Shown: piece by piece, positions 1 through 64,000 of the stretch | Layout: every line of letters starts with the position of its first letter | How positions within the stretch are numbered: the first letter of the stretch is position 1 | Virus record (IMG/VR): IMGVR_UViG_3300020473_000024 | Location: 21,012 to 85,011 of that record | Reading direction: 5' to 3' (one strand) | Origin: a virus | DNA length: 64,000 nucleotides | Program-made: the position numbers and the translations under genes | The notes under the pieces: generated by a model | What the model saw: only the letters and a program-made list of their open reading frames with translations | What the model was told of the DNA's origin: nothing | The model's database searches: none

Positions 1-182
1 TCATAACAAGCCTTAGCAATCTTATTAAAATCACCAGCTGTGATGTTAAACTTCTGTTTAGCTACATCAGCAATATTTGATTGTAGATCCTTTAAGGCAT
101 CAATCTGAGTTTGAGCGTCTTTCCACTCTTTGATGTTCCCACGGAAACCTTCATCGTTTAAAATATACCCTTGAATATTCAT
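1..182 (-). CDS. Partial small DNA-binding protein (T4 DsbA/GapR-like), runs off the window edge
   Basis: GGAG RBS, ATG at 182, open to position 1; MNIQGYILNDEGFRGNIKEWKDAQTQIDALKDLQSNIADVAKQKFNITAGDFNKIAKACY helical pattern. Confidence 0.5.
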   Translation of the reverse strand, partial: MNIQGYILNDEGFRGNIKEWKDAQTQIDALKDLQSNIADVAKQKFNITAGDFNKIAKACY

Positions 183-190
183 ATCTCTCC

Positions 191-1594
191 TTACTTCTGA
201 ATGCTAGCGTCAATTTGTAGGTCTTTAGCCGCTTTAGCTGTCATCAGTTGCATAAAGTTATCGACTGTACCTAGAGCATTACCAGCTGTGCTATCTCCAC
301 CTCCAGCAAACACAGTTTGTGGAACATTGATTTGAGAAGCCGCTGAAGCCCATTCTTTGTTAATAGCTACTAGAGCTTCAAGTTTCTGAGCCAAAGCACC
401 ATCAGCCTCTAAGATTACACGTTTCTCATAAGCTTGTGCGTCAGCCGCTACTTGTACTGCTTGTGCATCAATGCGAGCTTTATCTAGATTAATCTCAGAG
501 GTTTGTTTAGCAATCTGAGCTTCTTCACGCTGACGTTCTGCTTCGATAAGAGCCAGCTGTTTGCTTGTCTCAGCATTAGTGGTTTTTTCAATCTGCTCCA
601 CTTCTGCTTTAGCTTGACGTTTAGCAATTTCTGTTTTACCAGCTTGAATAGCTAACAGACGTTGTTCTTCTTGCTCTTTACGCTCTTCACGAGCTACGAT
701 ACGACGACTAGCGGCATCTTTACGAGCTTGGATTTGTTGCTCAAACTTATCATCTGGGTCTAAGTCTTCTAAGATTGCACTACCTACTTTGATACCAAAC
801 TGCATAAAATCATGCTGTTCACGAATAGGCATACCATTCTTACCTAACACCTTCTGCATAACAATAACTTCTTGGCTAGTGTCACCTACACTTGAAGTAT
901 TTTCAGCACCTTCCGAGTTATTTGCTGTAGCATCGGAAGACACAACACCAGTGTTAATACGCTTCTTAACTTGCTCTACAACAGCACGACCTTGTGCGAT
1001 AGTATCACGGAAATCGGTCTTAAAGTTATCTCGTTCACCACCAGCATAGTATTCTTCCATCGTGTACATGTTAGCAACGCTGTCCATTGAAGCCACTACA
1101 GCTGGTTTCAGTAGTGCAGATACAAGACGCTCAGGACTACGATACATACGAGCCATTTCTAAGAAAGCTTCTTCCTCCTGAGGGATCTCAAAACGAGTGA
1201 CTTGCTTGATATGCCCTGTCCAGTTGTCTGCCATACGGACTTTGTGTGGCGCTGATACGCTACTACCATCTGCCTGTGGGTTGTTTGTATTAGAAACTGT
1301 AATAGCCCAAGGGTATTGATTACTGTAACCAAAACCTTCAAAATACCAACCTGTAGTACAAACAGCTTTCTCACTTCCGAAAACAGTCCGAACGTGTTGA
1401 CAGTTACCACCATCGTTGTACTGAAAAGCACCACCTAGTAGCATCACTGCGGATAGAATAGAGGCGATAGAAATACCAACACTCTTAATCTTTCGTTCAA
1501 TACTATTAGCTTCTGTTTTAACAAAGAAGCCTACTGCGACTGAAACTAGAAGTAACAGAACACCCAAAATACCTAAAAACATAATATCCTCCAT
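191..1594 (-). CDS. SPFH/band-7 (flotillin-like) membrane protein
   Basis: Two N-terminal TM helices, SPFH-like core, Ala/Glu coiled coil (AQAVQVAADAQAY), VPQTVF tail. Confidence 0.8.
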   Translation of the reverse strand: MEDIMFLGILGVLLLLVSVAVGFFVKTEANSIERKIKSVGISIASILSAVMLLGGAFQYNDGGNCQHVRTVFGSEKAVCTTGWYFEGFGYSNQYPWAITVSNTNNPQADGSSVSAPHKVRMADNWTGHIKQVTRFEIPQEEEAFLEMARMYRSPERLVSALLKPAVVASMDSVANMYTMEEYYAGGERDNFKTDFRDTIAQGRAVVEQVKKRINTGVVSSDATANNSEGAENTSSVGDTSQEVIVMQKVLGKNGMPIREQHDFMQFGIKVGSAILEDLDPDDKFEQQIQARKDAASRRIVAREERKEQEEQRLLAIQAGKTEIAKRQAKAEVEQIEKTTNAETSKQLALIEAERQREEAQIAKQTSEINLDKARIDAQAVQVAADAQAYEKRVILEADGALAQKLEALVAINKEWASAASQINVPQTVFAGGGDSTAGNALGTVDNFMQLMTAKAAKDLQIDASIQK

Positions 1595-1602
1595 TTTGTA
1601 TA

Positions 1603-1620
1603 AGGGGGCTTAACAGCCCC
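1603..1620 (-). terminator. Hairpin downstream of ssb
   Basis: GGGGCT-GTTA-AGCCCC inverted repeat in the intergenic gap; weak U tract. Confidence 0.45.
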
Positions 1621-1648
1621 AATAAATTCTTTTAAAATCAACTACTTA

Positions 1649-2254
1649 TCAGAAGGGAATGTCATCATCAAAGTCGCTATCTTGGTCTGGCTGATTGTTC
1701 TGACTAGCCTGAGGGCTACTACTCTGTTGCTGTTGTTGCTGTTGCTGTGGAGCTTGCTCCTGACTACTGAATAGCTCTGGAAGGGCTTCTTTACCACCAG
1801 AGGCATACTTAAATAACACTTCCTCAGCGATTTTCACAGTGTCCTTTGCCAGATCTTCTGGTTTAGCTGTTTTCTTAGCTACTGCCGCCACTAACGTTGC
1901 CGCATAGCCCATACAGCTTTGGCGCATAATCTGATCCTGATTACCACCTGACTTGCCTTGGTAGCCACCGCCTTTGCCGCCTTTGTTACCACCCCGACCT
2001 TGATAACCGCCACCGTTTCCACCAGCTTGTTTTTTCTGGACAAGCTCTGGATTGCCTACTAGGTTGCTCCAATCATCAGGGTTATAAGTGAGTTTGATTG
2101 TATCGCCATTGTCAAAGGTTTTTGGTTTTTGCTTAATACCTAAGCTGATATTATTGTGCCAGTTGCCACTATCATCTTTAATATTGAGTTTATAAAAACC
2201 TTGTGGGTTCGGCTCTAATTTAAATACCTGACCCGTTACTGTTACATTTGCCAT
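1649..2254 (-). CDS. ssb: Single-stranded DNA-binding protein
   Basis: OB-fold-sized N-terminus, Gly/Gln-rich linker, acidic C-terminus DFDDDIPF. Confidence 0.75.
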   Translation of the reverse strand: MANVTVTGQVFKLEPNPQGFYKLNIKDDSGNWHNNISLGIKQKPKTFDNGDTIKLTYNPDDWSNLVGNPELVQKKQAGGNGGGYQGRGGNKGGKGGGYQGKSGGNQDQIMRQSCMGYAATLVAAVAKKTAKPEDLAKDTVKIAEEVLFKYASGGKEALPELFSSQEQAPQQQQQQQQSSSPQASQNNQPDQDSDFDDDIPF

Positions 2255-2259
2255 ACTGA

Positions 2260-2418
2260 TTACTCTCCTTTCTCTTCTTCACGTTTCGTTTTGTTGTAAG
2301 GTCGTTTATAATTACCTCCCTTACCCTTGCCACTGTTGTTAGGATTGCCCCAACGATGAGATAAGAATACTTCTAGGAAGTCCTTTTCTCGCTGTTTCTT
2401 AGTGCTTGTATATGTCAT
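2260..2418 (-). CDS. Small basic hypothetical protein (52 aa, not in ORF track)
   Basis: GAGGAGG RBS; MTYTSTKKQREKDFLEVFLSHRWGNPNN...; directly downstream of a promoter. Confidence 0.6.
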   Translation of the reverse strand: MTYTSTKKQREKDFLEVFLSHRWGNPNNSGKGKGGNYKRPYNKTKREEEKGE

Positions 2419-2450
2419 TATACCTCCTCTGCTTCAATAAAGTGACAGGT

Positions 2451-2478
2451 AGTATACCACACAATAAACTCCTGTCAA
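2451..2478 (-). promoter_or_regulatory. Sigma70-type promoter
   Basis: TTGACA-16 nt-TATACT with TGTGG before the -10 box. Confidence 0.7.
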
Positions 2479-2492
2479 CCCCTATTTATAAA

Positions 2493-3342
2493 TTAATGGC
2501 ACTGCGCCCAGTTGCGCCCCAGCTGGTAGCCAGCGGTGAGGTCAACACGTAAGTTATAGAACTTACCTCCTTCTTCGATAGACTTAACTGCTAACTCTCC
2601 AGCTCTGCTGTAGCCACACCACCAAACTCCGTTGGCGTGTCCGATATCACTAAACACCTTCCCTGTAGATTCCTCCATCTGAGCCTTCCACTCCTCAGCT
2701 TCTTCCTCAGACTTGAATGACTTAATCTTAACGTTACGGGTGTGCTCTTCCATCTGACTTTCATCATGGTAAAATATGATAGCCTCAGCTTCAAGGTTTT
2801 CATCTCTCACCCAACGATCCCAGTAGACAGCGGCACGTTTCATACAGATAACGCCAGCTGATTGGAATAAAGTATTTACTAGGCTGTGTCTAGAACGAGC
2901 CATAAGCTTTCTTCCATCAACACCCACTATAAACTTCTTATCGTTGTCTGTCCAGTGTTTTTCTAATGCTTTCTTTAAAAGAGCAAGAGGCTTAGAAGCT
3001 TCCCAAAATGCGTTGAATACACGTTGAGCATGATCCAAACTCCATCCCATTTGTTTAGCAATCTTAGGTGGTTGAGCACCATAAGAGGAGCTATACTTTA
3101 ATACTTTAGCACTATCCCGATCCACCCCCATTTTTTCAGCATTAACAGAATGTATGTCGTGTGGCTTAGGAGATACCAGTGCTTTGGCATACTCCTTCCC
3201 GTTGTAAGGAAGACAATAGTGAGCCTCTACACGAGCTTCCAAACCATCAGCATCACAACCTATCTGAACACTACCTTTTGGAACACAGAACATGCTCCTC
3301 ATAGGCTCTCCATACAAACTCGTAACACGGGGGATATTTGCA
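2493..3342 (-). CDS. DNA polymerase family A, exon 2 (polymerase domain)
   Basis: Motifs DADGLEAR (A), AKVLKYSSSYG (B), YHDE (C); frame extends to ANIPRVTSLYGEPMR at the 3' splice site. Confidence 0.92.
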
Positions 3343-3350
3343 CTTTATAT

Positions 3351-4250
3351 TCACTCAAAGTCGCTAGCTTTGAGCCGTTCTCGTAAGCAAGAATGAAAGT
3401 ATCTCCGAGTTGTTATCTCTTGTATCTTAAGTTCTTTAGAGATGTCTCCAAGAGATTTACCCTCTAGGAACATCCTTACTATAATACAACCCAGTTCATC
3501 TTTTGTATAACCCAGATCAGTTGCTACTAGAAACCTTCTATTACCTTTGTCTAGATAACATCCTAACAACCTTCTAGCAGAGAAGTAGCCAATATTCATG
3601 GTCTTAGATATCTTCGTTAAAGTAGCACCTAAGGCATACATCTTTCTAACAACATAAGGATCTGTGTTATTGATCTCTTGATTGAATAGAGACATGTCTT
3701 GTTTGCTTATGTAGACTTTTGCAAAATGCCTGTGTCTACCAAGATCCCTAGATATTTTTGCGAAAGAGTACCCCTTTAGTGACTGCTTGTAAATAAACTC
3801 TGCAAGAAAAGAGGAATCTTTAAACCCTAGCGACTCTGCTGTCCTGTCCCTTTTTGAAGAGGAACTCTTACAGTTGGCGACATCTTTCAATGTCTCTCCA
3901 TACCTGTTAACAACCTTGTCTTGCGCCATTGTGTGCAAAGATTGATTACAGAGATTATAGTAGAGAGGGTTATTTGCGGCATCAACTTGCTCCAACAACT
4001 CCACTTCTTTTTTGGCAACAGCTTCTCTACTACCTTTAAAGAGGACTTCAACAGAGAATCTATCTCCTCTAGAGAAATCTTTAAAATACTGGACACTGGC
4101 AGAGCTAGACCAATATTCTTTATCCTCTCTGTTACACCAAATAATCTCCTCTCCCTCGATAGAGACAATATCACATTCTTGTTTCATACCTATGTAATAT
4201 TTAGGTTTCGCGTCTTCTCTTTTATTAACTAATCTGTATACAATATTCAT
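3351..4250 (-). CDS. Intron-encoded GIY-YIG homing endonuclease with C-terminal HTH repeats
   Basis: N-terminal IVY...YYIG, downstream E and YN motifs; repeated HTH-like segments; AGGAG RBS after P9. Confidence 0.8.
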   Translation of the reverse strand: MNIVYRLVNKREDAKPKYYIGMKQECDIVSIEGEEIIWCNREDKEYWSSSASVQYFKDFSRGDRFSVEVLFKGSREAVAKKEVELLEQVDAANNPLYYNLCNQSLHTMAQDKVVNRYGETLKDVANCKSSSSKRDRTAESLGFKDSSFLAEFIYKQSLKGYSFAKISRDLGRHRHFAKVYISKQDMSLFNQEINNTDPYVVRKMYALGATLTKISKTMNIGYFSARRLLGCYLDKGNRRFLVATDLGYTKDELGCIIVRMFLEGKSLGDISKELKIQEITTRRYFHSCLRERLKASDFE

Positions 4251-4329
4251 TCTTGCTCCTAACTGCTTACAGTTTCCTGTAAGAATAGACTATATCTTTG
4301 GTATATTAATAATAAACCGACTTACTATT

Positions 4330-4358
4330 ATTATACCACAGCCTGTTTCGATTGTCAA
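4330..4358 (-). promoter_or_regulatory. Consensus sigma70 promoter inside the intron ribozyme core, upstream of the endonuclease ORF
   Basis: TTGACA(4358-4353)-17 nt-TATAAT(4335-4330). Confidence 0.75.
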
Positions 4359-4563
4359 TGTTCTATAAGAACAGGAGCTTACAATCTACGCCTTACGGCT
4401 AGTCGTTGAACCTTCTCCTATTCGGAGCTTGGCGGCTGATCACCCAATCTTCTACATTTTCAGACATTCACGCCTAGGCTTATTTCATCCTTACGTTGTA
4501 GTTGTAGAAGCTCTAAGGGCTTCCCAGCAATTAAAGCTGTTTTTTACGTGAGGCTAGCAATTA

Positions 4564-6188
4564 ACCACACGGTGTTGGAAACGCGATGTGTTGCACCCGC
4601 ATGTATCCGCTGACGTAGGCAATCTACCATCATACTCCAGACGTGGATGGGCTAGGAAGCCTGTTCCATTAGGACTTAGTATGCTATTGCGTCTATGGCG
4701 GTAAGTCAACCAATGAACAATATCCTTGACATAAGCATATCTCTTACCCAACAACTCCAAGTTAGGGCAAAGCTTCTCCTTGTCGTCTCCATCAGTGTAA
4801 ATAGGCTGTGTAATAACCTTAAGGGGTCGAGAGAGATCGTGGTTTATCAGCTTATCTCTCATCTCCGCAATAGAGTTGACTTTTAAATGTTCTAATCGGA
4901 AAGGCTCTAGAGGACTATCTTTTGTCTCATCTATGTACCTCTCACAACTCTCTAGGAACTTAACACGGTCTAGTTTACGTTTCTTGCTGTCAAGAGTCAG
5001 GTCTTTATCTTTAAACGCAATAGGATTCCACCCCTGCCCTACAAGGTAAGATTTAATATCCCCTTGGTTAGCCAAGCGCATAGGCTCAGTCATAGGAGGC
5101 ATTTTCTTATCCTTAAGATCCTTTAAAGCCTGTTCCATCATCTCAGGGGGTAGAGGTTGCATTTCACCTTTCTCCCTGCTCTTCCTAATAAAATCTGGCA
5201 TGTCCTCTGGGTCAGTGATACCAGCTTGTTCACAGTATCTCTCCCCAGCCTTACTAATCGATCCATCTTGTTTAAAAGCTGTCTTAGGAGGAGCTTTAAA
5301 CTTAAGTACCTCGTTGTCCACAGGATACCCCAACTTCTCCAACCACGACCAACCATGACTACTAATCTCCCCATTGTCGGTGAAAGGTTTAGCAGGATAA
5401 CTAGGCTGTCTACTAGGAGGTAGTGGTCTAGGAGGTAATTTAGGCTCTACAACAGACTCTAATCGTTCCATTTCAGCATTAAGCCACTCCAAGTTTTCTT
5501 TGGCTAGCTGTTGGTCAAAAAAGAAGCCCTTTTCCTCACTACGTGATACTATCTCAGCAATAGCTTTTTCAACCCAATAGGCTTGATCCCAGTTCCAATT
5601 ACCTTTCTCTTGGATGAGGTATTGGTAGACTTTCTCGTTTACTTCCACATCTCGAATACAATATTCGAGCATTTCAGGGTGGTATACAGCAAACTCAGCA
5701 CCCTTGGGGTCACTGGGTGACACTAATCCCAACTCTTCGGCTTTAGCTCTCCAGTCAATCTTAGGCAATCCTAAAATCTTACCAAAGTCGTCTATTGAGT
5801 GACCCAACCTATCTGGGTTCAATGTTTTAGACAGCACAAGGGTGTCTTCAATAAAACAAGGCGATCCCTCTATTGTGTCCTCTAATGACCAATTATTAGC
5901 CTCAGCCTCTTTAGGATCACAGGTATCGGCTACTGTGAAACTAATGCCTAGTAGCTTACTACAAGCTCTTAAGTCATAGTTAATTATGTTGTGACCTATT
6001 AGGACAGAACACTTCTTCAAAAACTTGCTGAACATATTCAAAGGGAACTCACACTCAGGGTGATCCCCGAATGTGAAGATCTCCTTCGTATCAATATCTT
6101 TAGCAACAATACAGTGTATTTCTGTAATAGGATCTTCAACGTTAAGTAAGCCATTACCTTCTATATCAAATACGGCTCTTCTTCCCAT
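4564..6188 (-). CDS. DNA polymerase family A, exon 1 (3'-5' exonuclease domain); spliced product about 824 aa
   Basis: ExoI FDIEGNG, ExoII GHNIINYD, ExoIII YCIRDV; AGGAG RBS before ATG 6188. Confidence 0.92.
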
Positions 6189-6198
6189 CTCAATCTCC

Positions 6199-7836
6199 TT
6201 AAAAATCTGCTTCTGCATTCTCAAGCAAACCTGTTGTATCATTCATCTGGAATATATCAGCTATTCCTAGATAACCCCAAGGTCTGTTTTTAAGAACACT
6301 CCATCTCACTCTACCACGGCTCTTGTCTGGCATGATCTCAGGCTCTAGACCTAGTACAATCCACGATAATTGCTCCAGACCTGAAGCTCCTTTAAGATCT
6401 TCTTTTCTAACATTAACCCAGAAAGGCTCATTCTCCTTACCCTTTGGTGGTCTGAAGTCTTGAACAATATTTCGGTTAAGGTGGCTTACAGCTATAATCC
6501 CTAGGTCATGTGATGCCACATAAGCCGCAAGCTCTACCATCGTTTTCTCTAGAGCGCTACGCTCATCGTTAGTGCCAAGTCCTGTCACTAGCATAGAGAG
6601 GTGGTCTAGGATTATGAAGTCAACATTATAAAGGTAGTGGAAGTTATTAATCTTCTTCATCAAATCTTCTAGAGGAATGCTTCCAAAATGATCCAAGAAT
6701 ACAAACTTATCTTCGTCTCTACACCAATCATAAGCCTCTTTAAGCCGTTCATCATCAGCAAAGCTTTTAGGATCTTTCTTAAAGTGGTTGTAATTGACTT
6801 CTAGGTAACGAGCACCCATCCTCTGTAGTGTTTCGTCAGTCTCTTCCTCTAAGAAAATCATCCCCACCTTATGACCTTGCTCCGCTAAATGGTAGGCTAT
6901 CTCAGCTGTAGTGGTTGACTTGCCAGCACCAGAAGGAGCTGTAATAACTGTCAACTCTCTTACACGGAAGCCGTGGATCTTCTCCATAAGCCGAGGAAAT
7001 GTAGGAACATAAACACCCTCTTCTCTTTTCCGTGTAAATGCCTCAAAACCAATATCTGAGGCTGTTACTACCTTATCGGCTTGGTACTTAACCCAACCAA
7101 AAGAAAGCATCTTTGTGAGCTTTTCACTGCCTTCTTCGAGGTAAACATCGTTAGGATCTTTCTGGTTAGATTTAGTCCAATCTAAAACAACAACATCACT
7201 AGATAGGAGACTTGAGGCAACATTATCAGTACACTCCTTACCTCGGACAATGTGCTTTTTCTTCTCTCGCTCTGTTGCGGAGTCATTATCAAAAGCTAGA
7301 CGAATTTCTCCAAATTTAGATATGAAGTCCCCGTTAGCATGGATAGAATCAACTGCATTAGCCGCCCCACAATTTAATCCAACAACGTAAGGTCTCATCC
7401 CTACATATTTAGAAGTTGAATCAGCCCACTCAGCTAAAGCTTGGTAGGAGATAAGGGTGTCTTCCTCTCCTTCTACAATAATCACATTCTTCATAGGTCT
7501 GTCGTTTGTTTCAGCTAGTTGCTGACCAAACAGCTTACAGTTTACACCCACCTTACCTATAGCTGTGATATAATATCTATCCGATTTCTCTAGTGTAAGA
7601 TCTTTTTTCTTCCAACCAGACAGCTTATTCTTCTGATCGTAGTAGGGGAAGTATATTGCCTGTGGTGTCTCTCCATCCTCGGAGGATACAGACATTCTTA
7701 CATTAAATTTGGTCGTTGTTTCTTTTGAAATACCTCGGTGGGTGAGGTCTGCGATAGGTAGTTTAGATACACTTTCTACGGTTTCTTTAGTTCTTGTCAC
7801 TTTTACACTGCTTCCTTTATTCTTGAAGTACCCCAT
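6199..7836 (-). CDS. DNA primase-helicase (TOPRIM plus DnaB-like, T7 gp4 type)
   Basis: VEGEED, AFDND, KDPND TOPRIM motifs; Walker A APSGAGKS; IILDHLS; VSHLNR; KNR. Confidence 0.9.
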   Translation of the reverse strand: MGYFKNKGSSVKVTRTKETVESVSKLPIADLTHRGISKETTTKFNVRMSVSSEDGETPQAIYFPYYDQKNKLSGWKKKDLTLEKSDRYYITAIGKVGVNCKLFGQQLAETNDRPMKNVIIVEGEEDTLISYQALAEWADSTSKYVGMRPYVVGLNCGAANAVDSIHANGDFISKFGEIRLAFDNDSATEREKKKHIVRGKECTDNVASSLLSSDVVVLDWTKSNQKDPNDVYLEEGSEKLTKMLSFGWVKYQADKVVTASDIGFEAFTRKREEGVYVPTFPRLMEKIHGFRVRELTVITAPSGAGKSTTTAEIAYHLAEQGHKVGMIFLEEETDETLQRMGARYLEVNYNHFKKDPKSFADDERLKEAYDWCRDEDKFVFLDHFGSIPLEDLMKKINNFHYLYNVDFIILDHLSMLVTGLGTNDERSALEKTMVELAAYVASHDLGIIAVSHLNRNIVQDFRPPKGKENEPFWVNVRKEDLKGASGLEQLSWIVLGLEPEIMPDKSRGRVRWSVLKNRPWGYLGIADIFQMNDTTGLLENAEADF

Positions 7837-7965
7837 GTTTCTCTTTAAGCTCCTTATTGATCTCAGCCAACTCTTCTAGCGTCCTCATCTTTTCTTTTTC
7901 AATAATACGGAGATAGTCAGAGAGAACATCCTTTCTGTATTGCAACTCTTTCTTTTTGTTGTGCA

Positions 7966-8274
7966 TTAGCCATCCTCACAAAAGTAGCTTGAGTAGTCCA
8001 TCTCTTCAGCGATAAGTCGCTCTATTTCCTGTTGGTCTTCAACACAAAGTAGTGAGTAAAATGTATCCTCTTCCCATTCGGAGAAGTCCAGTTGTGTGTC
8101 ATCCTCTCGCTCGACCATAGCACTGATAAAGTCGAAGGTGATAGAACTCTCTGTCTTTAACGTTAATGTTGACTCATCAACAATAGCTGGATCAAACGAG
8201 GTTACAACAACCTCTATTTCAATACTAGAAAAGCCCTCAGTTGAAGGGCTTCCTAATTCTAAATCTAACTTCAT
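7966..8274 (-). CDS. Acidic hypothetical protein
   Basis: AGGAG RBS, co-oriented and tightly packed. Confidence 0.65.
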   Translation of the reverse strand: MKLDLELGSPSTEGFSSIEIEVVVTSFDPAIVDESTLTLKTESSITFDFISAMVEREDDTQLDFSEWEEDTFYSLLCVEDQQEIERLIAEEMDYSSYFCEDG

Positions 8275-8282
8275 AAAACTCC

Positions 8283-8669
8283 TTACTTTTCAAAACTGTG
8301 AATTAGTTCAGCTTTCTCTTTAAAGTCTTCATTAACTTCCCTTACATCTGCTCTAATGTAGACATAGAGTTTACAAAACCGTTCTGCTAATTCTTTCTCC
8401 ATATCTTCACTGTAGGAAATAGGAGTAAGGGCGTACTTACCTTTACTAACATTAACCAAGACAGCCTTACCCTTATAAAAGTAGAGATCATATCTATCCT
8501 TACTCTCCTCTTTTTGCTTAGGAGTTATCTCCGCTATCTCTTCATCGCTTAGATTCAGGTTTACAATCTCCCCTGAACTATCACGAGCCTCCACCTTGTA
8601 GTAGGTGAGTCCATCTTTTTCGTAAAGTGTCTTTATAATCTTTACAAACGTATATTCACTTTCTTTCAT
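8283..8669 (-). CDS. Hypothetical protein
   Basis: GGAG RBS before MKESE at 8669. Confidence 0.6.
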   Translation of the reverse strand: MKESEYTFVKIIKTLYEKDGLTYYKVEARDSSGEIVNLNLSDEEIAEITPKQKEESKDRYDLYFYKGKAVLVNVSKGKYALTPISYSEDMEKELAERFCKLYVYIRADVREVNEDFKEKAELIHSFEK

Positions 8670-8958
8670 CGTCTTCTCCCGAACATTGATCAATAGAATA
8701 AACACTTTCTTTTAGCTTTGTCCTTATGGTGGGAATGGCGTCTAGCTTGATCATCTCCCATTCGCTAGAATAGCCATCGATATCTCGCTCGATAACCACC
8801 TCTGCTCCTTCAAAATCAGTAATGTTAACATAGACGGATGCCTCTGTCAACCAGATCTTTTCAATATACACAAAAGCGCCTAACACACCTAACGAGAATA
8901 CGCCTAGTGTGTATAACACCCAGCTAAATAACTTTTCCACGGCACTTCTCCTTATCAA
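8656..8958 (-). CDS. Hypothetical membrane protein
   Basis: N-terminal hydrophobic helix; start uncertain. Confidence 0.55.
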   Translation of the reverse strand: MIRRSAVEKLFSWVLYTLGVFSLGVLGAFVYIEKIWLTEASVYVNITDFEGAEVVIERDIDGYSSEWEMIKLDAIPTIRTKLKESVYSIDQCSGEDDERK

Positions 8959-9106
8959 GAGCGTCTGATAAAAGGTCTACTTGCTCCTGAAGGATTTCTT
9001 TCTCGTGCTCAGACCAAGCCAGCTCTTCTTGTAAGCGAGAAATAGTCTCATCTTTGTTCTGAAGAATATCAACATACAGTTGTGTTAGATCAAAATATCT
9101 AGACAT
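8924..9106 (-). CDS. Coiled-coil hypothetical protein
   Basis: AGGAGG RBS before MSRYF. Confidence 0.6.
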   Translation of the reverse strand: MSRYFDLTQLYVDILQNKDETISRLQEELAWSEHEKEILQEQVDLLSDALDKEKCRGKVI

Positions 9107-9242
9107 AACTCCTCCTATTTGTTTATAGCCCACCCTACATCGAGCCTAGGGTAGGTGAATGTCGTCAACAAACCATAGTGTACAGAAATGCTATAATAAA
9201 TGCAACATAATAAAAGAATCTTTTTAATAATCACTCACCATC

Positions 9243-9668
9243 CTAATCGTTGCGGATTTTGTTGGCGTAATCGATTAAGTCCTCGTAGTCAACAAGCTCC
9301 TTGTATTTGTATACATTACTATGACTCTCAAGGTCTTGCTCGTACTTTAATTCTTCTGCCGCTTTTTCAATCACCTTGGCATCATGCTCGGCTAGGCTGG
9401 TTTTTGGTAGGGACACTAAGTACTCACATACGAATGTACTAAATTTAGTAGCTGAACTATCCCCGTACCACATTTCATTACGTATTTTGTTAAAAACTAC
9501 CGCCAACTCATCACGCTCGCGTTCTAACTCAGTGAGTTTACTCACTACCTCTGCATTTTTTCGCTCAAGGTCTGCGGTGCGTTGTTGGAGTTCGACTAGA
9601 CGATTGGCTACATCGTGCTCGCAGTTAATACGCAACTCATTTATCAATTCTTCCATTGTGTTAGTCAT
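9243..9668 (-). CDS. Coiled-coil hypothetical protein
   Basis: AGGAGAACACCA-ATG start. Confidence 0.65.
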   Translation of the reverse strand: MTNTMEELINELRINCEHDVANRLVELQQRTADLERKNAEVVSKLTELERERDELAVVFNKIRNEMWYGDSSATKFSTFVCEYLVSLPKTSLAEHDAKVIEKAAEELKYEQDLESHSNVYKYKELVDYEDLIDYANKIRND

Positions 9669-9829
9669 TGGTGTTCTCCTGATTTTTTATCTTGCATATC
9701 TCTAAAGCTGTCTGGTAGTCGTTTAGAGTCATATATGTAGCGCCTAACTTGTTGTCGTAGATAACCAAATCGTCACAAACACAAGTTTCAGGATGGCAGG
9801 AGCAATTATTACCCTTAACTTCGTACCTT

Positions 9830-10099
9830 TCACTCATCATCTTGCTCCTTTAGGGTATTCTTGCCCAAAATTTCATCTTTCTCAAGTTGTCTTATCGCGG
9901 TGTCAATAACACTCAACACTTGAGGTCTATAATGTATTTTTGTTAAGTATTTTACTTTTTGTCTTAACTCCTGCACAGCATCAATACGCGCTTGCTTGAT
10001 TGCGGCTAGGTGGTCTTTTAGTTCTACCATTTCTTTAACCCAATCGGCATCAACATCATGCGTCATAATAGCTACTGTATGCGTCTTAATCTTGCTCAT
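9830..10099 (-). CDS. Hypothetical protein
   Basis: GGAGAACACCA-ATG start at MSKIK. Confidence 0.6.
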   Translation of the reverse strand: MSKIKTHTVAIMTHDVDADWVKEMVELKDHLAAIKQARIDAVQELRQKVKYLTKIHYRPQVLSVIDTAIRQLEKDEILGKNTLKEQDDE

Positions 10100-10244
10100 T
10101 GGTGTTCTCCATAATCCTGATACAATCATCTAACGCTTTGTTGTATAATTTATCCCCATGCCAAACAGGATTTTTAATGCGTAGCTTGTTTATCTTCCGT
10201 TTGTAGACAAACTTGTAAACTTGTAGCAAAGTCCAGTTAATCAT
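10086..10244 (-). CDS. Small basic hypothetical protein
   Basis: GGAGAACACTG-ATG start at MINWT. Confidence 0.5.
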   Translation of the reverse strand: MINWTLLQVYKFVYKRKINKLRIKNPVWHGDKLYNKALDDCIRIMENTNEQD

Positions 10245-10575
10245 CAGTGTTCTCCTTTGGTTCGCTCGGATCACTATCTCCACAGTTTATACAACAATAA
10301 CCTCTATTATATAAATGTCCACACTTCCTACATTGATTCGGGTCTGTGTATGCACAGCCTAATTGCGCGAGTTGATCCAATTCCGCAACAAGCTCACGCA
10401 AGGCGAGGATTTCTTTTAGGTCGTCAACGTTGTGCATATCACGAACCAAATCATAGTCATGTACCATAGGCTTTTGTCTTCCATCACCACAATAGTTTAA
10501 ATTGGGTGATTCGTTGCACCATTCATAAGCACCATCAATAATCTGGCGTAGTTGTTCATCACTAAATTTACCCAT
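10237..10575 (-). CDS. Hypothetical protein with C-terminal Zn-ribbon-like Cys pairs
   Basis: CRKC...CINC. Confidence 0.6.
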   Translation of the reverse strand: MGKFSDEQLRQIIDGAYEWCNESPNLNYCGDGRQKPMVHDYDLVRDMHNVDDLKEILALRELVAELDQLAQLGCAYTDPNQCRKCGHLYNRGYCCINCGDSDPSEPKENTDD

Positions 10576-10768
10576 CTTCTACTTCCTCCAGTTCAACACA
10601 GCTATGCTTAAAGAAAATGTCCCAATACCCATCTCTATCTTTACAGACAACACAACTTTCGTCAACCCCATCCACTTCCATATAACCAGAAGCTAAGTAG
10701 AAGGATTTACGATCCTCTATCACTTCAGTTGGAGTGAAGACGTGATTTTTAATGACAAGCTGTTGCAC
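10568..10768 (-). CDS. Hypothetical protein
   Basis: Overlapping start/stop with both neighbours. Confidence 0.55.
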   Translation of the reverse strand: MQQLVIKNHVFTPTEVIEDRKSFYLASGYMEVDGVDESCVVCKDRDGYWDIFFKHSCVELEEVEDG

Positions 10769-11052
10769 TACAGTGTTCCTTGCATACTAATCTCGGTAGA
10801 GTTTACGATACGTGCAAATGTAGCTTCATTCACCCACGTATTAAGTCGAGTGCCAGAGGGTGTTGTAAACACAATACTGTATTTCTTGCGATTCAAACCC
10901 ATAATAAGTAGTATAATACACGCTGGGTAGAACAGGATTACCCACAACCCCCAGTACACCCAATGAGGGTAGTGGTTGGAACTTTCAATCATGGCTACCT
11001 GTTGAGATAGATCCACTTCGTATGAATTATCATCTAAATCTTTAATTTGCAT
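10768..11052 (-). CDS. Hypothetical membrane protein
   Basis: AGGAGG RBS; hydrophobic WVYWGLWVILFYPACIILLIMG. Confidence 0.65.
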   Translation of the reverse strand: MQIKDLDDNSYEVDLSQQVAMIESSNHYPHWVYWGLWVILFYPACIILLIMGLNRKKYSIVFTTPSGTRLNTWVNEATFARIVNSTEISMQGTL

Positions 11053-11060
11053 AAGTCCTC

Positions 11061-11312
11061 CTAAAATTCTTCATCTTTTTCAGTGTACTTGCTCTCAACG
11101 TGTTTGTCAAGATACTCTGTAATTATTTTTGCTGACTCGCTATCCCCAAGCATAGCTCGAAGGAGGTGCTTGGATAAGTAGTCACTTTCCATAATCCGTT
11201 GCAGAAGAGGGATGCAAATATCCACCTCATCCATAACACCTTGGGAGGTGTTAGCCTCTCCATAGTTTAAAATATCAGATTTTATCTCCTTTAGCCGACT
11301 CATTGTTATCAC
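11061..11312 (-). CDS. Hypothetical protein
   Basis: Packed in operon. Confidence 0.55.
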   Translation of the reverse strand: MITMSRLKEIKSDILNYGEANTSQGVMDEVDICIPLLQRIMESDYLSKHLLRAMLGDSESAKIITEYLDKHVESKYTEKDEEF

Positions 11313-11538
11313 CTCGCTTCATAAATTCCTCCAATGTCTTAAAAGCTTTCTTCCTACTCGTATCCCTCGGCTGTCTCTTCCAAGCATTGTATTGTTCTAA
11401 TGTTACACCATTTTCTGAGGCATATTCCACAATATCATGCCACTGCTTTTGGGCTTCAACAGCGCCCCCATTATCAATGTGGAGGGAATATGTAGCCATC
11501 ATCCTCTGGATCTGTCTCATAACATGTGTGCTGTGCAT
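11275..11538 (-). CDS. Hypothetical protein
   Basis: AGGAGG RBS. Confidence 0.55.
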   Translation of the reverse strand: MHSTHVMRQIQRMMATYSLHIDNGGAVEAQKQWHDIVEYASENGVTLEQYNAWKRQPRDTSRKKAFKTLEEFMKRGDNNESAKGDKI

Positions 11539-12266
11539 TCATCCTCCTTCATCACCAAGCCATCTTTTAGTAACTGCTTCGCCAATGTTTTGTAAGTGTA
11601 TTTGTCAAGAACCTGAGTATTTGCATTTCGTAGAGAGTTTTCAATCTTCTCAAGCAACTCATCTTCTTCGGTGCGGAGTGGACGAAATGATTCAGCAAGC
11701 CCACTATCGTACTCCAGTTCTGAATAATCCTTATCTCGATATATAGCTCGACAAAGAGCCTCATCATGTCCGACAATAACAACAGGGGCACCTGTATTCT
11801 TGCACTCAACCGTCGCCCCAACAGGCGGCAACTCACCGCGATTAAACCAATCTCCGTCTGGTTCTTTCGGCTTGTATCGATGGTCGGTAATGCGGAAGAT
11901 TTTGACATCATCCCAACACCAATATCCTACTTCACGAGAACCACAAATTGCCCACCTATCAGTCGAGTAGCAAAACACCGCGACCACCAAGTAATCAGGC
12001 AAATCAGGCTCTTCGCCATTAACCTGATAGTCAACACCCCACTTATAGCCGTTGCACCACCCTAGCTCTTTGGCTACTTGTTCAAATTCGGTGCGGGTGC
12101 AAAAGGTATCACCGCGATTATAAGCTGAACTGGCTTTTTGCGTCCAGTTATATTTACCGCTGTCACTTTTCCATAGGAAATCAAACCCACGAATATCAAG
12201 ATCCGCGTTGCTAGCCAACCCCTTCAAATCCTCAACCGCCTTCTCAATCTTTTCTCGTTCAGTCAT
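11517..12266 (-). CDS. Hypothetical protein with W...GELPPVG...C module
   Basis: GGAGAACACA-ATG start; 249 aa. Confidence 0.7.
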   Translation of the reverse strand: MTEREKIEKAVEDLKGLASNADLDIRGFDFLWKSDSGKYNWTQKASSAYNRGDTFCTRTEFEQVAKELGWCNGYKWGVDYQVNGEEPDLPDYLVVAVFCYSTDRWAICGSREVGYWCWDDVKIFRITDHRYKPKEPDGDWFNRGELPPVGATVECKNTGAPVVIVGHDEALCRAIYRDKDYSELEYDSGLAESFRPLRTEEDELLEKIENSLRNANTQVLDKYTYKTLAKQLLKDGLVMKEDECTAHML

Positions 12267-12276
12267 TGTGTTCTCC

Positions 12277-12657
12277 TTATAACACCAATTTACTCATTTC
12301 TGAGACAATAAACCACTTAGGTGCTACTAAGATCTGTAACCACTCAATATTAGTGATAACAATAGTAAGTCCTAAACCTATCGCCACTGCCGAAGCAAGG
12401 TTAGCCCCTAGCATATCGTCTGAGCAGTATTCTTCATGCCAACCACCTTTCTTCCAACATTTCCGTAAAATAACTCCACCCACTATAAAGAAAGGGAGAG
12501 ATAAAAGGGATAGTAGCAAACTCTCTAGCATAAACCAAGTCATAGCTTGTTGCACAACGTCTGGGATCTGTTCAACAGCCATATCTCCTGCTTTTCCCAG
12601 TCCTTCGATGATCTTTGTTAAGAATTGGTTTAAAGCTTCTTGTAATTTTTCGTTCAT
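12277..12657 (-). CDS. Membrane protein (2 TM)
   Basis: AGGAGG RBS; two hydrophobic segments. Confidence 0.7.
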   Translation of the reverse strand: MNEKLQEALNQFLTKIIEGLGKAGDMAVEQIPDVVQQAMTWFMLESLLLSLLSLPFFIVGGVILRKCWKKGGWHEEYCSDDMLGANLASAVAIGLGLTIVITNIEWLQILVAPKWFIVSEMSKLVL

Positions 12658-12666
12658 AAGTCCTCC

Positions 12667-13113
12667 TTAAAAATGGTATTCAAACTCATCTTGTAGATCT
12701 TGGTTATAAAAATTAGTTAGATCGGATCTAACTTCATTAGGATCGTAGATAGGGAGAGGGTAATCTCCCTCTCCTGTCTGGAACTGTTTTAAGTAGTTTA
12801 CCATATTACAATATTGATCTTCGTTGGTTACAAACATCCTGCTGAAATCATCTCCCTCTCTTCCAGCATTTTGAATAGCCATAACGGGGATACCTTCGAA
12901 CCACACTGTAGCTAATATCCAAACCCGTCTACCATCGTAACAATGGTTTTTAATATAGCGAATCTCTACCTTTTTGTTAGGGTCTTCGTAAACTTCCCAC
13001 TCGTAAGGGTCAAAACTATCGGGAAGGTAGCTGTAGCCATGCCCCGTGAGTACGGTGAAGTGGTGATCAATCTCTTTAGGTGGCATCTCGTACAATTCGT
13101 TAAGTGTATTCAT
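12667..13113 (-). CDS. Hypothetical protein
   Basis: AGGAG RBS before MNTLNE; follows a promoter. Confidence 0.7.
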   Translation of the reverse strand: MNTLNELYEMPPKEIDHHFTVLTGHGYSYLPDSFDPYEWEVYEDPNKKVEIRYIKNHCYDGRRVWILATVWFEGIPVMAIQNAGREGDDFSRMFVTNEDQYCNMVNYLKQFQTGEGDYPLPIYDPNEVRSDLTNFYNQDLQDEFEYHF

Positions 13114-13160
13114 AACACAATCTCCTGTATAATAAATAATCAATATGTCAATTTGCAACA

Positions 13161-13188
13161 ATAATACCACACCCTCTCAGCCTGTCAA
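13161..13188 (-). promoter_or_regulatory. Sigma70-type promoter (leftward of divergent pair)
   Basis: TTGACA-16 nt-TATTAT with TGTGG before -10. Confidence 0.7.
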
Positions 13189-13211
13189 GTAAAATTTTAT
13201 AATAAATATTG

Positions 13212-13239
13212 TTGACAATGTTCTCCTAGTGAGTATTAT
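13212..13239 (+). promoter_or_regulatory. Sigma70-type promoter (rightward of divergent pair)
   Basis: TTGACA-16 nt-TATTAT, AT-rich UP region. Confidence 0.7.
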
Positions 13240-13269
13240 ATACCTCTCGATTGTGAGACAACTTAGGAG

Positions 13270-13521
13270 ATGTACATGACTGAACAAAAACTACAAACAA
13301 TTCTATTAGCTATCCAGTGTGTTGGAGAAGGGAAAGACTTACAAGAACATATCGAACAAGTATTGGACAAACACACTGATCCAGAAGATGTAGCTGAACT
13401 GATTAATTATGTAAAACCTAAACTAGAACAAAACTTACCATTTATGATCCATCATTACTGGTCTGTTGTTTACAACACAGCTGTTGTTTGGAGAATCGAA
13501 AACTCCTCAAACCAATTCTAA
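13270..13521 (+). CDS. Hypothetical protein
   Basis: AGGAG RBS. Confidence 0.6.
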   Translation: MYMTEQKLQTILLAIQCVGEGKDLQEHIEQVLDKHTDPEDVAELINYVKPKLEQNLPFMIHHYWSVVYNTAVVWRIENSSNQF

Positions 13522-13673
13522 GACGTTTTCTCCCCTCACCCTAAGCCAACACACAGGGTGGGGGTGGATATCCTCACCACAAGCTTGTTTAACACCTTAA
13601 AATTAACTTAATGGTGTTCTGTTTGGGTAGAAAAACAAAACTAGATCCAGACAGAAAAATTATTAGAAAAAGA

Positions 13674-13806
13674 TCTTGACATAAGGATCATTTTCTGATA
13701 CCCTATTAATTATATATTATATATATATATATATATTAGATCTTTCTTTTTCTTTTATTTATTTTCTTTTTGGTACTTTTTCTTTGTTTGTTTTTCTTTT
13801 TCTTTC
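13674..13806 (+). other. Promoter plus (AT)n tract plus T-rich stretch, candidate origin/DUE
   Basis: TCTTGACA...TGATACCCTAT, then a TATATATA run, AGATCT and a poly-T-rich strand. Confidence 0.35.
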
Positions 13807-13817
13807 TAGGAGGATTT

Positions 13818-14165
13818 ATGAGTAATATTTTAAAGGCTATCTACCCACCTTTGTTGATAGCTACATTTTTCTTAGTGATGTCTTGTTTTCACTTAATATT
13901 CCTGTTTGGTTATTTTGTGATGGTGCTTGACATCTCTGCTAGATCTAAAGAATACACCTACTTGACAAGGACAGGTGATGTACGCTATGCTAAAAGAAAG
14001 ATGAGAGCCAGCTGGTGTGGTAGAACAGCGGCAGTAGCGGCTATTCCAGAGATGCGTGAGTGGTATTATCAGAAGGGTTATCGGTGGTGGCACATCCTCC
14101 CTGAAGGATTCCCTTTGGTGTTCCTAAAACCAGCTTTCTGGAAAACTGTGATTGGGATTAAGTAG
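13818..14165 (+). CDS. Membrane protein
   Basis: AGGAGG RBS before MSNIL; hydrophobic N-terminus. Confidence 0.65.
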   Translation: MSNILKAIYPPLLIATFFLVMSCFHLIFLFGYFVMVLDISARSKEYTYLTRTGDVRYAKRKMRASWCGRTAAVAAIPEMREWYYQKGYRWWHILPEGFPLVFLKPAFWKTVIGIK

Positions 14166-14176
14166 GAGATATAATT

Positions 14177-14947
14177 ATGCAATATAGTGGTATAAAAATT
14201 CATGTACCAACACCAGAAATCAGCGAGTTGGTGCAACAGAAGTTGTTTGAGGAAGGGTGTCGGTGGTACACTGGAGGCGGTGTGAAACATACTTGCTCAC
14301 ATTATCTAATTGTTGATAGTTCTTACACCATCTTTCATTGTGGTGATGACAGGGAGTTTTTTCTTAATAAATCAGAAGAAAAGCAAGTACACTACCTTCA
14401 AGTGTTGACAGGAGATGACGCTGGAGAATTGTTTACCTATGTAGGTGAGGGTAGGGTTTACTATTATCTAGGCGACTATGCTTATTGGGTAGGTGGAGGA
14501 GAACTTAGAAACACTCACTGGGGCGGCATCCATCGTTTCAGTCAGGTAGAGGCATATCTAATAGATGTTAACGAAAACAGAATAACTGAGGAGGATAGTT
14601 GTATGGGAAGTGAGGTTAATGAAATGCCTGAATTAGAGGCTGGTAAACATGTTGTTAAAATTAGATATAGTTACGAAGATGACGGTAGATTTTACTTGGT
14701 ATTAGAGAACAAAATGGGACAACTTTATGGTAAAGTAATTAATTCTCAGGAGGACTGGACAAGTAATCTTTTTGGTAATGGTTTAATTCTAGAAGTTCAT
14801 TCACTGCCCTTATCAGGCTATAATTCTTTCAAGCCAAACAGTTATAACGAATCCACCCTAATCTGGCAACGAAATCCTAATGCAAAGCGTAAGGCTGAGA
14901 TTGAGAAACAGATCGAGGAATTACAGAAAGAATTGGAGAGTTTATGA
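14177..14947 (+). CDS. Hypothetical protein
   Basis: AGGAG RBS; 256 aa. Confidence 0.65.
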   Translation: MQYSGIKIHVPTPEISELVQQKLFEEGCRWYTGGGVKHTCSHYLIVDSSYTIFHCGDDREFFLNKSEEKQVHYLQVLTGDDAGELFTYVGEGRVYYYLGDYAYWVGGGELRNTHWGGIHRFSQVEAYLIDVNENRITEEDSCMGSEVNEMPELEAGKHVVKIRYSYEDDGRFYLVLENKMGQLYGKVINSQEDWTSNLFGNGLILEVHSLPLSGYNSFKPNSYNESTLIWQRNPNAKRKAEIEKQIEELQKELESL

Positions 14948-16611
14948 GTGAGTTGATTAATCCTTTCGAGTACCCACCTACAGCACAACAAATCGATTGT
15001 GTTAATAAGGTGCTGGGTAATCGAGTGGTAAAAATAGACGCGATCGCTGGTTCTGGAAAAACTAGCTCCCTTGAGTTGGTTGCTCATAACTTAAAACAAA
15101 AGAGTCTCTACCTTACATTCTCCAAAGTTTTGGTTGAAGAGGCTAAAGATAGATTCCCACCTTGGGTGGAGTGCCGTACTATTCACTCTTTAGCTTTTCG
15201 GGCTGAGGGGAGGTTCTATTCTCATAAGCTTAATCGTCCTGACGGGAAGTATAAAAATGTTGCCGCTACAGGCAAGGAGATTGCTGATTTCTTTAAAATG
15301 CGCCCTGTCATGGTGGAAGAAGGGATCATTCTGAGCACAGCGTGGTTAGGTCTTATGGTGAAAAAGACTCTTGCTAAATATGAAGCGAGTGCTGATGAGT
15401 ACATCTTAGATAAACACCTCCCTAAAAAGGATATTCAGGATAAGCTCAATACAGTGAAAGCGAAGGTTAAAAATAAAGAGAGTTTGGATATCTTTACAAA
15501 GATACATGACGGTATTTTGAAGTATGCTGGACAGTTATGGGAGGAGCGTATAAATCCTGATAGTGACGTGCTTATCACGCATGACACTTACGTTAAGATG
15601 TTTGCTCTAACACAACCTTATCTAGATTATGATGTTATTTACATTGATGAGGCTCAGGATGTGTCTGAGGTTATGCTGTCTATCGTCAAGAATCAAGATC
15701 ATGCTAAACTGGTCTTTGTAGGAGATAGAGACCAGAACATCTACTCTTGGAGGCATAGTATTAATGCTATGGCTGAAGTGGATTGTGTTCATGGGGAACT
15801 CACACAGTCATTCCGATATGGCAAAGAACTTGCTGATATTGCCAGTAAAATTCTCGGTGGTAGAGAAGTGAAAGGGTTTGATAAGGTAGACACTAAAGTT
15901 GATTTTAGTGGCTTGATTAAGAACGATAAGTACACCAAAATCTTTAGAACCAATGGTGCTCTTCTATCTTCGGCTCTAAAGCTAATCCAAGAAGGAAAGC
16001 GTTTGAACATAGAAACAGACCTCGGTGAGTTTATCGTTATGTTGAAGTCGGCTAAGGCTTTATTCAAAGGAAAGCTCAATCAAGTTAAACATGAGGAGAT
16101 CCTGCCTTATTTGAGCTGGGCTGAGTTTGTAGAAGAGGCTGAAAATGATCCCTCGCTAGAGCGTATTGCGTCTATTGTTGAAGCCAACAAAGCAGACCAC
16201 TACTTAGCTGTCCTCCGTAAACATAAGAATGTCACAAATCCTGACATTATTTTTGTAACAGCGCACAAAGCAAAAGGGCGAGAGTTTTCCAACGTCATAC
16301 TAGCAGAAGATTTTAACGATGGGTATGAGGATGGTGTTTATAAGGGCTTATCTGAGGAAGAGAAACGTCTACTCTACGTAGCGGCAACACGCGCCATTGA
16401 TAATCTTGAGTACAATGAAGCTGTGGCTAACATCATAGCTGGTATTGAGACAGAGGCTAGTAAAATGTCTCATAATACGCTTCCCGTAGGTATTACAGTA
16501 ACGCCAGTGAGTAATTATGACTGGAATCCTTTTAAACTACCTCATCCTAAGGGTGAGATGGCTCAGGATGCTATGGAGAGAGCTTTTTCGGAAGAAGAAT
16601 CATTTTTATAA
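14944..16611 (+). CDS. SF1 (UvrD/Rep-like) DNA helicase
   Basis: AIAGSGKT, YIDEAQD, VGDRDQNIY, SFR, TAHKAKGREF, LLYVAATRA. Confidence 0.9.
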   Translation: MSELINPFEYPPTAQQIDCVNKVLGNRVVKIDAIAGSGKTSSLELVAHNLKQKSLYLTFSKVLVEEAKDRFPPWVECRTIHSLAFRAEGRFYSHKLNRPDGKYKNVAATGKEIADFFKMRPVMVEEGIILSTAWLGLMVKKTLAKYEASADEYILDKHLPKKDIQDKLNTVKAKVKNKESLDIFTKIHDGILKYAGQLWEERINPDSDVLITHDTYVKMFALTQPYLDYDVIYIDEAQDVSEVMLSIVKNQDHAKLVFVGDRDQNIYSWRHSINAMAEVDCVHGELTQSFRYGKELADIASKILGGREVKGFDKVDTKVDFSGLIKNDKYTKIFRTNGALLSSALKLIQEGKRLNIETDLGEFIVMLKSAKALFKGKLNQVKHEEILPYLSWAEFVEEAENDPSLERIASIVEANKADHYLAVLRKHKNVTNPDIIFVTAHKAKGREFSNVILAEDFNDGYEDGVYKGLSEEEKRLLYVAATRAIDNLEYNEAVANIIAGIETEASKMSHNTLPVGITVTPVSNYDWNPFKLPHPKGEMAQDAMERAFSEEESFL

Positions 16612-16640
16612 CCCTGCACATAATCTTAGGTAGGTGTTTT

Positions 16641-16841
16641 ATGAAAATTATAGATGTTCTTTTAGCTGTGTTCTTTGGTCTTGATGGTGCAGAAGATGTG
16701 GTAACTGCATTGGAATCAGATCCAACCACTGCTTTCATTGATAATAATGTTAATTTATGTGAAAATATTCAAATAGATCTTGACACCGAGTGTTTGTTTG
16801 AATATGATAACTACTCTATTAACTGTGAGGAGGAATTATGA
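16641..16841 (+). CDS. Small acidic hypothetical protein with hydrophobic N-terminus
   Basis: AGGTG RBS. Confidence 0.5.
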   Translation: MKIIDVLLAVFFGLDGAEDVVTALESDPTTAFIDNNVNLCENIQIDLDTECLFEYDNYSINCEEEL

Positions 16842-17287
16842 GCGATAATACAATTATGTTAATTTTTATAGGGATTTGGGCTGTTAACTTCCTAATCCCT
16901 ACTCTAGTGTTTTTAGGAGAAGCTTGGATCAGTTACACTTTCCGAAAAGAAAAAGGAGATCTGTTTACTAAGATCCAGAAATTAAAATATAACTTTGTGA
17001 GACCGAGGTTTTTTGATAAAGGGGATGCAGGGTTTAGCTGGTTTTTGTTTGACGGAGTTCTAGGCGTTATCTTAATGGCGTTTGCAGGGGGTATTACAGC
17101 AAAAGCTGGTTTCGGATGGATTCTTGTGATAGTTATGCTTGTTGGTATTATCTATATCCCACGCTTTTTGGTTGACATCACTAAATCTCTTGCCTATAAT
17201 CGTAAGACAGGCGAGGCTGAACGCCTAGACAAGTTACAGAAAGAGATTGAAGAAATTAAGGCTCGACAAAATGAACGGAGTTATTAA
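16838..17287 (+). CDS. Membrane protein (3 TM)
   Basis: GAGGAGG RBS; three hydrophobic segments, coiled-coil tail. Confidence 0.7.
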   Translation: MSDNTIMLIFIGIWAVNFLIPTLVFLGEAWISYTFRKEKGDLFTKIQKLKYNFVRPRFFDKGDAGFSWFLFDGVLGVILMAFAGGITAKAGFGWILVIVMLVGIIYIPRFLVDITKSLAYNRKTGEAERLDKLQKEIEEIKARQNERSY

Positions 17288-17427
17288 AACTAGTTTAGCA
17301 TTTCTTGGAGGAGCTGTTGTGATATACAGCTTCTATTTATTCTTTAAAATTGTATTGCCTTTCTTACTAATCACTGGTACAGTGGGGTTGATTGGCTACA
17401 CGTATTTCAAATACTGGAGGAAATAAT

Positions 17428-18738
17428 ATGGAACTTAAGATGGGAGATTTTATTCGTACATACAAGAAGAGTTACGAAGAAGTGGAGAGCTTCTGGAAAG
17501 CTATTCAAGAAGCTGGTTGTGAGCGAGGTGAAGGGATGGAAGAACTTGAATACTTCGATGATTATGGAGACATCCTCGTATGGGATGACGATAATACAAC
17601 CTATTTTATTGATCAAGACTGTAGAACAGGTCATCGTTATCGTGATGTAACAGATGAGTTCTTTTCAGAAGAAAATACCACCAACTCTGACCATGAGGAC
17701 ATGCGTGTAGTGGTTTACTACACAGATGGGTCTAGCTACACTAACAAGCAAGTGGAAGAGGTAGACGTAGACCAGAGTAAGATGTTTATTAAAATCGCTC
17801 CTCAGGGATCTCTTCTAAGCACTGAGAAACTAGAGGCTGGTGTACAGCTACACAAAAGCATTCAAGAGCTGAGTAAGACTGTTGAGATTGACTTAGAACA
17901 TGTTGCTGGTTACTGCGTTATGCGTAAGAAGAGTAAAAATGACATGTGGGCTAAATCCTTCTTTCCATTAAAACCTACTTTCAGTGTAGAGGCTAGTGTA
18001 TCTGGTTTGAAAGAGAATAAAGACAAACCTTATATGTTCACTGGGCTTAACAGTGTTTTAGGATTTCCTAAACACGAGCTTCAAGTAATTGGTTCTGGTG
18101 GAGAAGGGAAGAGTCTTATTGATGAAGCCCTTCTATTAGAAGGTGTGGCTTTCCAAACTTTGATGGATTTAATCAGCAACCCTTCCAATTCTACGGGAGC
18201 TGGATCTGGATTTAGCCCTAACCTTACGTTAGATAACTATGTTCCAAAGGAAGAGGACATTGTTATTAACGATAAGCTAACTATGGTTGAATATAAAAAG
18301 TGGTGGAAGGTTTGCTTGGATAACGGGTTCACACCAATGTTTAATGAAATCCCTTCTACTAAGAAAAAGTTTGAGGTTACTTGCCTGAGAGGAGGTAAGA
18401 TCATGAGTTCAGAGATGAGATATCATACCACCCATCGTGATGTAACACATCTGTTTACAGGGGATTCTGGAGAGGTAGGCACAGATGAAGGTGTAAAAGC
18501 AACAGCTGGTTACACTTTGGCTGATGGCTCAGATAGTGGTGAGTATTATATCGGTGATAAGTTTATTGTCATTGATTCCAGCACCTTCAGCCTACAAAGT
18601 GTTGTCTCTTTATATGGAGATGATAGATCTAGTTGTCCTTTATTCAAACTAGAGGAAGGTCATACAGACCACGACTGTTGTAATGGAGATTTAGGGGCTT
18701 ATGAAGCATGGGAAAACCTAATCCCTCTCACAAAGTAA
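17428..18738 (+). CDS. Multi-module hypothetical protein
   Basis: GGAGG RBS before MELKM; long ORF. Confidence 0.7.
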   Translation: MELKMGDFIRTYKKSYEEVESFWKAIQEAGCERGEGMEELEYFDDYGDILVWDDDNTTYFIDQDCRTGHRYRDVTDEFFSEENTTNSDHEDMRVVVYYTDGSSYTNKQVEEVDVDQSKMFIKIAPQGSLLSTEKLEAGVQLHKSIQELSKTVEIDLEHVAGYCVMRKKSKNDMWAKSFFPLKPTFSVEASVSGLKENKDKPYMFTGLNSVLGFPKHELQVIGSGGEGKSLIDEALLLEGVAFQTLMDLISNPSNSTGAGSGFSPNLTLDNYVPKEEDIVINDKLTMVEYKKWWKVCLDNGFTPMFNEIPSTKKKFEVTCLRGGKIMSSEMRYHTTHRDVTHLFTGDSGEVGTDEGVKATAGYTLADGSDSGEYYIGDKFIVIDSSTFSLQSVVSLYGDDRSSCPLFKLEEGHTDHDCCNGDLGAYEAWENLIPLTK

Positions 18739-18754
18739 ATAAGATCTAAATAAT

Positions 18755-18788
18755 AAGCTCATGTCTCTTGACATGGGCTTTTTCTTTA
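18755..18788 (+). terminator. Rho-independent terminator
   Basis: AAGCTCATGTC-TCTT-GACATGGGCTT followed by a T run. Confidence 0.7.
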
Positions 18789-18913
18789 TGTATGCTTTGT
18801 GTATATTAATCATCTAGGAGAATACAATGATACAATTTAGTAAAAGATTTTTACCATCTGAAGATATGTTTGTCAAACAGAGTGTTGGGATTAAATAATC
18901 AGAGGAATAAACT

Positions 18914-19387
18914 ATGAAAGAATATAGTTATGAGATGAGTAAGTATTTACCTGACGATTGTATTATTCGAGCATATTATTCGTCACAGATTAATACGAAT
19001 AAAAAGATAGGAAAGGCTAAAGACTTAGTACGTTGCGGATTAACTTCGTTCAAGATAGTAGATGACAGATTCTCCAACTATAGCAGAGATACAGGTGAAT
19101 CTTGGTATGACAACTTTGAAAAACCTCCTGTCGGGGAAATCTGTGAAGCGTATGTTGATGATGAATGGCAACAGGTTAAAATCATCCAGCACGATGGTGA
19201 GAATGTTGTATTCTCAGTTGACGGTAGAGATGGTGTTGAGTACAGAACATTGGGTTCATTGTTGTTATATCGTCCTGAATCTAAGGATCTATTTACAAGT
19301 TTGCACGATATGTTGGGACAAGAAGGTGTTGAAAATGTGGACATATTGGCTAACAAGATCAACAAGTTGGTCAAGCGGTATTATTAA
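18914..19387 (+). CDS. Hypothetical protein with W...PPVG...CE module
   Basis: GAGGA RBS; motif shared with 11517..12266. Confidence 0.65.
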   Translation: MKEYSYEMSKYLPDDCIIRAYYSSQINTNKKIGKAKDLVRCGLTSFKIVDDRFSNYSRDTGESWYDNFEKPPVGEICEAYVDDEWQQVKIIQHDGENVVFSVDGRDGVEYRTLGSLLLYRPESKDLFTSLHDMLGQEGVENVDILANKINKLVKRYY

Positions 19388-19419
19388 GGAAAAATTACTC
19401 TAACTGTGGGAGGTAGTAT

Positions 19420-19641
19420 ATGACTAAAGTGATCAAAGTAGACTTTTTAAACAAATGTAGAGAAGGAGAATATGAGTATTCCCGTTATCTCTGCCACGTA
19501 TGTGACAATCGCTATGAATATGACAGTCGTACCGACAAACCAGAGGATAAGATGCCCTACGTTAAGGTGCAACTACCTAAGCTGGGTAAGACAGTTAATA
19601 TTTGTAAGTGCTGTGCTAACACACTCCACAGTTTATTCTAA
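19420..19641 (+). CDS. Small Zn-finger-like protein
   Basis: CHVC...CKCC; GGAGG RBS. Confidence 0.6.
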   Translation: MTKVIKVDFLNKCREGEYEYSRYLCHVCDNRYEYDSRTDKPEDKMPYVKVQLPKLGKTVNICKCCANTLHSLF

Positions 19642-19652
19642 CATCCTTTTAC

Positions 19653-19684
19653 AAAGCCCTCTGAATTATCCAAGAGGGCTTTTT
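19653..19684 (+). terminator. Rho-independent terminator
   Basis: AAAGCCCTCT...AGAGGGCTTTTT. Confidence 0.7.
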
Positions 19685-19786
19685 AGATCCAATTCGATTT
19701 CTCATTTCAAATAACCTCAAAAATATATAGAAATTTTAGATCTAAACGGTTTTTTCATTTCAAAAAATTTCAAATTTTTATAGAAT
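19681..19786 (+). repeat. Imperfect direct repeat, 2 copies, period about 53 bp
   Basis: TTTTAGATC...TCATTTCAAA...TCAAA...TATAGAA starting at 19681 and 19734. Confidence 0.6.
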
Positions 19787-20135
19787 TTTCGCATCATTTG
19801 GTAAAAATGATCGAGGGGGGAGAGGGTGTAATGTTATAATGTAACGATCTAGAAATTACAGGCAGGGGTGGTGTTTATCTTCTACGGGATTCAGTAGCCT
19901 TAACCTTCTATAAACAATTATAGAAAACATGGAACACAAAAGCAAGCCCTTTTTAAAATAAATTTTAAATTATTTTTGGTACAATAATTGCTACGCATAC
20001 GCGCGTTAAACAAAGGGTATATATATTCCTAAAAGGAATATGTTTATAACAAATAAAATTAAAATTATTGCTTGATCTTTTCTGTGGGGTTGCTATTCTT
20101 TCGGACGTGTTCAACAAAACGTGAATAGGTGACTT

Positions 20136-20444
20136 ATGAAAACACACAAGAATAAGCAAGGCTTCACAGTTGTATCAGACGGACGTAGCAAGAGAGCAGG
20201 ACGACCCCCTACAAAGTCTGAAGCGGCTTTACGCCACGTTAAGAAAATGTACGCTAACAAAGAATTTACAAGTGAAGATTTTATAAAGTCTTACCGCTTG
20301 CAACTACAGCAAGGGAAGACGCCTATTAATGTTCAAGCAGGAATGCTACTACGTAGCCTTGCCAAACGTGGGGATCTTGTCTGTCTAGGTATTAAAGAAA
20401 CAACTAAACGCGGTAACAATCCAAAAATCTATAAATTAACTTAA
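20136..20444 (+). CDS. Basic putative DNA-binding protein
   Basis: KRAGRPP; wHTH-like LRSLAKRGDL; AGGTGA RBS. Confidence 0.6.
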   Translation: MKTHKNKQGFTVVSDGRSKRAGRPPTKSEAALRHVKKMYANKEFTSEDFIKSYRLQLQQGKTPINVQAGMLLRSLAKRGDLVCLGIKETTKRGNNPKIYKLT

Positions 20445-20451
20445 TTGTAGG

Positions 20452-20480
20452 TTGACAGCATAACGTTGTATCGCTACGCT
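20452..20480 (+). promoter_or_regulatory. Sigma70-type early promoter
   Basis: TTGACA-17 nt-TACGCT. Confidence 0.55.
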
Positions 20481-20511
20481 CTCACAATAATTTTAATTGA
20501 ATAGGTGATTT

Positions 20512-20832
20512 ATGAATAACTTAAACATCAGTACGGGTGAAGTTAGTTTCTACGGTTTCATGTGCGGCTATCTCGACCGCACCGAAAACAGCGACACAGA
20601 TCAAAGTGTAGAAATATATCACGATGGTTTATTTCATGTGCGTATGTTTGATAATAAAGCGCCCAATGCTGGACGTGGCAAGGGTTTTAACGCTGGGTTG
20701 GACTGTGGCGCGTTTTGGCTATCATTCGAGCGTCTAACCGATGCGCGAAAACTATATCGAAAACTACGTACTTGCGTTAAACGTAACAATGATTATACTA
20801 GTATTTTAGCGTTTGATAACGGGGAGGTATAA
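20512..20832 (+). CDS. Hypothetical early protein
   Basis: TGAATAGGTGATTT-ATG. Confidence 0.65.
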   Translation: MNNLNISTGEVSFYGFMCGYLDRTENSDTDQSVEIYHDGLFHVRMFDNKAPNAGRGKGFNAGLDCGAFWLSFERLTDARKLYRKLRTCVKRNNDYTSILAFDNGEV

Positions 20833-20836
20833 GACA

Positions 20837-21208
20837 ATGATGACGTTACAAGAGGCTTACACAAAACAATCTGAGCTAGAAGATCAGATCAAAGAGTTAC
20901 AATCAGATCTATCTGATATGAAAAACAACCCTCAACTGTGGTGGGATCTAGATGGTCAATATAATGATATGCTAGATGATTGTCATGATCCTGTAGAAAT
21001 AGCAGGTATTGAATTTTCACCAAGCCAGATTTTAGCAGAGTGTGATCCGACTGCTTACCGTTGTTGTTTTTCAGACTATTGTTCCGACTATGACGTATAT
21101 TCAATGCCTGAGTATCAAGATCGTGAAAGTGAACTAGAAGATCTAGAATCCGAGCTAGAAGAGCTAGAAGAAGAGATCGACGAACTAGAATCTGAAGAAG
21201 AGGCATAA
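20837..21208 (+). CDS. Highly acidic protein (possible DNA mimic)
   Basis: GGAGG RBS; D/E-rich, C-terminal ESELEDLESELEELEEEIDELESEEEA. Confidence 0.65.
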   Translation: MMTLQEAYTKQSELEDQIKELQSDLSDMKNNPQLWWDLDGQYNDMLDDCHDPVEIAGIEFSPSQILAECDPTAYRCCFSDYCSDYDVYSMPEYQDRESELEDLESELEELEEEIDELESEEEA

Positions 21209-21213
21209 CAACT

Positions 21214-21375
21214 ATGATGTACACTAAAAACCAGATCATCTCTATTGGTGGGATAGAGTTTAAAATAATTGGTTTTGTAAATAGCCATACACTAGAGGTG
21301 GTTAGCACTGATCCAGTACCTAAGGGATTTAAACCTAAGCCTCAAACTATAGATATAAGTCAGATCGATAAGTAG
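21214..21375 (+). CDS. Small hypothetical protein (53 aa, not in ORF track)
   Basis: GAGG RBS; MMYTKNQIISIGGIEFKIIG... Confidence 0.5.
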   Translation: MMYTKNQIISIGGIEFKIIGFVNSHTLEVVSTDPVPKGFKPKPQTIDISQIDK

Positions 21376-21390
21376 TTTTAATAAAAGGGT

Positions 21391-21419
21391 TTGACAGGCT
21401 CAAGCCCTTTGTTTAAGAT
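21391..21419 (+). promoter_or_regulatory. Sigma70-type early promoter
   Basis: TTGACA-17 nt-TAAGAT. Confidence 0.6.
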
Positions 21420-21459
21420 TATTTTAGTATTAAGGTAAACAACCAATAAAGGTGACATT

Positions 21460-21873
21460 ATGAACAAGCAAGATCAGCAAGTGCAGGATTATTTGGATAA
21501 AATAGGGGTAAAATTCACTTGTGTTTATCAAGGACAGATTATAAAACACGACTGGAACGATCAAAAAGTCAACAGTTATAGGGTGACATTCGGTGAATAT
21601 TTTTATTCATTCTATCAAGGGTTAGGGATAAAAGAAGAGCCAACAGCGGCTAGTGTCCTGTATTGTCTACTATTTGATATTCTTATCGCTGATTACTCAG
21701 TACAGGAATACTTAGATGAGTTTGAAGGCGTAGACGAATACGATCTAACAGTAGCAAGGCAAGAAGAGATAAAAGCATTGATTGAACAATGCGGGGACTA
21801 CCGACTATGTTTAACTGACACTTTCACAACTGATCAGATCGATTATCTACGTGAATTATTAGAGGACTATTAA
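21460..21873 (+). CDS. Acidic hypothetical early protein
   Basis: AGGTGA RBS. Confidence 0.65.
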   Translation: MNKQDQQVQDYLDKIGVKFTCVYQGQIIKHDWNDQKVNSYRVTFGEYFYSFYQGLGIKEEPTAASVLYCLLFDILIADYSVQEYLDEFEGVDEYDLTVARQEEIKALIEQCGDYRLCLTDTFTTDQIDYLRELLEDY

Positions 21874-21874
21874 G

Positions 21875-22153
21875 ATGCAAATAACACAGATGATTAACAG
21901 CAACGGCAATCCAGCGGCTAACCAATTTGTAATAAATACGGATAAAGGGCAATACTTTCAAAGCTATGACACGTTAATAGCTTTTAAGCCTCGCACAGGT
22001 GACACGCCTATTATTACAAGCAGTTGGGATCATTCAGCTTCAACACTGAAGCATTTAAAGCTATTTCTAGGAACTAGCTTAAGTAAGAAGGAATTACAAA
22101 AGCGGATTAAATCAGGCGCTTTAATTCTCGACAATGATCTTAAGGTGGAATAA
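21875..22153 (+). CDS. Hypothetical early protein
   Basis: NQF...FQSY.TLIA...S..T.KHL pattern typical of small phage proteins. Confidence 0.65.
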   Translation: MQITQMINSNGNPAANQFVINTDKGQYFQSYDTLIAFKPRTGDTPIITSSWDHSASTLKHLKLFLGTSLSKKELQKRIKSGALILDNDLKVE

Positions 22154-22410
22154 TGTTTAATTTATTCAAAAGTAAGCCAAATACTAGCCAAGTAGAACGC
22201 AAGTTACAGAGTCAAGAACTCATGCGTAGTAAGCTAGCTATAACACTAATTGAGCTTGAAGCGGTTGCCAGTAATGATCTAATTGATGATCTGATGAAGT
22301 GTTTAGACATTGTTGGTAATAGCAAGCTGAAACACGGATCTTTTATTTGTGGCGGTTATAATATCGTTGTAAATGAAAATTCAATCAATATCGTTAAAAT
22401 GACAAATTAG
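22153..22410 (+). CDS. Hypothetical early protein
   Basis: TAATG coupling with upstream gene. Confidence 0.6.
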   Translation: MFNLFKSKPNTSQVERKLQSQELMRSKLAITLIELEAVASNDLIDDLMKCLDIVGNSKLKHGSFICGGYNIVVNENSINIVKMTN

Positions 22411-22419
22411 GGTGATACA

Positions 22420-22539
22420 ATGAAAAGAGAAATTTTACACGGTAAAAACTCACGCTTAAGCAAAGCAGAGCGCAAGCGCATCAAACAACTACGCCAGCAA
22501 CGCCAAGCCCCACGGGGTAAACAATGGCAAACTCAATAA
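22420..22539 (+). CDS. Small basic peptide (39 aa, not in ORF track)
   Basis: GGGTGA RBS; MKREILHGKNSRLSKAERKRIKQLRQQRQAPRGKQWQTQ. Confidence 0.55.
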   Translation: MKREILHGKNSRLSKAERKRIKQLRQQRQAPRGKQWQTQ

Positions 22540-22554
22540 TATATGTATATATAT

Positions 22555-22577
22555 AAGCCCCTTAATTGGGGCTTTTT
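22555..22577 (+). terminator. Rho-independent terminator
   Basis: AAGCCCC-TTAATT-GGGGCTTTTT. Confidence 0.75.
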
Positions 22578-22879
22578 AGTGCCTACCAGCTTATATTCCT
22601 TTTTAATATAAATACCCCAAAATATAAACTAAAATAGTCTTATACAGGGGTTGACAAATTCAGCATTGAGAGATCTCCCCCTACCCTATACAATGCCCCC
22701 ACTAAAGATTAAAACCGCTTAGAATGCGTTTGAGAGCGTTTTAGAGCTATATTAGTAAAAGTTATAAAAATAACCGGTTTATTCTTTTTAATTTTAAAAT
22801 AATTGCATTATCCCCTTGCATTATTCGATCACCCTACCTATACTTAGCCTACATTCATTAAATAAGTAAGGTAAACATC

Positions 22880-23170
22880 ATGGCTAAAGCAATACAGGCT
22901 CATTTCGGGACAGTTTCTAACGGACTAGGCGTTGAATGGGCTCTACGTGCGGATGGACAATGGTTTTCACGTTATCAAAACAACACACCGTATGGTGTAC
23001 AATGGAGCAAATGGGCAAAGGATGATCCAACGTGGGAAACTGGCGGAACTAACGCTTATTCAGGTGAACGGTTTGAATATGACGAGCCTCGGATTGCTTG
23101 CGGCTTTTCTTCACCGTGCGAGCGTATAGACGATGATTTAATCCCGCGTTGGAGATTGCCTAACGATTGA
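22880..23170 (+). CDS. Trp-rich hypothetical early protein
   Basis: AAGGT RBS; promoter-like TTGCAT-17 nt-TATACT upstream; hairpin at about 23207-23228 downstream. Confidence 0.65.
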   Translation: MAKAIQAHFGTVSNGLGVEWALRADGQWFSRYQNNTPYGVQWSKWAKDDPTWETGGTNAYSGERFEYDEPRIACGFSSPCERIDDDLIPRWRLPND

Positions 23171-23803
23171 TAACAATCCAACCGATTAGACATAACATCA
23201 AATCACAGGGGCGCATTAAGCGCCCTTTGTCGTTGGTGAAGCGAAAGAAAAACAAAAAGAATAAGCGCAACCAATATCACTCCATGTCTTTATAGCCTCT
23301 CATAGCCCTTCTAAGGGCTTTATTTTTGTGTCCTAGTGCAATCATATAGCCTACTCATTTTACGCCTAGATAATGCGATTCTGTTGATTAAATAGGCGTA
23401 AAATATATATATATACATATGTTATAGGCTTTATGTGAGAGATACTGAGGACTACGGGCGAATGTATGTCGAACAATTCTTTAATATTAAAATAATTCTA
23501 GTAAGTTTAAGATTAAAGAAAGTGTTCCACATGGAACATTCTTTTAATATTAAATCAATCAATATATTTAATATTAATCGATAAAATAAGTTAGCCGATA
23601 TGACCACCACAAGTGGGAATTTGTGCTAACAGTTGGTTAAATTGACTAATTTAATCAGAGCAAAACAAGCGAATAATTGAGCCTTGATTGCGTATAATAA
23701 GCATTATGTTAAATTTAATATTAAAGCCTTGATATTTTGGAATTATTGAGGTTTGACGCAGGACAGAAGGGGACTGTGTTAAACACCTCCCACGCCCCTA
23801 CCT

Positions 23804-23893
23804 AGATATTTATTTCTCAAGGAGGAGATATTTATTTCTCAAGGAGGAGATATTTATTTCTCAAGGAGGAGATATTTTTACAAAGAGAGGATA
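23804..23893 (+). repeat. Tandem repeat, 22 bp x3 plus a degenerate fourth copy
   Basis: AGATATTTATTTCTCAAGGAGG exact at 23804, 23826 and 23848. Confidence 0.9.
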
Positions 23894-24548
23894 AGCTCTA
23901 GGAGAGCCTATAACAGCTCGGATATTTTAGGATAGGTGGTAGGAGGATATTTTAATATTAAGCTCTTAGGGAGCTGTACAGAGCATCTGAGGTGAATATC
24001 TTAGGGTATGTGTTGGTTTGTTTGTAGAAGAGGGGAATAAAACAGGAAAAACAGGGATATTCTGTAAACAGAATGAGGGATATTTTGGTATGTGATATTT
24101 TAGTGGAGCGCCATGTATCATGGCTACTCCAGAGAATATAGAGTCCCTGATATTTCAGTGTTTGTTTTTACTTCTGTTTTCACTGTTAAGAACAGTGGTT
24201 TGTATTGGTATTTCCGATTATAACATTTTATTAACAATTAAAGAAAACACGACACTTACAATTTTTACATGTCTTCATAGATTTACTATCTTCTTTTGTT
24301 AAAGATTTTATCTTCCCAGAGGGTTTTAACTCCTCTTTTGTTTGTGGTGTAAGACAGCGGTAGCAGATTAACATATCAACTCTCCTCTATCAACTCATAT
24401 ACTCTGTCTAGCACTTCCTGATTATCCTCTTGCTCATCCAAAGAAACACCTTCTATCCAGCTCCACTCAATCCCACCTCCCCCAATTTTAAGGAAGTGGT
24501 GTTGTAGGATGTGTTTTAATATATCTGTGTCTGTCATGTTTATTCTCC

Positions 24549-24839
24549 TTAAAACAGTTTAATACTATCAGCCAATCGTTTAAGTTGGTCTTCCCCTTGT
24601 GTATAGAATCTCTGTTTAATCAGATAGCACAACTCAATCTCATCTTCTGGAGATAACCCCTCAAACACCTTCTTTGGATATAAATGTTCTCCTTTGTTGT
24701 CAATGAGGGCAACAATACCGTCAGGGAGGCAAGGATTCTCCAATGAATATCGTTCATAAGTATTATCACGATCTATCGAAGTTAGCTTCTCTACAATTGT
24801 GTCAGGATGATTTATCAGACGTATTAAATGTTCTCTCAT
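24549..24839 (-). CDS. Hypothetical protein
   Basis: ORF with upstream AGGA. Confidence 0.55.
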   Translation of the reverse strand: MREHLIRLINHPDTIVEKLTSIDRDNTYERYSLENPCLPDGIVALIDNKGEHLYPKKVFEGLSPEDEIELCYLIKQRFYTQGEDQLKRLADSIKLF

Positions 24840-24909
24840 AATTATTTATATCCTTTTATAATGTTAATTCACATTGTTGTGTTGATATATTGACAATATA
24901 GTGTTTATT

Positions 24910-25203
24910 TCACCAGTTATATTTAACCCAGTTTTTACACCAACCATCAGAATCGGTTATTACAGACAGGGTTAGACAGCTCCTCGCTACATTCCCATAC
25001 CCTGCTTCACCAACATCTCCTACTCTTCTATTCAGGTAAGCATAACCTTCGTACAAGTCAGAGTTTTCCACTTCTTTCATTTTCATAGATGACTCAGTTA
25101 ATTTAACACAAGCAACAACATCTTGTCTAGACTTATCTCCAATCTGCCTCGCATGATGACATGTCAGGCATCTTTGATTAACAGGGTTATGCTTCATAAT
25201 CAT
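24910..25203 (-). CDS. Cys-containing hypothetical protein
   Basis: CLTCHH...C...WC. Confidence 0.55.
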   Translation of the reverse strand: MIMKHNPVNQRCLTCHHARQIGDKSRQDVVACVKLTESSMKMKEVENSDLYEGYAYLNRRVGDVGEAGYGNVARSCLTLSVITDSDGWCKNWVKYNW

Positions 25204-25385
25204 TGTCCCCGACCAATTTTAGCTTCAAACTCTTGTTGAGTATCTTTTACATAAACCCAATCCCCGTTTGAAAAGTGAATCTTACTACTATCCTCGTTAA
25301 TTAAGATCAAAGTTACCCCTTTGGTGTTAACCAAAGCTTTTGTCCCACTATCTCGCATAGTTAATTCTATAAACACTATTACCTC

Positions 25386-25619
25386 CTAATAAAATGTATT
25401 TCTCTGGTTATCCCACATAGGGTTAGAATAAGGATAGACCTGTGGATTGATCATAGGACTAGCTTCTCTTGTTCGCTTTAAATCATCAACACCCTTCTTA
25501 TCTTTTCCTGCTCCATTAAAAGAAGAGAGGAGTGCTACGGCTTCATCCAAACTCTCACACTCCACTGTCATTTCTTTTGATACATCTCCTGCATATTCGC
25601 TAATAGTTAACTTAATCAT
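25386..25619 (-). CDS. Hypothetical protein
   Basis: GGAGG RBS. Confidence 0.55.
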   Translation of the reverse strand: MIKLTISEYAGDVSKEMTVECESLDEAVALLSSFNGAGKDKKGVDDLKRTREASPMINPQVYPYSNPMWDNQRNTFY

Positions 25620-25831
25620 AACGTAAATTCCTCCATTCGTCTAAGTGCTTTCTCTACACGTTCTTTCTGTTCCTCATAAGTTAGTTCGCCATTCCCTTCT
25701 CTATGTGCTCTACTCCAGTTACAGATAAGATTAACAGCTTCCTGCATCTTAGGATTGTTGCATGTAATAGAATACATTTGTATTGTGTGGAAGAAACCAT
25801 GTATGATATTTAATTGCTCTCTTTCAGTCAT
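25616..25831 (-). CDS. Hypothetical protein
   Basis: GAGGAG RBS. Confidence 0.6.
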   Translation of the reverse strand: MTEREQLNIIHGFFHTIQMYSITCNNPKMQEAVNLICNWSRAHREGNGELTYEEQKERVEKALRRMEEFTL

Positions 25832-25862
25832 TATAACTCCTCTGGTTGTTTGAATAAAGGTG

Positions 25863-26219
25863 TTAAGATCCTCTCGATGCTATTTCTGTGAATTGTGAAG
25901 GAGAGTTGTACGTGTAGCCTTCTTCGAAATAGCGCATCGCACAGTCACTCCCGTAACTATATTTTTCGTCATCATACCAAACTTTAGATCCGTAGTGAGT
26001 CTCGCCATAGTATTTAGCCCAGTCGGGTGCTCCACTCCAATCAACCAGAGAATGTGACTGAGCTTTTTGATTAGGTATATTGATTAGCTCTTCCTTATTG
26101 CGTTTTTCGTTATTAAAGAACGCATCTGTCAAAGCCAACACTTCTGCTAGCGTAGCATCTTGAATTTCGATGCTGTCAACATACCCATCACCTAAATCAC
26201 TTGTTAATGTAATTTTCAT
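25863..26219 (-). CDS. Hypothetical protein (DWS.APDWA module)
   Basis: GGAG RBS. Confidence 0.6.
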   Translation of the reverse strand: MKITLTSDLGDGYVDSIEIQDATLAEVLALTDAFFNNEKRNKEELINIPNQKAQSHSLVDWSGAPDWAKYYGETHYGSKVWYDDEKYSYGSDCAMRYFEEGYTYNSPSQFTEIASRGS

Positions 26220-26223
26220 AATG

Positions 26224-26763
26224 TTATTCTCCCAGTTGCTTCTTAATTTGTTCAGCCTGTTCTGGCGTTACTTCTAGTGTTAGCGTCACTTTCTCAGGCT
26301 TACGTTCAAATAATACAGTTCCATCACGATCGATAACTTTCATTATATCCCACTCTGATTGATTGAAGTGGGTTAAGTCATCTTCGATTTCGCACAGCTT
26401 GAAGCGAGTAAACAAGCTGAAATCTCTTGAGCCTAGTACATCACCCATGAGTTTACGACTAATCCGAGAATTACGGTGATGCAATCTTACGCCATCCCAT
26501 TTGCGCTTCTTCAAATCACTCTTACTAAATTGCTTTTGTGCCATTCCAATCTTCTCCTTAAATTGTTGCTTGGTGAGCTTAACCGAATTAGTATTCTCAC
26601 AATAACAAGTCCAGAAATAACCAAGCGCTGGGCTATATTTTAAGTATGTATCACTACTAGCCCACTCATACTGGATGTCACTTACAGAATAATTCTCCCA
26701 GATATAGTCCAGCATTTCTTGATCAAAATCATCTGTGTAAAAACTTTCATTAAAGTGATTCAT
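26224..26763 (-). CDS. Hypothetical protein
   Basis: AGGAG RBS. Confidence 0.65.
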   Translation of the reverse strand: MNHFNESFYTDDFDQEMLDYIWENYSVSDIQYEWASSDTYLKYSPALGYFWTCYCENTNSVKLTKQQFKEKIGMAQKQFSKSDLKKRKWDGVRLHHRNSRISRKLMGDVLGSRDFSLFTRFKLCEIEDDLTHFNQSEWDIMKVIDRDGTVLFERKPEKVTLTLEVTPEQAEQIKKQLGE

Positions 26764-26900
26764 AATTTCTCCTTATTCATTAGACATAACCCACTGTTGC
26801 CACAGCAAGACTAACAGAATCACACCACAAAGTAAAGACATTTTGATAAGTGGTATGAGAAAAATCTGGATAGCTAAATATAATACATATTCTGTCATAC

Positions 26901-27152
26901 TTACCTCTTAGTTCCACATGTATCCGCTAATTTCCTATAGTGTGTTAATAACTCCTCTTCCAACCTTTTCATAGCAACAGCTTTATTTCTGTGCTGACTA
27001 CGACTACTATCTTCTTTTACCTCTATCCCTGTCGGTATGTGGATGATATGAACTCCTTTTGCCATGTGAAAACCAAAAGAGCCAGAATAGAGTGCCCTCC
27101 TGTCATAGGAGAATATTCTAATATCATCTATGTTTATGACTGACTCAGACAT
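26901..27152 (-). CDS. Stand-alone class-I release-factor domain-3 homologue lacking GGQ
   Basis: GVHIIHIPTGIEVKEDSSRSQHRNKAVAMKRL matches the RF1/RF2 pattern HxPTG...RSQHxNKxxA; GGQ position reads FGF. Confidence 0.7.
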   Translation of the reverse strand: MSESVINIDDIRIFSYDRRALYSGSFGFHMAKGVHIIHIPTGIEVKEDSSRSQHRNKAVAMKRLEEELLTHYRKLADTCGTKR

Positions 27153-27472
27153 AATAACCTCTTCTGTTCTTTAATAGCCTCTTCTTCTCGAACATCTGTT
27201 TTGTCTGTATACTGGATATATGCCAACCTACTATCTCCATGTCCACAACAAGCATTCATTATCTCTTTATCTCCATCATTAACAAGAGTGCCTAAACAGC
27301 CATCATGCCCTTCTGGTGTTGGAAACTTTAGACATTCTCTACAGCGTAACCGTTGACCACCGCTGGCTAATAAAGGAGTCCATAACTTCTCACCTGTCTC
27401 TGTTAGTATCCAATACCCATCTTCATAGTGGATAGGATGCCCTAATGTGAACGCTCTCACTGTCATAATCAC
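27134..27472 (-). CDS. Cys/His-rich metal-binding hypothetical protein
   Basis: CREC...GHDGCLG...NACCGHG. Confidence 0.65.
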   Translation of the reverse strand: MIMTVRAFTLGHPIHYEDGYWILTETGEKLWTPLLASGGQRLRCRECLKFPTPEGHDGCLGTLVNDGDKEIMNACCGHGDSRLAYIQYTDKTDVREEEAIKEQKRLLCLSQS

Positions 27473-27681
27473 TCCTTACTAAAATTGCTTTTTAGAACCC
27501 ATTCTCCATTGTTCATATTAAACTTCATACCTGTGCTTGGGTCAATAGCAGACCATGAGAGATTGCCTCCTAGAGTTTCTAAATATTGTAGCAGTCCTTC
27601 GGCTTCTTCTGCTGTAACTCTCTCTGCTGTCAACCTCATTGGCTTATACACGAATAGCGTTATATTCATACTACTCACCAT
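27469..27681 (-). CDS. Hypothetical protein
   Basis: Packed in operon. Confidence 0.5.
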   Translation of the reverse strand: MVSSMNITLFVYKPMRLTAERVTAEEAEGLLQYLETLGGNLSWSAIDPSTGMKFNMNNGEWVLKSNFSKE

Positions 27682-27682
27682 C

Positions 27683-28432
27683 CTACTGTCTATAGTCGGT
27701 TAGTGTAAACAGCTTTTCAGTCGCTTTCTTAGCACCTGTATTTTTGGTTAGGCTGGAGTTAACATCTTTCTCCCACACACATACAAAATCATCGGGTGCA
27801 TTATATTCACTGACAAATATTGTGTGACCTTCTGCGTGTTTTTCTCGACACCACTGCCAGAACTCATCATGGTTGAATTTGGTTCTAGCTTCTCTATACT
27901 CTTTCGTTCCGTAGTACGGAATATCACAATACACTAAACTATTTGGTGGTAACTCTAAGTCTAAATAATTACTATGGCAGAATTTAACCCCCTGTAAATT
28001 GACAGATTGTTTAACTACATTTTTATAAGCTTCGTTAGGATAATCTCTAACTTTACCTTGCTTAGTTGTAACAACACCAGCGTAACCACCGTCAAAAAAT
28101 CTACCATTGTAGCTACCATTCACACCAATATAGCCAGTCAGGTACGGTTCTGATATATCACCTTTATAGTACATCTGTCTATGTTTATCATAAGTCGGTT
28201 TATCTATATGTTCTGGTGGAATCCACCCCTTAGATAACGCATCAAGCATAGCGATAACATAGTAATTGATATCAGCCCCAATCCGCTTACCTTCAACCTT
28301 GTCAATGACGTTCGCACCACCAACAAACGGCTCAACGTACCACTGGTCAGGCTTCCGATCTTTTAAAATAATCGGCAAAATGTGTTTTGCGTGTCTAGAT
28401 TTACTCCCCATGTATTTCATATTATTCACCAT
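27683..28432 (-). CDS. Dam-family (D12 class) DNA adenine methyltransferase
   Basis: KYMGSK, YVEPFVGG, catalytic motif variant DIPY, VSEY. Confidence 0.85.
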   Translation of the reverse strand: MVNNMKYMGSKSRHAKHILPIILKDRKPDQWYVEPFVGGANVIDKVEGKRIGADINYYVIAMLDALSKGWIPPEHIDKPTYDKHRQMYYKGDISEPYLTGYIGVNGSYNGRFFDGGYAGVVTTKQGKVRDYPNEAYKNVVKQSVNLQGVKFCHSNYLDLELPPNSLVYCDIPYYGTKEYREARTKFNHDEFWQWCREKHAEGHTIFVSEYNAPDDFVCVWEKDVNSSLTKNTGAKKATEKLFTLTDYRQ

Positions 28433-28823
28433 ACTTCTGTTTTAGTCGTTCGTATTGTTCGCGTTCGTATTGTTCACGCTTTTGTTTATATTCTTCCTCA
28501 CGCTTTAGCATAAGTTGTTCTTTTGACTTGCGTTCTTCTTCGTGTTCCCGTTTCTTTTCTTGGTAATACGATTCCATAGCTTCTTCTGAAACTAGGTGTT
28601 CAATAGGGATCATAATCGTTTGACTCTCGCCCTCATACCAAGGCTCTGAAAAATATGCACCAAATTCATAATCACCACACTCTGGATCAATATCGGAATC
28701 TGGGTACATAAATTCGTAATTATTCAATTTGGGGTATATATCTTTAATACGTTTAGCTAAACGCTCCCCACGTTCACTGATTACGGTTAATTGCTGTTTA
28801 AGTAATTCTGTATCAATATTCAT
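28422..28823 (-). CDS. Hypothetical protein with charged C-terminal coiled coil
   Basis: GGAGG RBS before MNIDT. Confidence 0.6.
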   Translation of the reverse strand: MNIDTELLKQQLTVISERGERLAKRIKDIYPKLNNYEFMYPDSDIDPECGDYEFGAYFSEPWYEGESQTIMIPIEHLVSEEAMESYYQEKKREHEEERKSKEQLMLKREEEYKQKREQYEREQYERLKQKYGE

Positions 28824-28902
28824 TTTATTCCTCCATATCAACAATAACTCTGTCTGGAACTCCCTTCAAAGTCTCCCTAATATCCTCATAAATCCCACCC
28901 TC

Positions 28903-29139
28903 TCACATCTCTAACCTGCATTGAAAGTCTCCGTGACGTTTTAACTGCTCAACAGTTCTATATCCGCTTTGAACCCAAGAGCACCCGCCCCATACAGGAT
29001 CTTTTTGCCAGATAAATAAACTTTCATTAAAATACTTACCATCAGCATAGTAGACTACTTTATCGGGTACATTGTCCCAACGTCTCGATTCTTCGTACTC
29101 TTTAGACGCTTGGAATAATTCTCTAAGCCCCATTATCAA
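28903..29139 (-). CDS. Hypothetical protein
   Basis: AGGAG RBS. Confidence 0.55.
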   Translation of the reverse strand: MIMGLRELFQASKEYEESRRWDNVPDKVVYYADGKYFNESLFIWQKDPVWGGCSWVQSGYRTVEQLKRHGDFQCRLEM

Positions 29140-29650
29140 TCTCCTTGATTAATTTTTCAATAAACCTTTTCCTCTCTTCGTATAGGTGTAGGTTGTTTTC
29201 TTCCTCTACAGCCTTTACCAACAAACCTAAATCTATGTTGTTATATCTCAAAGCGGATAATGCCGCTATTGCTTCATTGGCTGTTGAGGCTAGCCAGTTC
29301 TTTTCTTCTTCTTGGAGCAAATCTTTGAAGTAGCTATAAACCTCCTCCTCTTCACTCTCTAAAATATGGACAGGTATTTTCAGACTAGCCTCTTCAGTAA
29401 AGTCCTCCCACGGCATGGTGTAAACCCAATCAGCTACAATAATACCACCATCTTCTTGATCTGGATAAAACTCAAAACTAAGTGATCCGTTAATGAAAGC
29501 GTAACAGTCAAACCCAGATAAATATAAGTCAGTGTCTTGTTGTACCTGTCTTAGTATATCCCCGACTTCATTAATTTTGTATACAATATCTTCTTTACAC
29601 TTTGCATAAGATTTTAATGTTTCTCTGATATTCATATTAACCTCACTCAA
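29123..29650 (-). CDS. Acidic hypothetical protein
   Basis: GAGG RBS. Confidence 0.6.
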   Translation of the reverse strand: MSEVNMNIRETLKSYAKCKEDIVYKINEVGDILRQVQQDTDLYLSGFDCYAFINGSLSFEFYPDQEDGGIIVADWVYTMPWEDFTEEASLKIPVHILESEEEEVYSYFKDLLQEEEKNWLASTANEAIAALSALRYNNIDLGLLVKAVEEENNLHLYEERKRFIEKLIKEIDNGA

Positions 29651-29918
29651 TATTGATTAGGTCTTTTTTAAGAAACTTACCAACCCTACTACTTTTAAGT
29701 TTAGCTCCTCCTTCCTCCCACACCCAAAATAGGCAATACATTATACCGAACCACACTAGAGCCAAAAGAGGTGTAACAAAACATATAGTTAGGTATACTA
29801 CCTCCAATACATTGATAGATAATTTATCATGGTTATTCCAGAAAGATAATTTCCAACCAATATAAAAAACACAGGTTATATTTAATAAAATCCACAACAC
29901 CAAGAAAAACTTTAACAT
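29643..29918 (-). CDS. Membrane protein (2 TM)
   Basis: GGAGG RBS; two hydrophobic helices, basic tail. Confidence 0.6.
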   Translation of the reverse strand: MLKFFLVLWILLNITCVFYIGWKLSFWNNHDKLSINVLEVVYLTICFVTPLLALVWFGIMYCLFWVWEEGGAKLKSSRVGKFLKKDLINIE

Positions 29919-31291
29919 ATCTCCTCCATCTTATCAGCTGATTCCTTGTCGAATCTAAAGTATTTAAAGATAGGGAAATGCAAACTATACTTAGGCTCAC
30001 CTTCTTTAGCATTTTTATTAGAAGATACGCCATTACATTCCCCTGCTACAATCATTCCTTCTAGCTCGCCCTTTTCAGCCATAACCATTAACAACTCTCT
30101 ATCATGTTCATGTCTTTCATCTAAAGGGATTCTTAGCTTTGTTTTAGCATCAGTATCCTTATCTTTAAATCCAGAGCCACAGTCAGTTCGTAGCATACCA
30201 CACTCGCTCTCTAGAATCAACCCTCCTAACTTATTAGGATTTTTCTTATGAGGATAGTAGCCTACAACACGTAGTGCGAAATCAATCACAGCTTTAAATT
30301 TAACTTGGTGTTTACTCCGTGTGTCCTCCCAAGGAGCATTTGAGTTTTTAAGAACAATACCTTCAAACCCTTCATCAATGTAAGAGATAGATAACTCTTT
30401 TGCTTCTTCAATACTGCTTACTTCGTGGGTCTCAATACTAGAGATAGAATCACTGCCTATAGAACTCACAATACTTTGTGACAAAGCAAATCGCTCGTGA
30501 TAAGGAACTCCCGAAAAACCTCTGAAGTAGTCTTCATAGTCGATAGCATCCCATACAACAAACTGGATGTTCTTTTCCTCTTCTTCTGATAGAGTGCCTT
30601 TTAAAGCCTTACCTACAATACCATTACCTGTCTGACGGATCTCTTCTCTATCTCCATCTACATAAATAAGCTCTCCATCAATTACAGTATCTGTCCCTAT
30701 CATACTTAGTTGTTTGCATAAGCTAGGCAGTTCAAACACATTGGCATTCCTACTATAAATGGTCACTTCTCCATCTTTAATCACAGCAATACCTCTTACA
30801 CCGTCAGCTTTCTTCTGTGCAATAGCTGGAAATTTAATATTCTTGATATTAGCTGGTTTACTAGGTCTGGCTAACATTTTAGGAATAGTCGAAATACAGC
30901 CCTCCCAAACACTGTTTGCTGTGCTTTCACTACAACCCACCTCTAAGTCTCTTAGGAGCACACGTCTGTACACTTCCTTATCTTCTAAGGAGAGTTGGCT
31001 AAATACCACTTCTACAAAGTCCGAGGCGGCATGACCTCGTAACTTTTGTTCACACAATACCTTGTTGGTTTCCTTAAGGGCTTCCTCTAGAGAAATACTA
31101 CCACTTTGCGGTGTCGGGGAAAGCCAGTCTTGGTTTATTTTTCTAATGTTAAAAGTGTAGCTCACCTTGTCATAAGCCATCTGGAAAACAAGCTTAAGAG
31201 TATAGTTATGTTTATTGCTATTCAAAATAGCTTCTTTTTCAGTCTTTTTAGTGGTAGCGCTAAGTTTATTTAATACATCTAATGTGTTCAT
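29912..31291 (-). CDS. ATP-dependent DNA ligase
   Basis: Motif I KADGVR, DGEL, VWD, EGIVLK, KFK, FPIFKYFRFDK. Confidence 0.93.
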   Translation of the reverse strand: MNTLDVLNKLSATTKKTEKEAILNSNKHNYTLKLVFQMAYDKVSYTFNIRKINQDWLSPTPQSGSISLEEALKETNKVLCEQKLRGHAASDFVEVVFSQLSLEDKEVYRRVLLRDLEVGCSESTANSVWEGCISTIPKMLARPSKPANIKNIKFPAIAQKKADGVRGIAVIKDGEVTIYSRNANVFELPSLCKQLSMIGTDTVIDGELIYVDGDREEIRQTGNGIVGKALKGTLSEEEEKNIQFVVWDAIDYEDYFRGFSGVPYHERFALSQSIVSSIGSDSISSIETHEVSSIEEAKELSISYIDEGFEGIVLKNSNAPWEDTRSKHQVKFKAVIDFALRVVGYYPHKKNPNKLGGLILESECGMLRTDCGSGFKDKDTDAKTKLRIPLDERHEHDRELLMVMAEKGELEGMIVAGECNGVSSNKNAKEGEPKYSLHFPIFKYFRFDKESADKMEEIC

Positions 31292-31572
31292 TTACTCTCC
31301 TTCCAATTAAGGTATAGCTCTTCAAATTCATCGAAAGATACTAAGCTCTTCCTGTCTCTAGAATCCATATATTCTGTCTGACAGTAAAAGTATGTTTTCC
31401 CAGCTTTACCACTCAGGTTAATGTTTGTAACGTAATAAGGTCTCCATCCTCGAATAGGCTTAGGGCTGAAAGCCTCTAAACCCATATCATCAAACATCTC
31501 CCTTACTTGGGTAATTTGTTTTTGCTCTAAAGGCGCTAAATCTATAGCTACTTTGTGGTTAAATGTTGCCAT
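31288..31572 (-). CDS. Hypothetical protein
   Basis: AGGAG RBS before MATFN. Confidence 0.55.
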   Translation of the reverse strand: MATFNHKVAIDLAPLEQKQITQVREMFDDMGLEAFSPKPIRGWRPYYVTNINLSGKAGKTYFYCQTEYMDSRDRKSLVSFDEFEELYLNWKESK

Positions 31573-32107
31573 ACTGCTCCTTAGCATTATAAAATCTTGG
31601 AAAAGCTATACCAGTGCCGTAGGTGTAAAGGATTCCCGATGGTGTTTCTCTAAACCCATAGCTCCCTAGCTCAATACCGCAAGGGGTTTCTAAATCAATC
31701 CCTTCTAGTGTATCTACTAGTCTAGTACCTCTCACACCTAACTGAGACATAACTCTCTGGGCTATAAGAGCCATCTGCTCTGGATTTTTTTCACTTAAAA
31801 CGCTGATAATCTCTAGTTTTAGAAATACCAAGCAAGAATCTTTATTGAGCAAAGGCTCAGGGCGGTAGCAAGGAGCTAAGGACTGGTAGTTACCAAAACC
31901 AAGCTGGTCTTCTTCTAACATCTGGATAAAGCTCTGCTCTGAGCTGGCACAATAGACTAATTCAGGGGAGTGGTGTAGATCAGGAATACCTTCTGGCTTG
32001 GTATGTTCAGAATATTTTTTCTTTATCACATGGGGAACGTCCACAGGGACAAAACCCTCTAATTGGTAAAGCTCTTTAGCTCTACATAAGTCTTCTAAGC
32101 CTATCAT
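31559..32107 (-). CDS. Minimal class-II aminoacyl-tRNA synthetase-like catalytic protein
   Basis: SSEQSF, motif-2-like PCYRPE...FLKLE, ELGSYG, motif-3-like GTGIAFPR; no anticodon-binding domain. Confidence 0.65.
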   Translation of the reverse strand: MIGLEDLCRAKELYQLEGFVPVDVPHVIKKKYSEHTKPEGIPDLHHSPELVYCASSEQSFIQMLEEDQLGFGNYQSLAPCYRPEPLLNKDSCLVFLKLEIISVLSEKNPEQMALIAQRVMSQLGVRGTRLVDTLEGIDLETPCGIELGSYGFRETPSGILYTYGTGIAFPRFYNAKEQYGNI

Positions 32108-32352
32108 TGTCTCACTCCACTTTTAAAAGCTCTTTTGGTGATATCGCTCATAAGCTGTAAGTCCTCTAGCTCCATATTAAAATTATTTTGGACATAGCTC
32201 TCTACAGCACCTAACAGATCAGATAGCTCAACTAGTTCCATGACTTTACTACCTTGGGAATGAGCATCTAACCACTCTTTATACTCTTCTATGATTTTAC
32301 TAGGCTCTCCTAACTCACCTTTCGGTATGTTTGTTAAATGATACCCAGCCAT
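32104..32352 (-). CDS. MazG/PRA-PH-like all-alpha NTP pyrophosphohydrolase
   Basis: IIEEYKE...ELSDLL (EExxE...ExxD). Confidence 0.6.
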   Translation of the reverse strand: MAGYHLTNIPKGELGEPSKIIEEYKEWLDAHSQGSKVMELVELSDLLGAVESYVQNNFNMELEDLQLMSDITKRAFKSGVRQ

Positions 32353-32353
32353 A

Positions 32354-32554
32354 TTACCTCCTATCGATTTTATCTTTCATAAAGGTATCTGTTAATCGGA
32401 TAATTAGATATACCACAGCTAACCATACCATGTGGAATGGGAATAAAATAAATAGAGGTATTTGCCTAATCTCAGGGAAATCAGAATACTTTAGTTCCCA
32501 GACAATAACGAAAAACCCTGCGATTAAATAAGCTAACAAAAGTATGTACTCAAT
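32354..32554 (-). CDS. Small membrane protein
   Basis: AGGAGG RBS before MIEY; two hydrophobic segments. Confidence 0.55.
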   Translation of the reverse strand: MEYILLLAYLIAGFFVIVWELKYSDFPEIRQIPLFILFPFHMVWLAVVYLIIRLTDTFMKDKIDRR

Positions 32555-32744
32555 CATCCTTCCTCCTTGGTGAAAACACCAGCTGACAATCTTTTTCTTC
32601 AACGACTAAAGACTGGCACTCATTGTCTAACAATGGTTGGCAAACAAGCTTATCTTTAGCACTTTGTGTTACAACAGCATAACGGAGGGGCGAATCAAGC
32701 CCCTCCTTGTTAATGTACACTAATGAGTTCTTAGGATATGCCAT
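32550..32744 (-). CDS. Hypothetical protein
   Basis: Start MAYPK right after the NAMPT-like stop. Confidence 0.5.
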   Translation of the reverse strand: MAYPKNSLVYINKEGLDSPLRYAVVTQSAKDKLVCQPLLDNECQSLVVEEKDCQLVFSPRRKDD

Positions 32745-32745
32745 A

Positions 32746-34377
32746 TTACCCCCAAAGACGTTCTCGAATCTCTTGGAAAGATTGTGTGTTAAAAAGCTCC
32801 CCATCTTTAAAGACTGTCTTCAGAAGCCCTTGTTGCTCTTGCTCTCGTGTTTGTTGATCGAAAAGGGCAATATTCCCATTCTCGTCATAATCTACACGGA
32901 GTAAACCTTTAGCAGACTTTTTAGTACCATCGTCTGTAGCAGGATCTTTAAACAGCTCGTGGGATTGTCCATTCACCTCTGCGTAGGTTGCCTTTACTGC
33001 CATACCAAGAGTATCACGGGTCATGTACTGCATCGTAAAACTACCCACACCAAACACTACATTTGTAGAGGCAAAGCCTTTATCGGCTAATCGCTCACAA
33101 ATCTGCTGGATACGTTCATAGTTCATACTATCCCCGTAGATAAGACCTACACGCTCGTGCAGTACACGATAGCCTTGCTCAGTCTCAGTACCACCGAAGA
33201 TGTCCCACAACACTTCGATTGCACCTTTCACTTCGTGCTCTGCTAACTCTTTTCCAAGAACAGCCTTACCTCTGAAGTTGTTAAGTTCAAACCACTGTCC
33301 GTCTATCTTCACAGCCTCAGGCATCTTAAGAACGTTATTATTGTAGTGATACAAAGCCAAGTCTGCTTCAGTAAATTCCTTGTCACTTGTTGTGTAGCCA
33401 GTAACAATCTTAACAGGATCACCACTATCGGGACGAAATACTGTCTTAGCAATACCCAACTCATTTGGAATACGGTTAAGGATATCCTGTTTCAATTCAA
33501 CTACATACTCAGTTAATACCTTCCAAAAATCAAAAGTGTCTGAGATAACTGATACAATACCCGTAGGGTAGTCTTCTGTAATCCACTTACGCAACATTTC
33601 CAGTTCGCCTCGTACAGCAATACCTGTTGAAGCTAGACTGTGTTCACTCGCTGGAACAGAGGTTGAAATAAATTCATTACTCCAGTGTGATTTATAGTAG
33701 TTAGCAATAAACTGATTAGCTGGAACTGTGTCACTACCATTACTAGATAGTAAGAATGCACTACTACTCTTAGCGGAATCTTGACGGTTAGACATCCCAC
33801 GGAAGCTAAAGTCGTGTAGCTGAAACTCTGTACCGTCAGTAGAGCCTGTTGTGTGAACAGCACACTTATTAACAAGCTTACGGTAGTACCAGATTAAGGT
33901 TGCTACCGTCTGTGCTTTCCAAGTCTCACAGCTCATAATAGTTTCGACAAAGTTGGTCAACCAAGCGAACTGTGGGATAGTGTTCTGAATTGTGTAAGTA
34001 GGCACTTTAATAGGTACTACCATACCTTCTGGTAAAGCCTTAACTTCCAAAGGTAGATAACCTAGGCGGTGTAGCTCTCGGAAGTGTTCTGTCTTCTCGT
34101 AAGGCATACCATAAACGTCTTTGTAAAAACCTTGCAAGTATCCTACAGCACTATCTTCAGGCATATTGAAGAAAGTGACTGACATTTCTGTTAGGAAAAA
34201 ATCAATAAGCGTGTGTTGCAAGCCGTACACAACGTAGACACCTTCTTTCTCTATCTCTGGGATAGGTAGCCACTTCTCACTACGAGGGGTCATGTTAGAA
34301 TAGATCAAGGTTGTTCCATTCTCCATAAAACCTTTATGAGATAGTTTGTAGCTGTCGGTTTGAATCATACCGTTCAT
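32746..34377 (-). CDS. Nicotinamide phosphoribosyltransferase-like protein (NAMPT/NadV family; probable NARP1 Namat)
   Basis: TDSYKLSH, LHDFSFRG, VPASEHS, SDTFDFW, RPDSGDP, LIYGDS, KKSAKG; GGAGG RBS before MNG. Confidence 0.9.
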   Translation of the reverse strand: MNGMIQTDSYKLSHKGFMENGTTLIYSNMTPRSEKWLPIPEIEKEGVYVVYGLQHTLIDFFLTEMSVTFFNMPEDSAVGYLQGFYKDVYGMPYEKTEHFRELHRLGYLPLEVKALPEGMVVPIKVPTYTIQNTIPQFAWLTNFVETIMSCETWKAQTVATLIWYYRKLVNKCAVHTTGSTDGTEFQLHDFSFRGMSNRQDSAKSSSAFLLSSNGSDTVPANQFIANYYKSHWSNEFISTSVPASEHSLASTGIAVRGELEMLRKWITEDYPTGIVSVISDTFDFWKVLTEYVVELKQDILNRIPNELGIAKTVFRPDSGDPVKIVTGYTTSDKEFTEADLALYHYNNNVLKMPEAVKIDGQWFELNNFRGKAVLGKELAEHEVKGAIEVLWDIFGGTETEQGYRVLHERVGLIYGDSMNYERIQQICERLADKGFASTNVVFGVGSFTMQYMTRDTLGMAVKATYAEVNGQSHELFKDPATDDGTKKSAKGLLRVDYDENGNIALFDQQTREQEQQGLLKTVFKDGELFNTQSFQEIRERLWG

Positions 34378-34378
34378 G

Positions 34379-35248
34379 TTATTCTCCTCCATTAAAATCA
34401 TCGATATCTTTTAGGCTAATATAATTAGCCACTGTTTGTTCACAATATATATTGTCTACCAAACCTTTGAAGATGTCAAGACCTTTTGAAAAGATTCCGT
34501 GTGTTACGTATAAAGAAACAGAGTTAGCTCCAGCCTCTTTAAGGGCTTCAGCACATTTCAAAAAGGTCATACCTCCATCACAGATATCATCGGTAATCAA
34601 AATATCTTTCCCCAATACAATCTCAGGACTCTCAAGCTTGAATCCAGTGATCCAGCCCGTAGAAACATCCCGTTCTTTCTCACAAAAAGTAACAGGCACT
34701 TGGAACACAAAACCGTTCTGAAGTGTTTTATCTACAGCTCCTTTATCTGGTGCTACAAACAAACAACTTTCTTTTTTAATCAAGTCAGAAAGACTTTCAT
34801 TTCTACGGCAAGTATTAAGTAGACAGTCATATTGGCTAATCTCCTCAATCATATTCCTGACCATCACATCTTCTTTAACCACATCGCTATGAAGATCTTT
34901 GCACAGTATTTTATCAAAACTCGTTGTCCAAAGACACTGAATAAACACTTGTAAAGGGGCTACCATCCCTTCTTCAAAAGGTCGATCTGCCCTAGCATGA
35001 GGAAAGTAAGGTAGGTTAAGCTTTCGCTCCACAGTGGAAGATATATTAGCCTTTACAAGAATTTCATCTACCACTTCGATTATATTGGAGTAGCTTGCTA
35101 CTGGTGTATCTGGGGAGATGGTGAGGCAAACATAATTCTCCAGATTTTCTAAAGCTTCCTTATCGATCTGGATATTAAAACCACCGTCACTGAACTCTAT
35201 AAATTTAGTGGAGATTTCTTTATTATCCCCTATAACCTGAATAGTCAT
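34379..35248 (-). CDS. Ribose-phosphate pyrophosphokinase-like protein (probable NARP1 Adps)
   Basis: FSDG, PYFPHARADR, DLHS, APDKGA, DDICDGGMTF, VTHGIFSKG. Confidence 0.9.
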   Translation of the reverse strand: MTIQVIGDNKEISTKFIEFSDGGFNIQIDKEALENLENYVCLTISPDTPVASYSNIIEVVDEILVKANISSTVERKLNLPYFPHARADRPFEEGMVAPLQVFIQCLWTTSFDKILCKDLHSDVVKEDVMVRNMIEEISQYDCLLNTCRRNESLSDLIKKESCLFVAPDKGAVDKTLQNGFVFQVPVTFCEKERDVSTGWITGFKLESPEIVLGKDILITDDICDGGMTFLKCAEALKEAGANSVSLYVTHGIFSKGLDIFKGLVDNIYCEQTVANYISLKDIDDFNGGE

Positions 35249-35781
35249 ACATCCTCCAATTTGAGTTTCTTAATAACCTCTTCTCTTTGCCAAGGCAGAT
35301 ACAAATTATACCAAGGCACTGAATATTGTTTAGCTAGTTGAACAGCTGTATTAGTTCCACCCTCTACTCCATCTTTAGTGGGAGGAGACCAGCATATTAA
35401 CACACGAGAAGGTGTTTGTAAATCATCTCCTAGCACTTGGTAGACATTACGAGCGTGAAACTTTAAAAAAGTTCCCTTTAAATTATCCCCTAAAGGGTGT
35501 ACGCTCCTAGCAATATAGATAGCTTCTTCGTAGTTATCGAAAGTAGAAGGATCTACATGGAATCTATCTACACTGAAGCCATTAAAACCTACCCAAGGGA
35601 GGTAAGACCTAAAACTTTGCTCAGATATACCACCTTCTTCGAAAGCTAAGTCGCTCCCATCAGCGCTACCGCTTCTACCCTTATAGCCCCATCGAGCAAG
35701 CTGTACAGCTATCTTTGTTTGTAATTCCATGATCTCTGGTGGAGTTTTTCTACTGCCTACTCCAGTGTAAAATAAATCCAT
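35245..35781 (-). CDS. SLOG/DprA-like nucleotide-binding protein
   Basis: YTGVGSRKTP, RSGSADGSD.AFE, ARN..QVLG, GGT. Confidence 0.7.
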   Translation of the reverse strand: MDLFYTGVGSRKTPPEIMELQTKIAVQLARWGYKGRSGSADGSDLAFEEGGISEQSFRSYLPWVGFNGFSVDRFHVDPSTFDNYEEAIYIARSVHPLGDNLKGTFLKFHARNVYQVLGDDLQTPSRVLICWSPPTKDGVEGGTNTAVQLAKQYSVPWYNLYLPWQREEVIKKLKLEDV

Positions 35782-35789
35782 ACCACCTC

Positions 35790-36380
35790 CTAAACTATCC
35801 ACATCAACCTAGAGGTAAGCCCCATGTTATTCTGGTCAAATTCAAACCAGCTGTAGGCAACACTGTTTGCTGTCGGCTCTAAACTTATATCACCACTTTC
35901 GTCAATAACCCCTTTAGGGCAACTGACTCTGAACCCGAACTGATACATGGACTTAAGATCCCACTCTTTAGAGTCAAATTTACTAGCCCTTCCATTACTC
36001 TCTATTGTGGTCATCCTATTAAACATAAGTAGATTTGAGCACAAGCTAAGGGCTTTGTCCACAAACTCTTTCGTTAGCTTAAAAGGTGGGTTAAAGATAA
36101 TGCACTCAACATCCTCTGGTATATCTTCCAATTCCAGAAAATTCGTCACCTTATCCAGCTTACCTGTATAATCTACCAAATCATACCTGTACACTTTCTT
36201 CCCTTTACTCTCTAAGAAATCGGAGATAGCTCCCAGACCATCACAAGGGTCTAGAAAGACATCAAACTGGTCTATAACTGATCGGTATTGTTCGTAGAAG
36301 GATTCTAAAGCAACAGGAGGGGTGATATAAAGATCGTCCCCTCCTTTGCTCACATCCCTCTTTGTGTTAGGGCTTGCCAT
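35790..36380 (-). CDS. Putative N6-adenine DNA methyltransferase
   Basis: YITP, LDPCDGLG (motif I), NPPF (motif IV). Confidence 0.75.
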   Translation of the reverse strand: MASPNTKRDVSKGGDDLYITPPVALESFYEQYRSVIDQFDVFLDPCDGLGAISDFLESKGKKVYRYDLVDYTGKLDKVTNFLELEDIPEDVECIIFNPPFKLTKEFVDKALSLCSNLLMFNRMTTIESNGRASKFDSKEWDLKSMYQFGFRVSCPKGVIDESGDISLEPTANSVAYSWFEFDQNNMGLTSRLMWIV

Positions 36381-36793
36381 TAGTGGAGCTGACCTCCTCC
36401 ATTACCGTTAGGCGTGATGGCTTGCTCCAACTCTGCCAGAAGGTCATCAATAGGCGACTTAATAGCCTCCACTTGAGCGTTAGCTTCAGATGTTAAATCA
36501 ATAGCGTAGTCAAGCTTCTTCGCAGGATCAGTAAGATCTAGCGCGAGTGTGCAGTTAATTACAACAACACCCTCCTCCACATCTTCTTCAATAACATCGA
36601 AAATGAAGTGAATACCCCGAAAGTAAGGCAAGCTCTCACTTTGTTGAAGAGTGTCTTTAGCTACGCTTTCAACCACCTCGGTGAGTTCAGAGAAGCTCAC
36701 AGGGCGCTGTGACTCAGTGCGGTTGGAGTTGATTACTTCAACAGCCTTCTGGACTGAACGGCGATCATATACTACTAAAAATTTCTTAAACAT
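36380..36793 (-). CDS. Hypothetical protein
   Basis: AGGAG RBS. Confidence 0.6.
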   Translation of the reverse strand: MFKKFLVVYDRRSVQKAVEVINSNRTESQRPVSFSELTEVVESVAKDTLQQSESLPYFRGIHFIFDVIEEDVEEGVVVINCTLALDLTDPAKKLDYAIDLTSEANAQVEAIKSPIDDLLAELEQAITPNGNGGGQLH

Positions 36794-36802
36794 AATATCT
36801 CC

Positions 36803-37747
36803 TTAAAATTCTACGTTATATTTACCTACTTGGATAATATTCGGGATATCCAATAAATCCCACATGCGAACAACCTGAGGTCGATCATCAAACAAAGCAA
36901 TAACATTATACTTGCCACGAACTTGGTTGTCAAATAATTCATACTTAATAATGTCATCTTTTCGACTGTCTTTGGGAGATCGTTGGTAAAGATCCCATTT
37001 AATACCCAGCCGAGCTAAATCGTCTGTGATAATGTTGTCCTCAATCCACTGTGCAGAGGAATCGTAGCAGACTCCATCCCTGCCAGAAAAGAATGTAATA
37101 TGTCCCGTCTTAAGTGCTAGAGCACTCACCATATCGATGACCTCTTGGCGGGGCTTATCTAAATGAACTTTATCCCAATCAAAAGGTTTCCGAACACCAG
37201 TCATATCCGCAACAGTGCCATCTAAGTCCACGATGATAGTATCCTCTAGGAATAGACAATCTTCGTAGGGCTTGATTTTATTTCCACCAATAGTACCAAA
37301 TTGTTGCATAAAACGCTTGTATTGACTCCAAAGAAGACTTTCTGGTAAACCGCCCTCACGCTGTGCATTCCGTTTGACAAGTGTTTCCCAGCTTTCTTGG
37401 AAATATTTATACTCCACTTCATAGCCGTTCTCTTCAGCCCAACTCTCCCATTTACCTCGGATGGCTGGGCTGAGGTTCGTGTCAGAAATAATAATGTTAT
37501 GCTGTAGTACAGAGGCATCAAAAGCCTTTTGATCGACCACTTTTGTAACACGTTTTTCATTACTATTGTTGAACTTGTACTTTGTCCAATCCCGAACACC
37601 ATTGTTAAACAAAGCAAAGCGAATATCATCACGGTTGAGATTGACCCACTTAGGGTCTCCTTGCAGGGCTTGTTCTAAGATATACTCTTCAGCCCATTTT
37701 GTCTTACCAGAGCTGGACGCTCCTACAGTCATAATTAATTTAAGCAT
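36803..37747 (-). CDS. pseT: Polynucleotide 5'-kinase/3'-phosphatase (T4 PseT-like)
   Basis: GASSSGKT, NRDDIR, DTNL kinase; DLDGT, SGR, FDDR HAD phosphatase. Confidence 0.9.
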   Translation of the reverse strand: MLKLIMTVGASSSGKTKWAEEYILEQALQGDPKWVNLNRDDIRFALFNNGVRDWTKYKFNNSNEKRVTKVVDQKAFDASVLQHNIIISDTNLSPAIRGKWESWAEENGYEVEYKYFQESWETLVKRNAQREGGLPESLLWSQYKRFMQQFGTIGGNKIKPYEDCLFLEDTIIVDLDGTVADMTGVRKPFDWDKVHLDKPRQEVIDMVSALALKTGHITFFSGRDGVCYDSSAQWIEDNIITDDLARLGIKWDLYQRSPKDSRKDDIIKYELFDNQVRGKYNVIALFDDRPQVVRMWDLLDIPNIIQVGKYNVEF

Positions 37748-39042
37748 TAACTAGAATCCTCCATATCAACGTTGTTTTCTCTATAAATGCCCTCCAAAAT
37801 TTTAAAAGGGATAGACTTATTCTTATAGAACTTCGGCACTAACGTCTCTCCATCTACACGAATCACAACACCCTCGCTAATGTGGGATGGGTCTCGATAG
37901 TCCTCACAAAGGTTATCTTCACGCTCTGTTAATACGTCTACCACATTCATTAAACTGTCAGAGTCTCCTCGGTAAACAAAAGGCTCTACTAGATCAAGAG
38001 TAGATTCAATACCACGGTCTTCACACCAACGTTTGAATTGACTTTGTGTTAAATCAATTTCTGTGCCATCGATGGACGTGATTGTCACACGATAAGCATA
38101 AAACTTATACTCATCTGGGAGGCAGTTATAAGTGTAAGTAATCTCTTTACCATACTTCTTAGTGAACTGCTTATCCTTTAGTTTAGTTACGTCATGCGTA
38201 CCCATAATAGGTTTACCATTAGCAAAGCCTACAATCTCTCCATACACAGTAACACCTCGGTTAAGGAAGGGTTTTAGTTGCTCTAAAATCTCAAAGCGGA
38301 AGCCTTCATTACCGTGAAATCCTTCTTTATCTTTTTGAGAATTTTTAAGAACAACCCTGCGTGTCCCTGCTACATAATCCCACTCCTGAGTCTCGAAAAT
38401 AGGAACAACCTTATTTACAAGACGTTTCCACCAAGGTAATTCTTTCTCAACTAAGGTGTGGCTATAACGAGCCGATGTTCCATGACCTTTTGCTTGAATA
38501 CTAATAATAGAGCCAGCTGGAATGCGATCAACATGATACTTGAATTGATCAGTATCAACGTGTTGATGAAATAAAGGTGTTTCTTGCTTCTTACGCGCTT
38601 TTGTCCTTTGATTTGCTTGGGCTTTTTTAGTGCGAGGGTTGATATACTTCTGAGCAATAGGCACTCCATTTAGTTCTTCAAACATCATGCCTAACTCTAA
38701 CTTACTGATATCATACCCTGTAAAATGGAAGGACTCTAACCCAGCAAAGTAACCACACGACTTAACACCTAAGAAAGGTTGTGCGCGTACCCTGCGGTTA
38801 TCTTCAAAGAATCCCTTAGCCTTTGGGTTTTTGTTGTTTTCACTGTTACGATACAGCCCATTATCACTAACATAATCGTGAGATAGTTGAGTCTCAGCTG
38901 GGAAGTACACACCTAAGTCTCCCTCTTTAGCTGTCTTGGATACGATAACAGGCTCACCAAGTACATAAGCTACTTGGATGTTATCTGCTTTTTCAATCTG
39001 TTCTGTTTTTGCAATCTTAGCAATAATACCACAGTAGTTCAT
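37747..39042 (-). CDS. RNA ligase (DRB0094/Rnl5-like)
   Basis: N-terminal ADNIQ...GVYF domain; KGHGTS, YGEIVG, EGVVIR, KNKS; AGGAGG RBS before MNYCG. Confidence 0.8.
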   Translation of the reverse strand: MNYCGIIAKIAKTEQIEKADNIQVAYVLGEPVIVSKTAKEGDLGVYFPAETQLSHDYVSDNGLYRNSENNKNPKAKGFFEDNRRVRAQPFLGVKSCGYFAGLESFHFTGYDISKLELGMMFEELNGVPIAQKYINPRTKKAQANQRTKARKKQETPLFHQHVDTDQFKYHVDRIPAGSIISIQAKGHGTSARYSHTLVEKELPWWKRLVNKVVPIFETQEWDYVAGTRRVVLKNSQKDKEGFHGNEGFRFEILEQLKPFLNRGVTVYGEIVGFANGKPIMGTHDVTKLKDKQFTKKYGKEITYTYNCLPDEYKFYAYRVTITSIDGTEIDLTQSQFKRWCEDRGIESTLDLVEPFVYRGDSDSLMNVVDVLTEREDNLCEDYRDPSHISEGVVIRVDGETLVPKFYKNKSIPFKILEGIYRENNVDMEDSS

Positions 39043-39071
39043 TAAAATACCTCCTAAATTTAGACAATAAA

Positions 39072-39101
39072 AAGCCATGTACCCAAAAGGATACACGGCT
39101 T
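39072..39101 (-). terminator. Terminator hairpin after clpP-like gene
   Basis: AAGCCGTGTATCC-TTTT-GGGTACATGGCTTTT. Confidence 0.6.
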
Positions 39102-39112
39102 AACTAGGATTG

Positions 39113-39718
39113 TCAACTATTATTTTCTTTTAATTCCTCAGAATCAGATTCTTCTAAGGAGTTCAGCTTATTACGCTTCTCAAGCCTTTCAACGATTTCC
39201 TCAGCGTCCATCCACATATCATGTCCATCTAACACTTTGTCAATCTCTTCTAGTGTTAAAAAGTTATGGTAGTAGTCAAGGTAGCATTTACGTAAGTGTT
39301 TACGAGAGAAGTCTACTTGTTTATTTAGTTTAGCGCTACTATCTAAGACTCCATAAGTGCTCTCATGTATCATAAGAGAGCTATTAGGGGCTATAACATG
39401 CTGATCTGCCTGTAAGAATAAAGCCCCTGCCGCAGAATAAGCATTACCTTCTAAATATCCTACTGTGGTTGCCTCTGTACCCCGTATGTTATTAATTAAT
39501 TGGATAAGAGTATCTAAACGACCTCCTCCAGAGTTGATGTGCATCTTAATAACATCGTTAGGGGTGGCATTTCGATAAATAGTGAAGTCTTCTCTGTATT
39601 CAGAAGGACTTCCTATATCCCCGTCATACTCAACACTGTAAAGGAAAGCATAAGGCGTTTTATTGATTCTTTTAGCCTCTTGTACGCCTAAGGATAAAAT
39701 ATCCTCCAATTCTTCCAT
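39113..39718 (-). CDS. clpP: ClpP-like protease subunit
   Basis: INSGGG, AYSAA (catalytic Ser), LMIH, DMW. Confidence 0.8.
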   Translation of the reverse strand: MEELEDILSLGVQEAKRINKTPYAFLYSVEYDGDIGSPSEYREDFTIYRNATPNDVIKMHINSGGGRLDTLIQLINNIRGTEATTVGYLEGNAYSAAGALFLQADQHVIAPNSSLMIHESTYGVLDSSAKLNKQVDFSRKHLRKCYLDYYHNFLTLEEIDKVLDGHDMWMDAEEIVERLEKRNKLNSLEESDSEELKENNS

Positions 39719-40476
39719 CAGTCCTCCATATAAATATCTGTTATAAACTTAGATAAATCACTACGCATGTTATGACTACTATCCATTTCAATATAACCCA
39801 CTGTGTCTCTATATTTACTGAACCTCACACCGTGGTCTTCGTAAGTCACCCTATGCACTAAGTCAGCAAGACCATCTTTTCTGTGTGATACTGAGTACCT
39901 TTGTCGAGAATCACCAACAACAACAACCTTACTACCAACACCAGCCCTTTCCATACATAGCTTGAGAGTTTGAGGAGACATTGTTTGTGCCTCTTCGATT
40001 ATAATAAGTGTGTCATCTATCGTGCTACCTAAGAGGTAGTTCGGGACGTCTATTACTATGTTAAAGTTAGACATATCATTTTCCAACTTGTTTGCTGGCA
40101 TAAACTGAAGGAACAGTTTTTTCATACTTTCAATATGAGCTGTAAGTTTATCTTTTTTATCCCCTGACAAGAACCCAATCTTATCGTCCCCAGCTTCGGT
40201 AGGGTTCTTAATAAGCATCACCTTTCTATAAACCCCTTCCTTATAATCACACAGGGCTTTATAGATAACCGTACTACTTTTACCACAACCACTAGGGGCA
40301 TTAACTATAACAAGCTCTTTATCATTGATAGCTTCCACAATATCTTGTTGCCGACCTTCAGGGCAATACCAAGATAAATCCCAACCTGTGTTCTTACTTA
40401 AGTCTCTCAACTGACCCTCTGCCTCTTTTCTCTTTTGAGTTCTTTTCCTATTTCTACCACCGCTAGGTTTACCCAT
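39718..40476 (-). CDS. phoH: PhoH-like ATPase
   Basis: APSGCGKS, IGFLSG, IIEEAQ, VVGDSRQ, RS. Confidence 0.85.
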   Translation of the reverse strand: MGKPSGGRNRKRTQKRKEAEGQLRDLSKNTGWDLSWYCPEGRQQDIVEAINDKELVIVNAPSGCGKSSTVIYKALCDYKEGVYRKVMLIKNPTEAGDDKIGFLSGDKKDKLTAHIESMKKLFLQFMPANKLENDMSNFNIVIDVPNYLLGSTIDDTLIIIEEAQTMSPQTLKLCMERAGVGSKVVVVGDSRQRYSVSHRKDGLADLVHRVTYEDHGVRFSKYRDTVGYIEMDSSHNMRSDLSKFITDIYMED

Positions 40477-40483
40477 AAGTCTC

Positions 40484-41059
40484 CTAAATATCTAAGAAAG
40501 TAGTGCGTTTACGCAACCAACCATATAAGAAGTGTTCATTTTTCTGATTATCTTCTACCAGACTTAAATAATACTCACCCTGTACAGAGTTTAACAGGTT
40601 AAATAAGATCTTCTCTCCTTCTTGGCTACCTCTTGATTCCAAGAAGTAAGTAAGGGATGCTTTTGTTCGACTCCCCATAACACCATCTACAACAATATCG
40701 GGATAGTCTCTCTCCTGTCTGTTAAGACCATTTAAACACCTTTGGAGCATCTTAACAGCTGTAGGTGTCCCACAGTTAACCCCAGTATCAAATACTTCTT
40801 TAGTAATAAGTCGAGAGTGAGGGAGGAGTAGGTCGAGATTAGGTTTATAAAAATAAACAGATACATAAATATCTCTAGCTGTAGATAAAGGCAAATCTTT
40901 CATACGCCCTGTGTAACCATACTGCCTTGCGGTTCTTTCGGTTATACCATACTTCGTAGCCCCTCCTGAATCTAAGGGGTCATTAGAATACAAGCCCTCT
41001 TTGTCGATAGTTTCATTTACGAAAAGTTGGACAAACTTAGGGGAACTTTTATAAGACAT
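40484..41059 (-). CDS. Endolysin, glycoside hydrolase family 108 with peptidoglycan-binding domain
   Basis: EGLYSNDPLDSGGATKYGIT, FDTGVNCG, DGVMG..T, FLYGW; AGGAG RBS before MSYKS. Confidence 0.88.
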   Translation of the reverse strand: MSYKSSPKFVQLFVNETIDKEGLYSNDPLDSGGATKYGITERTARQYGYTGRMKDLPLSTARDIYVSVYFYKPNLDLLLPHSRLITKEVFDTGVNCGTPTAVKMLQRCLNGLNRQERDYPDIVVDGVMGSRTKASLTYFLESRGSQEGEKILFNLLNSVQGEYYLSLVEDNQKNEHFLYGWLRKRTTFLDI

Positions 41060-41105
41060 ATCTTCTCCTGTGAGGTGGATTATACCAGTATAAGTATAAG
41101 AAGAG

Positions 41106-41182
41106 TGGTGGGTCGAGAGGGATTTGAACCCCCGATCCACTCGTTAAAAGCGAGTTGCCTTACCAGACTTGGCTATCGACCC
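41106..41182 (-). tRNA. tRNA-Lys(TTT)
   Basis: Cloverleaf, ACTCG-CTTTTAA-CGAGT, encoded CCA. Confidence 0.93.
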
Positions 41183-41187
41183 TGATT

Positions 41188-41262
41188 TGGAGCTTGCTGG
41201 GGGTTACGATCCCCCGACCTCTGCTTGGAAGGCAGATATTTTACCAATTAAACTAAGCAAGC
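41188..41262 (-). tRNA. tRNA-Gly(TCC), atypical T-loop ATCGTAA
   Basis: GCTTGCT/AGCAAGC acceptor, TCTGC-CTTCCAA-GCAGA, U73, CCA. Confidence 0.85.
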
Positions 41263-41267
41263 CAATG

Positions 41268-41344
41268 TGGTGCGCCAAGGCGGTTATGATCCGCTCCTAC
41301 TCCTAGTTATGAGCTAGTTGCTTTCCCGATTAAGCTATTGGCGC
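41268..41344 (-). tRNA. tRNA with CAT anticodon (elongator Met or Ile2), atypical T-loop ATCATAA
   Basis: GCGCCAA/TTGGCGC acceptor, CTAG-CTCATAA-CTAG, CCA. Confidence 0.8.
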
Positions 41345-41349
41345 GAAAA

Positions 41350-41425
41350 TGGTAGTGGTGGCAGGAATCGAACCTGCGACACGTAGATTATCGGTCTACT
41401 GTTCTACCAGCTGAACTACACCACT
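41350..41425 (-). tRNA. tRNA-Ile(GAT) with C33
   Basis: GTAGA-CCGATAA-TCTAC, TTCGATT, CCA. Confidence 0.88.
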
Positions 41426-41429
41426 GGAT

Positions 41430-41506
41430 TGGCTGAGGTGGAGGGATTCGAACCCCCGACCATCTGCTTAGAAGGCAGATGCTCTATCCAACTGAGCTAC
41501 ACCCCA
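41430..41506 (-). tRNA. tRNA-Arg(TCT)
   Basis: TCTGC-CTTCTAA-GCAGA, A20, CCA; starts immediately after the upstream stop codon. Confidence 0.93.
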
Positions 41507-42916
41507 TTAAACTAAAAATACTGGATCATACCGAGAATCTAGAACAGTTTCGTACATGATATCCAAAGGACTCACCACCTTAGAAGATAACACTGATCTC
41601 ATAATAGATGGGCTAAATCCACTTACTAAAGCTGTACCATTATCTTGCTTCTGGACAGGGTAGTTCTCTTGTCGAGAGCAGACATTCCAGAAAATTAAGT
41701 CAGGTCTTTTATAACCAGCTTTCTCAAACATCTTATCAATAGTGGCGAAGTTAGTCATCCCACCACAAGCACAATCAAATTCCATGTCACTGATGATCAT
41801 AATCTTATTAGGAAGTTCACTTTGGTCTAAACCATGCTTTACAGCCGATTCCAGTACAAGTTGAAATACAGCGATCAAGTTTGTATTGAAACCCCAATCC
41901 GAGTTGTATAGAGATCGAAGTTTACTATATAGCTTATCTCCTTTAACATTCTGTAAAGAAGGTCTTTCAGAGAAAGTAATAAACTTATTGTTAAACTTAC
42001 CTTCGATACGTTCTGATAGATAAAGACCTAAGCTAACAGCAACATCCATAGCCGTTGTACTACCACTAACTTTGATGTGCATACTCCCAGAGGTGTCAAC
42101 CACAGGAAGAATGCTAAAACTCTCTCCTTCAAAGTAATCTGGAAGGGCTTCCCACTGTTCGTTCGCGGCTGTTGTATTACCACCTTCTCGCATACTTTTA
42201 ATAATATCGTAAGGATATACCGCCCCAGCGTTAATCTTAGCCTCACCTTTACTAAGCTTATCTAAGTAGCTTCTGTAACGATTCTCATCATTACGTAAGA
42301 AAGATTTTTGATATCGAGCCGAAGCTACTGAAGGTACATGCTCATAGTTGATCTTGTCAAACTCTTTAGCACACATTTTTTGTTCCACAGTATCGCTCAA
42401 GCTAGACAGCATCTTACGGTACTCTTTTGAGCGAAGCCCCATGTGTTTACGTAGCAGTACAGCATAATCTCGTTTAGCTGACTTCTCACGAGGACACCAT
42501 TTAGCGGCTAGCGCACTACCTTCTTTAAGCTTTGAGGCATAAAAAGAAAGCATAGCCTCTTCTAAATCCGTACCAACAAACGTAAACAGATTATCATAGC
42601 GAGTCAACTCAACAACCTTGTCAAAAAGTTCTGTAGTGTTAAGGTCTTCTGTCAACTCTGGTAGAAGTTTAACAAGGTCTTTAAAAATTTGTCTTTCACC
42701 AGCTCCTTGGCGCACATCACCAGCCCATAAAAGAATACGGGTGGCTAATCCTTTATCCTCATTCCAAGCTCGTACAAACTTGTGATCGATATTCTTACCG
42801 CGAGAAGCCCCGATAGTAGCGAATAGATCTAAATTAGCGTCTAAGCTCGAAGAATTAGTGATAGCCCCGTTTTCAGTACGAGACATACCTGTTTGCATAG
42901 CATCAAATAATTCCAT
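41507..42916 (-). CDS. TROVE/Ro60-like helical domain plus vWA protein (DUF2828-type), 469 aa
   Basis: TENGA, DVRQGAGER, LAAKWCPRE, VPSVA; MIDAS DTSGSM, T, SDMEFD, FWNV, SGFS; AGGAGG RBS before ATG 42916. Confidence 0.8.
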   Translation of the reverse strand: MELFDAMQTGMSRTENGAITNSSSLDANLDLFATIGASRGKNIDHKFVRAWNEDKGLATRILLWAGDVRQGAGERQIFKDLVKLLPELTEDLNTTELFDKVVELTRYDNLFTFVGTDLEEAMLSFYASKLKEGSALAAKWCPREKSAKRDYAVLLRKHMGLRSKEYRKMLSSLSDTVEQKMCAKEFDKINYEHVPSVASARYQKSFLRNDENRYRSYLDKLSKGEAKINAGAVYPYDIIKSMREGGNTTAANEQWEALPDYFEGESFSILPVVDTSGSMHIKVSGSTTAMDVAVSLGLYLSERIEGKFNNKFITFSERPSLQNVKGDKLYSKLRSLYNSDWGFNTNLIAVFQLVLESAVKHGLDQSELPNKIMIISDMEFDCACGGMTNFATIDKMFEKAGYKRPDLIFWNVCSRQENYPVQKQDNGTALVSGFSPSIMRSVLSSKVVSPLDIMYETVLDSRYDPVFLV

Positions 42917-42932
42917 AAATCCTCCTAAATTC

Positions 42933-42982
42933 TGAATGTGTTTTGCTTCCATATCGCGGATTTGTTTTGCTGTATACATTCA
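42933..42982 (-). ncRNA. UACAGCAA module 1 (stem-loop directly upstream of the vWA gene RBS)
   Basis: TGAATGT/ACATTCA stem, TACAGCAA, inner TCC-GCGATAT-GGA. Confidence 0.6.
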
Positions 42983-42994
42983 TCCAATTAAAAC

Positions 42995-43048
42995 AGTGTT
43001 GCTTTTTCTTTTTATCCCATAAAAGTATAAAGTTGCTGTAACAACACT
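42995..43048 (-). ncRNA. UACAGCAAC module 2
   Basis: AGTGTTGT/GCAACACT stem, TACAGCAAC, inner CTTTT-ATGGGAT-AAAAAG. Confidence 0.65.
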
Positions 43049-43054
43049 TCAGAC

Positions 43055-43113
43055 AGGATGCTATACATAGTTTGATTAAAAGTCAAATTGTGTAAAGTTG
43101 CTGTAAGCATCCT
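43055..43113 (-). ncRNA. UACAGCAAC module 3 with a tRNA-Lys(UUU)-like anticodon stem-loop
   Basis: AGGATGCT/AGCATCCT stem, TACAGCAAC, inner TTTGA-CTTTTAA-TCAAA. Confidence 0.7.
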
Positions 43114-43202
43114 CTCGGAAAAGCTGTTAAGCCTAACACTGAAAAGTTGAGGTGAACCACATCCCTCTTACCCCGTGGTAACATCGGGTTTTAAATATAT
43201 TG

Positions 43203-43317
43203 TTGAGGGGGCTGGATTCGAACCAGCGACCAACGGCTTATCATGCGAGTATAGTTGCTGTAATTATACTTAACAGTATAAATATTACGTTGCTCTACCA
43301 AACTGAGCTACCCCTCA
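43203..43317 (-). ncRNA. tRNA-Ile(GAT)-like RNA with 41-nt UACAGCAAC insert in the anticodon stem (module 4)
   Basis: TGAGGGG/CCCCTCA acceptor, GCTC-AGTTTGGTA-GAGC D arm, GCTGG-TTCGAAT-CCAGC T arm; ACG[insert 43287-43247]GC-ATGATAA-GCCGT; no encoded CCA. Confidence 0.8.
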
Positions 43318-43324
43318 AAAATAT

Positions 43325-43507
43325 ACCCTACACTAACGCAGTAGGCTCGGAATGTTTGGTAACAGAGCTAACCATTCTTAGCTCCGCATGGGTGTAGCTA
43401 TTAGGCTACTGCCGCCATGTGGTATGTACTATCGTTTGCATTTATAACGATTAGTCATAGTTGCTGTAGGGACGACGACCCCCACCGATGTCTTCTCAGA
43501 ACATCGA
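43325..43507 (-). ncRNA. Module 5: UACAGCAAC RNA carrying a tmRNA-like tag reading frame
   Basis: ATAAAT|GCA AAC GAT AGT ACA TAC CAC ATG GCG GCA GTA GCC TAA TAG; stops in hairpin GTAGC-CTAATA-GCTAC; downstream pseudoknot GGAGCTAA/TTAGCTCT plus GAATG/CATTC. Confidence 0.65.
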
Positions 43508-43512
43508 GAAAT

Positions 43513-43540
43513 ATACTAACATACTAAATTTATTTGTCAA
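43513..43540 (-). promoter_or_regulatory. Sigma70-type promoter driving the RNA array, vWA gene and tRNA cluster
   Basis: TTGACA-16 nt-TAGTAT with TG extension. Confidence 0.6.
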
Positions 43541-43560
43541 TACATTTTTCGATATTTTTA

Positions 43561-43713
43561 GAAGCTGGAGCTTCACTGAGATACAGGCTCTCCACTCCGT
43601 AACTTTCCTGTATTGCTTCATTAAACCCTATAAACACGCATTATAGGTTGCGGTAGGACTTTTATATCCCGACCCTGCGTATCGGTTTGAGGTATCCGCT
43701 AGTGGATAACTTC
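43561..43713 (-). ncRNA. Unknown structured RNA, about 150 nt
   Basis: Ends GAAGTT/AGCTTC pair; hairpins TATCC/GGATA, CCTATAA/TTATAGG, ATACAGG/CCTGTAT; no ORF; own promoter. Confidence 0.5.
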
Positions 43714-43722
43714 AATACATCT

Positions 43723-43750
43723 ATTTTACCACAACATCACTAGTTGTCAA
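43723..43750 (-). promoter_or_regulatory. Sigma70-type promoter
   Basis: TTGACA-16 nt-TAAAAT with TGTGG before -10. Confidence 0.7.
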
Positions 43751-43760
43751 CCACTTTTTG

Positions 43761-43952
43761 CTAAAAAGTTAAAGTTGCTTGCTTACCTTGTTTCCGAAGT
43801 CGATAGAGTCGCTTCATTTCTTTGTAAAACAAACGCTGACAGCTATCCAACTCTACTGTACCGTTAAGATCAGCTGTGTATTTAACAACAGGTTGTGTTT
43901 TGGTATAAGAGTGAGCTAATTTACGTAATTCACGCGCTTTCTTCCCGTTCAT
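43761..43952 (-). CDS. Small basic hypothetical protein
   Basis: MNGKKARELRK...; TAATG coupling. Confidence 0.6.
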   Translation of the reverse strand: MNGKKARELRKLAHSYTKTQPVVKYTADLNGTVELDSCQRLFYKEMKRLYRLRKQGKQATLTF

Positions 43953-44446
43953 TAACCAAGCTCCTTGAGGTGGTTGATAACAATCATGTCATACTCACCT
44001 TCATCTAAAGGGTTTGCTACTAAGACTTCTTCCAGATCCGAAAAGGTTAGGTCAAACTTCTCGCAAACAGTTCCCATAAAGAATCCTGAAAACTCCGAGG
44101 AGTTAGCCTCTGCTACAGATTTTATCTGGGCTGTTAAGAGGCAACCTTTAAGCACCTCAACCAAATCTTCTTTGGTGACAGAGTTTGACTCAGCCTTGAC
44201 ATCTAGAACAGCGTTAAAAACAATTTCAAGAGCGTCTTGAGAGCCACCCACCTCCTCTTCAAGTTCTTCAAAGAAACTACGAGGATTGTCTGAGAATCCT
44301 TTCTCTTTACGACCCAACATTAGCCCACAAACAGCTGTGGCTAAGTCATTGTAAGCTGATCGAAAACTATCATATTCAAAAGGAGTAGAAAAACATTCCA
44401 TCACTAATTTAAGATCTTTAGCATACTTGTTTAAAATAGTGCTCAT
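43952..44446 (-). CDS. Acidic hypothetical protein
   Basis: Packed in operon; N-terminus resembles 44448..44711. Confidence 0.65.
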   Translation of the reverse strand: MSTILNKYAKDLKLVMECFSTPFEYDSFRSAYNDLATAVCGLMLGRKEKGFSDNPRSFFEELEEEVGGSQDALEIVFNAVLDVKAESNSVTKEDLVEVLKGCLLTAQIKSVAEANSSEFSGFFMGTVCEKFDLTFSDLEEVLVANPLDEGEYDMIVINHLKELG

Positions 44447-44447
44447 A

Positions 44448-44711
44448 TTACACCACCGTTTCTGTGATTAACTTGTATAGGTTTCCGATATTTGGCTCAC
44501 CATAAACTTCTTTAACAGCTTCAACCACTGGCTCTAACACCGTGTTACCAAAACTATTTTCATCACTAACAACGTCTTTAGCAAGGAGATAACCAAAAGC
44601 ACTTGCCTGTAGATTATCGTAAGCTACTGAGAAATCGGTGATATCTTCAACACTTCCGATGCTCATTAACAATTTCATTGTCTCGATGTAAGATTTAACA
44701 TTAGTATCCAT
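44448..44711 (-). CDS. Hypothetical protein
   Basis: GGAGG RBS. Confidence 0.6.
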   Translation of the reverse strand: MDTNVKSYIETMKLLMSIGSVEDITDFSVAYDNLQASAFGYLLAKDVVSDENSFGNTVLEPVVEAVKEVYGEPNIGNLYKLITETVV

Positions 44712-45270
44712 TTAACTTGTCCTCCAGTTGTTTAATAAGTTTTTTGACTCCAATGTTCGTATCCACTTTAAAGTCAAATGTCTCGAATGTCAAGAGATAT
44801 TTTTTAAGCCACTCTTTAAATTCAGCCGCCTTCATCTCTTTAGCTGACTCTTCGATAGTTGCCATGTCAGGTAAGTTAGGTACATCCTTCAGGCTTTCCT
44901 CTTTGTCAACAACAACCATATTACCACAATCTTCTTCACTGTCAATAGTTTTTTCAAAATTTTCTTTCTTTACAACTTCCAATGTGACAGGAGAGAAGAA
45001 AGAGTTCTCACCAATATCTTGTTTCAACTTGTTGATGGTCTTTTCCATGTCAACTTTAACACCACTTTGTCCATGCTGGTATAAGGCATACATCAGATGC
45101 TCAATACCGTTATAGGTGTCATACTCTCCACCAACATAGTAAATCTTAGGGTAATAGTGGTTTGTACGAGGCAGATTACCAACACTACCAATCAAAACAC
45201 GATCAAAGTATTTATCCGCTTCAAACACCATTTCTAACAAACTTTTCATATTCAAAACTAATTTTTCCAT
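44701..45270 (-). CDS. Hypothetical protein
   Basis: AGGAGG RBS; promoter-like TTGACA...TAACCT upstream. Confidence 0.7.
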   Translation of the reverse strand: MEKLVLNMKSLLEMVFEADKYFDRVLIGSVGNLPRTNHYYPKIYYVGGEYDTYNGIEHLMYALYQHGQSGVKVDMEKTINKLKQDIGENSFFSPVTLEVVKKENFEKTIDSEEDCGNMVVVDKEESLKDVPNLPDMATIEESAKEMKAAEFKEWLKKYLLTFETFDFKVDTNIGVKKLIKQLEDKLNGY

Positions 45271-45381
45271 ATATCCTCCTTAAGTTAAGTCTACAAAAGG
45301 TTACTCCATAAGTAACAAACTGTCAACCCCCTGTAACCAAATATAGTGACATCTGGGATTGTAACCTTATTTAATTACATG

Positions 45382-45670
45382 TCTTGACAAGACAAAAGAC
45401 ATGATACCCTATAGATCTAATAGTCTATTAGCATATAAATATACTAATATCCTATAAGATCTATAAAACAAACAATATATAGATCTAATAATCTATTAAT
45501 ATCTATCTGTATAAATAAATTTATACATCTATCTATTAATATCTTATAAGATCTATATAATAGATATTGATTTTAACATGTGTTTTTTGTTCTGTCAAGT
45601 GTTTTATGAAAAATTTTTATGAATTGTTTGTTTGACTTGTTGGTTTTGTTCTGTTATGTTGTGTTGTTAC
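45382..45670 (+). other. Promoter-like box plus AT-rich AGATCT repeats plus T-rich stretch, candidate origin
   Basis: TCTTGACA...TGATACCCTAT then four AGATCT-centred units and TCTATTA repeats. Confidence 0.4.
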
Positions 45671-45686
45671 AACTGATTGAGGAGGA

Positions 45687-46679
45687 ATGAGTATGGAATT
45701 TTTAGCTAAGTTTGTACATGGAAGTCATCTTTACAAACTAAACACACCTGCATCTGACACCGATTTTAAAGGTGTCCATGTACCTAGTCTTGACGACCTG
45801 TTGTTGTGTGATGCCACCCATCACATTAACTTGGGTACGGACAAGAAAAGTGGGAGTAAAAATACAAAAGACGATGTTGATTTTGAAAGTTATTCTATCC
45901 ACAAGTGGGTAGACCTACTATCCAAAGGAGAGATGGTGTGTTTTGACATGTTGTTTGCTCCAGAGGATTGTGTGGAGTATTACCACAAAGGTGAGGTGAC
46001 GACAGACCCAGCCCTGTTGGAAAGAAATCCTGTGTGGATTATCCGAAACCGTTATAAGGATTTGTTTGTGCATTCAGATATGAAGGCTTACCTAGGCTAT
46101 TGCCGTAGACAAGCTAGTAAGTATGGTATCAAAGGAAGTCGATTGCACAGCCTTTTTGAGATCCAAGGTGTGTTAGAAAACCTAGATATCCGCAGGAAAG
46201 ATAGATTATACAATTACGTAGAGAAACTACCTACTAATGAATATTTGAAATTAGAGGACGACCACTACGAGGTGTTGGGTAAGAAACACCAACTAACAAC
46301 CTATATGGAAGAGTTTTGTGATAGAATTACTGCGGAGATCAACAAATATGGTAATCGGGCTGTCCAAGCGGAAAAGAACGAAGGTGTTGATTGGAAGGCG
46401 GTTAGCCACGCTTTTCGTGCAGGGTATCAGATCCAGAGTATGCTCTATACAGGAGAGATGTTTGTTGTACTACCTGACGAGATTAGAAAGTATGTCTTAA
46501 AACTTAAAAAAGGGGAATTGGATTGGACAACAGAAGTAAAACCTAATCTGGAGAAACTTATGAACATAGTGGAGTTAATCGCTAGAGAAAATCCCTTAGA
46601 TCTTCCAGAGAAACCAGATAAAGGGGTTATTCAAGAAAAACTTCTAGAGATCTTGAAAGATTTTAACAATATCTCTTGA
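45687..46679 (+). CDS. Pol-beta-superfamily nucleotidyltransferase (T4 NrdC.11/RlaP-like)
   Basis: HGSHLYKLNTPASDTDFKG (GS...DxD), DWKAVSHAFR. Confidence 0.8.
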   Translation: MSMEFLAKFVHGSHLYKLNTPASDTDFKGVHVPSLDDLLLCDATHHINLGTDKKSGSKNTKDDVDFESYSIHKWVDLLSKGEMVCFDMLFAPEDCVEYYHKGEVTTDPALLERNPVWIIRNRYKDLFVHSDMKAYLGYCRRQASKYGIKGSRLHSLFEIQGVLENLDIRRKDRLYNYVEKLPTNEYLKLEDDHYEVLGKKHQLTTYMEEFCDRITAEINKYGNRAVQAEKNEGVDWKAVSHAFRAGYQIQSMLYTGEMFVVLPDEIRKYVLKLKKGELDWTTEVKPNLEKLMNIVELIARENPLDLPEKPDKGVIQEKLLEILKDFNNIS

Positions 46680-46740
46680 CAAATACGCTTATCATGCTAT
46701 AATACTACTATAGATAAATAAATCAACTTAAGGAAGGGGA

Positions 46741-46953
46741 ATGTGTAGATGTCGAGCTTGCAATCGTGAATTAGATTTAGAGACTCTTGTAGCACACAAA
46801 CCTGACGGATCTTTAGAGGATTTATGTTCAGTTTGTAGAAATAAGAGCAACAGTGAATATAACATCCTCTTTGATCATGAGTACGGGCAGTCATCAATTA
46901 CTGGTGATGCCCCTACTCCGTCAAGTAACTACTACTACGAATTACACGATTAA
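46741..46953 (+). CDS. Small Zn-ribbon protein
   Basis: CRAC...CSVC; promoter TTGACA-16 nt-TATAAT upstream. Confidence 0.65.
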   Translation: MCRCRACNRELDLETLVAHKPDGSLEDLCSVCRNKSNSEYNILFDHEYGQSSITGDAPTPSSNYYYELHD

Positions 46954-46984
46954 TAAAATAAAACAAATTAATATTAAATAATTC

Positions 46985-47013
46985 TTGACAATAGAAGAAA
47001 TACGTGTTATAAT
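46985..47013 (+). promoter_or_regulatory. Consensus sigma70 promoter upstream of sRNA, tRNAs and terminase
   Basis: TTGACA-17 nt-TATAAT. Confidence 0.8.
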
Positions 47014-47064
47014 AAACTACGTTTATAACATAATGGAATAAGCGTGTCTAGGCACGTTTAGTAT

Positions 47065-47126
47065 TAGTTTGTTGTCCTGTGTCCTCCTCCAACGCAGGAG
47101 CGCCTTGCTTCGGCAGGGCGCAACTA
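47065..47126 (+). ncRNA. Candidate small RNA with CCUCCUCC loop
   Basis: TCCTGTGT-CCTCCTCCA-ACGCAGGA plus GCGCCTTGC-TTCG-GCAGGGCGC, closed by TAGTT/AACTA. Confidence 0.5.
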
Positions 47127-47137
47127 CTTAATTCAAT

Positions 47138-47214
47138 AGCGGAGTGGAGAAGTTTGGTATCTCGCCAGACTCATTATCTGGAGGTCGGGTGTTCGAATCA
47201 CCCCTCCGCAACCA
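47138..47214 (+). tRNA. Initiator-like tRNA-fMet(CAT) with U37
   Basis: Unpaired A1:A72, A11-U24, CCAGA-CTCATTA-TCTGG, CCA. Confidence 0.85.
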
Positions 47215-47218
47215 ATCA

Positions 47219-47295
47219 CTCTGTGTAGCTCAGTTTGGGAGAGCATATGCTTTGGGAGCATAGGGTCAGAGGTTCAAGTCCTTTCACAGAGACCA
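47219..47295 (+). tRNA. tRNA-Pro(TGG)
   Basis: TATGC-TTTGGGA-GCATA, C1-G72, CCA. Confidence 0.93.
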
Positions 47296-47299
47296 ATTC

Positions 47300-47375
47300 G
47301 GGGAATTAGCTCAGTGGTCAGAGCGTCTGCCTGTTAAGCAGAGGGTCACTGGTTCAAATCCAGTATTCCCCTCCA
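47300..47375 (+). tRNA. tRNA-Asn(GTT)
   Basis: TCTGC-CTGTTAA-GCAGA, CCA; discriminator U. Confidence 0.88.
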
Positions 47376-47400
47376 ATTAATTTAATATTAGGAGGTTGTT

Positions 47401-47745
47401 ATGTCTAGATTTCGAAAAGGGAAGAGTGGCAACCCTAAAGGAAGACCTAAAGGAAGTCTTAATAAAGATAACCCACAGACAAAACTTAAACAAGCACTTT
47501 CAAATGGTTATGATATTAAAAAGCTAAAAGCTTTAATATTAGAATATATCTCAGACGAAAATACTAAAATGAGTCCTAAGGATATTAAAGACCTTTTGAA
47601 ATTAGCCTTAGATGCAGAAATTAAATTGCTTAGAATAGCTTTCGATCAAGACGAAAAATCAAAGCCACTTAGTGAACATGAAGAAGACTTAGATTTTGAC
47701 GATGATGATGATGATGTTCCAGAGGTGAGTTTGAAAGCTCGTTAG
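47401..47745 (+). CDS. Putative terminase small subunit
   Basis: FRKGKSGNPKGRPKG motif; directly upstream of TerL. Confidence 0.65.
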   Translation: MSRFRKGKSGNPKGRPKGSLNKDNPQTKLKQALSNGYDIKKLKALILEYISDENTKMSPKDIKDLLKLALDAEIKLLRIAFDQDEKSKPLSEHEEDLDFDDDDDDVPEVSLKAR

Positions 47746-47754
47746 GAGGTATGA

Positions 47755-49281
47755 TTGAGTAAGAAAGAAAAATCAGTTATTGCTCCTCAAAAAGGGTCTC
47801 AGGAACTAGCTATGAATATCAAAGCCGACCTCATAATCTATGGGGGTGCGGCTGGGTCAGGAAAGTCTCATTTAATGTTAATGAAATCCTTGCCTTATAT
47901 AAATGATCCTAACTACAATGCTTCTTACTTCCGTAGAAACACTAAACAGCTTACTCAGCAAGGTGGTTTGATTAGTGAAGCTAAGAAGATGTACAGACCT
48001 TTCAAACCTAAGTGGCATGGCACAGATAAACAGTTTACTTTTAAATCTGGTGCTACGATAGCATTCAATCACCTTGAGCACGAGAAGCACAAAGAGTCTT
48101 ACCAAGGGGGGCAGTTATCCGCTGTCTTTTTTGATGAACTTACACACTTCTCAGAAGGTCAATTTACCTATCTACTCTCTCGTTTACGTTCTGACGCAGA
48201 TGTAGATGGTTTTGCTTTTGCATCTTGTAACCCTAAGCATGATAGCTGGGTTGTAAAGTGGGTAGAGTGGTGGTTAGATGAAGAGGGCTACCCCGATAAA
48301 GAGAAACAAGGTGTAGTCAGATACTACTATCTTATTGATGAAGTTCCTGTTTTCGCTGACACAGCGGAAGAGCTAAAAGAACTCTATCCTGACAAAGCTA
48401 GGGTATACAATCCTGTTGAAGATACTTACGTGGAAGTTGAACCTAAAACATTTACTTTCATAGCTGGTACAATATTTGATAACCCTATTCTTATTAAAAA
48501 CAACCCAAGATATTTGGCTGAACTTAACTCTTTACCACGAGTGGAGAGAGCACAGCTACTAGATGGTTGTTGGTATGCTATACCAGAGGCTTCGGGCTAC
48601 TTCAAAAGAGATTGGCTACGAAAAGCCAGTTGCCCTCCTTTAGGGTGTAGAGAGGTAAGAGCTTGGGATAAGGCTTCAACAGAGCCTAGTGAGGTAAATC
48701 GCTATCCCGATTTTACAGCATCGATTAAAATGCTTAAAGACAAAAATGATGAGTATTACATTCTAGGTGATTACTGTCCTACTAACTTCGATAAAAAAGA
48801 ACCTGATATAAAAGGTCGTTTTAGGAGAAGATCTGGTGACAGGGATAATATAATTCTTGCTCAAGCAAAACATGATGGTGAGGATTGTATCATAGTGATG
48901 CCTCAAGATGCTGGTCAAGCTGGAGCTACAGAGTTCCAAGAAAGTAGTAAGAAACTTATAAATGAAGGGTTTGTTGTAAAGAAAGACCCTACTCCTACAC
49001 AAAGAAGTAAGTTAAATAGGTTTACTCCTTTCGCCAGTGCTTGTGAGAATGGTCTCGTTCATATAATCGAGAGTAGCTTTCCTGATAAGAGAACTTTAGA
49101 GTATTTCTATAAAGAGCTTGAGATGTTTGATGGAGAACGGTCTAGCTCAAGCAGGAAAGATGATGTTGTTGACTGTACAGCCTCGGCATTTAATTACTTG
49201 GCTCGCCAAAAGGTTTTGCCGAAATTCGGGCTAGGTAGTACCAGAACAAGTACAAAAATTTCTAGTTTAAAAAGAACTTAA
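47755..49281 (+). CDS. terL: Terminase large subunit
   Basis: YGGAAGSGKS, FFDELTHF, SCNP, nuclease RAWD...KDDVVD. Confidence 0.93.
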   Translation: MSKKEKSVIAPQKGSQELAMNIKADLIIYGGAAGSGKSHLMLMKSLPYINDPNYNASYFRRNTKQLTQQGGLISEAKKMYRPFKPKWHGTDKQFTFKSGATIAFNHLEHEKHKESYQGGQLSAVFFDELTHFSEGQFTYLLSRLRSDADVDGFAFASCNPKHDSWVVKWVEWWLDEEGYPDKEKQGVVRYYYLIDEVPVFADTAEELKELYPDKARVYNPVEDTYVEVEPKTFTFIAGTIFDNPILIKNNPRYLAELNSLPRVERAQLLDGCWYAIPEASGYFKRDWLRKASCPPLGCREVRAWDKASTEPSEVNRYPDFTASIKMLKDKNDEYYILGDYCPTNFDKKEPDIKGRFRRRSGDRDNIILAQAKHDGEDCIIVMPQDAGQAGATEFQESSKKLINEGFVVKKDPTPTQRSKLNRFTPFASACENGLVHIIESSFPDKRTLEYFYKELEMFDGERSSSSRKDDVVDCTASAFNYLARQKVLPKFGLGSTRTSTKISSLKRT

Positions 49282-49293
49282 TGAGAGGAAAAT

Positions 49294-50757
49294 ATGGCAG
49301 ATAAAACCAATGTTCTCTCAGACACAAATTTAAACCCACCTACTTCTAGGATGCGTTTATCTGCTATGACTCTTCCGAGTTTGAAGATCAACAGTGGACA
49401 GATTTACGAAGAAGCCCGAAGAGAGCTTCGCTATCCAGAGTGTATCCCTATCTATAAAGAGATGTCGTTAGAGCCAGTAATAGCCTCTGCAACCTCTCTT
49501 ATTGAGATTTTGATATCAAGGGCTAAATGGGAAGTAAAAACCCCTAAGGACGCTCCTAAAGAGGAAAAGGATAGAGCTGAGTTCATTAGCTACTGCCTTG
49601 ATAATATGGAACGGGATTGGTCGGAATACATTATTGAAATTCTAGGCTATATCACATGGGGTTTCCAGTGCGCTGAGAAAATTTACAGCAAGGTAGAGAA
49701 AGGTGAGTATAAAGGTAAACTAGCCATATCTGACCTTAGATTTGTTTCTCCAGAAACGATCAGTAAATGGTTGTATTTTGTAGATTCAGGAAGGCTAGCA
49801 GGGTTTAGACAAGACTTTTCTAGAATATCTTCTGATTTCTCAACCGCCAGAACTCTAGGAGAAAAACAGGGAGCTTTCCGTGATATCCCTCGTAAAAAGT
49901 TTATGTTATTCAGGTACAATGCGAGGTTAGATAACCCACAAGGTAATAGCCCTTTAAAGAGTTGTTACGTTCCTTGGAAACATAAGATAGCGGCTGAGGA
50001 TTTTGAACTCATAGCTCTACAAAGAAATTATGGCGGCATCCCTAAGTTGGGTGTTGACGCAGATTTCTTGGCTAAAGCCAGTGATGAGGAGTCTAACGAG
50101 TATAGCGTACTTCAAGAGATGAAACGCCAAGCGGCTGACTTTACAGCTGGGGAACAGGCATACGTTATGATGCCTATTGCTTATGATGATAATGGTAAAC
50201 AACTGTTCACGTATGACCTTCTTAACTCCGAAGGAAGCACTAATAAAGACAGTGATACTATAATCGTTCGTAACGAAAATAAAATGCTAATGGCTTTCTT
50301 GGCTGATGTTCTTAAGTTAGGAACAGAGAGTCATGGTAGTTATGCTTTAGCAGATAGTAAGACTAACTTACTAGCTATGGGTGTTGAACATCACTTGAGT
50401 TTAATCCAGTCAGTCCTAAATAAAGACATGATTAGACAACTATATGCTATCAATGGTTGGGAATACAACAGTAAAACATCTGCAAGATTACAGTATGGTG
50501 ATTTAGAGAAACCTGATTTGGAAGCTCTTGGTAAATACATCCAACGTGTAGTTAGTGTAGGTGCTGTAAGAGCTAACAAAGAGTTAGAGAGAAAGCTTTT
50601 AGACGATGTGGGTATCGAGACTGTTGAAGACGAAGATCTCGACTTAATCGAAACACAAAGCAACTCTAGAGCTGGAGAATCTGATGGCACTTCTGGAACA
50701 GGAGATAGCCAAAGCGGTGGCTCTAATTCTGACAACAATGCTGATAATGCAGACTAG
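49294..50757 (+). CDS. Portal protein
   Basis: Position after TerL; NPQGNSPLKSCYVPW; 487 aa. Confidence 0.85.
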   Translation: MADKTNVLSDTNLNPPTSRMRLSAMTLPSLKINSGQIYEEARRELRYPECIPIYKEMSLEPVIASATSLIEILISRAKWEVKTPKDAPKEEKDRAEFISYCLDNMERDWSEYIIEILGYITWGFQCAEKIYSKVEKGEYKGKLAISDLRFVSPETISKWLYFVDSGRLAGFRQDFSRISSDFSTARTLGEKQGAFRDIPRKKFMLFRYNARLDNPQGNSPLKSCYVPWKHKIAAEDFELIALQRNYGGIPKLGVDADFLAKASDEESNEYSVLQEMKRQAADFTAGEQAYVMMPIAYDDNGKQLFTYDLLNSEGSTNKDSDTIIVRNENKMLMAFLADVLKLGTESHGSYALADSKTNLLAMGVEHHLSLIQSVLNKDMIRQLYAINGWEYNSKTSARLQYGDLEKPDLEALGKYIQRVVSVGAVRANKELERKLLDDVGIETVEDEDLDLIETQSNSRAGESDGTSGTGDSQSGGSNSDNNADNAD

Positions 50758-50765
50758 GAGATCAA

Positions 50766-52046
50766 ATGGCACATGAAGTACCAAGAATCTCTCGTGAAAT
50801 GGTTTTTAACACACCTCACCTGATCGCTCAAGATCAGTTTTCAAGTGTTATCAACTACCTCGAAGATCGTCCTAATGGTCTTATGACCAAGGAAGAACTT
50901 TCTCTTGCGAGAGACTTACGGGAAGAAAAGAAAAAGTTAAATCTAGGTGAGACTGACGTAGCCGTTATTGAGGTTAGCGGAGCACTTACTTATAGAGAGA
51001 CTCTATTTGGTGCGCTTTGTGGGATGTCTTCTTACGAAGGTATCCTATCTCAAATGAGAAAAGCGGCTAAAGAAGGTTATGAAGTAGTTGTTCTTAATGT
51101 AGATTCAGGTGGGGGACAGGCTTATCGAGCTTTTGAAACCGCACAAGATCTTCGTAGAATAGCTGATGAAAATAATATTAAGCTTATTGCTTATGTTGAT
51201 GGTATTTCCGCTTCTGCGGCATACGCACTTTCCGTCTCTGCTGATGAGATTATTATAAATCCTTATGCAGAAGTCGGGAGTATCGGGGTATTGACTAGGT
51301 TAGTTAACACCTCGGAGATGGAGAAAAAGGAAGGTATTGAGACTACTTATGTTTATGCTGGTGGTCAGAAAATTCCTTTTGACGCTGAGGGCAAATGGAC
51401 TGAGAGTTTCTTAAAAGACCTCCAGCAAAAGGTGGACAATCTCTACGCAGATTTTGTTAGCCACGTAGCTGAACTAAGAGGTGTTTCAGAGGAATCAGTA
51501 AGATCCACCGAAGCTAAGATGTTTGGTAGTAAGGAAGCTCTAGAACTTTCTCTAGCCGATAAAGTTATGGGTGGAGATGAGTTTGCTAATTACCTAGCTG
51601 ACTTAGTTAACGGAACAGAAGATACCAAGCCTATGAATACAACTGACACTACTAAAGAGGAACAAATGTCGGATAATACAGAAAAACCAAGCGTGGACAT
51701 GAGCGAATTTGAAAAACTTCAAGCTCAGATGGCGCAAATGGCAGAGCAAAATGAGGCTCTTGCCGCAGAACTTAATAAGAACAAACTAGGTAAAGTTGAA
51801 GAAGCTCTAGCTGAGTTCTCTTTTATCGAGAACGGTTCTGAATTAGCACAAATCCTTTTCGGAATGAAATCAGAAGACAAAGACGTTGTAATGAGTGTTT
51901 TACAAAAAGCACAGACAGCTCTAGAAGCTACTACAACTGAGTCTCTCACCACTGATGAAGAGCCTGAAGAGCCTTTAAGCGTAAAAGCAGGAAGTAAAGA
52001 AGCTACTCGCGCTTACCTTGAACAGTTAACAAATAAAGCTAAGTAA
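50766..52046 (+). CDS. S49 prohead protease with C-terminal scaffold region
   Basis: DSGGG, SASAAY, VGSIGV, GGQK; acidic coiled-coil C-terminus. Confidence 0.88.
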   Translation: MAHEVPRISREMVFNTPHLIAQDQFSSVINYLEDRPNGLMTKEELSLARDLREEKKKLNLGETDVAVIEVSGALTYRETLFGALCGMSSYEGILSQMRKAAKEGYEVVVLNVDSGGGQAYRAFETAQDLRRIADENNIKLIAYVDGISASAAYALSVSADEIIINPYAEVGSIGVLTRLVNTSEMEKKEGIETTYVYAGGQKIPFDAEGKWTESFLKDLQQKVDNLYADFVSHVAELRGVSEESVRSTEAKMFGSKEALELSLADKVMGGDEFANYLADLVNGTEDTKPMNTTDTTKEEQMSDNTEKPSVDMSEFEKLQAQMAQMAEQNEALAAELNKNKLGKVEEALAEFSFIENGSELAQILFGMKSEDKDVVMSVLQKAQTALEATTTESLTTDEEPEEPLSVKAGSKEATRAYLEQLTNKAK

Positions 52047-52058
52047 TAGGAGATACTA

Positions 52059-52454
52059 ATGCCAGTAACAGCTTTTGAACCAAAGCGTTTGAGTGATCTT
52101 TTGAAGTTCACCGAGGAAGACGCACTTGATAAAGGTTATATCCTTGACTTCGTTACTGTTAATGAGTCTGCCGCTACTGACTATGAAATTGGTATGTTGG
52201 TAGGTCAAGTAACAGCTAACAGTAAATACAAAATCTCTGATCCGAATGCTACGGACGGTTCAGAAGATATCGCTTTTGTTGTGCTTGAGAACATCTCTGT
52301 TCCAGCCACAACTGACACTCAAGTAAAAGTGCTTGTTCGTGGTAAAGCTACTGTAGCTGATGATGCTCTTGTTCTAGGTGATCACACCTTGGCAGATGCA
52401 ACAGCGGCTCTTAACGCTATGAACCCACCAGTCCTTGTTGACGAACAAGTATAA
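52059..52454 (+). CDS. Head decoration protein
   Basis: Between protease and MCP; DPNATDGSE motif. Confidence 0.8.
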   Translation: MPVTAFEPKRLSDLLKFTEEDALDKGYILDFVTVNESAATDYEIGMLVGQVTANSKYKISDPNATDGSEDIAFVVLENISVPATTDTQVKVLVRGKATVADDALVLGDHTLADATAALNAMNPPVLVDEQV

Positions 52455-52468
52455 GGAGAACTTAAATA

Positions 52469-53497
52469 ATGTCTCAAGTAGAAAACTTTGATTATAATGA
52501 TTACACAGATGAGATGATCAACATTCCTAACCAGTGGAACTTGATCAACCAGCTGGGGATCTTCACTGAAGAGGGTGTTACCACTAAGACTGTTCAGTTC
52601 GATGAAACCAGTATGACTCTTGTGTTAATCGAAGATAAGCCTCGTGGTAAACGCGATCAGGTTAACAAAGAACAGTACAGCAAATTGCACACTGTAGGTA
52701 TCCCTCACTTCCCGTTTGATGATGTGATTCGTCCACAAGACGTTATTGGTCGCAGACGTGCTGGTACTAAGGATCAGCCTGACAACGTAGCAAATGTACG
52801 TGCTAAGAAAATGATCCGTATGCGTAGATCATGGTCTGCTACTATCGAGTACGCTCGTATGCAAGCAATCATGGGTAACGTTTACAACCCTAACGGAACT
52901 AACGATGTACAGTCTTGGTTCACTGAGATGGATGTTACACAGAACACTGTTGACTTCGACTTTGGTGATAATGCGGCTGACTTAGTTGAGAAGATTGAAG
53001 AAGGTTTTGCTTTCTCTCAAGACAATCTATTGTCTGGTGAAATTGCTACAGACTTTATCGCAATCTGTTCTCCACAGTTCTTCTCTGCGTTGATCAAGCA
53101 CCCTTCAATCAAGGAAGCTTATAAATACTACAGCTCAAGCCAAGAGCCTCTGCGTAATCGCTTGACAAGTGGTATTGATGGACGTTTCCGTGAGTTCGAT
53201 TATGGTGGTGTTCGTTTCATCGAGTACCGTGGCAGTTACCCTGACAAATCAGGTAATAACCAGCCAATCGTACCAGCTGGGGATGCTTACCTATTACCAT
53301 TAGGTACTACTGACACCTTTATGACCTACTATGCTCCACCAGAGCGTTTTGGTTATGAGCATACAATGGGTGAATCTCAGTATATGTGGGAATGGGTCGG
53401 TGAACGTGGTCATCAAATCGATCTAGAGAGTGAGAGTAACTTCTTGAACGTAAACCGTAGACCACAATGCGTTGTTCGTTTATTCTCTTCTACCTAA
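52469..53497 (+). CDS. Major capsid protein (lambda gpE-like)
   Basis: 342 aa; IPHFP.DD.I.P.D, EYARMQA, ESNFL...RP. Confidence 0.9.
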   Translation: MSQVENFDYNDYTDEMINIPNQWNLINQLGIFTEEGVTTKTVQFDETSMTLVLIEDKPRGKRDQVNKEQYSKLHTVGIPHFPFDDVIRPQDVIGRRRAGTKDQPDNVANVRAKKMIRMRRSWSATIEYARMQAIMGNVYNPNGTNDVQSWFTEMDVTQNTVDFDFGDNAADLVEKIEEGFAFSQDNLLSGEIATDFIAICSPQFFSALIKHPSIKEAYKYYSSSQEPLRNRLTSGIDGRFREFDYGGVRFIEYRGSYPDKSGNNQPIVPAGDAYLLPLGTTDTFMTYYAPPERFGYEHTMGESQYMWEWVGERGHQIDLESESNFLNVNRRPQCVVRLFSST

Positions 53498-53508
53498 TCA
53501 ACTAATAT

Positions 53509-53550
53509 AAGGAGAGGAGGGATGGGATAAGCCCTCCCTCCTATATTTTT
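53509..53550 (+). terminator. Hairpin terminator after MCP
   Basis: AGGAG.GGAGGG...CCCTCC.TCCT then TATTTTT. Confidence 0.55.
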
Positions 53551-53551
53551 A

Positions 53552-54088
53552 ATGATAGACTTTACAAAGAATAACTCTCATTTATGGCAGATCCTTCAAA
53601 GCTTTCCTATATATTGGACTCTTTTAGGGAAAAGCTACAGAGCTTACGATAGGGACACTATCAATTTAAATGACCCTATGTATTATAAAATCGAGTTCCC
53701 TACAGATAGAAATGTAATACTCTACATGCGGCAACTTGATACACAAGAACAACTACTTACCTACCGTGTACTAATCGGAGGTAGTGATAGTGGAGGGGAA
53801 GTAGACCCCGTAACTATCTTTAATAATAACACTTTTTTCCAATCTTCTAAACCCTCTGGATTAACAATAACTAAGGATGTAACACTTGCTGGTCAACAGA
53901 CAGAAGTTGATTATGCGGTTGTGTATGGTTCAGATATCTCAGGTAGTAGATCATCTGGAGGTCTGAGTCTAGATGGTTTTCCTAGAATCTATGAAGCTGG
54001 TCATCCGCCTGTTTATGTAGAAATTAATACAGATCAGGACGCATCCGACCAAAATTATAGATTAGAATTTCAATGGGTGGAGGCATAA
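53552..54088 (+). CDS. Putative structural protein
   Basis: In head-neck operon. Confidence 0.55.
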   Translation: MIDFTKNNSHLWQILQSFPIYWTLLGKSYRAYDRDTINLNDPMYYKIEFPTDRNVILYMRQLDTQEQLLTYRVLIGGSDSGGEVDPVTIFNNNTFFQSSKPSGLTITKDVTLAGQQTEVDYAVVYGSDISGSRSSGGLSLDGFPRIYEAGHPPVYVEINTDQDASDQNYRLEFQWVEA

Positions 54089-54549
54089 TGCTAGATATTG
54101 ATTTATCCAACCCGACAAATAAAGTAAGAGCTATTATAGGTGACTGGGATACGCAGTATATAACAGATGCCAACATTGATTACTTACTACAAGAGAATAA
54201 CAATGACATTCTCTTAGCGGCTGATGAAGCCCTTTCTTTAATTTTAAGTAACGTTGCCATGTACTCCAGAGAGGAAGTAGGTGACGTTAGAATTTACTGG
54301 AACGAAGTTTACAACCAGTTAAAAGATAGAAAAGATAGTCTTAAAAAAGACGTTCTTTACTCTAAATCTAAAAATTTATTTACTTTCGGAGGTACTACAA
54401 AATCAGAGGTTAGGCGAGTTAATCGTTCCCCTGAATCAACAAAAGTATCTTTAACAAACCATGAGTTTGAAGGACTCCTTAAACGTATGCGTTGCCTACC
54501 TACGGATGAGCCTTATAAGCTCTGCTGGGGCGATGGCTATGTCTATTGA
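54088..54549 (+). CDS. Head-tail adaptor protein
   Basis: KVRAIIGD...ITDANIDYLL; GGAGG RBS before MLDID. Confidence 0.65.
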   Translation: MLDIDLSNPTNKVRAIIGDWDTQYITDANIDYLLQENNNDILLAADEALSLILSNVAMYSREEVGDVRIYWNEVYNQLKDRKDSLKKDVLYSKSKNLFTFGGTTKSEVRRVNRSPESTKVSLTNHEFEGLLKRMRCLPTDEPYKLCWGDGYVY

Positions 54550-55027
54550 GATAGTTAGAAAGACAAGAAACTTAGAGAAACTAATTGACAGAATACAGAA
54601 AACAAGAGGTAAGACTGTAGAGACAGGCTACTTCCAAGAGCAGGGCGTACACTCGGAGTATGGGATTCCTTATGGAAGACTAATGCAAATACACGAGTTT
54701 GGTATGTTTGGTTTACCAGAACGTCCTGTACAGCTCCCTACACAGAGATATATGAAAAACACATACTCTGGCTGGGCTATAAACATAAAACGCTACCTAC
54801 AAGGCACTGTGAAGCTGGAAAATGCGCTCTTTGATATAGGGGATAGAGCTTCTTCTTATGCTAAGGGTGTTTTTGGAGATCCTTTCAAGTTAGAGCCTAA
54901 TGCTCAATCAACTGTTGAAGAAAAAGGAAGTAATACGCCTCTTGTAGACACTGGAGAACTAAGAGATAAGTGGGCTTTTAGAACCTCTTATTCTGGAATA
55001 ATTACCAACTCAAGTTATGGAGGGTAG
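54540..55027 (+). CDS. Neck/tail-completion protein
   Basis: HEFG...PERP, PNAQST, PLVDTGEL. Confidence 0.7.
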
Positions 55028-55405
55028 ATGTACACAAGATTATTAACCACCCATACCTTAGAGTTTATACGTAAAGCCACAGATGGTGGATATAATGATG
55101 ATGGGGACTGGGTGGAAGGAACGGCTCAACCCCCATTCGAAGAAAAAGGTAGTTTGCAACCATTCCAAAAAGGTAAATCTAAAGTAGATCTACCAAAAGG
55201 TGTAACAGCAAAAGATGTAAGGTTATTTTACACCAAAGCTGATTTGCTTATTGCTGATGAATACTTAGACCAAGAGGCTGATAAAACAACTATTGAAGGA
55301 ATACCGTACCAAGTCTGGCATATTGAGCCTTGGAAGGGGTATGGGCTAAGGTCAGGGCATAATAAAGTCTTTCTAGTCAGGGAGGATAAAATGAATGGCT
55401 CTTAA
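55028..55405 (+). CDS. Head closure protein
   Basis: G.Y...G.WVEG...SLQP pattern, position. Confidence 0.6.
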   Translation: MYTRLLTTHTLEFIRKATDGGYNDDGDWVEGTAQPPFEEKGSLQPFQKGKSKVDLPKGVTAKDVRLFYTKADLLIADEYLDQEADKTTIEGIPYQVWHIEPWKGYGLRSGHNKVFLVREDKMNGS

Positions 55406-55985
55406 TATTAACGCTTTACAAACAGCTTTTGTAAGGACATTGAATGAGCTTGTAGGAAAGGATGCCGATCCTAGTAGACAGTTATTTACCTCTCCAGTTA
55501 TAAAAGCTAGGAAAGGTGGTGTTAGACCCGACTACCCTTATGTTGTTGTTGATAAAGCTTCTTTCACCAACTATGGGCTTAATGGTGTTTACTCTGAAGG
55601 TTTTAATGAAGACGGTTACTTTGAAAGGAAGACAAATTATAAAGTGCCTATTGTACTAGTTGTACACGGGGGTACTGATGATGATGTTCAAATGATAGCC
55701 CAAGAAATACGCGATACTCTTAACAGAGAGTATGGTAGACAAAAACTTTATGAAGAATTTGATGCTGGATTACTTTACATATCAGCTCCCTCGTTTTCTT
55801 CTGCTTTCCTAAACACAGACTACGAAGAAGTCAGTAGGATGGTTGTGGAACTTTCAATAACGGATGTCTTCATTGAAGATAATCCTAACATTCCGTCAAC
55901 AGATGTTATAGAAGACATCTCTGTGGATGGTGTCGTGGAGGATAATGATCAGTCCTCTGATGAAATAAATATAGATATCCCTTAA
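55395..55985 (+). CDS. Tail terminator/neck protein
   Basis: RPDYPY; immediately before sheath. Confidence 0.6.
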   Translation: MALNINALQTAFVRTLNELVGKDADPSRQLFTSPVIKARKGGVRPDYPYVVVDKASFTNYGLNGVYSEGFNEDGYFERKTNYKVPIVLVVHGGTDDDVQMIAQEIRDTLNREYGRQKLYEEFDAGLLYISAPSFSSAFLNTDYEEVSRMVVELSITDVFIEDNPNIPSTDVIEDISVDGVVEDNDQSSDEINIDIP

Positions 55986-55996
55986 GGAGATTATTA

Positions 55997-57100
55997 ATGG
56001 CATATAGACCTATTGTTGAGGTTGATATCACATTACAGGCATCGGGAATTACCGCACAAGGTTTTGGTACTCCGTTGTTTATTGCTGATATTGACACTGA
56101 CACCTCTCCTGATCCTTTGGGTTCAGGTGTTAGGGTAAAAACCTATTCAGATTTAGAAGAAGTAGAGGCTGATTTCGCAACTACTGATAATGCTTATAAA
56201 GCGGCTCAAGCTTTTTTCAGCTACACGCCTCGCTTACCACAGATTAAGATTGGTTATCGAGATATCGGAACAGCTGATGAAACAGTCACAGAAGCTCTCT
56301 CGGCTATTAGAGCAGATGATAGTGACTTCTACTTTGTCACAGCCGAGACTCACGATTCCGCAGAAATTGAAGAATTAGCTACAGCGGTAGAGGCGAGTAT
56401 AGGCTTTTATTTCTTCTCCTATGGAGAGTCGGATGCACTTACTGTGTATGATGAAGGTGTCTCCACAGACGCTTTAGCACTAGTGAAAGAAGGCAACTTC
56501 TTAAGAACTAAAGGTTTCTTCCATCACGAAGCAGATACTATCTTCCCTGAGTGTGATTTTATTGCTCGTAATGCAACATACTTAGCTGGTAGTGTATCTT
56601 GGGCTAACTTACAATTATCTGTGTCAGCCTCCCAAGACCCTGCAACAGGTAAGCCTCTCACTACTACTCAGAAAGGCTATTTAGAAGACAGAGATGCAAC
56701 TTACACTGAGCGTGTATTTGGTCAGACTATTGTAACTCGTAACTCGTTCACTGCTTCTGGTGTTCATCACATTGATGATATCCACGGCTCAGACGCTTTA
56801 CAAGAAGACCTTAATGTTGAACTGGCTGGACTATTGCTAAGACAACAGGGTGGTAAGATCCCTTATACAAATACAGGTATCACCCAAATTTACAACATTG
56901 TAGATAACGTACTTAATAGATACTCTTCTAATCCACGTAATTTTATTAATAATAATTACGTATTGGATTTTAAAATGGCTAATCAAGTTCCTGTTGCTGA
57001 CAAAGAAGCAAGAGTTTACCGTTCAGGTACTTTCAGAGCAGAGCTTCAAGGAGCTATTGAAGGTGCTAGTATCAGCGGTACAGTTACAGTACAACTATAA
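55997..57100 (+). CDS. Tail sheath protein (DUF3383-like)
   Basis: GFGTPLF, KIPYTNTG, LQGAI. Confidence 0.85.
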   Translation: MAYRPIVEVDITLQASGITAQGFGTPLFIADIDTDTSPDPLGSGVRVKTYSDLEEVEADFATTDNAYKAAQAFFSYTPRLPQIKIGYRDIGTADETVTEALSAIRADDSDFYFVTAETHDSAEIEELATAVEASIGFYFFSYGESDALTVYDEGVSTDALALVKEGNFLRTKGFFHHEADTIFPECDFIARNATYLAGSVSWANLQLSVSASQDPATGKPLTTTQKGYLEDRDATYTERVFGQTIVTRNSFTASGVHHIDDIHGSDALQEDLNVELAGLLLRQQGGKIPYTNTGITQIYNIVDNVLNRYSSNPRNFINNNYVLDFKMANQVPVADKEARVYRSGTFRAELQGAIEGASISGTVTVQL

Positions 57101-57111
57101 GGAGATAAGAT

Positions 57112-57627
57112 ATGGCACAAACTTTAACTGACTTTTCTCCCCAACAGGTAGGTATTGTATGGGGTGGTATTCCTTTCGTTGGTTTTGCAGAAGATACTTT
57201 TGTAACAGTATCGCGTAACACAGATAACACCACTGCTTCGGTAGGTGCAGACGGTAGTGTTGGTATTACTAGAAATGCTGACAAGACAGGCACTATTGAG
57301 GTTACTTTGATGCAGACTTCAGAGACTCATCGTATTCTCTCTGCTATTCAACTTACCCAAGACCAGACAGATCAGCTTTATCGAGCCAACATGTCTGTAA
57401 CCGATACTTCGGGTGGCTTTATTGCTAAGATGTTCAATGTACACATTCAGACTCCACCTGAGGTTAGCTTAGGTAGTGATCAGAACCCAAAAACTTGGAC
57501 ATTTTATGCAGAACGAGTTGACTATGCAGATGTTCCTGCTGGATTCGCGCAAGCGGCTGGAGAAGCTAGCAAAATTGATGATGCTATCTCAGGCATCCAG
57601 ACAATTAGTGATAGTTTATTTGGCTAA
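57112..57627 (+). CDS. Tail tube protein
   Basis: GFAEDTFV, VGADG, GTIEVTLMQTS. Confidence 0.85.
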   Translation: MAQTLTDFSPQQVGIVWGGIPFVGFAEDTFVTVSRNTDNTTASVGADGSVGITRNADKTGTIEVTLMQTSETHRILSAIQLTQDQTDQLYRANMSVTDTSGGFIAKMFNVHIQTPPEVSLGSDQNPKTWTFYAERVDYADVPAGFAQAAGEASKIDDAISGIQTISDSLFG

Positions 57628-57664
57628 AAGTCCTTGACAATAATAAATTTAATGTTATAATAAT

Positions 57665-57700
57665 AGGCACATTCCTTCACTGGAGTGTGCCTTTATTTTT
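57665..57700 (+). terminator. Hairpin terminator, preceded by a TTGACA...TATAAT promoter-like box
   Basis: AGGCACATTCC-TTCACT-GGAGTGTGCCT then a T run. Confidence 0.55.
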
Positions 57701-57714
57701 ACACGGAGGATAAT

Positions 57715-58179
57715 ATGAGTTTTAATCTAGAAAAGTTATACAGAAAAACAAACATTAATAATAAAGAATACACTATCAAGTTACTAAAAGCATTACCAGC
57801 TTTACGTATGGGTAAAACCTTGATGTCGGTTGTGCTCCCTGCTGTAGGTGGGACTATCGATGGACTGCGGGATGATGGCTATGGCTCTACTCCTAAGACG
57901 TTCACCGAACTAGCTTTAGTTTTATGTGACCAACTCGGAGATATCGAACTAGATGAGCTAGCACAAGACCTTTTAGGGGGTATGCTGTGTAACGGTATTG
58001 AAGTAACCAACATTGATGACCATTTTCAGGGTGAGATTGATGTCCTTGTTGAATTGTTAGCTTTTGCTTTGAAGGAGAACTTCGGTAAGCTTTTTATGGG
58101 AAAGGGTTTGTTAGCCCAATTCCAGAAAGTAACGGAGGGTCTGATGGGCGGTGGATCACAAGAGTCAGAAGAGAGCTAG
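57715..58179 (+). CDS. Tail assembly chaperone
   Basis: GGAGG RBS before MSFNL; between tube and tape measure genes. Confidence 0.75.
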   Translation: MSFNLEKLYRKTNINNKEYTIKLLKALPALRMGKTLMSVVLPAVGGTIDGLRDDGYGSTPKTFTELALVLCDQLGDIELDELAQDLLGGMLCNGIEVTNIDDHFQGEIDVLVELLAFALKENFGKLFMGKGLLAQFQKVTEGLMGGGSQESEES

Positions 58180-58400
58180 AAAAACAGAAACCTCTCGATG
58201 ATGACCTATGGATGTTTTATTACGTTTATGGTAGCGACCACAACAAGGAGAGTTTAGATACACTGATGTATGGAATGACTCTCTCTGATTTTTTCACCCA
58301 CAGAACTTACATAGAAATTCAACACGAACTTGAACGGGCTATGGAAAAAGATAGTAAAGAGCAGGCAGATAGGGAGAGAAATAGTGGCAAACAACGTTGA
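58098..58400 (+). CDS. -1 frameshift extension of tail assembly chaperone (G-T type)
   Basis: G GGA AAG slippery site at 58098-58104; -1 frame open through ORF 58212..58400. Confidence 0.75.
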   Translation, partial: GKGFVSPIPESNGGSDGRWITRVRRELEKQKPLDDDLWMFYYVYGSDHNKESLDTLMYGMTLSDFFTHRTYIEIQHELERAMEKDSKEQADRERNSGKQR

Positions 58401-60714
58401 AGATTTCCTGATTAGGTTTGTCTTCGAGGATAAGCAAGCTGTTAAACAGCTGAAGTCAATATCGAGTAAGTATGATAACCTCACGACTCGATCCAAAAAA
58501 CATGCCAAGCAAGAAAGACAAGCCTCTAAGAAAAAACAATCTGATAATAAGAAAGAAATTGATCAGATTAAGAAGAAAAAGAATCTCTTAAGGGATCAGA
58601 TAAGAATAGCCGAGAAGCTTGGCATAAACACTAAAGGTTTTAAGCAAACGCTTTCAAGAGCTAGGAAAGAGACCACTCTAGACAGTCGTAGGTTAGAACT
58701 TCAAGAGCTTATTTCTAAAGAGCGTCTAGACCAGCAAGCTAGAGCTATGAAACAGCTTGAGATTGAGAAAAGAGCCACCCTAGAAAAACAAAAGCAAATG
58801 GAGTTGGCACGTAGAGAGAAAATAGACTTCCAAAAAGCTTCTAAAATGGATAGGTTTTCTGGTAGTAAGGCTTTCAGAGACCTTAACTCTATGAACCAAT
58901 CAGCGGCAACAGACCTCTACAGGAAAGCGCAAAAAGCTTTAAACAGAGAGACTTACGCTGGGGAAAGGCAATTCAGAGAATATGAGAGAGAGCTTAGACG
59001 TACAGCCGCAGGAATGAGGAAGGCGCGTAGAGATGCTATTAACCTCACCACTGCTCAACAAGGCTTAAAAGATAGTGTTAGAAACTCTATAAGAGCCTAT
59101 GCTTCATTGTTTGCTTTGATGGAAGGCACTACAGCGATTAACCGAGTAGGTCAGGACTTCGAAGGTATGAGAGCTTCTATGCTAGCATCTTCTGGGGGAG
59201 CTGTCCAAGCTGGTAAGGACTTAGCTTTTGTTAGAGGAGAGGCTGTTAGATTAGGTCTTGATTTAAGAGACGCTACAGACAACTTTGTTAAGTTCCAGTT
59301 TGCCGCAAAAGAAACTATGTCGCAAGCAGACACGAGAGCTTTGTTTACAGGTTTCTCAGAATTTGCAACCGCACTTCAATTAACTCCAGCACGTTACGAA
59401 AAAGCTTTGACAGCATTACAACAGATGATGAACAAAGAGCAAGTAATGGCTGAAGAATTGAAAAACCAATTAGGTGAACAAGCCGCTGGTTCAATTCAAG
59501 TGTTTGCAAGAGCTTTGAATGTTTCCACTAGGGAATTATTTGCCATGATGGAACGTGGTGAGCTAATGGCTAGTGAAGTATTACCTATGGTGGCTAAAGA
59601 GTTTTCTAGAACAGCACGAGAAGGTGGTGCATTAGCAAAAGCTATAGAAACAGCTCGAATACAGCAAAGACGTTTCACCACAGGTGCTCAAGAATCAGCT
59701 GACGTTATATTCCAAGGTGGCTTTGGAGAAGGTATCTCTAATATGTTCAAAGAGCTTACTGACTCTTTGGGTGAGTCCACCAAAGGGATGGAAGGCTTAG
59801 GCAAGGTGTATAAACTTTTCTTTGATCTAGTTACACAAGGGGCTAAAATAGCCATCCCTATCCTAGATAGCCTTTTCTTTGTTTTAGGTGAAATAAGTGA
59901 TGTACTGAATGCTATCTTTGTTAATGACTCAACTGTCACTTTAGCGGGTATTGCCGCTGTTACTCTAGCAATAAAAAATCTAGACAGAGTGTTTAAGAGT
60001 TTGTACGCGAGGTTATTCCTTACCTTAGGTATTCTTGATGAGATATTTTCATTCTTTGTTGCTGGAAGAATAGGTGTTTTAGAAAAACTAATGGGTACGG
60101 ATGTTGCATTAGGAGACACTGCCTTTTTCCAAAGTTTGAAGGATTGGTTTGAGGGTGGTGAGGATGCTACCCTACTCGAAAAACTCTTGAAAGGATTTGC
60201 TGGATTAGCTACAGCGTATGGAATATGGAAAGGCAGTATGTGGGGTTTACAAAAAGCCGCAACAGCCGCTTCTAAAGCGTTGTGGAATGTTGCCACTGGA
60301 GGTATGTCTGGCGGTAGAGGCACTAAAGGTGGAAAAGGTGGAGCTACTAGGACACCTAAAGGCACTAGAGTATTACCTAAAGCCGCCTTAGCTACTACGG
60401 GTCTTGTGGGTGGCATTGGAGCGGCTCTGTGGTTTATGCACGAACAGAATGTCGGCAGGATACAGAAAGGCGAGTCGTTAGTTGGAAAATATAGCTCTAC
60501 TAAGGAGCTTCTACCAAGGTATGACTCAGAAGCTTTAAAAAGAGACATAGAAAATGCCCGTAGGTTGCGTAATGAACGTATGAACGGGGGTGGTGGTATC
60601 CAGAGACAAGAGAATCATTTCAATATCAAGTCAGATAGTCCAGAGGAAGTTAGGAGAGAAGTGCAAAGCTACCTTGAAGACACTTGGCTACAAAATACCG
60701 TAGGAGGTAGTTAA
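58384..60714 (+). CDS. Tape measure protein
   Basis: ALQQMMNK..VMAEELKNQLGE tape-measure motif; long helical protein; GTG start after GGGAG. Confidence 0.88.
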   Translation: MANNVEDFLIRFVFEDKQAVKQLKSISSKYDNLTTRSKKHAKQERQASKKKQSDNKKEIDQIKKKKNLLRDQIRIAEKLGINTKGFKQTLSRARKETTLDSRRLELQELISKERLDQQARAMKQLEIEKRATLEKQKQMELARREKIDFQKASKMDRFSGSKAFRDLNSMNQSAATDLYRKAQKALNRETYAGERQFREYERELRRTAAGMRKARRDAINLTTAQQGLKDSVRNSIRAYASLFALMEGTTAINRVGQDFEGMRASMLASSGGAVQAGKDLAFVRGEAVRLGLDLRDATDNFVKFQFAAKETMSQADTRALFTGFSEFATALQLTPARYEKALTALQQMMNKEQVMAEELKNQLGEQAAGSIQVFARALNVSTRELFAMMERGELMASEVLPMVAKEFSRTAREGGALAKAIETARIQQRRFTTGAQESADVIFQGGFGEGISNMFKELTDSLGESTKGMEGLGKVYKLFFDLVTQGAKIAIPILDSLFFVLGEISDVLNAIFVNDSTVTLAGIAAVTLAIKNLDRVFKSLYARLFLTLGILDEIFSFFVAGRIGVLEKLMGTDVALGDTAFFQSLKDWFEGGEDATLLEKLLKGFAGLATAYGIWKGSMWGLQKAATAASKALWNVATGGMSGGRGTKGGKGGATRTPKGTRVLPKAALATTGLVGGIGAALWFMHEQNVGRIQKGESLVGKYSSTKELLPRYDSEALKRDIENARRLRNERMNGGGGIQRQENHFNIKSDSPEEVRREVQSYLEDTWLQNTVGGS

Positions 60715-61311
60715 ATGTCGGTGTTCTATATAGATACGTCTGAGGGTATTCTAGAGCTAACCTCTACTACAGAGGTACAAGTTTTGGAATCATCCTCTCC
60801 AACAAGGCATCCTCTTGAAGATGGAGAGTCGGCAGTAGACAATGTAGTTAATCAGAACTCCACAGTAAAGTTTTCTGGTGTCCTTAGTAATATAAGCTCT
60901 GTTTCCAAGACAACCTCGGTGACTAGTCTCTCCTCTGAGGAAGATGACAGGGATACCACTGTTGAAGGTGTTTTAAGTTCTCTACGTAAAGTACGAAAGA
61001 ACAAGGAACGTTTTACTGTGTACTATGATGAGAGGCTACCCCCTGCTGACAACTGTGTTATAACTTCTCTTAACATCACCACTAACAAGGAGTATTACCT
61101 CTCTTATAGAGTGGAACTAGAGTTTGAACAGCTTAGGGTAGTAGCTAGGGCAGAGACCACAGTTACAAGAGACGACCAAGCTTCCCCTGATGACTCTCAG
61201 AACAAAACTTCTTCAGACGGTAGTAATACAGAGGATCAAGAGCCTTCTGAAAGCTTATTCTTAGGGGCTGGTACTGCCGTAAGTGAATTTATAGGTTTGC
61301 AGGAGGATTAA
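60715..61311 (+). CDS. Baseplate/tube initiator (Dit-like)
   Basis: TRHPLEDG...DNV; follows TMP. Confidence 0.65.
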   Translation: MSVFYIDTSEGILELTSTTEVQVLESSSPTRHPLEDGESAVDNVVNQNSTVKFSGVLSNISSVSKTTSVTSLSSEEDDRDTTVEGVLSSLRKVRKNKERFTVYYDERLPPADNCVITSLNITTNKEYYLSYRVELEFEQLRVVARAETTVTRDDQASPDDSQNKTSSDGSNTEDQEPSESLFLGAGTAVSEFIGLQED

Positions 61312-61673
61312 TGGCTAATAATATTAAAGTTCCTGATAGTGCTTGGCACGAACAAGCTATTATTGTGTCTGGCACTGTTATCAGGCTTGTTTTTAAATTC
61401 AATACAGCCGATCAAAGTTGGTATATAGATATCTTAGATAACTCTGGTAATGGCATTCTGTATGGATTGAAAGTGATGCCTAATCAAAACCTAACAGGAC
61501 GACATAACACTCTTCAAAACCTACCAGAGGGTAATTTGTGGTGCGTAAGAGTTAAGAACGATTTCTCCCCTGTCGGGAGAGATAATTTGGGAATAGGGAA
61601 GACATACAACCTAATTTGGTACAGTAGTGCCGAAGAAGAGGAGTTAAATATAGATGGAAGAGTTCAGCTATAA
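61311..61673 (+). CDS. Baseplate protein
   Basis: FN...W.IDI pattern, position. Confidence 0.6.
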   Translation: MANNIKVPDSAWHEQAIIVSGTVIRLVFKFNTADQSWYIDILDNSGNGILYGLKVMPNQNLTGRHNTLQNLPEGNLWCVRVKNDFSPVGRDNLGIGKTYNLIWYSSAEEEELNIDGRVQL

Positions 61674-62661
61674 TAGGAAATATGAGCTTATTGTGAGCAA
61701 GCCTATTGAGGATATCTCTGTTGACCCTGCTAATCCTTATAGAAACACCCCTCTAGAGAACGAGAGTATTGTTTTTAAAAGTACAGATAACTACCAGAAA
61801 ATAAATAGGTTACAGAATGTAATTATTGACTCCCTTCATTTTACTGCGGATATAGAAACAAGTAGTAAGACTTCTGGGTCTAAAGGTAACACAGCAACAA
61901 TCAAGATATTTAATCTGTCGAATGAAAGCAGAAGCATTGTTGAGAATGTTAACAATTATGTTGTCTTGAACGCTGGGTATGAATCTGATGGAGATAGCCT
62001 CCCTATTGTGTTTTCAGGACAAGTCCAAAAAGCTTACTCAGAGAGGCAGGGTAGCGATTTTGTCACCATACTGGTATGTAAGGATGGGTACACCCCATCA
62101 AACTCTGTAAGGCTCTCATACAGGGCTAATAGAGGCAAAACTTATGCAGACGTTATCAGAGATTTCGCAGAGGAATGGAGAAAGAACGGGGTAGCATATA
62201 CTTCTGACTCACTCGTATTGGACGAACCCACTGTTATAGCTCCTGTTGTCGAAGCTACTGCACAAAACACCGTACTAGAAAGAGGGTATATCTTCTCTGG
62301 TTTTTTAAGAAAAGCTATGGACGAAGTTACAGAGATGTTTAATCTTGTTTGGTATATCGAGAACAATACTCTTTATGTTCACCCTAAATTTTATAAGAAG
62401 ATGATAGGTGAAGTGGTGGTTAATAGTGGTAGTATTATTTCTATCCAAAGCTCTCAAGATAACTCGAAAACAACTTCATCCAACTCTGAAAAGAAAGGAG
62501 TGCGGTTAAAATTATTCTTAGATGGTAGAATTAAATCATATAAAAGAATAAAGATAGAGGATACTGATAAGGCTGGTACTTATAGGATATCCTCTGTTAG
62601 CCATAGACTCCAATATGAGGGAAGTGAATGGTATACAATAGTCGAAGCAGAAGGGGGTTAG
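61654..62661 (+). CDS. Baseplate hub protein
   Basis: ATIKIFNLS, LNAGY, FSG, C.DG. Confidence 0.75.
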   Translation: MEEFSYNRKYELIVSKPIEDISVDPANPYRNTPLENESIVFKSTDNYQKINRLQNVIIDSLHFTADIETSSKTSGSKGNTATIKIFNLSNESRSIVENVNNYVVLNAGYESDGDSLPIVFSGQVQKAYSERQGSDFVTILVCKDGYTPSNSVRLSYRANRGKTYADVIRDFAEEWRKNGVAYTSDSLVLDEPTVIAPVVEATAQNTVLERGYIFSGFLRKAMDEVTEMFNLVWYIENNTLYVHPKFYKKMIGEVVVNSGSIISIQSSQDNSKTTSSNSEKKGVRLKLFLDGRIKSYKRIKIEDTDKAGTYRISSVSHRLQYEGSEWYTIVEAEGG

Positions 62662-62662
62662 A

Positions 62663-63367
62663 ATGCAGTTTACTTTGTTTGATACAATACAAAGCCATAT
62701 AACCGACTTAAAACGTGGGATAAACACTAACACTATTGCTATTGTAGAATCCTATGATCCTGACGAAAACACTGTAGATGTTTATCCAGCTGTTTATAGG
62801 ACAGATGAAGATGGTGTTTTAATTAAAGACGAACTACTTGAAAGAGTTCCTGTACAAAGAGTAGGCACTAACGAGATAAGCATTAATTATCCTTTGAAAA
62901 AAGGAGATGAAGTTATCTTAGTGGTATGTCAACAAGATATTGAAGGTTGGCTAACCTCAGACAAAGAGTTTATAAAACCGAAAACCTTGCGGAGATTTAA
63001 TATCAATGATTGTGTTGCTATACCAAGGGTTACAAAATACTCTAAATCACCTATTAAAAATCCTGACAACTTAGAGATTTACCGTAAAGAGTCAGTTATT
63101 AGTATCGATCCTGATGAGAATATAACATTAGAGACTAAAGCTGGTAATAAAATATTGGTTAACTCTGATGGTAGTGTTGATATACAGGTGTTTGATAAAT
63201 TCTCTGTCAGTAATGATACGGGGGAATTAATTAACTGGATAAAGAATTTAATGGAAATATTAGAACAGACAACAGTGAATACATACTACGGGCAGAGTCC
63301 TCTTAATTCTGCTAGTGAGATTGCAAGCCTGAGGTCTGATCTAGAAACTATGCTCAAAGGAGGTTAG
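62663..63367 (+). CDS. Baseplate central spike (gpV/gp138-like)
   Basis: OB-fold N-terminus, PLKKGDEV, RRFNINDCVAIP. Confidence 0.8.
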   Translation: MQFTLFDTIQSHITDLKRGINTNTIAIVESYDPDENTVDVYPAVYRTDEDGVLIKDELLERVPVQRVGTNEISINYPLKKGDEVILVVCQQDIEGWLTSDKEFIKPKTLRRFNINDCVAIPRVTKYSKSPIKNPDNLEIYRKESVISIDPDENITLETKAGNKILVNSDGSVDIQVFDKFSVSNDTGELINWIKNLMEILEQTTVNTYYGQSPLNSASEIASLRSDLETMLKGG

Positions 63368-63559
63368 ATGTCTTTAGACGCATCCAGACTCGCTAATGCA
63401 ATAAAAACAGCGGTAGATAGTATAGATGTTAGTAGTGGAGAAATTGACAATACAGAGGCTATCGAAGCTCTAGCTAATGCAATTATAGAAGAAATCACAT
63501 CTAATGCAGAGGTTGTTGTATCTAGCGGAAGTAGTGCAGGGACTTATCAGGTAAGCTAA
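63368..63559 (+). CDS. Small baseplate-associated protein
   Basis: GGAGG RBS; follows spike. Confidence 0.55.
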   Translation: MSLDASRLANAIKTAVDSIDVSSGEIDNTEAIEALANAIIEEITSNAEVVVSSGSSAGTYQVS

Positions 63560-63921
63560 TGAATGATTTAAAATTAAACCCAGATGGTGATCTGGAATTT
63601 GTAGGAGGGGACTTGGAGCTTCTTAACGATGAGTCGGAAGTAAGTAGACAGTCCTTGCAAATTGAACTTAAAACTTTCAGAGGGGAGTGGTTTTTAGATG
63701 TGTCCTTAGGAATCCCTTACCTGAAAAGCATTCTTAAGAAAGGTGTCAGCAAGTCTTTTGTTGATAATATTTTTATAGATAAAGTTAGAAACGGTTATGG
63801 TATTGAATCTTTAATCTCTTTCGAATCGGAGATAACATCAAACAGGCGCTATGTTATCAGACAGTTGAAGGCAAAATCTATCACGGGAGAGATAATCAGT
63901 GTTTCTAATGTTATCATTTAG
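63559..63921 (+). CDS. Baseplate wedge/sheath initiator (gp25-like)
   Basis: GEWFLD...GIPY. Confidence 0.75.
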   Translation: MNDLKLNPDGDLEFVGGDLELLNDESEVSRQSLQIELKTFRGEWFLDVSLGIPYLKSILKKGVSKSFVDNIFIDKVRNGYGIESLISFESEITSNRRYVIRQLKAKSITGEIISVSNVII

Positions 63922-63930
63922 GAGAATTAA

Positions 63931-64000
63931 ATGCCAGTAACAAAAAATGGTTTTGATATCAGGAGACTACCAGAGATAAGGGAATCAACAAGATCTGACC
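63931..64000 (+). CDS. Partial probable baseplate J-like protein
   Basis: AGGAG RBS, MPVTKNGFDIRRLPEIR..., position after gp25-like gene; truncated by window. Confidence 0.55.
   Translation, partial: MPVTKNGFDIRRLPEIRESTRSD

What the first reader, a model, noticed from the sequence alone, without database searches (positions are those of the whole stretch)
41507..43507. Candidate new RNP system: Ro60/TROVE-like vWA protein preceded by an array of five UACAGCAA-motif RNA modules
Seen: on the minus strand TACAGCAA(C) occurs five times in about 500 non-coding bp (plus-strand 42967-42974, 43032-43040, 43097-43105, 43254-43262, 43460-43468). Each copy is unpaired and immediately 3' of a helix whose sequence differs between copies but keeps its pairing (TGAATGT/ACATTCA, AGTGTTGT/GCAACACT, AGGATGCT/AGCATCCT, TATACT/AGTATA, GGG/CCC), and each is followed by a variable hairpin. 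The array lies between a promoter (43513-43540) and a gene with a TROVE-like N-terminus and MIDAS vWA domain, whose stop codon abuts a five-tRNA cluster. Known: Ro60/Rsr (TROVE+vWA) binds Y RNAs made of a protein-binding stem plus a variable, often tRNA-like, effector module, and Ro genes often neighbour RNA-repair genes. Inference: helix+UACAGCAA is the binding handle of this protein, and each module presents a different translation-related RNA cargo, a Y-RNA-like cassette array unlike the Y RNA/YrlA consensus I know.
Basis: partly seen in the sequence, partly recalled or inferred. Interest (0 to 1): 0.92.

Follow-up and report, generated by a model that had tools for sequence, protein, structure and literature searches.

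The report
Phage Ro60-like protein with partner RNAs
An 85-kb marine phage encodes, just upstream of a Ro60-like protein gene, five small structured RNAs sharing one conserved "handle"; the same pairing recurs in very different phages, and the handle closely resembles the unexplained Class I RNAs of social amoebae.

Summary
TACAGCAA occurs five times in 42967-43468(-), against 2.45 copies expected in the whole window. Three copies (43053-43115, 42993-43050, 42931-42984) are about 55-63-nt RNAs. Each has a 7-8-bp clamp helix joining its ends, then U-UACAGCAA, a variable interior and a 3' CUG. There the handle is circularly permuted and replaces the anticodon arm. One copy is atypical.

A model of the handle hits only the DUF2828 gene's strand:
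- 41 of 41 hits in phage loci;
- 73 of 76 hits in 50 whole records, 30 of them within 1 kb of the gene;
- 27 of 27 hits in 25 unrelated genome contigs.

It hits 4 of 5 named phages with the gene and 0 of 7 tRNA-rich phages without it.

No Rfam family reaches threshold. The only full-length sub-threshold match is Dictyostelium Class I RNA (RF01414).

Protein binding is inferred, not shown. Earlier reports of this scan found the same system on other DNA. I found no publication describing it.

The parts
43513..43540 (-). Sigma-70-type promoter of the RNA array (TTGACA-16-TAGTAT with TG)
   Evidence: 10 of 12 consensus positions. No terminator-like site on the minus strand down to 41100.
43486..43506 (-). 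5' hairpin of the transcript with a loop of the CUG-NN-AAG type; possibly a closed handle belonging to copy 1
   Evidence: The register is ambiguous (a U bulge or a U-G pair next to the loop), so this is an inference.
43460..43468 (-). Motif copy 1 (atypical: preceded by a small G/C hairpin, no clear clamp partner)
   Evidence: The best candidate 3' partners are weak (6 bp with G-U, and not followed by CUG).
43320..43459 (-). Structured leader between copy 1 and the tRNA-like gene (three or four predicted hairpins)
   Evidence: single-sequence folds only, with no close relatives to test them.
43203..43317 (-). tRNA-like RNA with acceptor, D and T arms, in which the anticodon arm is replaced by a 52-nt insert carrying the handle
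   Evidence: Rfam tRNA 49.2 bits. ARAGORN does not call it; alignment with KVP40 pseudo-tRNAs 3, 4 and 5 and two Citrobacter phage Ci1 elements; 16 of 23 predicted pairs show compensatory changes.
43264..43281 (-). Closed (circularly permuted) handle hairpin with the invariant CUG-NN-AAG loop
   Evidence: The loop and its closing C-G pair are invariant in 6 of 6 sequences, and the stem covaries.
43254..43262 (-). Motif copy 2, two bases 3' of the closed handle hairpin
43053..43115 (-). Handle RNA 3: 8-bp clamp, UUACAGCAAC, interior, 3' CUGU
   Evidence: R1 42.0 bits (it is a seed of the model); best RF01414 hit in the whole genome, 24.7 bits, model positions 1-56 of 56.
43071..43087 (-). Interior hairpin of RNA 3: 5-bp stem and a 7-nt loop identical to the anticodon loop of the phage's own tRNA-Lys(UUU)
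   Evidence: compare 41139-41155 in tRNA-Lys at 41106-41182.
42993..43050 (-). Handle RNA 4: clamp, UUACAGCAAC, interior, 3' CUGU
   Evidence: R1 42.4 bits (a seed). RF01414 21.0 bits, second-best hit in the genome.
42931..42984 (-). Handle RNA 5: 7-bp clamp, AUACAGCAAA, interior; its 3' strand ends 7 nt before the ribosome-binding site
   Evidence: R1 38.2 bits (a seed). for the spacing.
42914..42925 (-). Ribosome-binding site GGAGG and the likely true start codon
   Evidence: the Atlas holds the protein from residue 22 of the listed ORF, that residue read as M.
41507..42916 (-). DUF2828 + DUF7788 (vWA with a full MIDAS) protein; Ro60-like by indirect evidence
   Evidence: PF25043 4.4e-49 and PF11443 6.3e-30; phrog_850 'RNA-binding protein', 1.7e-150. 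D295, S297, S299, T366 and D398 invariant in 41 sequences. for the Ro60 likeness.
41106..41506 (-). Five tRNA genes (Arg, Ile, Met, Gly, Lys) directly after the stop codon, probably on the same transcript
   Evidence: one search finds no terminator in between.

Best explanation
The region is one transcription unit of a phage ribonucleoprotein system analogous to Ro60 with Y RNAs. A promoter at 43540-43513 drives five small RNAs, then the gene for a DUF2828-type, vWA/MIDAS-containing, Ro60-like protein, then five tRNAs.

The RNAs share a 'handle'. It consists of a G-C-anchored clamp helix of 7-8 bp, the single-stranded U-(A/U/C)-CAGCAA directly 3' of the helix's 5' strand, and an unpaired G after the helix's 3' strand (CUG). 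I infer that this handle is the protein's binding site.

The part enclosed by the handle is variable cargo. In RNA 3 it is a tRNA-Lys anticodon stem-loop mimic. In RNA 2 the topology is turned inside out: the cargo is a whole tRNA body with open acceptor ends, and the handle's own ends are sealed into a CUG-NN-AAG loop at the place of the anticodon arm.

By analogy with Ro60/Y RNA, the cargo would tether the ring protein to tRNA-directed enzymes or targets. Given the neighbouring PNKP, RNA ligase and RlaP genes, a role in tRNA damage, repair or decoy defence against host anticodon nucleases is the most likely setting. The last handle, 7 nt from the ribosome-binding site, may also let the protein repress its own translation.

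Shown here: the RNAs' conservation, their pairing, and their co-occurrence with the gene. Inferred: binding, processing into separate RNAs, and function.
For: 1. Clustering. 5 of the 13 motif copies in the window lie in about 500 non-coding bases; 2.45 copies are expected in the whole window.

2. The exact motif recurs on the gene's strand next to homologues that are only 39-51% identical in protein.

3. A strict helix-plus-motif scan of 67 loci gives 37 hits on the gene strand, 11 on the opposite strand, 3 on the reversed sequence and 1 on the complement.

4. Covariance model R1:
- 41 of 41 hits on the gene's strand, in 26 of 57 IMG/VR loci plus the window, KVP40 and Felix O1 (27 of the 41 are seeds).
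- In 50 whole records (4.59 Mb), 38 of 50 have a hit. Of 76 hits, 73 are on the gene's strand. 30 lie within 1 kb of the gene (2.1% of the sequence) and 59 within 10 kb (17%).

5. Independent set. In 25 genome and MAG contigs not used for the model, 27 of 27 hits are on the gene's strand, in 15 of 25 loci, and 23 of 27 lie within 1 kb (distances counted by hand).

6. Presence and absence. R1 hits 4 of 5 named phages with the gene (Aeh1, KVP40, Ci1, Felix O1; not D490). It hits 0 of 7 tRNA-bearing phages without it (T4, T5, S-PM2, Bxz1, LP65, phiKZ, SPO1).

7. Pairing. 88% of cells are paired, against 57% in shuffles and 35-46% when the partner columns are slid. All 8 pairs show changes on both sides. 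G-C is kept in 37 of 41 sequences, the unpaired 3' G in 41 of 41 and CAGC in 41 of 41.

8. The permuted form keeps the same conserved letters in 6 of 6 tRNA-like hybrids from three phage lineages.

9. Protein. It has a complete MIDAS. The top PDB profile hit is the Thermus phage TROVE protein (E 0.0099). With DUF2828 clusters left out, 30 of 30 nearest named Atlas clusters are TROVE. Homologues in mycobacteriophages are labelled 'Ro-like RNA binding protein'.

10. Context. PNKP, RNA ligase and RlaP lie nearby. In 13 of 15 regions around distal hits there are tRNA genes on the same strand.
Against: - No experiment or structure shows that the protein binds the handle.
- Pfam TROVE matches none of 41 family members at E up to 5, and nothing in this genome. 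The PDB hit covers only the MIDAS stretch. The language-model score is 0.92 with 147-165 shared features, below the 170 that the tool states as typical of same-family hits.
- The seeds of R1 were picked by a scan that demanded a helix, and alignment A4 is fitted to the model. The pairing percentages therefore lean towards the structure.
- 12 of 50 gene-bearing records, 10 of 25 genome loci and phage D490 gave no hit. Many of these records are fragments.
- Phage genes are often co-oriented over long blocks, which inflates same-strand counts.
- Many hits lie 5-8 kb from the gene inside tRNA arrays, so the link could partly reflect shared synteny.
- Copy 1 fits neither handle form.
- The RNA-library evidence is contigs only, from one study, and does not show transcription or RNA ends.
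Confidence: 0.65

Rival explanations
1. The handles are only cis-acting operators in the gene's 5' leader. The protein, or another factor, binds them to control translation of the DUF2828 gene, and there are no free partner RNAs.
For: Handle 5 ends 7 nt before the ribosome-binding site. In several other loci a handle also abuts the gene start: L062 3894-3954, L063 3931-3994 and L113 7947-7993, with gene matches starting at 4001, 4001 and 8001. No terminator separates the array from the gene.
Against: Within 1 kb of the gene, 20 hits lie downstream and only 9 upstream. A further 46 of 76 hits lie more than 1 kb away, and 13 of 15 sampled distal regions are tRNA arrays. One copy is built into a tRNA body with its own acceptor ends. 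A leader operator does not explain tandem arrays of 3-5 different cargoes.
Confidence: 0.1
2. The handle RNAs are stand-alone small RNAs or processing modules of phage tRNA operons that work with some other partner, such as a host RNase, a tRNA enzyme or another phage protein. They sit near DUF2828 genes only because both belong to a conserved tRNA/RNA-repair gene block.
For: Many hits lie 5-8 kb from the gene, inside tRNA arrays, with spacers of a few bases to the neighbouring tRNAs. Dictyostelium Class I RNA, which has a similar handle, is reported to bind the RRM protein Rnp1A directly (PMC7919456, passages read).
Against: 0 of 7 tRNA-bearing phages without the gene have a hit, against 4 of 5 with it. 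The pairing persists although the arrangement changes between upstream, downstream and distal. It also persists across contigs binned with many bacterial phyla and one archaeal lineage, at 35-46% protein identity. 39% of hits fall in the 2.1% of sequence within 1 kb of the gene.
Confidence: 0.15
3. The element at 43203-43317 is a true tRNA gene interrupted by a small intron, which is removed and resealed by the phage PNKP and RNA ligase. The motif inside it would then be incidental.
For: It has full acceptor, D and T arms (49.2 bits). PNKP and RNA ligase are encoded 4-6 kb away. Some database records label homologues as tRNA-Val or tRNA-Ile.
Against: No 5-bp anticodon stem with a 7-nt loop can be formed from the flanks; only 3-5 pairs close the insert. 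The insert itself is the conserved part: the hairpin with the invariant CUG-NN-AAG loop and the following motif are kept in 6 of 6 elements from three lineages, while the stem covaries. ARAGORN finds no tRNA there.
Confidence: 0.04

Closest known systems
Ro60 (Rsr, TROVE + vWA) with Y RNAs: bacterial and phage YrlA/YrlB (Rfam RF02553; Chen et al. 2014, PMC4201824, passages read) and Thermus phage phiLo Ro60 with Yrl1/Yrl2 (PMC12135203, abstract and sections 4, 8 and 17 read)
   Same: A vWA/MIDAS protein of about 470-500 residues is encoded next to several small RNAs. Each RNA combines a conserved protein-handle module, formed by the RNA's ends, with a variable and often tRNA-like module. RNA-repair genes lie nearby. 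The genome context is a phage.
   Different: The protein is not recognised by Pfam TROVE (0 of 41 relatives). The RNAs do not match RF02553 (best 15-31 bits against a gathering score of 69, and those hits fall on tRNA parts). The Rsr-type GNCGAA/CGAA motif is absent from the leader. The handle motif is UACAGCAA with a 3' CUG. The tRNA-like member is not permuted like YrlA: its acceptor ends are open and it is the handle that is closed.
Dictyostelium Class I RNAs (Rfam RF01414; Kjellin et al. 2021, PMC7919456, passages and section 14 read)
   Same: The length is about 55-65 nt. A short stem joins the 5' and 3' ends. A 5' G pairs with the C of a 3' CUG(U). The same motif (RF01414 consensus ...CUUACAGCAA, printed) lies directly 3' of the 5' stem strand, followed by a variable A/U-rich interior. 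The Dictyostelium-derived model gives full-length hits in 24 of 50 gene-bearing phage records (33 hits), and 27 of those 33 coincide with hits of my phage-derived model.
   Different: No hit reaches the gathering score of 41.5: 24.7 and 21.0 bits in this window, 36.1 at best elsewhere. The phage RNAs lie in polycistronic arrays or tRNA operons rather than as single genes behind a DUSE promoter element. The only reported direct protein partner in Dictyostelium is the RRM protein Rnp1A. Whether dictyostelids encode a DUF2828 protein was not tested here. Homology and convergence cannot be told apart.
'Pseudo-tRNAs' of Vibrio phage KVP40 and relatives (GenBank annotation tRNA-Pseudo-3, -4, -5)
   Same: The element at 43203-43317 is 77-79% identical over 104-106 nt to tRNA-Pseudo-3 of KVP40-like phages (32 records). 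It shares the tRNA body with the insert in the anticodon arm.
   Different: Those elements are annotated only as defective tRNAs, or as tRNA-Val or tRNA-Ile. Here the insert is read as a permuted copy of the handle shared with the free handle RNAs.

Membership tests
Ro60 / TROVE protein family | TROVE domain (Pfam PF05731) detectable in the N-terminal two thirds | tested here: not met
   0 of 41 aligned family members match PF05731 at E up to 5. There is no match in the whole 85-kb genome at E up to 10.
Ro60 / TROVE protein family | C-terminal vWA domain with a MIDAS motif (DxSxS...T...D) | tested here: met
   PF25043 at 4.4e-49. D295, S297, S299, T366 and D398 are invariant in 41 sequences. 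The PDB profile hit to the phiLo TROVE protein falls across this motif (E 0.0099).
Ro60 / TROVE protein family | Ring of HEAT-like helical repeats closed by the vWA domain | not testable with these tools
Indirect only: with DUF2828 clusters excluded, 30 of 30 nearest named ESM Atlas clusters carry TROVE, at score 0.92 with 147-165 shared features.
Ro60 / TROVE protein family | Binds small RNAs encoded beside its gene | tested here: inconclusive
   Co-occurrence and same-strand adjacency are strong. Binding itself was not tested.
YrlA / Y RNA-like (Rfam RF02553) | Match to the covariance model at its gathering score (69 bits) | tested here: not met
   The best hits are 30.6 bits across two adjacent true tRNAs and 15 bits on the D arm of the tRNA-like gene.
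YrlA / Y RNA-like (Rfam RF02553) | Rsr-binding motif GNCGAAN0-1G (Chen et al. 2014) | tested here: not met
   There is no GNCGAA in 42917-43512(-). The only CGAA is in the T loop of the tRNA-like gene.
YrlA / Y RNA-like (Rfam RF02553) | tRNA-like domain with a sealed acceptor stem, the RNA's ends lying in the protein-binding stem | tested here: not met
   The tRNA-like member here has open acceptor ends and a sealed handle. Handle RNAs 3-5 have their ends in the handle but no tRNA-like domain.
Dictyostelium Class I RNA (Rfam RF01414) | Short stem joining the 5' and 3' ends, 5' G paired to the C of a 3' CUG(U), length 42-65 nt | tested here: met
   RNAs 3-5 are 54-63 nt. G-C is kept in 37 of 41 sequences and the 3' G in 41 of 41. 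The features are as described in PMC7919456.
Dictyostelium Class I RNA (Rfam RF01414) | Conserved 11-nt motif directly 3' of the 5' stem strand | tested here: met
   RNAs 3 and 4 share 9 consecutive letters with the RF01414 consensus, and RNA 5 shares 8. The positions that the paper calls nearly invariant (3, 6, 9, 10, 11) are kept.
Dictyostelium Class I RNA (Rfam RF01414) | Match to the covariance model at its gathering score (41.5 bits) | tested here: not met
   24.7 and 21.0 bits in this genome. The best of 33 hits in 50 related records is 36.1 bits.
Dictyostelium Class I RNA (Rfam RF01414) | Single genes behind the DUSE promoter element; known only from Dictyostelia | tested here: not met
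   Here the RNAs form a tandem array behind one sigma-70-type promoter in a phage.
tRNA (Rfam RF00005), for 43203-43317 | Cloverleaf with an anticodon stem-loop | tested here: not met
   Acceptor, D and T arms score 49.2 bits (gathering score 29). The anticodon arm is replaced by a 52-nt insert, and ARAGORN reports no tRNA there.

The most novel reading that the evidence does not exclude
The phage handle RNAs and the Class I RNAs of dictyostelid social amoebae are one RNA family, or have converged on one recognition mode. Class I RNAs are abundant, developmentally regulated, of unknown mechanism, and were reported as unique to Dictyostelia. The conserved partner of this family would be a DUF2828-type Ro60-like ring protein, and Pfam finds this protein family in eukaryotes as well. 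On that reading, phages such as Felix O1, KVP40 or Aeh1 would offer a simple model for working out what Class I RNAs do. The tRNA 'pseudogenes' of KVP40-like phages would be functional handle-bearing tRNA mimics.
Probability: 0.25. Interest if true: 0.92.

Novelty: new variant of a known kind. Interest (0 to 1): 0.8.

Why it matters
DUF2828 proteins are very common in phages. Homologues were found in 711 of 50,697 phage records and in at least 7,949 protein clusters. In the library searched they are essentially unstudied: 5 papers mention the name, and none deals with function.

If the family is a second, sequence-divergent branch of Ro60 with its own Y-RNA-like partners, several things follow:
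- A large class of unannotated RNAs in phage tRNA clusters gets an explanation.
- The long-standing 'pseudo-tRNA' annotations of KVP40-like phages get an explanation.
- A new player joins the tRNA damage and repair conflict between phages and hosts.
- Well-known culturable phages become ready experimental systems.

The resemblance to Dictyostelium Class I RNAs would make an open question about those RNAs directly testable.

Tried and rejected
Protein fold and family
- phmmer of the protein against PDB sequences found nothing at E up to 1. Only the profile search gave a weak TROVE hit.
- I looked for TROVE genes in 37 DUF2828-bearing records, hoping to build a TROVE profile for comparison. There were 0 of 37, so no profile-profile comparison was made.
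- The search for homologous proteins with A1 listed only near relatives, without organism names. It could not tell whether dictyostelids have the protein. That question stays open. An earlier scan note says one amoeba does; I did not test it.

Papers
- Avesson 2011 and Aspegren 2004 are not held. I therefore could not see which four proteins associate with Class I RNA.
- Text searches for the motif returned only unrelated papers, mostly primers, in the rows listed: 15 of 411 and 12 of 382. These searches are weak evidence of absence.
Chen 2014 Table S2 (its phage list) and the Kjellin 2021 supplements may bear on overlap with known Y RNAs.

RNA structure and scans
- I searched for a clamp partner for copy 1. 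The candidates are weak and none is followed by CUG.
- My scan for the closed handle form found it only in this genome, KVP40 and Ci1, and in 0 of the 67 IMG/VR loci.
- The relaxed 6-bp helix scan was uninformative: 103 hits on the gene strand against 100 on the opposite strand. I replaced it with the strict scan.
- MAFFT misaligned one sequence (L062) and shifted three others. I dropped L062 and L069 from the seed alignment, and L042 and L054 as likely false positives lying in coding sequence.

RNA libraries
- Four metatranscriptome runs of one study hold pieces of the region. Exact or near-exact contigs cover 43310-43505, 42723-42932, 42009-42164 and 41336-41505. A related strain covers 42865-43050.
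- These are contigs from libraries that may contain DNA, so they show presence only. Stretches without cover mean nothing.

Complex prediction was not used, because it takes no RNA.

Full report
WHAT IS THERE

The window is bases 21012-85011 of an 85,011-bp virus record that is 99% complete by CheckV. The best DNA holders are marine metagenomes, which may be its source.

On the minus strand, between a strong sigma-70-type promoter (43540-43513) and a DUF2828/DUF7788 gene, lie about 590 non-coding bases. They hold five copies of TACAGCAA. The window has 13 copies where 2.45 are expected, and none of 100 shuffles reached 13. The eight copies outside the array all fall inside long ORFs.

The gene's listed ORF starts at 42979. 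A GGAGG at 42925-42921 followed by ATG at 42916-42914 is the likely start, and the ESM Atlas holds the protein from that residue. Copy 5 is therefore not coding. The stop codon abuts five tRNA genes. No terminator-like site lies on this strand down to 41100, so array, gene and tRNAs may form one transcript.

ANATOMY OF THE FIVE COPIES

Copies 3, 4 and 5 (43053-43115, 42993-43050, 42931-42984) have one architecture:
- a clamp helix of 7-8 bp whose 5' strand ends at the motif;
- U-UACAGCAA(C/A);
- 25-35 variable, A/U-rich bases;
- the 3' strand of the clamp;
- CUG(U), or CAG in copy 5.

The interior of copy 3 is a 5-bp stem with the 7-nt loop of the phage's own tRNA-Lys (43071-43087 compared with 41139-41155).

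Rfam tRNA scores 49.2 bits over acceptor, D and T arms, with a 52-nt insert where the anticodon arm should be. ARAGORN does not call it. It is 77-79% identical to 'tRNA-Pseudo-3' of KVP40-like vibriophages (32 records).

I aligned it with KVP40 pseudo-tRNAs 3, 4 and 5 and two elements downstream of the DUF2828 gene of Citrobacter phage Ci1. All six carry a covarying hairpin with an invariant CUG-NN-AAG loop, followed after 1-3 bases by U-N-C-(A/U)-G-C-A.

The free handle RNAs begin (A/U)AG and end CUG, so this loop is what one gets by joining the two ends of a free handle. The tRNA-like element is thus a circularly permuted version. The handle is sealed and placed where the anticodon arm would be, and the 'cargo' is a tRNA body with open acceptor ends.

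Copy 1 (43460-43468) follows a small G/C hairpin. Further upstream is a hairpin with a CUG-AG-AAG-type loop (43486-43506). I found no convincing clamp for it, and it stays atypical.

IS IT MORE THAN THIS PHAGE?

Homologues of the protein occur in 711 phage records, among them Felix O1, KVP40, Listeria A511, Campylobacter phages and mycobacteriophages. They also occur in at least 7,949 protein clusters.

In 67 IMG/VR loci whose proteins are only 39-51% identical, the exact motif recurs on the gene's strand. It often comes in pairs about 60 nt apart, directly after the stop codon or directly before the start. A strict helix-plus-motif scan gave 37 hits on the gene strand, 11 on the other strand, 3 on the reversed sequence and 1 on the complement.

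I built a covariance model (R1) from 27 free handles, three of them from this window.
- On 63 sources it gave 41 hits at E up to 0.1, all 41 on the gene's strand. 27 of these are seeds. The new ones include three in the Felix O1 tRNA array and one in the KVP40 tRNA region.
- On 50 whole IMG/VR records (4.59 Mb), 38 had a hit. Of 76 hits, 73 were on the gene's strand. 30 lay within 1 kb of the gene, where 2.1% of the sequence lies, and 59 within 10 kb, where 17% lies.
- Of 15 regions around distal hits, 13 hold tRNA genes on the same strand. Some handles sit a few bases from the neighbouring tRNA.

An independent set gave the same picture. In 25 contigs from GTDB genomes and MAGs, binned with many bacterial phyla and one archaeal lineage and none used for the model, there were 27 hits. 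All 27 were on the gene's strand, in 15 of 25 loci, and 23 were within 1 kb (distances counted by hand).

Presence and absence agree as well. Among 12 named phages, the protein domain is present in 5 (Aeh1, KVP40, Ci1, D490, Felix O1), and R1 hits 4 of them. The 7 tRNA-bearing phages without the domain (T4, T5, S-PM2, Bxz1, LP65, phiKZ, SPO1) have no hit. I had picked Aeh1 as a presumed negative, so its result was blind.

PAIRING

On the 41 aligned hits, 88% of cells pair, against 57% in shuffles and 35-46% with slid partners. All eight pairs show changes on both sides. The second pair is G-C in 37 of 41 sequences, the unpaired G after the helix is present in 41 of 41, and CAGC in 41 of 41.

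There is a caveat. The seeds were selected for a helix and the alignment is fitted to the model, so these figures lean towards the structure. The conserved flanking letters, the strand and position statistics, and the independent set do not depend on that selection.

THE PROTEIN

Pfam gives DUF7788 (a vWA domain, 4.4e-49) and DUF2828 (6.3e-30). PHROGs gives phrog_850 'RNA-binding protein'. The MIDAS residues are invariant.

Pfam TROVE matches none of 41 relatives. Evidence that the protein is Ro60-like is indirect:
- The best PDB profile hit is the TROVE protein of Thermus phage phiLo, but only across the MIDAS stretch (E 0.0099).
- With DUF2828 clusters excluded, all 30 nearest named Atlas clusters carry TROVE (score 0.92).
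- Mycobacteriophage homologues are labelled 'Ro-like RNA binding protein' by their annotators.

None of 37 DUF2828-bearing records also has a TROVE gene.

Nearby genes encode polynucleotide kinase-phosphatase (36803-37747), RNA ligase (37747-39096), PhoH and an RlaP-type nucleotidyltransferase (45687-46679). This is an RNA-repair setting like that of bacterial Ro60 operons.

COMPARISON WITH WHAT IS KNOWN

The system works like Ro60 with Y RNAs: a handle formed by the RNA's ends, plus a variable and sometimes tRNA-like module, encoded beside the protein (PMC4201824; PMC12135203). It is not a member of YrlA. There is no RF02553 match and no GNCGAA motif.

The only Rfam family that aligns full-length to the free handles is RF01414, Dictyostelium Class I RNA. 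Copies 3 and 4 are the two best hits in the whole genome (24.7 and 21.0 bits; E 9.7e-4 and 8e-3 per genome). In 50 gene-bearing records the Dictyostelium model gave 33 hits in 24 records at E up to 0.05 per record, where about 2.5 would be expected by chance. Of these, 27 coincide with R1 hits. None reaches the gathering score of 41.5; the best is 36.1.

Kjellin et al. (PMC7919456; passages and section 14 read) describe Class I RNAs as follows:
- 42-65 nt long;
- a short stem joining the ends;
- an invariant 5' G that pairs with the C of a transcribed 3' CUGU;
- an 11-nt motif next to the 5' stem strand;
- a variable remainder.

They report the class as unique to Dictyostelia. The phage handles share each of these features. 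Whether this is common descent or convergence on a similar binding partner cannot be decided here. I could not test whether dictyostelids encode a DUF2828 protein.

EXPRESSION

Contigs of four metatranscriptome runs (one study, three samples at most) match parts of the unit exactly or nearly so. These include 43310-43505, which runs from about the predicted start to the 5' end of the tRNA-like gene, and parts of the gene and the tRNAs. Such libraries can contain DNA, and contigs do not show ends, so this shows presence only.

EARLIER SCAN REPORTS

After I had reached the reading above, I looked up earlier notes. At least 15 earlier reports on other genomes describe the same protein-RNA pairing and the same resemblance to Class I RNAs. 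One was checked later: the observation stood, and its bold reading was rated 6 in 100. For another, a note says that part of the same claim fell on other DNA. These notes agree with my tests but are not independent evidence.

Specific to this window are three things: the five-member array placed in the 5' leader of the gene; the permuted handle inside a complete tRNA body, which explains the KVP40-type 'pseudo-tRNAs'; and the Lys anticodon-loop mimic.

VERDICT

The RNAs are real, conserved and specifically linked to DUF2828 genes. That they are the protein's binding partners in a Ro60/Y-RNA-like particle is the best explanation (about 0.65), but it remains inference. I found no paper or Rfam family describing the system.

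Noticed in passing
window 43541-43750 (-): A second, stronger promoter (TTGACA-16-TAAAAT with TG, 11 of 12) lies 210 bp upstream. It is followed by about 180 non-coding bases that fold into several hairpins and lack the motif. An RNA-library contig matches 43605-43775 exactly. This may be another small RNA or a leader.
   Followed up: partly
L001:1200-1446 and 2997-3112 (Vibrio phage KVP40): The three 113-124-nt 'pseudo-tRNAs' annotated in KVP40 all carry a hairpin with a CUG-NN-AAG loop, followed by a variant of the motif. KVP40 also has a free handle RNA at L001:5689-5750 in its tRNA region (R1 42.4 bits).
   Followed up: partly
L014:5524-5770, L017:5822-5995, L022:6168-6340, L034:5497-5740, L039:5795-6035: In many loci the second motif copy after the gene opens a clamp (GGAUCGG.../...CGAUCC type) that encloses about 170-250 nt. 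The 3' segment is conserved and a terminator follows. This looks like a large handle-closed RNA with unknown cargo and no Rfam match.
   Followed up: partly
L022:8278-8727 and L062:1844-2125: Two of the related phage contigs carry tmRNA genes near the DUF2828 gene: a standard one (75.4 bits) and a permuted one (90.9 bits).
   Followed up: no
window 36803-39096 (-) and 45687-46679 (+): A T4-like tRNA repair pair (polynucleotide kinase-phosphatase and RNA ligase) and an RlaP-type 'RNA repair pathway' nucleotidyltransferase flank the locus. A second cluster of three tRNAs lies at 47138-47375.
   Followed up: partly
NC_005260 (Aeromonas phage Aeh1) 111336-111517 (-) and 99321-99908 (-): I chose Aeh1 as a presumed negative control. 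It turned out to have the DUF2828-type gene and two handle RNAs on the same strand, about 11.5 kb away.
   Followed up: no
L009:1862-2452 (Vibrio phage D490): A homing endonuclease gene sits directly upstream of, and opposite to, this phage's DUF2828 gene. D490 was the only one of the five gene-bearing named phages without a handle hit; that search ran with Infernal's stricter filters.
   Followed up: no
L071:8548-8603: This handle RNA sits between two tRNA genes with only a few bases of spacer. It holds a second copy of the motif inside its interior.
   Followed up: no

What the first reader, a model, noticed from the sequence alone, without database searches (positions are those of the whole stretch)
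42948..43087. Modules 1-3 display isolated anticodon-loop mimics (Lys-UUU, Pro-GGG-like, Ile-GAU-like)
Seen: module 3 inner hairpin TTTGA-CTTTTAA-TCAAA (43087-43071) is a 5-bp stem with a 7-nt loop, and the loop is identical to that of the tRNA-Lys at 41106. Module 2 has loop ATGGGAT and module 1 has TCC-GCGATAT-GGA (weaker). Known: enterobacterial tRNA-Lys has TTGA-CTTTTAA-TCAA, tRNA-Pro(GGG) has an A32/U38 loop, and anticodon nucleases such as PrrC and PARIS AriB cleave tRNA-Lys. Inference: decoy substrates that titrate host anticodon nucleases, with the array acting as an exchangeable decoy library.
Basis: partly seen in the sequence, partly recalled or inferred. Interest (0 to 1): 0.8.

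Follow-up and report, generated by a model that had tools for sequence, protein, structure and literature searches.

The report
Phage Ro60-like partner RNAs showing tRNA-Lys arm
Three small RNA modules ahead of a phage Ro60-like gene share one conserved handle, and one of them carries an exact copy of the tRNA-Lys anticodon hairpin that recurs in over a hundred viral contigs, which points to an undescribed Y-RNA-like particle that shows tRNA parts to other factors.

Summary
Only module 3 holds up as an anticodon-arm mimic. All three modules (minus strand, 43112-42932) are built alike: a closing helix starting with G, single-stranded (U/A)UACAGCAA, a variable cargo, then CUG(U) or AG. They lie in the leader of a DUF2828+vWA gene, a Ro60-like protein.

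Module 3's cargo, UUUGA-CUUUUAA-UCAAA, matches 15 of 15 bases of the E. coli lysT anticodon arm. Handle plus this hairpin occurs in 57 IMG/VR contigs. With the outer stem left free there are 105 contigs: 94 of 106 matches are closed modules, the loop is fixed and the stems covary (26 stem types).

Module 2's loop (AUGGGAU, 6 of 7 with E. coli proL) recurs as AUUGGA(U)(A) in 6-8-nt loops, so it is conserved but not a fixed anticodon loop. Module 1's 3-bp hairpin has no support.

Related modules carry whole or permuted tRNA bodies, some with swapped anticodons. An exchangeable tRNA-part cargo is therefore supported. The nuclease-decoy function is untested.

The same scan reported this handle/Ro60-like pairing on other DNA (480 notes, at least 373 genomes). 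Those agents and my own searches found no paper or Rfam family describing it.

The parts
43053..43112 (-). Module 3: closing helix GGAUGC/GCAUCC, UUACAGCAAC, helix 2 (ACA/UGU), tRNA-Lys-type anticodon arm, UGU tail
   Evidence: aligned with 37 related modules, outer helix 98.7% paired with compensatory changes at all 6 pairs
43071..43087 (-). Cargo hairpin UUUGA-CUUUUAA-UCAAA, a copy of the tRNA-Lys(UUU) anticodon arm
   Evidence: recurs behind the handle in 57 and 105 IMG/VR contigs
42993..43047 (-). Module 2: closing helix GUGUUG/CAACAC, UUACAGCAAC, hairpin CUUUU-AUGGGAUA-AAAAG, UGU tail
   Evidence: homologous cargo in Klebsiella phage KP2025, L157, a marine relative and Listeria phage LP-064
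42932..42981 (-). Module 1: closing helix GAAUGU/ACAUUC, AUACAGCAAA, weak 3-bp hairpin (42960-42948), AG tail; ends 6 nt before the AGGAGG ribosome site
   Evidence: no homologue found
41507..42916 (-). Gene for a 469-aa DUF2828 + DUF7788 (vWA) protein, Ro60-like; ATG at 42916
   Evidence: Pfam 6.3e-30 and 4.4e-49; PHROG 850 'RNA-binding protein' 1.7e-150; nearest other Atlas clusters are TROVE+vWA_Ro60 at 0.92; DxSxS invariant
43203..43317 (-). tRNA-Ile(GAU)-like RNA with a hairpin plus UUACAGCAAC inserted in the anticodon stem (same handle, permuted)
43460..43468 (-). Further exact handle motif UACAGCAAC heading a larger RNA (43485-43325)
   Evidence: weak tmRNA-family matches at 43390-43459; not studied further
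43647..43655 (-). Degenerate handle UACCGCAAC in the most upstream RNA
   Evidence: 1 mismatch
43513..43750 (-). Two sigma-70-like promoter matches (43750-43723, 11 of 12; 43540-43513, 10 of 12) upstream of the array; no terminator-like site on this strand before the gene
   Evidence: consensus matches only, and the total count is not above shuffles
41106..41506 (-). Five tRNA genes (Arg, Ile, Met, Gly, Lys) directly after the Ro60-like gene
36803..39096 (-). Polynucleotide kinase-phosphatase and RNA ligase genes (RNA-repair neighbourhood)
   Evidence: Pfam HAD_PNKP 2.8e-37 and RNA_ligase 4.6e-09; RlaP-family gene at 45687-46679

Best explanation
Modules 1-3 are three members of an array of small non-coding RNAs that work like Y RNAs for the phage's Ro60-like (DUF2828+vWA) protein. 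Each has a constant handle: a 6-7-bp terminal helix that begins with G, followed by single-stranded (U/A)UACAGCAA. I infer that this handle is the protein's binding site. Each also has an exchangeable cargo. In module 3 the cargo is a copy of the anticodon arm of tRNA-Lys(UUU): a 5-bp stem and the loop CUUUUAA, stacked on a second short helix. The particle would therefore display a tRNA-Lys anticodon arm that cannot be aminoacylated. The most likely use (inferred, not shown) is as bait or competitor for a factor that reads this arm. An anticodon nuclease that targets tRNA-Lys is the leading candidate, and the vWA/MIDAS domain is free to hold a protein. Module 2 carries a different conserved hairpin with loop AU(G/U)GGAU(A), of unknown meaning. 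Module 1 is a near-minimal handle next to the ribosome site and may act mainly on the gene's own translation. Shown: the anatomy, the linkage to the gene, the conservation and the covariation. Inferred: protein binding, transcript processing and the bait function.
For: Handle and gene linkage. ACAGCAA on the gene's strand is enriched just upstream (0.352 per kb vs 0.083 on the other strand) and just downstream of DUF2828 genes in 94 viral loci. Modules sit beside the gene in Felixounavirus TP1 and UAB_Phi87, Cronobacter S13, Klebsiella KP2025 and Listeria LP-064.

Ro60 likeness. 26 of the 30 nearest Atlas clusters outside DUF2828 are TROVE+vWA_Ro60. Mycobacteriophage homologues are annotated 'Ro-like'. 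HHpred matched the Listeria phage homologue to Rsr (paper passages). Bas63 gp130 is reported as 'high structural similarity to Ro60'.

Module 3 cargo. It matches E. coli lysT at 15 of 15 bases. Handle plus this 15-mer occurs in 57 contigs, and 52 of 57 close within 45 nt against 12.4% for random 6-mers. On 38 aligned modules 95% of cells are paired against 74% in shuffles (0 of 500 shuffles reach it), with compensatory changes in all 6 outer pairs and all 3 helix-2 pairs. With the outer stem left free there are 105 contigs; 94 of 106 matches are closed, with 26 stem types and a 5-bp stem plus CUUUUAA in nearly all.

Continuum to whole tRNA bodies. Some modules are acceptor-less tRNA-Lys (L109, L219), and 29 carry a T-arm-type motif, many of them permuted tRNA bodies. 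The Rfam YrlA model hits L017 at E 1.9e-5.

Enrichment of anticodon-like loops over shuffles. Seven-nt loops make up 114 of 206 hairpins in short modules.

Context. PNKP, RNA ligase, RlaP and the phage's own tRNA-Lys with a different stem are nearby. AriB of PARIS cleaves tRNA-Lys, and T5 escapes with an altered tRNA-Lys (paper text). Bas63 gp130 is an anti-defence factor.
Against: No binding, expression or cleavage data exist for this phage. The marine metatranscriptome contigs cover only parts of the leader and cannot prove transcription. Pfam TROVE does not match the protein. Bas63 gp130 countered Ppl without any phage RNA, and Ppl is not known to cut tRNA. Homologues of this window's PNKP and RNA ligase lie near the modules in 1 of 98 and 0 of 57 other loci (flanks are short). 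Only 3 of 60 modules found through the protein carry an anticodon-like loop, so most cargo is something else. Modules 1 and 2 do not fit the anticodon reading. An earlier scan report on a related phage had its bold reading later rated at 6 in 100 (its content was not shown to me).
Confidence: 0.6

Rival explanations
1. Same particle, different purpose. The tRNA-Lys arm recruits a tRNA-handling enzyme (repair, modification or decay), so that the Ro60-like protein acts as an RNA quality-control or repair platform, as proposed for Rsr-YrlA, and not as a decoy.
For: Rsr-YrlA-RtcB operons respond to damaged tRNA (listing). PNKP, RNA ligase and RlaP lie in this window. RtcB sits 1.3 kb from the gene in Listeria phage LP-064. 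Many modules carry YrlA-like permuted tRNA bodies.
Against: Repair genes of this window's type are not near the modules in other loci (1 of 98, 0 of 57). An intact anticodon arm is not a repair substrate. Nothing explains why Lys dominates the isolated arms (81 against 13 others in held loci, a count biased by how the loci were fetched).
Confidence: 0.22
2. The cargo hairpins are leftovers of tRNA genes, because the modules arise inside tRNA arrays. They serve only as stable filler, and the anticodon identity has no function.
For: Modules lie inside tRNA arrays: 54 of 57 Lys-pattern loci hold at least one tRNA gene, median 8. There is a continuum from whole tRNA bodies to isolated arms.
Against: CUUUUAA and the 5-bp stem are kept while the stem sequence covaries over 26 types, and the outer helix and linkers diverge. 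A filler would not keep a 7-nt loop letter for letter.
Confidence: 0.08
3. Module 1 (and similar minimal modules next to the ribosome site) is an operator through which the protein controls its own translation. Its small hairpin is chance.
For: Module 1 ends 6 nt before AGGAGG. Cargo-free modules of 33-34 nt lie 43-105 nt before the start codon in L005, L011, L019, L025 and L076. The module 1 hairpin is no better than shuffles. A marine relative changes its 'anticodon' G to U.
Against: No test of regulation. Module 1 could equally be cut out as a small RNA like the others.
Confidence: 0.3
4. The conserved TTGACT in module 3 is a promoter -35 box at the DNA level, not an RNA hairpin.
For: The scan finds TTGACT-17-TAGCAT at 43086-43058, 9 of 12.
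Against: 72 of the 94 closed modules with the free outer stem have other stems (e.g. AUAGA/UCUAU) without TTGAC, yet keep complementarity and the loop. Promoter-like sites are not above shuffles.
Confidence: 0.02

Closest known systems
Ro60 (Rsr) with Y RNAs, especially bacterial and phage YrlA (Rfam RF02553; Chen et al. 2014, PMC4201824, passages read)
   Same: Small RNAs are encoded within 1-2 kb of, and on the same strand as, a ring-type RNA-binding protein with a vWA domain. A terminal helix carries the presumed binding site, and the rest is a variable module that often mimics tRNA. Related phage modules hit the YrlA model below threshold (39.1 and 33 bits).
   Different: The protein is Pfam DUF2828/DUF7788, not TROVE. 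The handle is G-helix plus UACAGCAA, not GNCGAAN0-1G. The RNAs come in arrays with swapped cargo. Cargo can be an isolated anticodon arm, which YrlA lacks. In the window YrlA scores only 15 bits.
Class I RNAs of Dictyostelium (Rfam RF01414; Kjellin et al. 2021, PMC7919456, passages read)
   Same: Both have a 5' G, a 6-bp terminal stem, a conserved single-stranded motif next to the 5' strand (the model consensus holds UUACAGCAA), a variable remainder, a 3' CUGU whose C pairs with the 5' G, a length of about 60 nt and clustered genes. RF01414 is the best non-tRNA Rfam match to modules 3 and 2 (24.7 and 21.0 bits) and to L135 (30.2 bits).
   Different: All scores are under the 41.5-bit threshold. 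There was no match at E 0.05 in four other loci. The known direct binder is an RRM protein (Rnp1A). Whether Dictyostelium has a DUF2828 protein, or whether one was among the other three bound proteins, could not be checked because Avesson 2011 is not held. The paper states that the class is unique to Dictyostelia.
Phage tRNAs that escape anticodon nucleases (T5 tRNA-Lys against PARIS; highlight PMC11455837 read)
   Same: Both concern the tRNA-Lys anticodon arm in the conflict between phage and host. This phage also carries a true tRNA-Lys with a different stem.
   Different: Those are working tRNAs that replace cut ones. Module 3 has no acceptor or T arm and cannot be charged, and it keeps an arm identical to that of E. 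coli lysT instead of altering it.
Isolated anticodon-arm mimics in mRNA, such as the thrS operator bound by threonyl-tRNA synthetase (recalled, no call)
   Same: A lone hairpin copies a tRNA anticodon arm and is read by a protein that normally reads the tRNA.
   Different: That is a cis-regulatory element of a bacterial mRNA. Here the arm is cargo on a small RNA handle tied to a Ro60-like protein.

Membership tests
Y RNA / YrlA (partner RNA of a Ro60-type protein) | Encoded close to, and on the same strand as, the Ro60-type gene | tested here: met
   The modules lie 16-196 nt upstream of the gene. The strand-specific motif is enriched next to the gene in 94 loci and is present in five named phages.
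Y RNA / YrlA (partner RNA of a Ro60-type protein) | Partner protein is a TROVE-domain Ro60 | tested here: inconclusive
   Pfam TROVE does not match. Atlas features place TROVE+vWA_Ro60 clusters nearest at 0.92. Two papers report Ro60/Rsr likeness of homologues.
Y RNA / YrlA (partner RNA of a Ro60-type protein) | Conserved Ro-binding sequence GNCGAAN0-1G in the terminal helix; Rfam RF02553 at 69 bits or more | tested here: not met
   The handle is UACAGCAA. YrlA scores 15 bits in the window and 39.1 bits at best in related loci.
Y RNA / YrlA (partner RNA of a Ro60-type protein) | Physically bound by the protein | not testable with these tools
   Needs pull-down or a gel shift.
tRNA anticodon-arm mimic | 5-bp stem, 7-nt loop, pyrimidine-32, U33, purine-37 | tested here: met
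   Met for module 3 only. Module 2 has U33 and A37 but a loop of 7 or 8 nt, and 6-8 nt in relatives. Module 1 has a 3-bp stem, G32 and C33.
tRNA anticodon-arm mimic | Identity with a real tRNA arm | tested here: met
   Module 3 matches E. coli lysT at 15 of 15 bases. Module 2 matches the proL loop at 6 of 7 and differs at position 37.
tRNA anticodon-arm mimic | Kept in homologous modules beyond chance | tested here: met
   Module 3 class; shuffles. Not met for modules 1 and 2.
Decoy substrate of an anticodon nuclease | Bound or cut by the nuclease, and protects host or phage tRNA | not testable with these tools
Indirect context only.
Dictyostelium Class I RNA (RF01414) | 5' G, 6-bp terminal stem, conserved motif next to the 5' strand, 3' CUGU | tested here: met
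   Modules 2 and 3, against the paper's description.
Dictyostelium Class I RNA (RF01414) | Score at or above Rfam's 41.5 bits | tested here: not met
   24.7, 21.0 and 30.2 bits.

The most novel reading that the evidence does not exclude
A widespread phage particle, made of a Ro60-like ring protein plus handle-tagged RNAs, displays copies of host anticodon arms, above all tRNA-Lys(UUU). These act as bait that traps or saturates tRNA-cutting defence nucleases. The array is a fast-changing library of baits, because orthologous scaffolds carry different anticodons. The same handle in Dictyostelium Class I RNAs would then mark an ancient, cross-kingdom RNA-protein pairing.
Probability: 0.2. Interest if true: 0.9.

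Novelty: new variant of a known kind. Interest (0 to 1): 0.75.

Why it matters
Ro60/Y-RNA particles are known from animals and some bacteria, but what their tRNA-like parts are for remains open. Here one handle links a very common phage protein to RNAs that carry plain, readable tRNA parts. That protein has 711 matching phage records, including 251 records holding a close relative of the Felixounavirus gene, Felix O1 among them. The commonest isolated part in the loci I hold is the anticodon arm of tRNA-Lys, the tRNA that several defence nucleases cut. This gives a direct, cheap test in culturable phages (Felix O1, Bas63, P100). It may explain the 'odd tRNAs' annotated in many phage tRNA arrays, and it may give a function to an anti-defence protein already shown to work in Bas63. 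It may also give the unexplained Class I RNAs of social amoebae a relative.

Tried and rejected
1. I first thought the E. coli-type stem (UUGA/UCAA) was itself selected. Two facts suggested it: only 2 of 35 true phage tRNA-Lys genes in the loci have it, and a control scan with the stem CGG/CCG gave 3 hits, one of them chance and two the same tRNA-like RNA. The scan with the outer stem left free refuted this: 72 of 94 closed modules have other stems. The loop and the geometry are what is kept.

2. Module 2 as a conserved 7-nt Pro loop. A scan anchored outside the loop found only one more true homologue (L157) and one chance match. The loop is 6 nt there and in KP2025, 7 nt in a marine relative and 8 nt here and in Listeria LP-064. 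A D-loop-like reading (A..UGG..A) is possible but untested.

3. Promoter reading of TTGACT: rejected (see the rival explanations).

4. PDB sequence and profile searches gave nothing relevant. NCBIfam gave nothing.

5. A megablast of the region against phages found only a 61-nt tRNA-Arg match.

6. Co-occurrence with this window's PNKP and RNA ligase was 1 of 98 and 0 of 57 loci. The flanks are short, so this is weak evidence.

7. RNA evidence. Three marine metatranscriptome runs from one study were laid. Exact or near-exact contigs cover 42865-43050 (7 differences), 43310-43505, 43605-43775 and parts of the gene and tRNAs. Contigs cannot show transcription or RNA ends, and module 3 itself had almost no cover (depth 0-0.5 in 43086-43212), which proves nothing.

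8. The three highly transcribed regions of Listeria phage CKA15 cannot be equated with the three LP-064 modules. A ROOL-like RNA (87.4 bits, under the 99.1-bit threshold) lies in the same stretch, and the paper's coordinates are in figures and supplements that I could not see.

9. The Rfam gathering scan of 16 loci listed only its best 150 of 253 matches, all tRNA, so it says nothing about other families.

10. Literature. 'DUF2828' occurs in 5 papers, none on phages. The motif strings occur in 92 papers; the 15 listed are siRNA or primer contexts and I did not see the rest. The Y RNA/phage/tRNA-like/anti-defense search gave 3 papers, none describing the handle. The supplements of Chen 2014, the PhageMaP preprint and the CKA15 paper were not seen and may bear on which phage RNAs were already listed.

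Full report
What is there. The finding lies in the 840-nt non-coding leader (minus strand, 43760-42917) of a gene whose true start is the ATG at 42916, preceded by AGGAGG. The gene encodes a 469-aa protein with Pfam DUF2828 (6.3e-30) and DUF7788 (4.4e-49). VWA_2 matches 17 of 32 aligned homologues, and a DxSxS motif is invariant. Five tRNA genes follow the gene directly. Downstream lie an endolysin-type gene, PhoH and ClpP-like genes, an RNA ligase and a polynucleotide kinase-phosphatase, and an RlaP-family gene lies upstream. The record is an 85,011-base IMG/VR virus genome rated 99% complete. Near-identical pieces occur in marine metatranscriptome assemblies.

The observation. The three hairpins are at the stated coordinates. 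Module 3 runs 43112-43053, module 2 runs 43047-42993 and module 1 runs 42981-42932. All three have the same plan: a 6-bp helix that joins the two ends and starts with G, then two bases and ACAGCAA left single-stranded, a variable middle, the 3' strand of the helix, and UGU (AG in module 1). UACAGCAAC occurs exactly four times in the window, all on this strand within 440 nt. With one mismatch allowed, the window has 36 matches against 14.9 expected, and 0 of 100 shuffles reach 36. Module 3's inner hairpin is a 5-bp stem with loop CUUUUAA and is the stable fold (z -3.38). Module 2's AUGGGAU is present, but the fold is ambiguous. Module 1's 3-bp hairpin is no better than shuffled sequence.

What the modules are. 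The protein family is very common in phages. There are 711 records by tblastn, 708 of them over at least 80% of the length. They include Felix O1-type, KVP40-type, Listeria P100-type, Staphylococcus, Enterococcus, Campylobacter and mycobacterial phages, where it is annotated 'Ro-like RNA binding protein'. In 94 IMG/VR loci fetched through the protein, ACAGCAA on the gene's strand is concentrated in the 800 nt before the gene and the 600 nt after it, and not on the other strand. The same units stand next to the gene in E. coli phage TP1, Salmonella phage UAB_Phi87, Cronobacter S13, Klebsiella KP2025 and Listeria LP-064. The handle and the gene therefore travel together across very distant phages. 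Once DUF2828 clusters are set aside, the Atlas places TROVE+vWA_Ro60 clusters nearest (26 of 30, score 0.92). Two papers independently report Ro60/Rsr likeness of homologues by HHpred or by structure. Pfam TROVE itself does not match. The best frame is therefore a Y-RNA-like system with its own handle. I infer, but have not shown, that the handle is the protein's binding site.

The cargo. Across 429 distinct modules in 241 held loci, 7-nt loops are by far the commonest: 114 of 206 hairpins in short modules. Cargo ranges widely. Some modules have none (33-34 nt, often just before the ribosome site). Others carry single hairpins, acceptor-less tRNAs or circularly permuted tRNA bodies with a closed acceptor stem. 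One of the permuted bodies hits Rfam's YrlA model at E 1.9e-5. Orthologous permuted scaffolds carry different anticodon loops: CUUCUAA in L104 and L111, CUGCAAA in L155, CUGCUAA in L130 and ACUAUAA in L149.

Module 3. Its 15-nt core UUGA-CUUUUAA-UCAA equals the anticodon arm of E. coli lysT. A collection-wide exact scan for ACAGCAA followed within 8-38 nt by this core found 57 viral contigs. Of these, 52 close their 6-bp helix within 45 nt, against 12.4% for random 6-mers, and they use 19 different helix sequences. Twenty-seven hold a DUF2828 gene within the short stretch I hold, and 54 hold tRNA genes. In an alignment of 38 such modules, the outer helix is 98.7% paired with compensatory changes at all six pairs. 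A second 3-bp helix under the arm also covaries, and the arm's fifth pair switches between U-A and A-U. No shuffle of 500 reaches the observed pairing. When only the loop and its two closing pairs were fixed, 105 contigs matched. In the loci held, 94 of 106 matches are closed modules with 26 different stem sequences, nearly all forming 5-bp stems. The selected features are thus the tRNA-Lys loop and anticodon-arm geometry, not one stem sequence. My earlier idea that the E. coli-type stem was itself selected is withdrawn. Some modules in these sets are D-arm, Lys arm and T-arm enclosed by the handle (L109, L219), which ties the isolated hairpin to tRNA-Lys by descent or by design.

Define 'anticodon-like' as a stem of at least 4 bp, a 7-nt loop, pyrimidine-32, U33, purine-37, and not a T-loop. 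The 60 modules from protein-found loci hold 3 such loops, against 0.20 in shuffles (maximum 1 in 30 shuffles). The 47 other modules in the Lys-pattern loci hold 10, against 0.43 (maximum 2), and 9 of those are of the form CU-NNN-AA against 0.13. The enrichment is real, but most modules carry something else.

Modules 2 and 1. E. coli proL has the loop AUGGGGU, so the A32/U38 statement is right and module 2 matches 6 of 7. The homologous hairpin reads differently elsewhere: CUUUU-AUUGGA-AAAAG in KP2025 and L157, AUUGGAU in a marine relative, and UAUAUU-AUUGGAUA-AAUAUA in Listeria LP-064. That is a conserved motif on covarying stems, with a loop of 6-8 nt and A where every tRNA-Pro I looked at has G. 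It is a real cargo type whose meaning I cannot assign. Module 1 has no homologue. Its 'anticodon' G is U in the marine relative. Its position suggests a role at the ribosome site.

How it may work. Shown: the anatomy, the linkage, the conservation and the covariation. Inferred: the RNAs are cut from a leader transcript. Two strong promoter-like sites lie upstream and no terminator lies before the gene. The ring protein holds the handle, and the particle shows a tRNA-Lys arm to another factor. PARIS AriB cuts tRNA-Lys, and T5 escapes with an altered tRNA-Lys. This phage carries a true tRNA-Lys with a different stem together with an arm identical to that of E. coli lysT. In Bas63, a Felixounavirus, the Ro60-like gene directly upstream of the tRNA stretch counters the Ppl defence. 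That Bas63 gene is the DUF2828 homologue is my inference: it holds the same position in TP1 and UAB_Phi87, and close relatives of the TP1 gene occur in 251 phage records, most of them Felix O1-type. These points make a bait or decoy role the leading idea. However, gp130 worked without phage RNA, Ppl is not known as a tRNA nuclease, and no cleavage or binding has been tested. A repair or quality-control role is the main rival.

Known relatives and novelty. The closest known system is Ro60/Rsr with YrlA, but the defining Ro-binding motif and the Rfam threshold are not met. The handle and overall plan resemble Dictyostelium Class I RNAs, at 21-30 bits where 41.5 is needed, and this remains a lead. 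I found no paper describing the handle or the anticodon-arm cargo (with the limits stated above). Two papers only guess that Y RNAs may lie near the gene. This scan has already reported the same pairing on other DNA (480 notes in at least 373 genomes), and those follow-ups reached similar readings. I saw them only after my own tests, and they did not change my reading.

Verdict. This is a new variant of the Ro60/Y-RNA kind, of high interest.

Noticed in passing
window 4266-4592 (-): Group I intron, Rfam RF00028 at 69.9 bits (threshold 50).
   Followed up: no
window 43203-43317 (-): tRNA-Ile(GAU)-like RNA of 115 nt. A hairpin plus UUACAGCAAC is inserted in the anticodon stem, so it is the same handle in permuted order. 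Cronobacter phage S13 has annotated 'tRNAs' of 121 and 113 nt in the matching place (L097 4387-4629).
   Followed up: partly
L104, L111, L155, L149, L130: Orthologous permuted-tRNA modules (GGAUAC...GUAUCC scaffold) carry different anticodon loops: UCU, GCA, GCU and ACUAUAA. It looks as if the anticodon were being swapped.
   Followed up: partly
L159 1938-2489 (Listeria phage LP-064): ROOL-like RNA (RF03087) at 87.4 bits, E 1.6e-16, just under the 99.1-bit threshold. It lies between tRNA genes, 1 kb upstream of the three handle modules and the Ro60-like gene. An RtcB-like ligase lies 1.3 kb downstream of that gene.
   Followed up: no
L005, L011, L019, L025, L076: Cargo-free modules of 33-34 nt lie 43-105 nt before the start codon of the Ro60-like gene. 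They may be autoregulatory operators.
   Followed up: no
window 41350-41425 (-): The phage tRNA-Ile(GAU) has the loop CCGAUAA, with C33 in place of the usual U33. Module 1's loop GCGAUAU shares CGAUA with it.
   Followed up: partly
L020-L088, about +1450 and +1510 after the gene: Many loci carry a fixed pair of modules right after the gene: a short GGUUCC-type module and a module of about 230 nt that starts GGAUCGGUACAGCAAAAAGUAC. The long one is a conserved large cargo of unknown fold.
   Followed up: no
paper PMC12282133: The Listeria phage homologue (CKA15_055) was detected in purified virions at 57% sequence coverage, so the protein may be packaged.
   Followed up: no
window 43310-43505: A metatranscriptome contig (depth 15.9, 2 differences) covers the RNA headed by the handle at 43468. 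Weak tmRNA-family matches lie there.
   Followed up: no

What the first reader, a model, noticed from the sequence alone, without database searches (positions are those of the whole stretch)
43203..43317. tRNA-Ile(GAU) interrupted by a 41-nt insert in the 5' strand of the anticodon stem
Seen: acceptor, D and T arms are canonical. Removing 43287-43247 (TAATATTTATACTGTTAAGTATAATTACAGCAACTATACTC) joins ACG+GC into ACGGC, which pairs perfectly with GCCGT around loop ATGATAA. The insert is a circularly permuted version of modules 2 and 3: there the 3' strand ends ...CT-GT, and here CT-GTTA links directly to the 5' strand and TACAGCAAC. No CCA is encoded, unlike all eight canonical tRNAs here. The insert is too short for a group I intron and is not at the usual 37/38 site. 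Inference: either a tRNA mimic tethered to the Ro-like protein (YrlA analogue) or a protein-processed tRNA intron that could be sealed by the phage Pnkp and RNA ligase.
Basis: partly seen in the sequence, partly recalled or inferred. Interest (0 to 1): 0.85.

Follow-up and report, generated by a model that had tools for sequence, protein, structure and literature searches.

The report
Phage tRNA carrying a Ro-protein handle
This phage gene encodes a tRNA-shaped RNA whose anticodon stem carries a conserved 41-base module, one of a large unrecognised family found only in phages that also encode a Ro60-like RNA-binding protein, so it is most likely a protein-bound tRNA mimic and not a broken or intron-bearing tRNA.

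Summary
Window 43203-43317 (-) is a full cloverleaf (Rfam tRNA 49.2 bits). A 41-nt insert (43287-43247) lies between positions 29 and 30 of the anticodon stem, and no CCA is encoded.

It is not a one-off. I collected 87 distinct relatives: KVP40-like vibriophages (annotated "tRNA-Pseudo"), Aeromonas Ahp1, Cronobacter S13, cyanophage BUCT-ZZ01 and about 100 viral contigs. All carry the same module at the same site: a hairpin closed by CUG-NN-AAG, a 3-4 nt spacer, then CAGCAA. All six helices covary.

The module is a circularly permuted copy of an open "handle" (AAG-helix-spacer-CAGCAA ... helix-CUG) that clusters beside DUF2828/DUF7788 (Ro60-like) genes. That gene is present in 15 of 15 complete genomes carrying the class.

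Several results argue against a spliced, decoding tRNA:
- anticodons differ on identical scaffolds;
- Ser/Tyr anticodons sit on short-arm scaffolds;
- 8-nt loops occur;
- ordinary isoacceptors coexist;
- no insert-free alleles, BHB motif or endonuclease were found, and ligases are dispensable.

Best reading: a Y-RNA-like tRNA mimic tethered to the Ro-like protein, displaying an anticodon loop. Binding and function are inferred. The scan had already noted the neighbouring handle modules in this genome.

The parts
43203..43317 (-). Whole tRNA-shaped RNA (115 nt) with natural tRNA ends and no encoded CCA
   Evidence: Rfam tRNA 49.2 bits; own model R1 127.5 bits; the only member in the 85-kb genome
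43288..43317 (-). 5' body: acceptor 5' strand (43317-43311), D arm (43308-43292), first 3 nt of the anticodon stem (43290-43288)
   Evidence: the acceptor, D and lower anticodon helices covary across the class
43282..43287 (-). J1: A/U-rich joiner from the lower anticodon stem to the handle hairpin
   Evidence: A-rich in the class listing
43264..43281 (-). Handle hairpin: 7-bp helix whose inner end is C-G, U-A, then G..A closed by two nucleotides (CUG-UU-AAG)
   Evidence: 83 of 87 members have this loop form; 4 of 5 modelled pairs show changes on both sides
43254..43263 (-). UUA spacer plus the single-stranded CAGCAAC tail, the conserved core of the handle
   Evidence: 86 of 87 members have a C-N-G-C-R tail here; the same spacer and tail occur in open handles next to DUF2828 genes
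43247..43253 (-). Linker from the tail to the upper anticodon stem (variable in the class)
43233..43246 (-). Upper anticodon stem (2 bp), 7-nt loop AUGAUAA (GAU) and 3' strand of the whole stem
   Evidence: upper and lower stems covary; in the 7-nt loops of the class U33 is kept in 59 of 61 and A/G37 in 57 of 61
43203..43232 (-). Variable region, T arm (43227-43211), acceptor 3' strand and discriminator A
41507..42979 (-). DUF2828 + DUF7788 (vWA) protein, Ro60-like; proposed partner of the handle. Its start lies 224 nt downstream of the RNA
   Evidence: Pfam 4.4e-49 and 6.3e-30; PHROG 850 'RNA-binding protein'; TROVE/vWA_Ro60 clusters are the nearest non-DUF2828 look-alikes; best PDB profile hit is phage Ro60 9KOP, E 0.013, MIDAS stretch only
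43054..43113 (-). Open handle module 2 (AG-helix, UA spacer, CAGCAA, 35-nt cargo hairpin with loop CUUUUAA, helix-CUG)
42994..43048 (-). Open handle module 3 (same handle, 29-nt cargo hairpin)
43400..43480 (-). Module 1: fourth copy of ACAGCAAC (43467-43460) bulged between two helices. Boundaries approximate, read by eye
43513..43540 (-). Sigma-70-like promoter (TTGACA, 16 nt, TAGTAT, TG extension) ahead of the RNA array
   Evidence: a consensus match only; 6 sites found against 6.8 expected in shuffles
36803..39096 (-). Pnkp (36803-37747) and RNA ligase (37747-39096): RNA-repair genes of the neighbourhood, not obligatory partners of the class
   Evidence: Pfam; ligase tallies

Best explanation
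The gene encodes a non-decoding, tRNA-shaped RNA that carries a protein-binding handle. It is the natural-ends, circularly permuted counterpart of a Y RNA.

Steps that are shown:
- The RNA folds as a normal cloverleaf.
- The anticodon arm is a three-way junction. The lower 3 bp and upper 2 bp share a continuous 3' strand and can stack into a normal anticodon arm with a tRNA-like 7-nt loop.
- The third arm is a 7-bp hairpin followed by a single-stranded UUA-CAGCAAC tail.
- This hairpin plus tail is the same motif, with its ends re-joined, as the open handles that flank small hairpin cargos beside DUF2828/DUF7788 genes.
- In Felixounavirus, the same open handle closes a circularly permuted cloverleaf.

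Steps that are inferred:
- The array is transcribed from the promoter at 43540-43513 together with the Ro-like gene.
- The tRNA body lets RNase P and 3'-end enzymes cut the RNA out.
- The Ro60-like DUF2828 protein binds the handle.
- The particle thereby holds out an anticodon loop, whose triplet is the fast-changing part of the family, to some anticodon-reading factor.

My best guess for the purpose is phage counter-defence or tRNA repair: a bait or platform for anticodon nucleases or other tRNA-directed host systems. That last step is speculation.
For: Class membership:
- blastn finds insert-bearing homologues in 32 phage records: 30 Vibrio, 1 Aeromonas, 1 Synechococcus.
- Model R1 finds long hits in 92 of 145 pattern loci at strict cut-offs.
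- This gives 87 distinct sequences.

Structure:
- 97.9% of cells pair, against 38-50% with slid partners.
- 23 of 26 pairs change on both sides. The alignment is model-fitted, which favours the model.

Handle identity:
- The same AG-helix, 3-nt spacer, CAGCAA tail and CUG occur in 43 open modules.
- Their density is 0.25 per kb within 800 nt and on the strand of DUF2828 genes. It is 0.022 farther away, 0.0026 on the opposite strand and 0.012 in control loci.

Partner:
- DUF7788 is present in 28 of 35 large contigs with the class, and in 17 of 17 that are at least 90% complete.
- With the 3 records not confirmed by the model dropped, the counts are 26 of 32 and 15 of 15.
- All 4 named phages tested have it.
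- The control gave 0 of 50.
- The RNA lies next to the gene in the window, BUCT-ZZ01, S13 and L056.

Ro60 likeness:
-.
- PMC11482910 (passage read) says Bas63 gp130, a 42% identical homologue, resembles Ro60 in structure and counters the Ppl defence.

Topological twin:
- The MFE fold of Bas63 L335:6955-7086 is a handle closing an anticodon hairpin, T arm, closed acceptor stem and D arm.
- It is conserved in 251 records.

Not a decoder:
- 35 of 66 pairs with at least 85% identical scaffolds differ in anticodon, some at 100% scaffold identity.
- 12 of 12 members with Ser/Tyr anticodons have 4-6 nt variable regions.
- 13 of 87 members have 8-nt loops.
- Only 6 of 39 loops equal that of the ordinary isoacceptor in the same locus.
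- An ordinary tRNA with the same anticodon is present in 26 of 35 loci, including the window.
Against: - No binding or expression data exist; the link to the DUF2828 protein rests on co-occurrence and adjacency.
- The co-occurrence control was not matched for genome size or lineage. Only a few controls exceed 100 kb.
- In KVP40 the gene lies about 10 kb from the RNAs.
- Only 22 of 67 DUF2828 loci show an open handle under my strict definition. Few show the tRNA-embedded form.
- Rfam's YrlA model does not match the locus, and Pfam does not place the protein in TROVE.
- Features that a pure protein handle would not need are kept: U33 and purine 37 in most loops; a stem that becomes perfect once the insert is removed; and an encoded CCA in 64 of 87 members, following the habit of the local ordinary tRNAs in 15 of 16 loci. 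These fit a spliced tRNA as well as a mimic.
- The data set is biased by the search pattern, which fixes the T loop and handle loop, and contains many related phages.
Confidence: 0.55

Rival explanations
1. A new kind of protein-dependent tRNA intron. The handle marks the pre-tRNA, an unknown endonuclease cuts at both ends of the insert, and Pnkp plus RNA ligase (phage or host) seal the exons. The product would be a working tRNA.
For: - Removing the insert restores a perfect 5-bp stem in the window, and by inspection throughout the listing.
- The upper and lower stems covary.
- The loops keep U33 in 59 of 61 and a purine at 37 in 57 of 61.
- CCA is encoded in 64 of 87 members.
- Pnkp and RNA ligase lie within 7 kb in the window.
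Against: - 0 of 87 insert-removed forms are at least 90% identical to any of 1858 ordinary tRNAs in the same loci. For ordinary tRNAs compared with each other the figure is 34 of 87.
- Anticodons differ on identical scaffolds.
- Ser/Tyr anticodons sit on short-arm scaffolds, 12 of 12.
- 13 of 87 members have 8-nt loops.
- A32 occurs in 37 of 61 7-nt loops, and the loop frame is generic, unlike the cognate tRNA's.
- An ordinary isoacceptor is present in 26 of 35 loci.
- The two insert ends are no more complementary than shuffles, 3.13 against 3.28.
- No tRNA-intron endonuclease domain is found in the 99% complete genome.
- 3 of 15 complete class-bearing genomes lack the Rnl1, Rnl2-type and RtcB families.
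- The same handle also flanks cargos that are not tRNAs.
Confidence: 0.15
2. Mainly a processing signal. The tRNA body is kept so that RNase P and 3' enzymes cut the long transcript and release the neighbouring handle modules and the Ro-like mRNA. On this view the insert has no role of its own in this copy.
For: - The RNA sits inside an array with no terminator-like site between the promoter at 43540 and the DUF2828 gene.
- The gene's stop abuts a tRNA.
- According to PMC4201824 (passages read), tRNA-like domains of YrlA are RNase P substrates.
Against: - An ordinary tRNA would serve as well.
- The insert is conserved in sequence and structure across very distant phages.
- Many members stand in tRNA clusters far from any handle module.
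Confidence: 0.1
3. The handle is real but is read by something other than the DUF2828 protein, such as a host factor, another phage protein or another RNA pairing with CAGCAA. On this view the co-occurrence reflects shared lineage of large tRNA-rich phages.
For: - The control for co-occurrence was not size- or lineage-matched.
- In KVP40 the gene and the RNAs are 10 kb apart.
Against: - Open handles are enriched about 100-fold on the gene's strand within 800 nt compared with the opposite strand.
- Adjacency recurs in unrelated phages: the window, a cyanophage, Cronobacter S13 and Felixounavirus.
Confidence: 0.12
4. A decaying tRNA pseudogene with a chance insertion.
For: GenBank records and two genome papers call the KVP40-type copies pseudo-tRNAs (PMC3468402 and PMC5107563, passages read).
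Against: - The same module sits at the same site in 87 distinct sequences, with compensatory changes in every helix.
- The real pattern gives 108 hits against 4 for the control pattern.
Confidence: 0.02

Closest known systems
Bacterial and phage Y RNAs of the YrlA type bound by Ro60/Rsr (Chen et al. 2014, PMC4201824, passages read; Rfam RF02553)
   Same: - A tRNA-like body with D and T arms is joined, at the place of the anticodon stem, to a module for a ring-shaped Ro-type protein.
- It is encoded beside that protein's gene, in an RNA-repair neighbourhood.
   Different: - Here the RNA has natural tRNA ends, and the handle is a closed hairpin inserted in the stem. YrlA has its ends in the Ro-binding stem and a closed acceptor.
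- A complete anticodon loop is kept.
- The conserved motif is CAGCAA with a CUG/AAG helix end, which differs from the YrlA motif.
- RF02553 does not match.
- The protein is DUF2828/DUF7788, outside Pfam TROVE.
Felixounavirus Bas63 (JohannRWettstein) gp130 and the RNAs downstream of it (PhageMaP preprint, PMC11482910, passage read)
   Same: - gp130 is a homologue of the window's protein: 42% identity over 94%.
- The same CAGCAA handle occurs four times between its tRNA genes.
- One copy closes a complete cloverleaf.
   Different: - The Bas63 cloverleaf is circularly permuted, with an open handle and a closed acceptor, so it is the YrlA topology. The window's RNA is the opposite isomer.
- The preprint guessed that some annotated tRNAs might be Y RNAs. 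The RNAs I see lie in unannotated gaps or under small CDS calls on the other strand.
Thermus phage phiLo Ro60 with Yrl1/Yrl2 and host PNPase (PMC12135203, passages read; PDB 9KOP, 9L5Y)
   Same: - A phage-encoded Ro-type protein (helical ring plus vWA) with partner RNAs encoded just upstream.
- It is the best PDB profile hit of the DUF2828 alignment.
   Different: - phiLo Ro60 is a true TROVE protein.
- Its Yrl RNAs are stem-bulge-stem RNAs with a CGAA motif, and a tRNA body is not described in the passages I read.
- The PDB similarity here is weak (E 0.013) and limited to the MIDAS stretch.
Archaeal non-canonical tRNA introns in the anticodon stem, for example between positions 29 and 30 (recalled from general knowledge, no call)
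   Same: A short insert at the same kind of position, whose removal restores the stem.
   Different: - There is no bulge-helix-bulge pairing and no splicing endonuclease.
- The organism is a bacterial virus.
- The insert has its own conserved hairpin and tail.
Phage tRNAs that defeat tRNA-cutting defences, such as T5 tRNA against PARIS and phage tRNAs against retron effectors (PMC11464382, PMC11555353; search listing and abstract starts only)
   Same: Phage-encoded tRNA-like molecules whose anticodon arm is the feature that matters in a conflict with host nucleases. This matches the fast turnover of the triplet seen here.
   Different: - Those are ordinary, decoding tRNAs that replace cut host tRNAs.
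- These RNAs carry a 41-54 nt handle and probably cannot decode.
'tRNA-Pseudo' / 'tRNA-OTHER' annotations in KVP40, phi-pp2, phi-Grn1, phi-ST2, Ahp1 and S13
   Same: The same RNA family.
   Different: - They are annotated as pseudogenes. The papers report 'GCA' or 'TGC' anticodons, which I take to be the CAGCAA/CUGCAA tail misread (inference from PMC3468402 and PMC5107563, passages read).
- Two KVP40 copies are not annotated at all.

Membership tests
tRNA (Rfam RF00005) | Cloverleaf scoring above the family's gathering score | tested here: met
   49.2 bits against a gathering score of 29, full model 1-71
tRNA (Rfam RF00005) | Uninterrupted 5-bp anticodon stem; recognised by a tRNA gene finder | tested here: not met
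   41 nt lie between stem positions 29 and 30; ARAGORN tRNAs in the window but not this one
tRNA (Rfam RF00005) | Body and anticodon belong together (identity), as needed for decoding | tested here: not met
   Class level only. 35 of 66 near-identical scaffold pairs differ in anticodon. 12 of 12 Ser/Tyr anticodons are on short-arm scaffolds. 13 of 87 loops are 8 nt.
tRNA (Rfam RF00005) | Aminoacylation and use on the ribosome | not testable with these tools
   Needs acid-urea northern blots or tRNA-seq
YrlA / bacterial Y RNA (Rfam RF02553) | Match to the family's covariance model | tested here: not met
   No YrlA match at 43203-43317 up to E 5. The only weak YrlA hits (30.6 and 25 bits against a gathering score of 69) lie on ordinary tRNAs.
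YrlA / bacterial Y RNA (Rfam RF02553) | tRNA-like domain with D and T arms | tested here: met
YrlA / bacterial Y RNA (Rfam RF02553) | 5' and 3' ends form the protein-binding stem; acceptor closed by a loop | tested here: not met
   The ends are those of a tRNA. The feature is met by the Bas63 relative.
YrlA / bacterial Y RNA (Rfam RF02553) | Encoded beside a Ro60 (TROVE) orthologue | tested here: inconclusive
   The RNA lies 224 nt upstream of a DUF2828/DUF7788 gene. That protein is Ro60-like only by weak or indirect evidence (PMC11482910). No Pfam TROVE hit in 28 of 28 homologues.
YrlA / bacterial Y RNA (Rfam RF02553) | Bound by the Ro protein | not testable with these tools
Group I intron in a tRNA gene | Group I catalytic core, insertion in the anticodon loop | tested here: not met
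   The only Intron_gpI match in the window is at 4266-4592. The insert is 41 nt and lies in the stem.
Archaeal-type (BHB) tRNA intron | Bulge-helix-bulge formed by the two exon-intron junctions | tested here: not met
   Longest helix between the insert ends averages 3.13 nt against 3.28 in shuffles, n = 86
Archaeal-type (BHB) tRNA intron | Splicing endonuclease available | tested here: not met
   PF01974 is absent from the 99% complete genome. The control rings in 4 archaea. Host genes were not examined.
CAGCAA-handle RNAs of DUF2828 phages (provisional class from this scan) | Helix ending in A-U and G-C next to a G/A pair (AAG ... CUG), 1-4 nt spacer, CAGCAA tail on the AAG strand | tested here: met
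   The window's insert has a 7-bp helix, a UUA spacer and CAGCAAC, the same as 43 open modules, with the ends joined by 2 nt
CAGCAA-handle RNAs of DUF2828 phages (provisional class from this scan) | Genome encodes a DUF2828/DUF7788 protein | tested here: met
   The window; 15 of 15 confirmed complete genomes; 4 of 4 named phages

The most novel reading that the evidence does not exclude
The family is a swappable bait library. A Ro60-like protein grips the handle and holds out a generic anticodon arm (frame A-U-NNN-A-A) in which only the triplet is under diversifying selection. Each copy would therefore be tuned to one anticodon-reading host weapon or enzyme. GUN triplets make up 28 of 61 7-nt loops. 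The particle would trap such factors, report on them, or present cut arms to Pnkp and ligase. This would be a new counter-defence principle: protein-mounted RNA decoys. It would also give the first function for the very common phage DUF2828 proteins.
Probability: 0.3. Interest if true: 0.9.

Novelty: new variant of a known kind. Interest (0 to 1): 0.8.

Why it matters
- DUF2828/DUF7788 proteins occur in 711 of 50,697 phage records. These include the Felix O1, KVP40, Listeria A511-type, Campylobacter, Staphylococcus and mycobacteriophage groups. Their RNA partners have not been described in the papers I could search.
- This finding ties a recurrent annotation nuisance ("pseudo-tRNAs" of large phages) to that protein through one modular handle.
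- One RNP design appears in three topologies: a handle around a small hairpin, a handle closing a permuted cloverleaf, and a closed handle inside a normal cloverleaf.
- It offers a natural example of circular permutation between two functional RNA isomers.
- It provides a defined motif for binding studies, and cultured phages (KVP40, S13, BUCT-ZZ01, Bas63) in which to test it.
- One homologue is already reported to counter a defence system (Ppl).
- If the anticodon display proves to be a decoy or repair platform, it would extend the current picture of phage-host conflict over tRNAs.
- For annotation, these genes should be called neither tRNA-Ile/Val/Ser nor pseudogenes.

Tried and rejected
- **Loose first pattern.** AGAGCA...CTGNNAAG...GCAA returned at least 119 stretches. 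In the 80 loci scanned with R1, none had a long model hit at the pattern site. I treated them as chance matches and reused part of them as control contigs.
- **Word enrichment.** An 8-mer count around DUF2828 genes gave only A/T-rich words and was dropped.
- **Loose open-handle scan.** My first scan showed no enrichment: 47 per Mb in DUF2828 loci against 64 in controls. I tightened the definition to a stem of at least 7 bp and a spacer of 1-4 nt. Only then did I see the strand- and distance-specific enrichment. The definition was therefore chosen after seeing examples.
- **Protein against the PDB.** A sequence search of the protein found nothing. The profile search gave only a weak MIDAS-region hit.
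- **Pfam at E up to 10.** No TROVE hit in 28 of 28 homologues.
- **Structure prediction.** I made no fold and ran no fold search, so 'Ro60-like' is not shown structurally here.
- **Cellular genomes.** The pattern gave at least 120 stretches. In the 80 loci examined, the hits were ordinary tRNAs or archaeal intron-bearing tRNAs, plus one D-arm-less look-alike in a Bacteroides MAG contig. I did not examine the remaining stretches.
- **Window-specific alternative pairing.** The linker after the tail repeats the 5' strand of the handle helix. This is not conserved in relatives (read by eye), so I rejected it.
- **Rfam.** A lenient scan of 40500-48000 found no known family for the insert or modules. 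YrlA is also absent at E up to 1 on the Bas63 modules.
- **Rate comparison.** Anticodon against scaffold rests on only 14 non-independent pairs and is suggestive at most.
- **Literature.** I found no description of these RNAs in searches 17 (DUF2828), 20, 21, 22, 55, 56 and 72. The KVP40 genome paper (PMC180978) is not held, so I saw nothing of it. I did not ask for them, so Chen et al.'s supplemental tables of phage Y RNAs and PhageMaP's Supplementary Fig. 7E were not seen and may bear on novelty.
Full report
**1. The observation**

On the minus strand, window 43317-43203 reads as a complete cloverleaf:
- a 7-bp acceptor stem;
- a D arm at 43308-43292;
- a 5-nt variable region;
- a T arm at 43227-43211 with the usual T loop;
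- a discriminator A.

After three nucleotides of the 5' strand of the anticodon stem (43290-43288) come 41 nt (43287-43247). These are followed by two more stem nucleotides, a 7-nt loop with GAU in the anticodon position, and an unbroken 5-nt 3' strand.

Rfam's tRNA model matches end to end at 49.2 bits (gathering score 29), skipping 52 nt in the middle. ARAGORN finds the eight ordinary tRNAs of the window but not this gene. All eight ordinary tRNAs encode CCA and this gene does not.

**2. It belongs to a large family**

A blastn search of the intergenic region against phage genomes hit only the tRNA-like, insert included. There were 32 records: 30 KVP40-like Vibrio phages, Aeromonas phage Ahp1 and Synechococcus phage BUCT-ZZ01. 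In KVP40 the homologue is annotated 'tRNA-Pseudo-3'.

I aligned four of these and built a covariance model, R1. The model then found:
- five copies in the KVP40 tRNA cluster, two of them unannotated;
- two copies right after the DUF2828 gene of BUCT-ZZ01;
- two copies after that gene in viral contig L056;
- two copies after it in Cronobacter phage S13.

A pattern made of the T loop, the tail and the hairpin loop found 108 and 37 stretches in viral contigs, one scan for each of two T-loop variants. The first pattern with its motif letters reversed found 4. R1 confirmed long hits in 92 of these 145 loci at strict cut-offs. It confirmed 10 of the 13 further loci that I re-examined at E up to 0.01.

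Together with the named phages this gives 87 distinct sequences of at least 100 nt. One of them, L058:44-154, lacks the handle.

In cellular genomes the pattern mostly hits ordinary or archaeal intron-bearing tRNAs. I saw one possible relative in 80 loci examined. The window's own 85-kb, 99% complete genome has only this one copy.

**3. Anatomy of the insert**

In the family the insert is 40-54 nt long in 86 of the 87 sequences; the exception, at 28 nt, is the handle-less L058:44-154. It always follows the first two or three nucleotides of the 5' strand of the anticodon stem. It consists of:
- an A-rich joiner;
- a 6-7 bp hairpin whose inner end reads C-U-G, two free nucleotides, then A-A-G, in 83 of 87 members;
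- a 3-4 nt spacer;
- a tail C-A/U-G-C-A-A, with the C-N-G-C-R form in 86 of 87 members;
- a variable 7-12 nt linker into the upper stem.

On the model-fitted alignment of 54 distinct rows, 97.9% of cells pair, against 38-50% when partners are slid by 1-3 columns. In total 23 of 26 pairs change on both sides. These include all three pairs of the lower anticodon stem, four of five pairs in the hairpin and both modelled pairs of the upper stem. The alignment was fitted to this structure, which favours it. The slid controls and the number of pair types still make the helices convincing.

The arm is thus a three-way junction. The 3' strand of the anticodon stem is continuous, so the upper and lower parts can stack into a normal arm while the hairpin sticks out.

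The consensus fold of the window's copy costs -28.5 kcal/mol against an MFE of -33.6. This is acceptable for an RNA with tertiary and protein contacts.

**4. The insert is a permuted 'handle'**

The window's intergenic array has three more copies of ACAGCAAC. In two of them (43113-43054 and 43048-42994) the layout is as follows:
- a helix begins with A-G, after a purine;
- it is followed by a 1-2 nt spacer and CAGCAA;
- it encloses a roughly 30-nt hairpin cargo;
- it is closed by the complementary strand ending C-U, then G.

An earlier agent of this scan had noted these modules as a shared handle carrying anticodon-hairpin mimics (e1-6123612).

I found the same open handle in 43 distinct modules next to DUF2828 genes. 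The spacer is 3 nt in 27 of them and the tail is CAGCAA in 34.

With a definition tightened after a first, uninformative scan, the densities are:

| Location | Open handles per kb |
|---|---|
| Within 800 nt of DUF2828 genes, on their strand | 0.25 |
| Farther away, same strand | 0.022 |
| Opposite strand | 0.0026 |
| Unrelated viral loci | 0.012 |

Under this definition, 22 of 67 DUF2828 loci have at least one open handle.

In the tRNA insert the helix, the UUA spacer and the CAGCAAC tail are the same. The C-U-G and A-A-G ends, however, are joined by two nucleotides, and the chain enters and leaves elsewhere.

**5. A topological twin in Felixounavirus**

Bas63 (Escherichia phage JohannRWettstein) gene 130 is a 42% identical homologue of the window's protein. 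Four open handles lie between the tRNA genes downstream of it, in unannotated gaps or under small CDS calls on the other strand.

One of them, L335:6955-7086, folds at minimum free energy into this order of parts:
- handle helix;
- CAGCAA bulge;
- an anticodon-type hairpin with a 7-nt loop;
- T arm;
- a 7-bp acceptor stem closed by a tetraloop;
- D arm;
- and back into the handle.

This is a circularly permuted cloverleaf, the YrlA design. It holds the same parts in the same circular order as the window's RNA. The break is at the handle, whereas in the window's RNA it is at the acceptor end. The element is conserved in 251 phage records. I did not test it for covariation.

**6. The partner protein**

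ORF 41507-42979 (-) starts 224 nt downstream of the RNA. It matches DUF7788 (4.4e-49) and DUF2828 (6.3e-30), with weak vWA signals. It also matches PHROG 850, 'RNA-binding protein'. tblastn finds homologues in 711 phage records, many annotated 'Ro-like RNA binding protein'.

The evidence that it resembles Ro60 is as follows:
- The nearest non-DUF2828 clusters by language-model features are TROVE/vWA_Ro60 clusters, at 0.91-0.92; that set accounts for 24 of 30 hits.
- The best PDB hit of the family profile is the Thermus phage Ro60, at E 0.013 and over the MIDAS stretch only.
- The PhageMaP preprint states that Bas63 gp130 is structurally similar to Ro60, counters the Ppl defence and may bind tRNA-like RNAs (PMC11482910, passage read).
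- The alignment keeps the DxSxS MIDAS residues and several arginines invariant.

Co-occurrence with the RNA class:

| Set of records | DUF7788 present |
|---|---|
| Large contigs carrying the class | 28 of 35 |
| Of those, at least 90% complete | 17 of 17 |
| After dropping 3 records not confirmed by R1 at the pattern site | 26 of 32 |
| Complete records in that confirmed set | 15 of 15 |
| Named phages KVP40, Ahp1, S13, BUCT-ZZ01 | 4 of 4 |
| Contigs of chance-hit loci, used as control | 0 of 50 |
| Complete records among those controls | 0 of 18 |

The control contigs are mostly smaller genomes, so the control is weak on size and lineage.

**7. Decoder or mimic?**

Features that look like a real tRNA:
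- Among 61 seven-nucleotide loops, U33 is kept in 59, a purine at 37 in 57 and A38 in 56.
- CCA is encoded in 64 of 87 members. It follows the habit of the ordinary tRNAs of the same locus in 15 of 16 loci, the window being the exception.
- The stem becomes perfect when the insert is removed.

Features against decoding:
- Of the 87 loops, 13 have 8 nt and 13 are of other lengths; some of the latter are parse failures.
- A32, unusual in tRNAs, is present in 37 of 61 7-nt loops.
- All 12 members with Ser or Tyr anticodons have 4-6 nt variable regions. Bacterial tRNA-Ser and tRNA-Tyr have long arms (general knowledge).
- Among scaffold pairs at least 85% identical, 35 of 66 differ in anticodon. 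Some pairs with 100% identical scaffolds read GUU against GUC or UGA against UGU.
- The window's nearest scaffolds carry GUU, UUU and AUU.
- Only 6 of 39 loops equal the loop of the ordinary isoacceptor in the same locus. For example, ordinary Asp tRNAs have CUGUCAC where the class has AUGUCAA.
- In 26 of 35 loci that hold at least 10 ordinary tRNAs, an ordinary tRNA with the same anticodon is present. This includes the window: tRNA-Ile GAU at 41350-41425, which has C33.
- None of the 87 insert-removed forms is at least 90% identical to any of 1858 ordinary tRNAs in the loci (maximum 0.85). Among ordinary tRNAs, 34 of 87 have such a neighbour. So there is no sign of insert-free alleles.
- In 14 close pairs the triplet and the insert differ at about 0.12 per site, the scaffold at 0.015 and the loop frame at 0. 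The pairs are few and not independent.

**8. Tests of the intron reading**

- The insert is too small for a group I intron and lies in the wrong place. The only group I match in the window is at 4266-4592.
- The two ends of the insert are no more complementary than shuffled controls: mean longest helix 3.13 against 3.28, n = 86. So there is no bulge-helix-bulge.
- The genome has no tRNA-intron endonuclease domain.
- The window does encode Pnkp and an RNA ligase nearby. But of the 15 confirmed complete class-bearing genomes, 3 have no Rnl2-type, Rnl1-type or RtcB ligase. All 15 have the DUF7788 gene.
- The same handle also encloses cargos that are not tRNAs.

A host-dependent, so far unknown splicing route cannot be excluded. 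I give it 0.15.

**9. Most likely mechanism**

Shown:
- a conserved three-way-junction anticodon arm on an intact tRNA body;
- a handle shared, in permuted form, with RNAs that cluster beside Ro60-like genes;
- strict co-occurrence with that gene;
- fast turnover of the displayed triplet on a constant frame.

Inferred:
- The array from the promoter-like site at 43540-43513 through the modules into the DUF2828 gene is one transcript.
- tRNA-end enzymes release the RNA.
- The Ro-like protein binds the handle, as Ro60 binds the Y RNA stem.
- The particle shows an anticodon loop to a factor that reads anticodons.

Speculative:
- That factor is a host anticodon nuclease or another tRNA-directed defence, with the particle acting as bait or as a repair platform for Pnkp and ligase.
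- GUN triplets (GUC 17, GUU 6, GUA 4, GUG 1) make up 28 of the 61 seven-nucleotide loops. That would fit enzymes that read G34-U35, but the sample is biased by my search pattern.

**10. Comparison with what is known, and novelty**

The closest known system is Ro60 with tRNA-mimicking Y RNAs (PMC4201824). Phage examples include Thermus phage phiLo (PMC12135203) and the speculation about Bas63 (PMC11482910).

The window's RNA works like a Y RNA in design, but it fails the family tests: there is no RF02553 match, it has natural tRNA ends, it has a different motif, and the protein is outside Pfam TROVE.

In the papers I could search these RNAs appear only as 'pseudo' tRNAs with odd anticodons (PMC3468402, PMC5107563). 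I could not see the KVP40 genome paper or any supplements.

I rate the finding as a new variant of a known kind. It is of high interest because it defines the RNA partner class of a very common phage protein and offers cultured systems for testing.

Noticed in passing
L335:6955-7086 (+), Escherichia phage JohannRWettstein (Bas63): A circularly permuted cloverleaf (anticodon hairpin, T arm, acceptor stem closed by a tetraloop, D arm) enclosed by an open CAGCAA handle. It lies under two small CDS calls on the other strand (bas63_0137, bas63_0138). It is conserved in 251 phage records, one of which annotates it as tRNA-Thr.
   Followed up: partly
L335:6248-6316, 6415-6474, 6870-6939 (+): Three further open handles with 35-45 nt cargos lie between the tRNA genes just downstream of Bas63 gene 130. 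None is annotated as RNA.
   Followed up: partly
L001:572-691 and 959-1081 (+), Vibrio phage KVP40: Two more members of the insert-bearing class that the RefSeq record does not annotate. KVP40 has five in all within 2.6 kb.
   Followed up: partly
L058:44-154 and 7439-7543 (+), viral contig: Long tRNA-like genes, one directly after a DUF2828 gene, whose inserts lack the usual CUG-NN-AAG hairpin. They may be a second insert type.
   Followed up: no
L416:4455-4559 (-), contig binned with an uncultured Bacteroides MAG: A handle hairpin, CAGCAA tail, anticodon-type hairpin and T arm, but no recognisable D arm. This is the only class-like hit among the 80 cellular-genome loci examined.
   Followed up: no
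L323:270-938 (+), viral contig: A tandem array of five insert-bearing tRNA-likes with different loops within 670 nt.
   Followed up: no
window 41350-41425 (-): The ordinary tRNA-Ile(GAU) has C at position 33 (loop CCGAUAA), while the handle-bearing copy has the usual U33.
   Followed up: partly
window 43325-43400 and 43120-43200 (-): Stretches between the modules and the tRNA-like that hold no ORF of note. I did not explain them; only a weak tmRNA-fragment hit lies nearby, 11.6 bits at 43390-43446.
   Followed up: no
window 4266-4592 (-): A group I intron match, 69.9 bits against a gathering score of 50.
   Followed up: no
Several pattern loci (ARAGORN rows): Ordinary-looking phage tRNAs of about 92 nt with long extra arms. 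They are called tRNA-Ile(tat), tRNA-Asn(gtt) or 'tRNA-Stop(tta)' and sit in the same tRNA clusters as the class.
   Followed up: no
L375:3507-3613 (+), Bathyarchaeia MAG: An archaeal tRNA with an intron in the anticodon-stem region that matched my pattern by chance. Its insert is a perfect 10-bp palindrome-like hairpin, unrelated to the handle.
   Followed up: no
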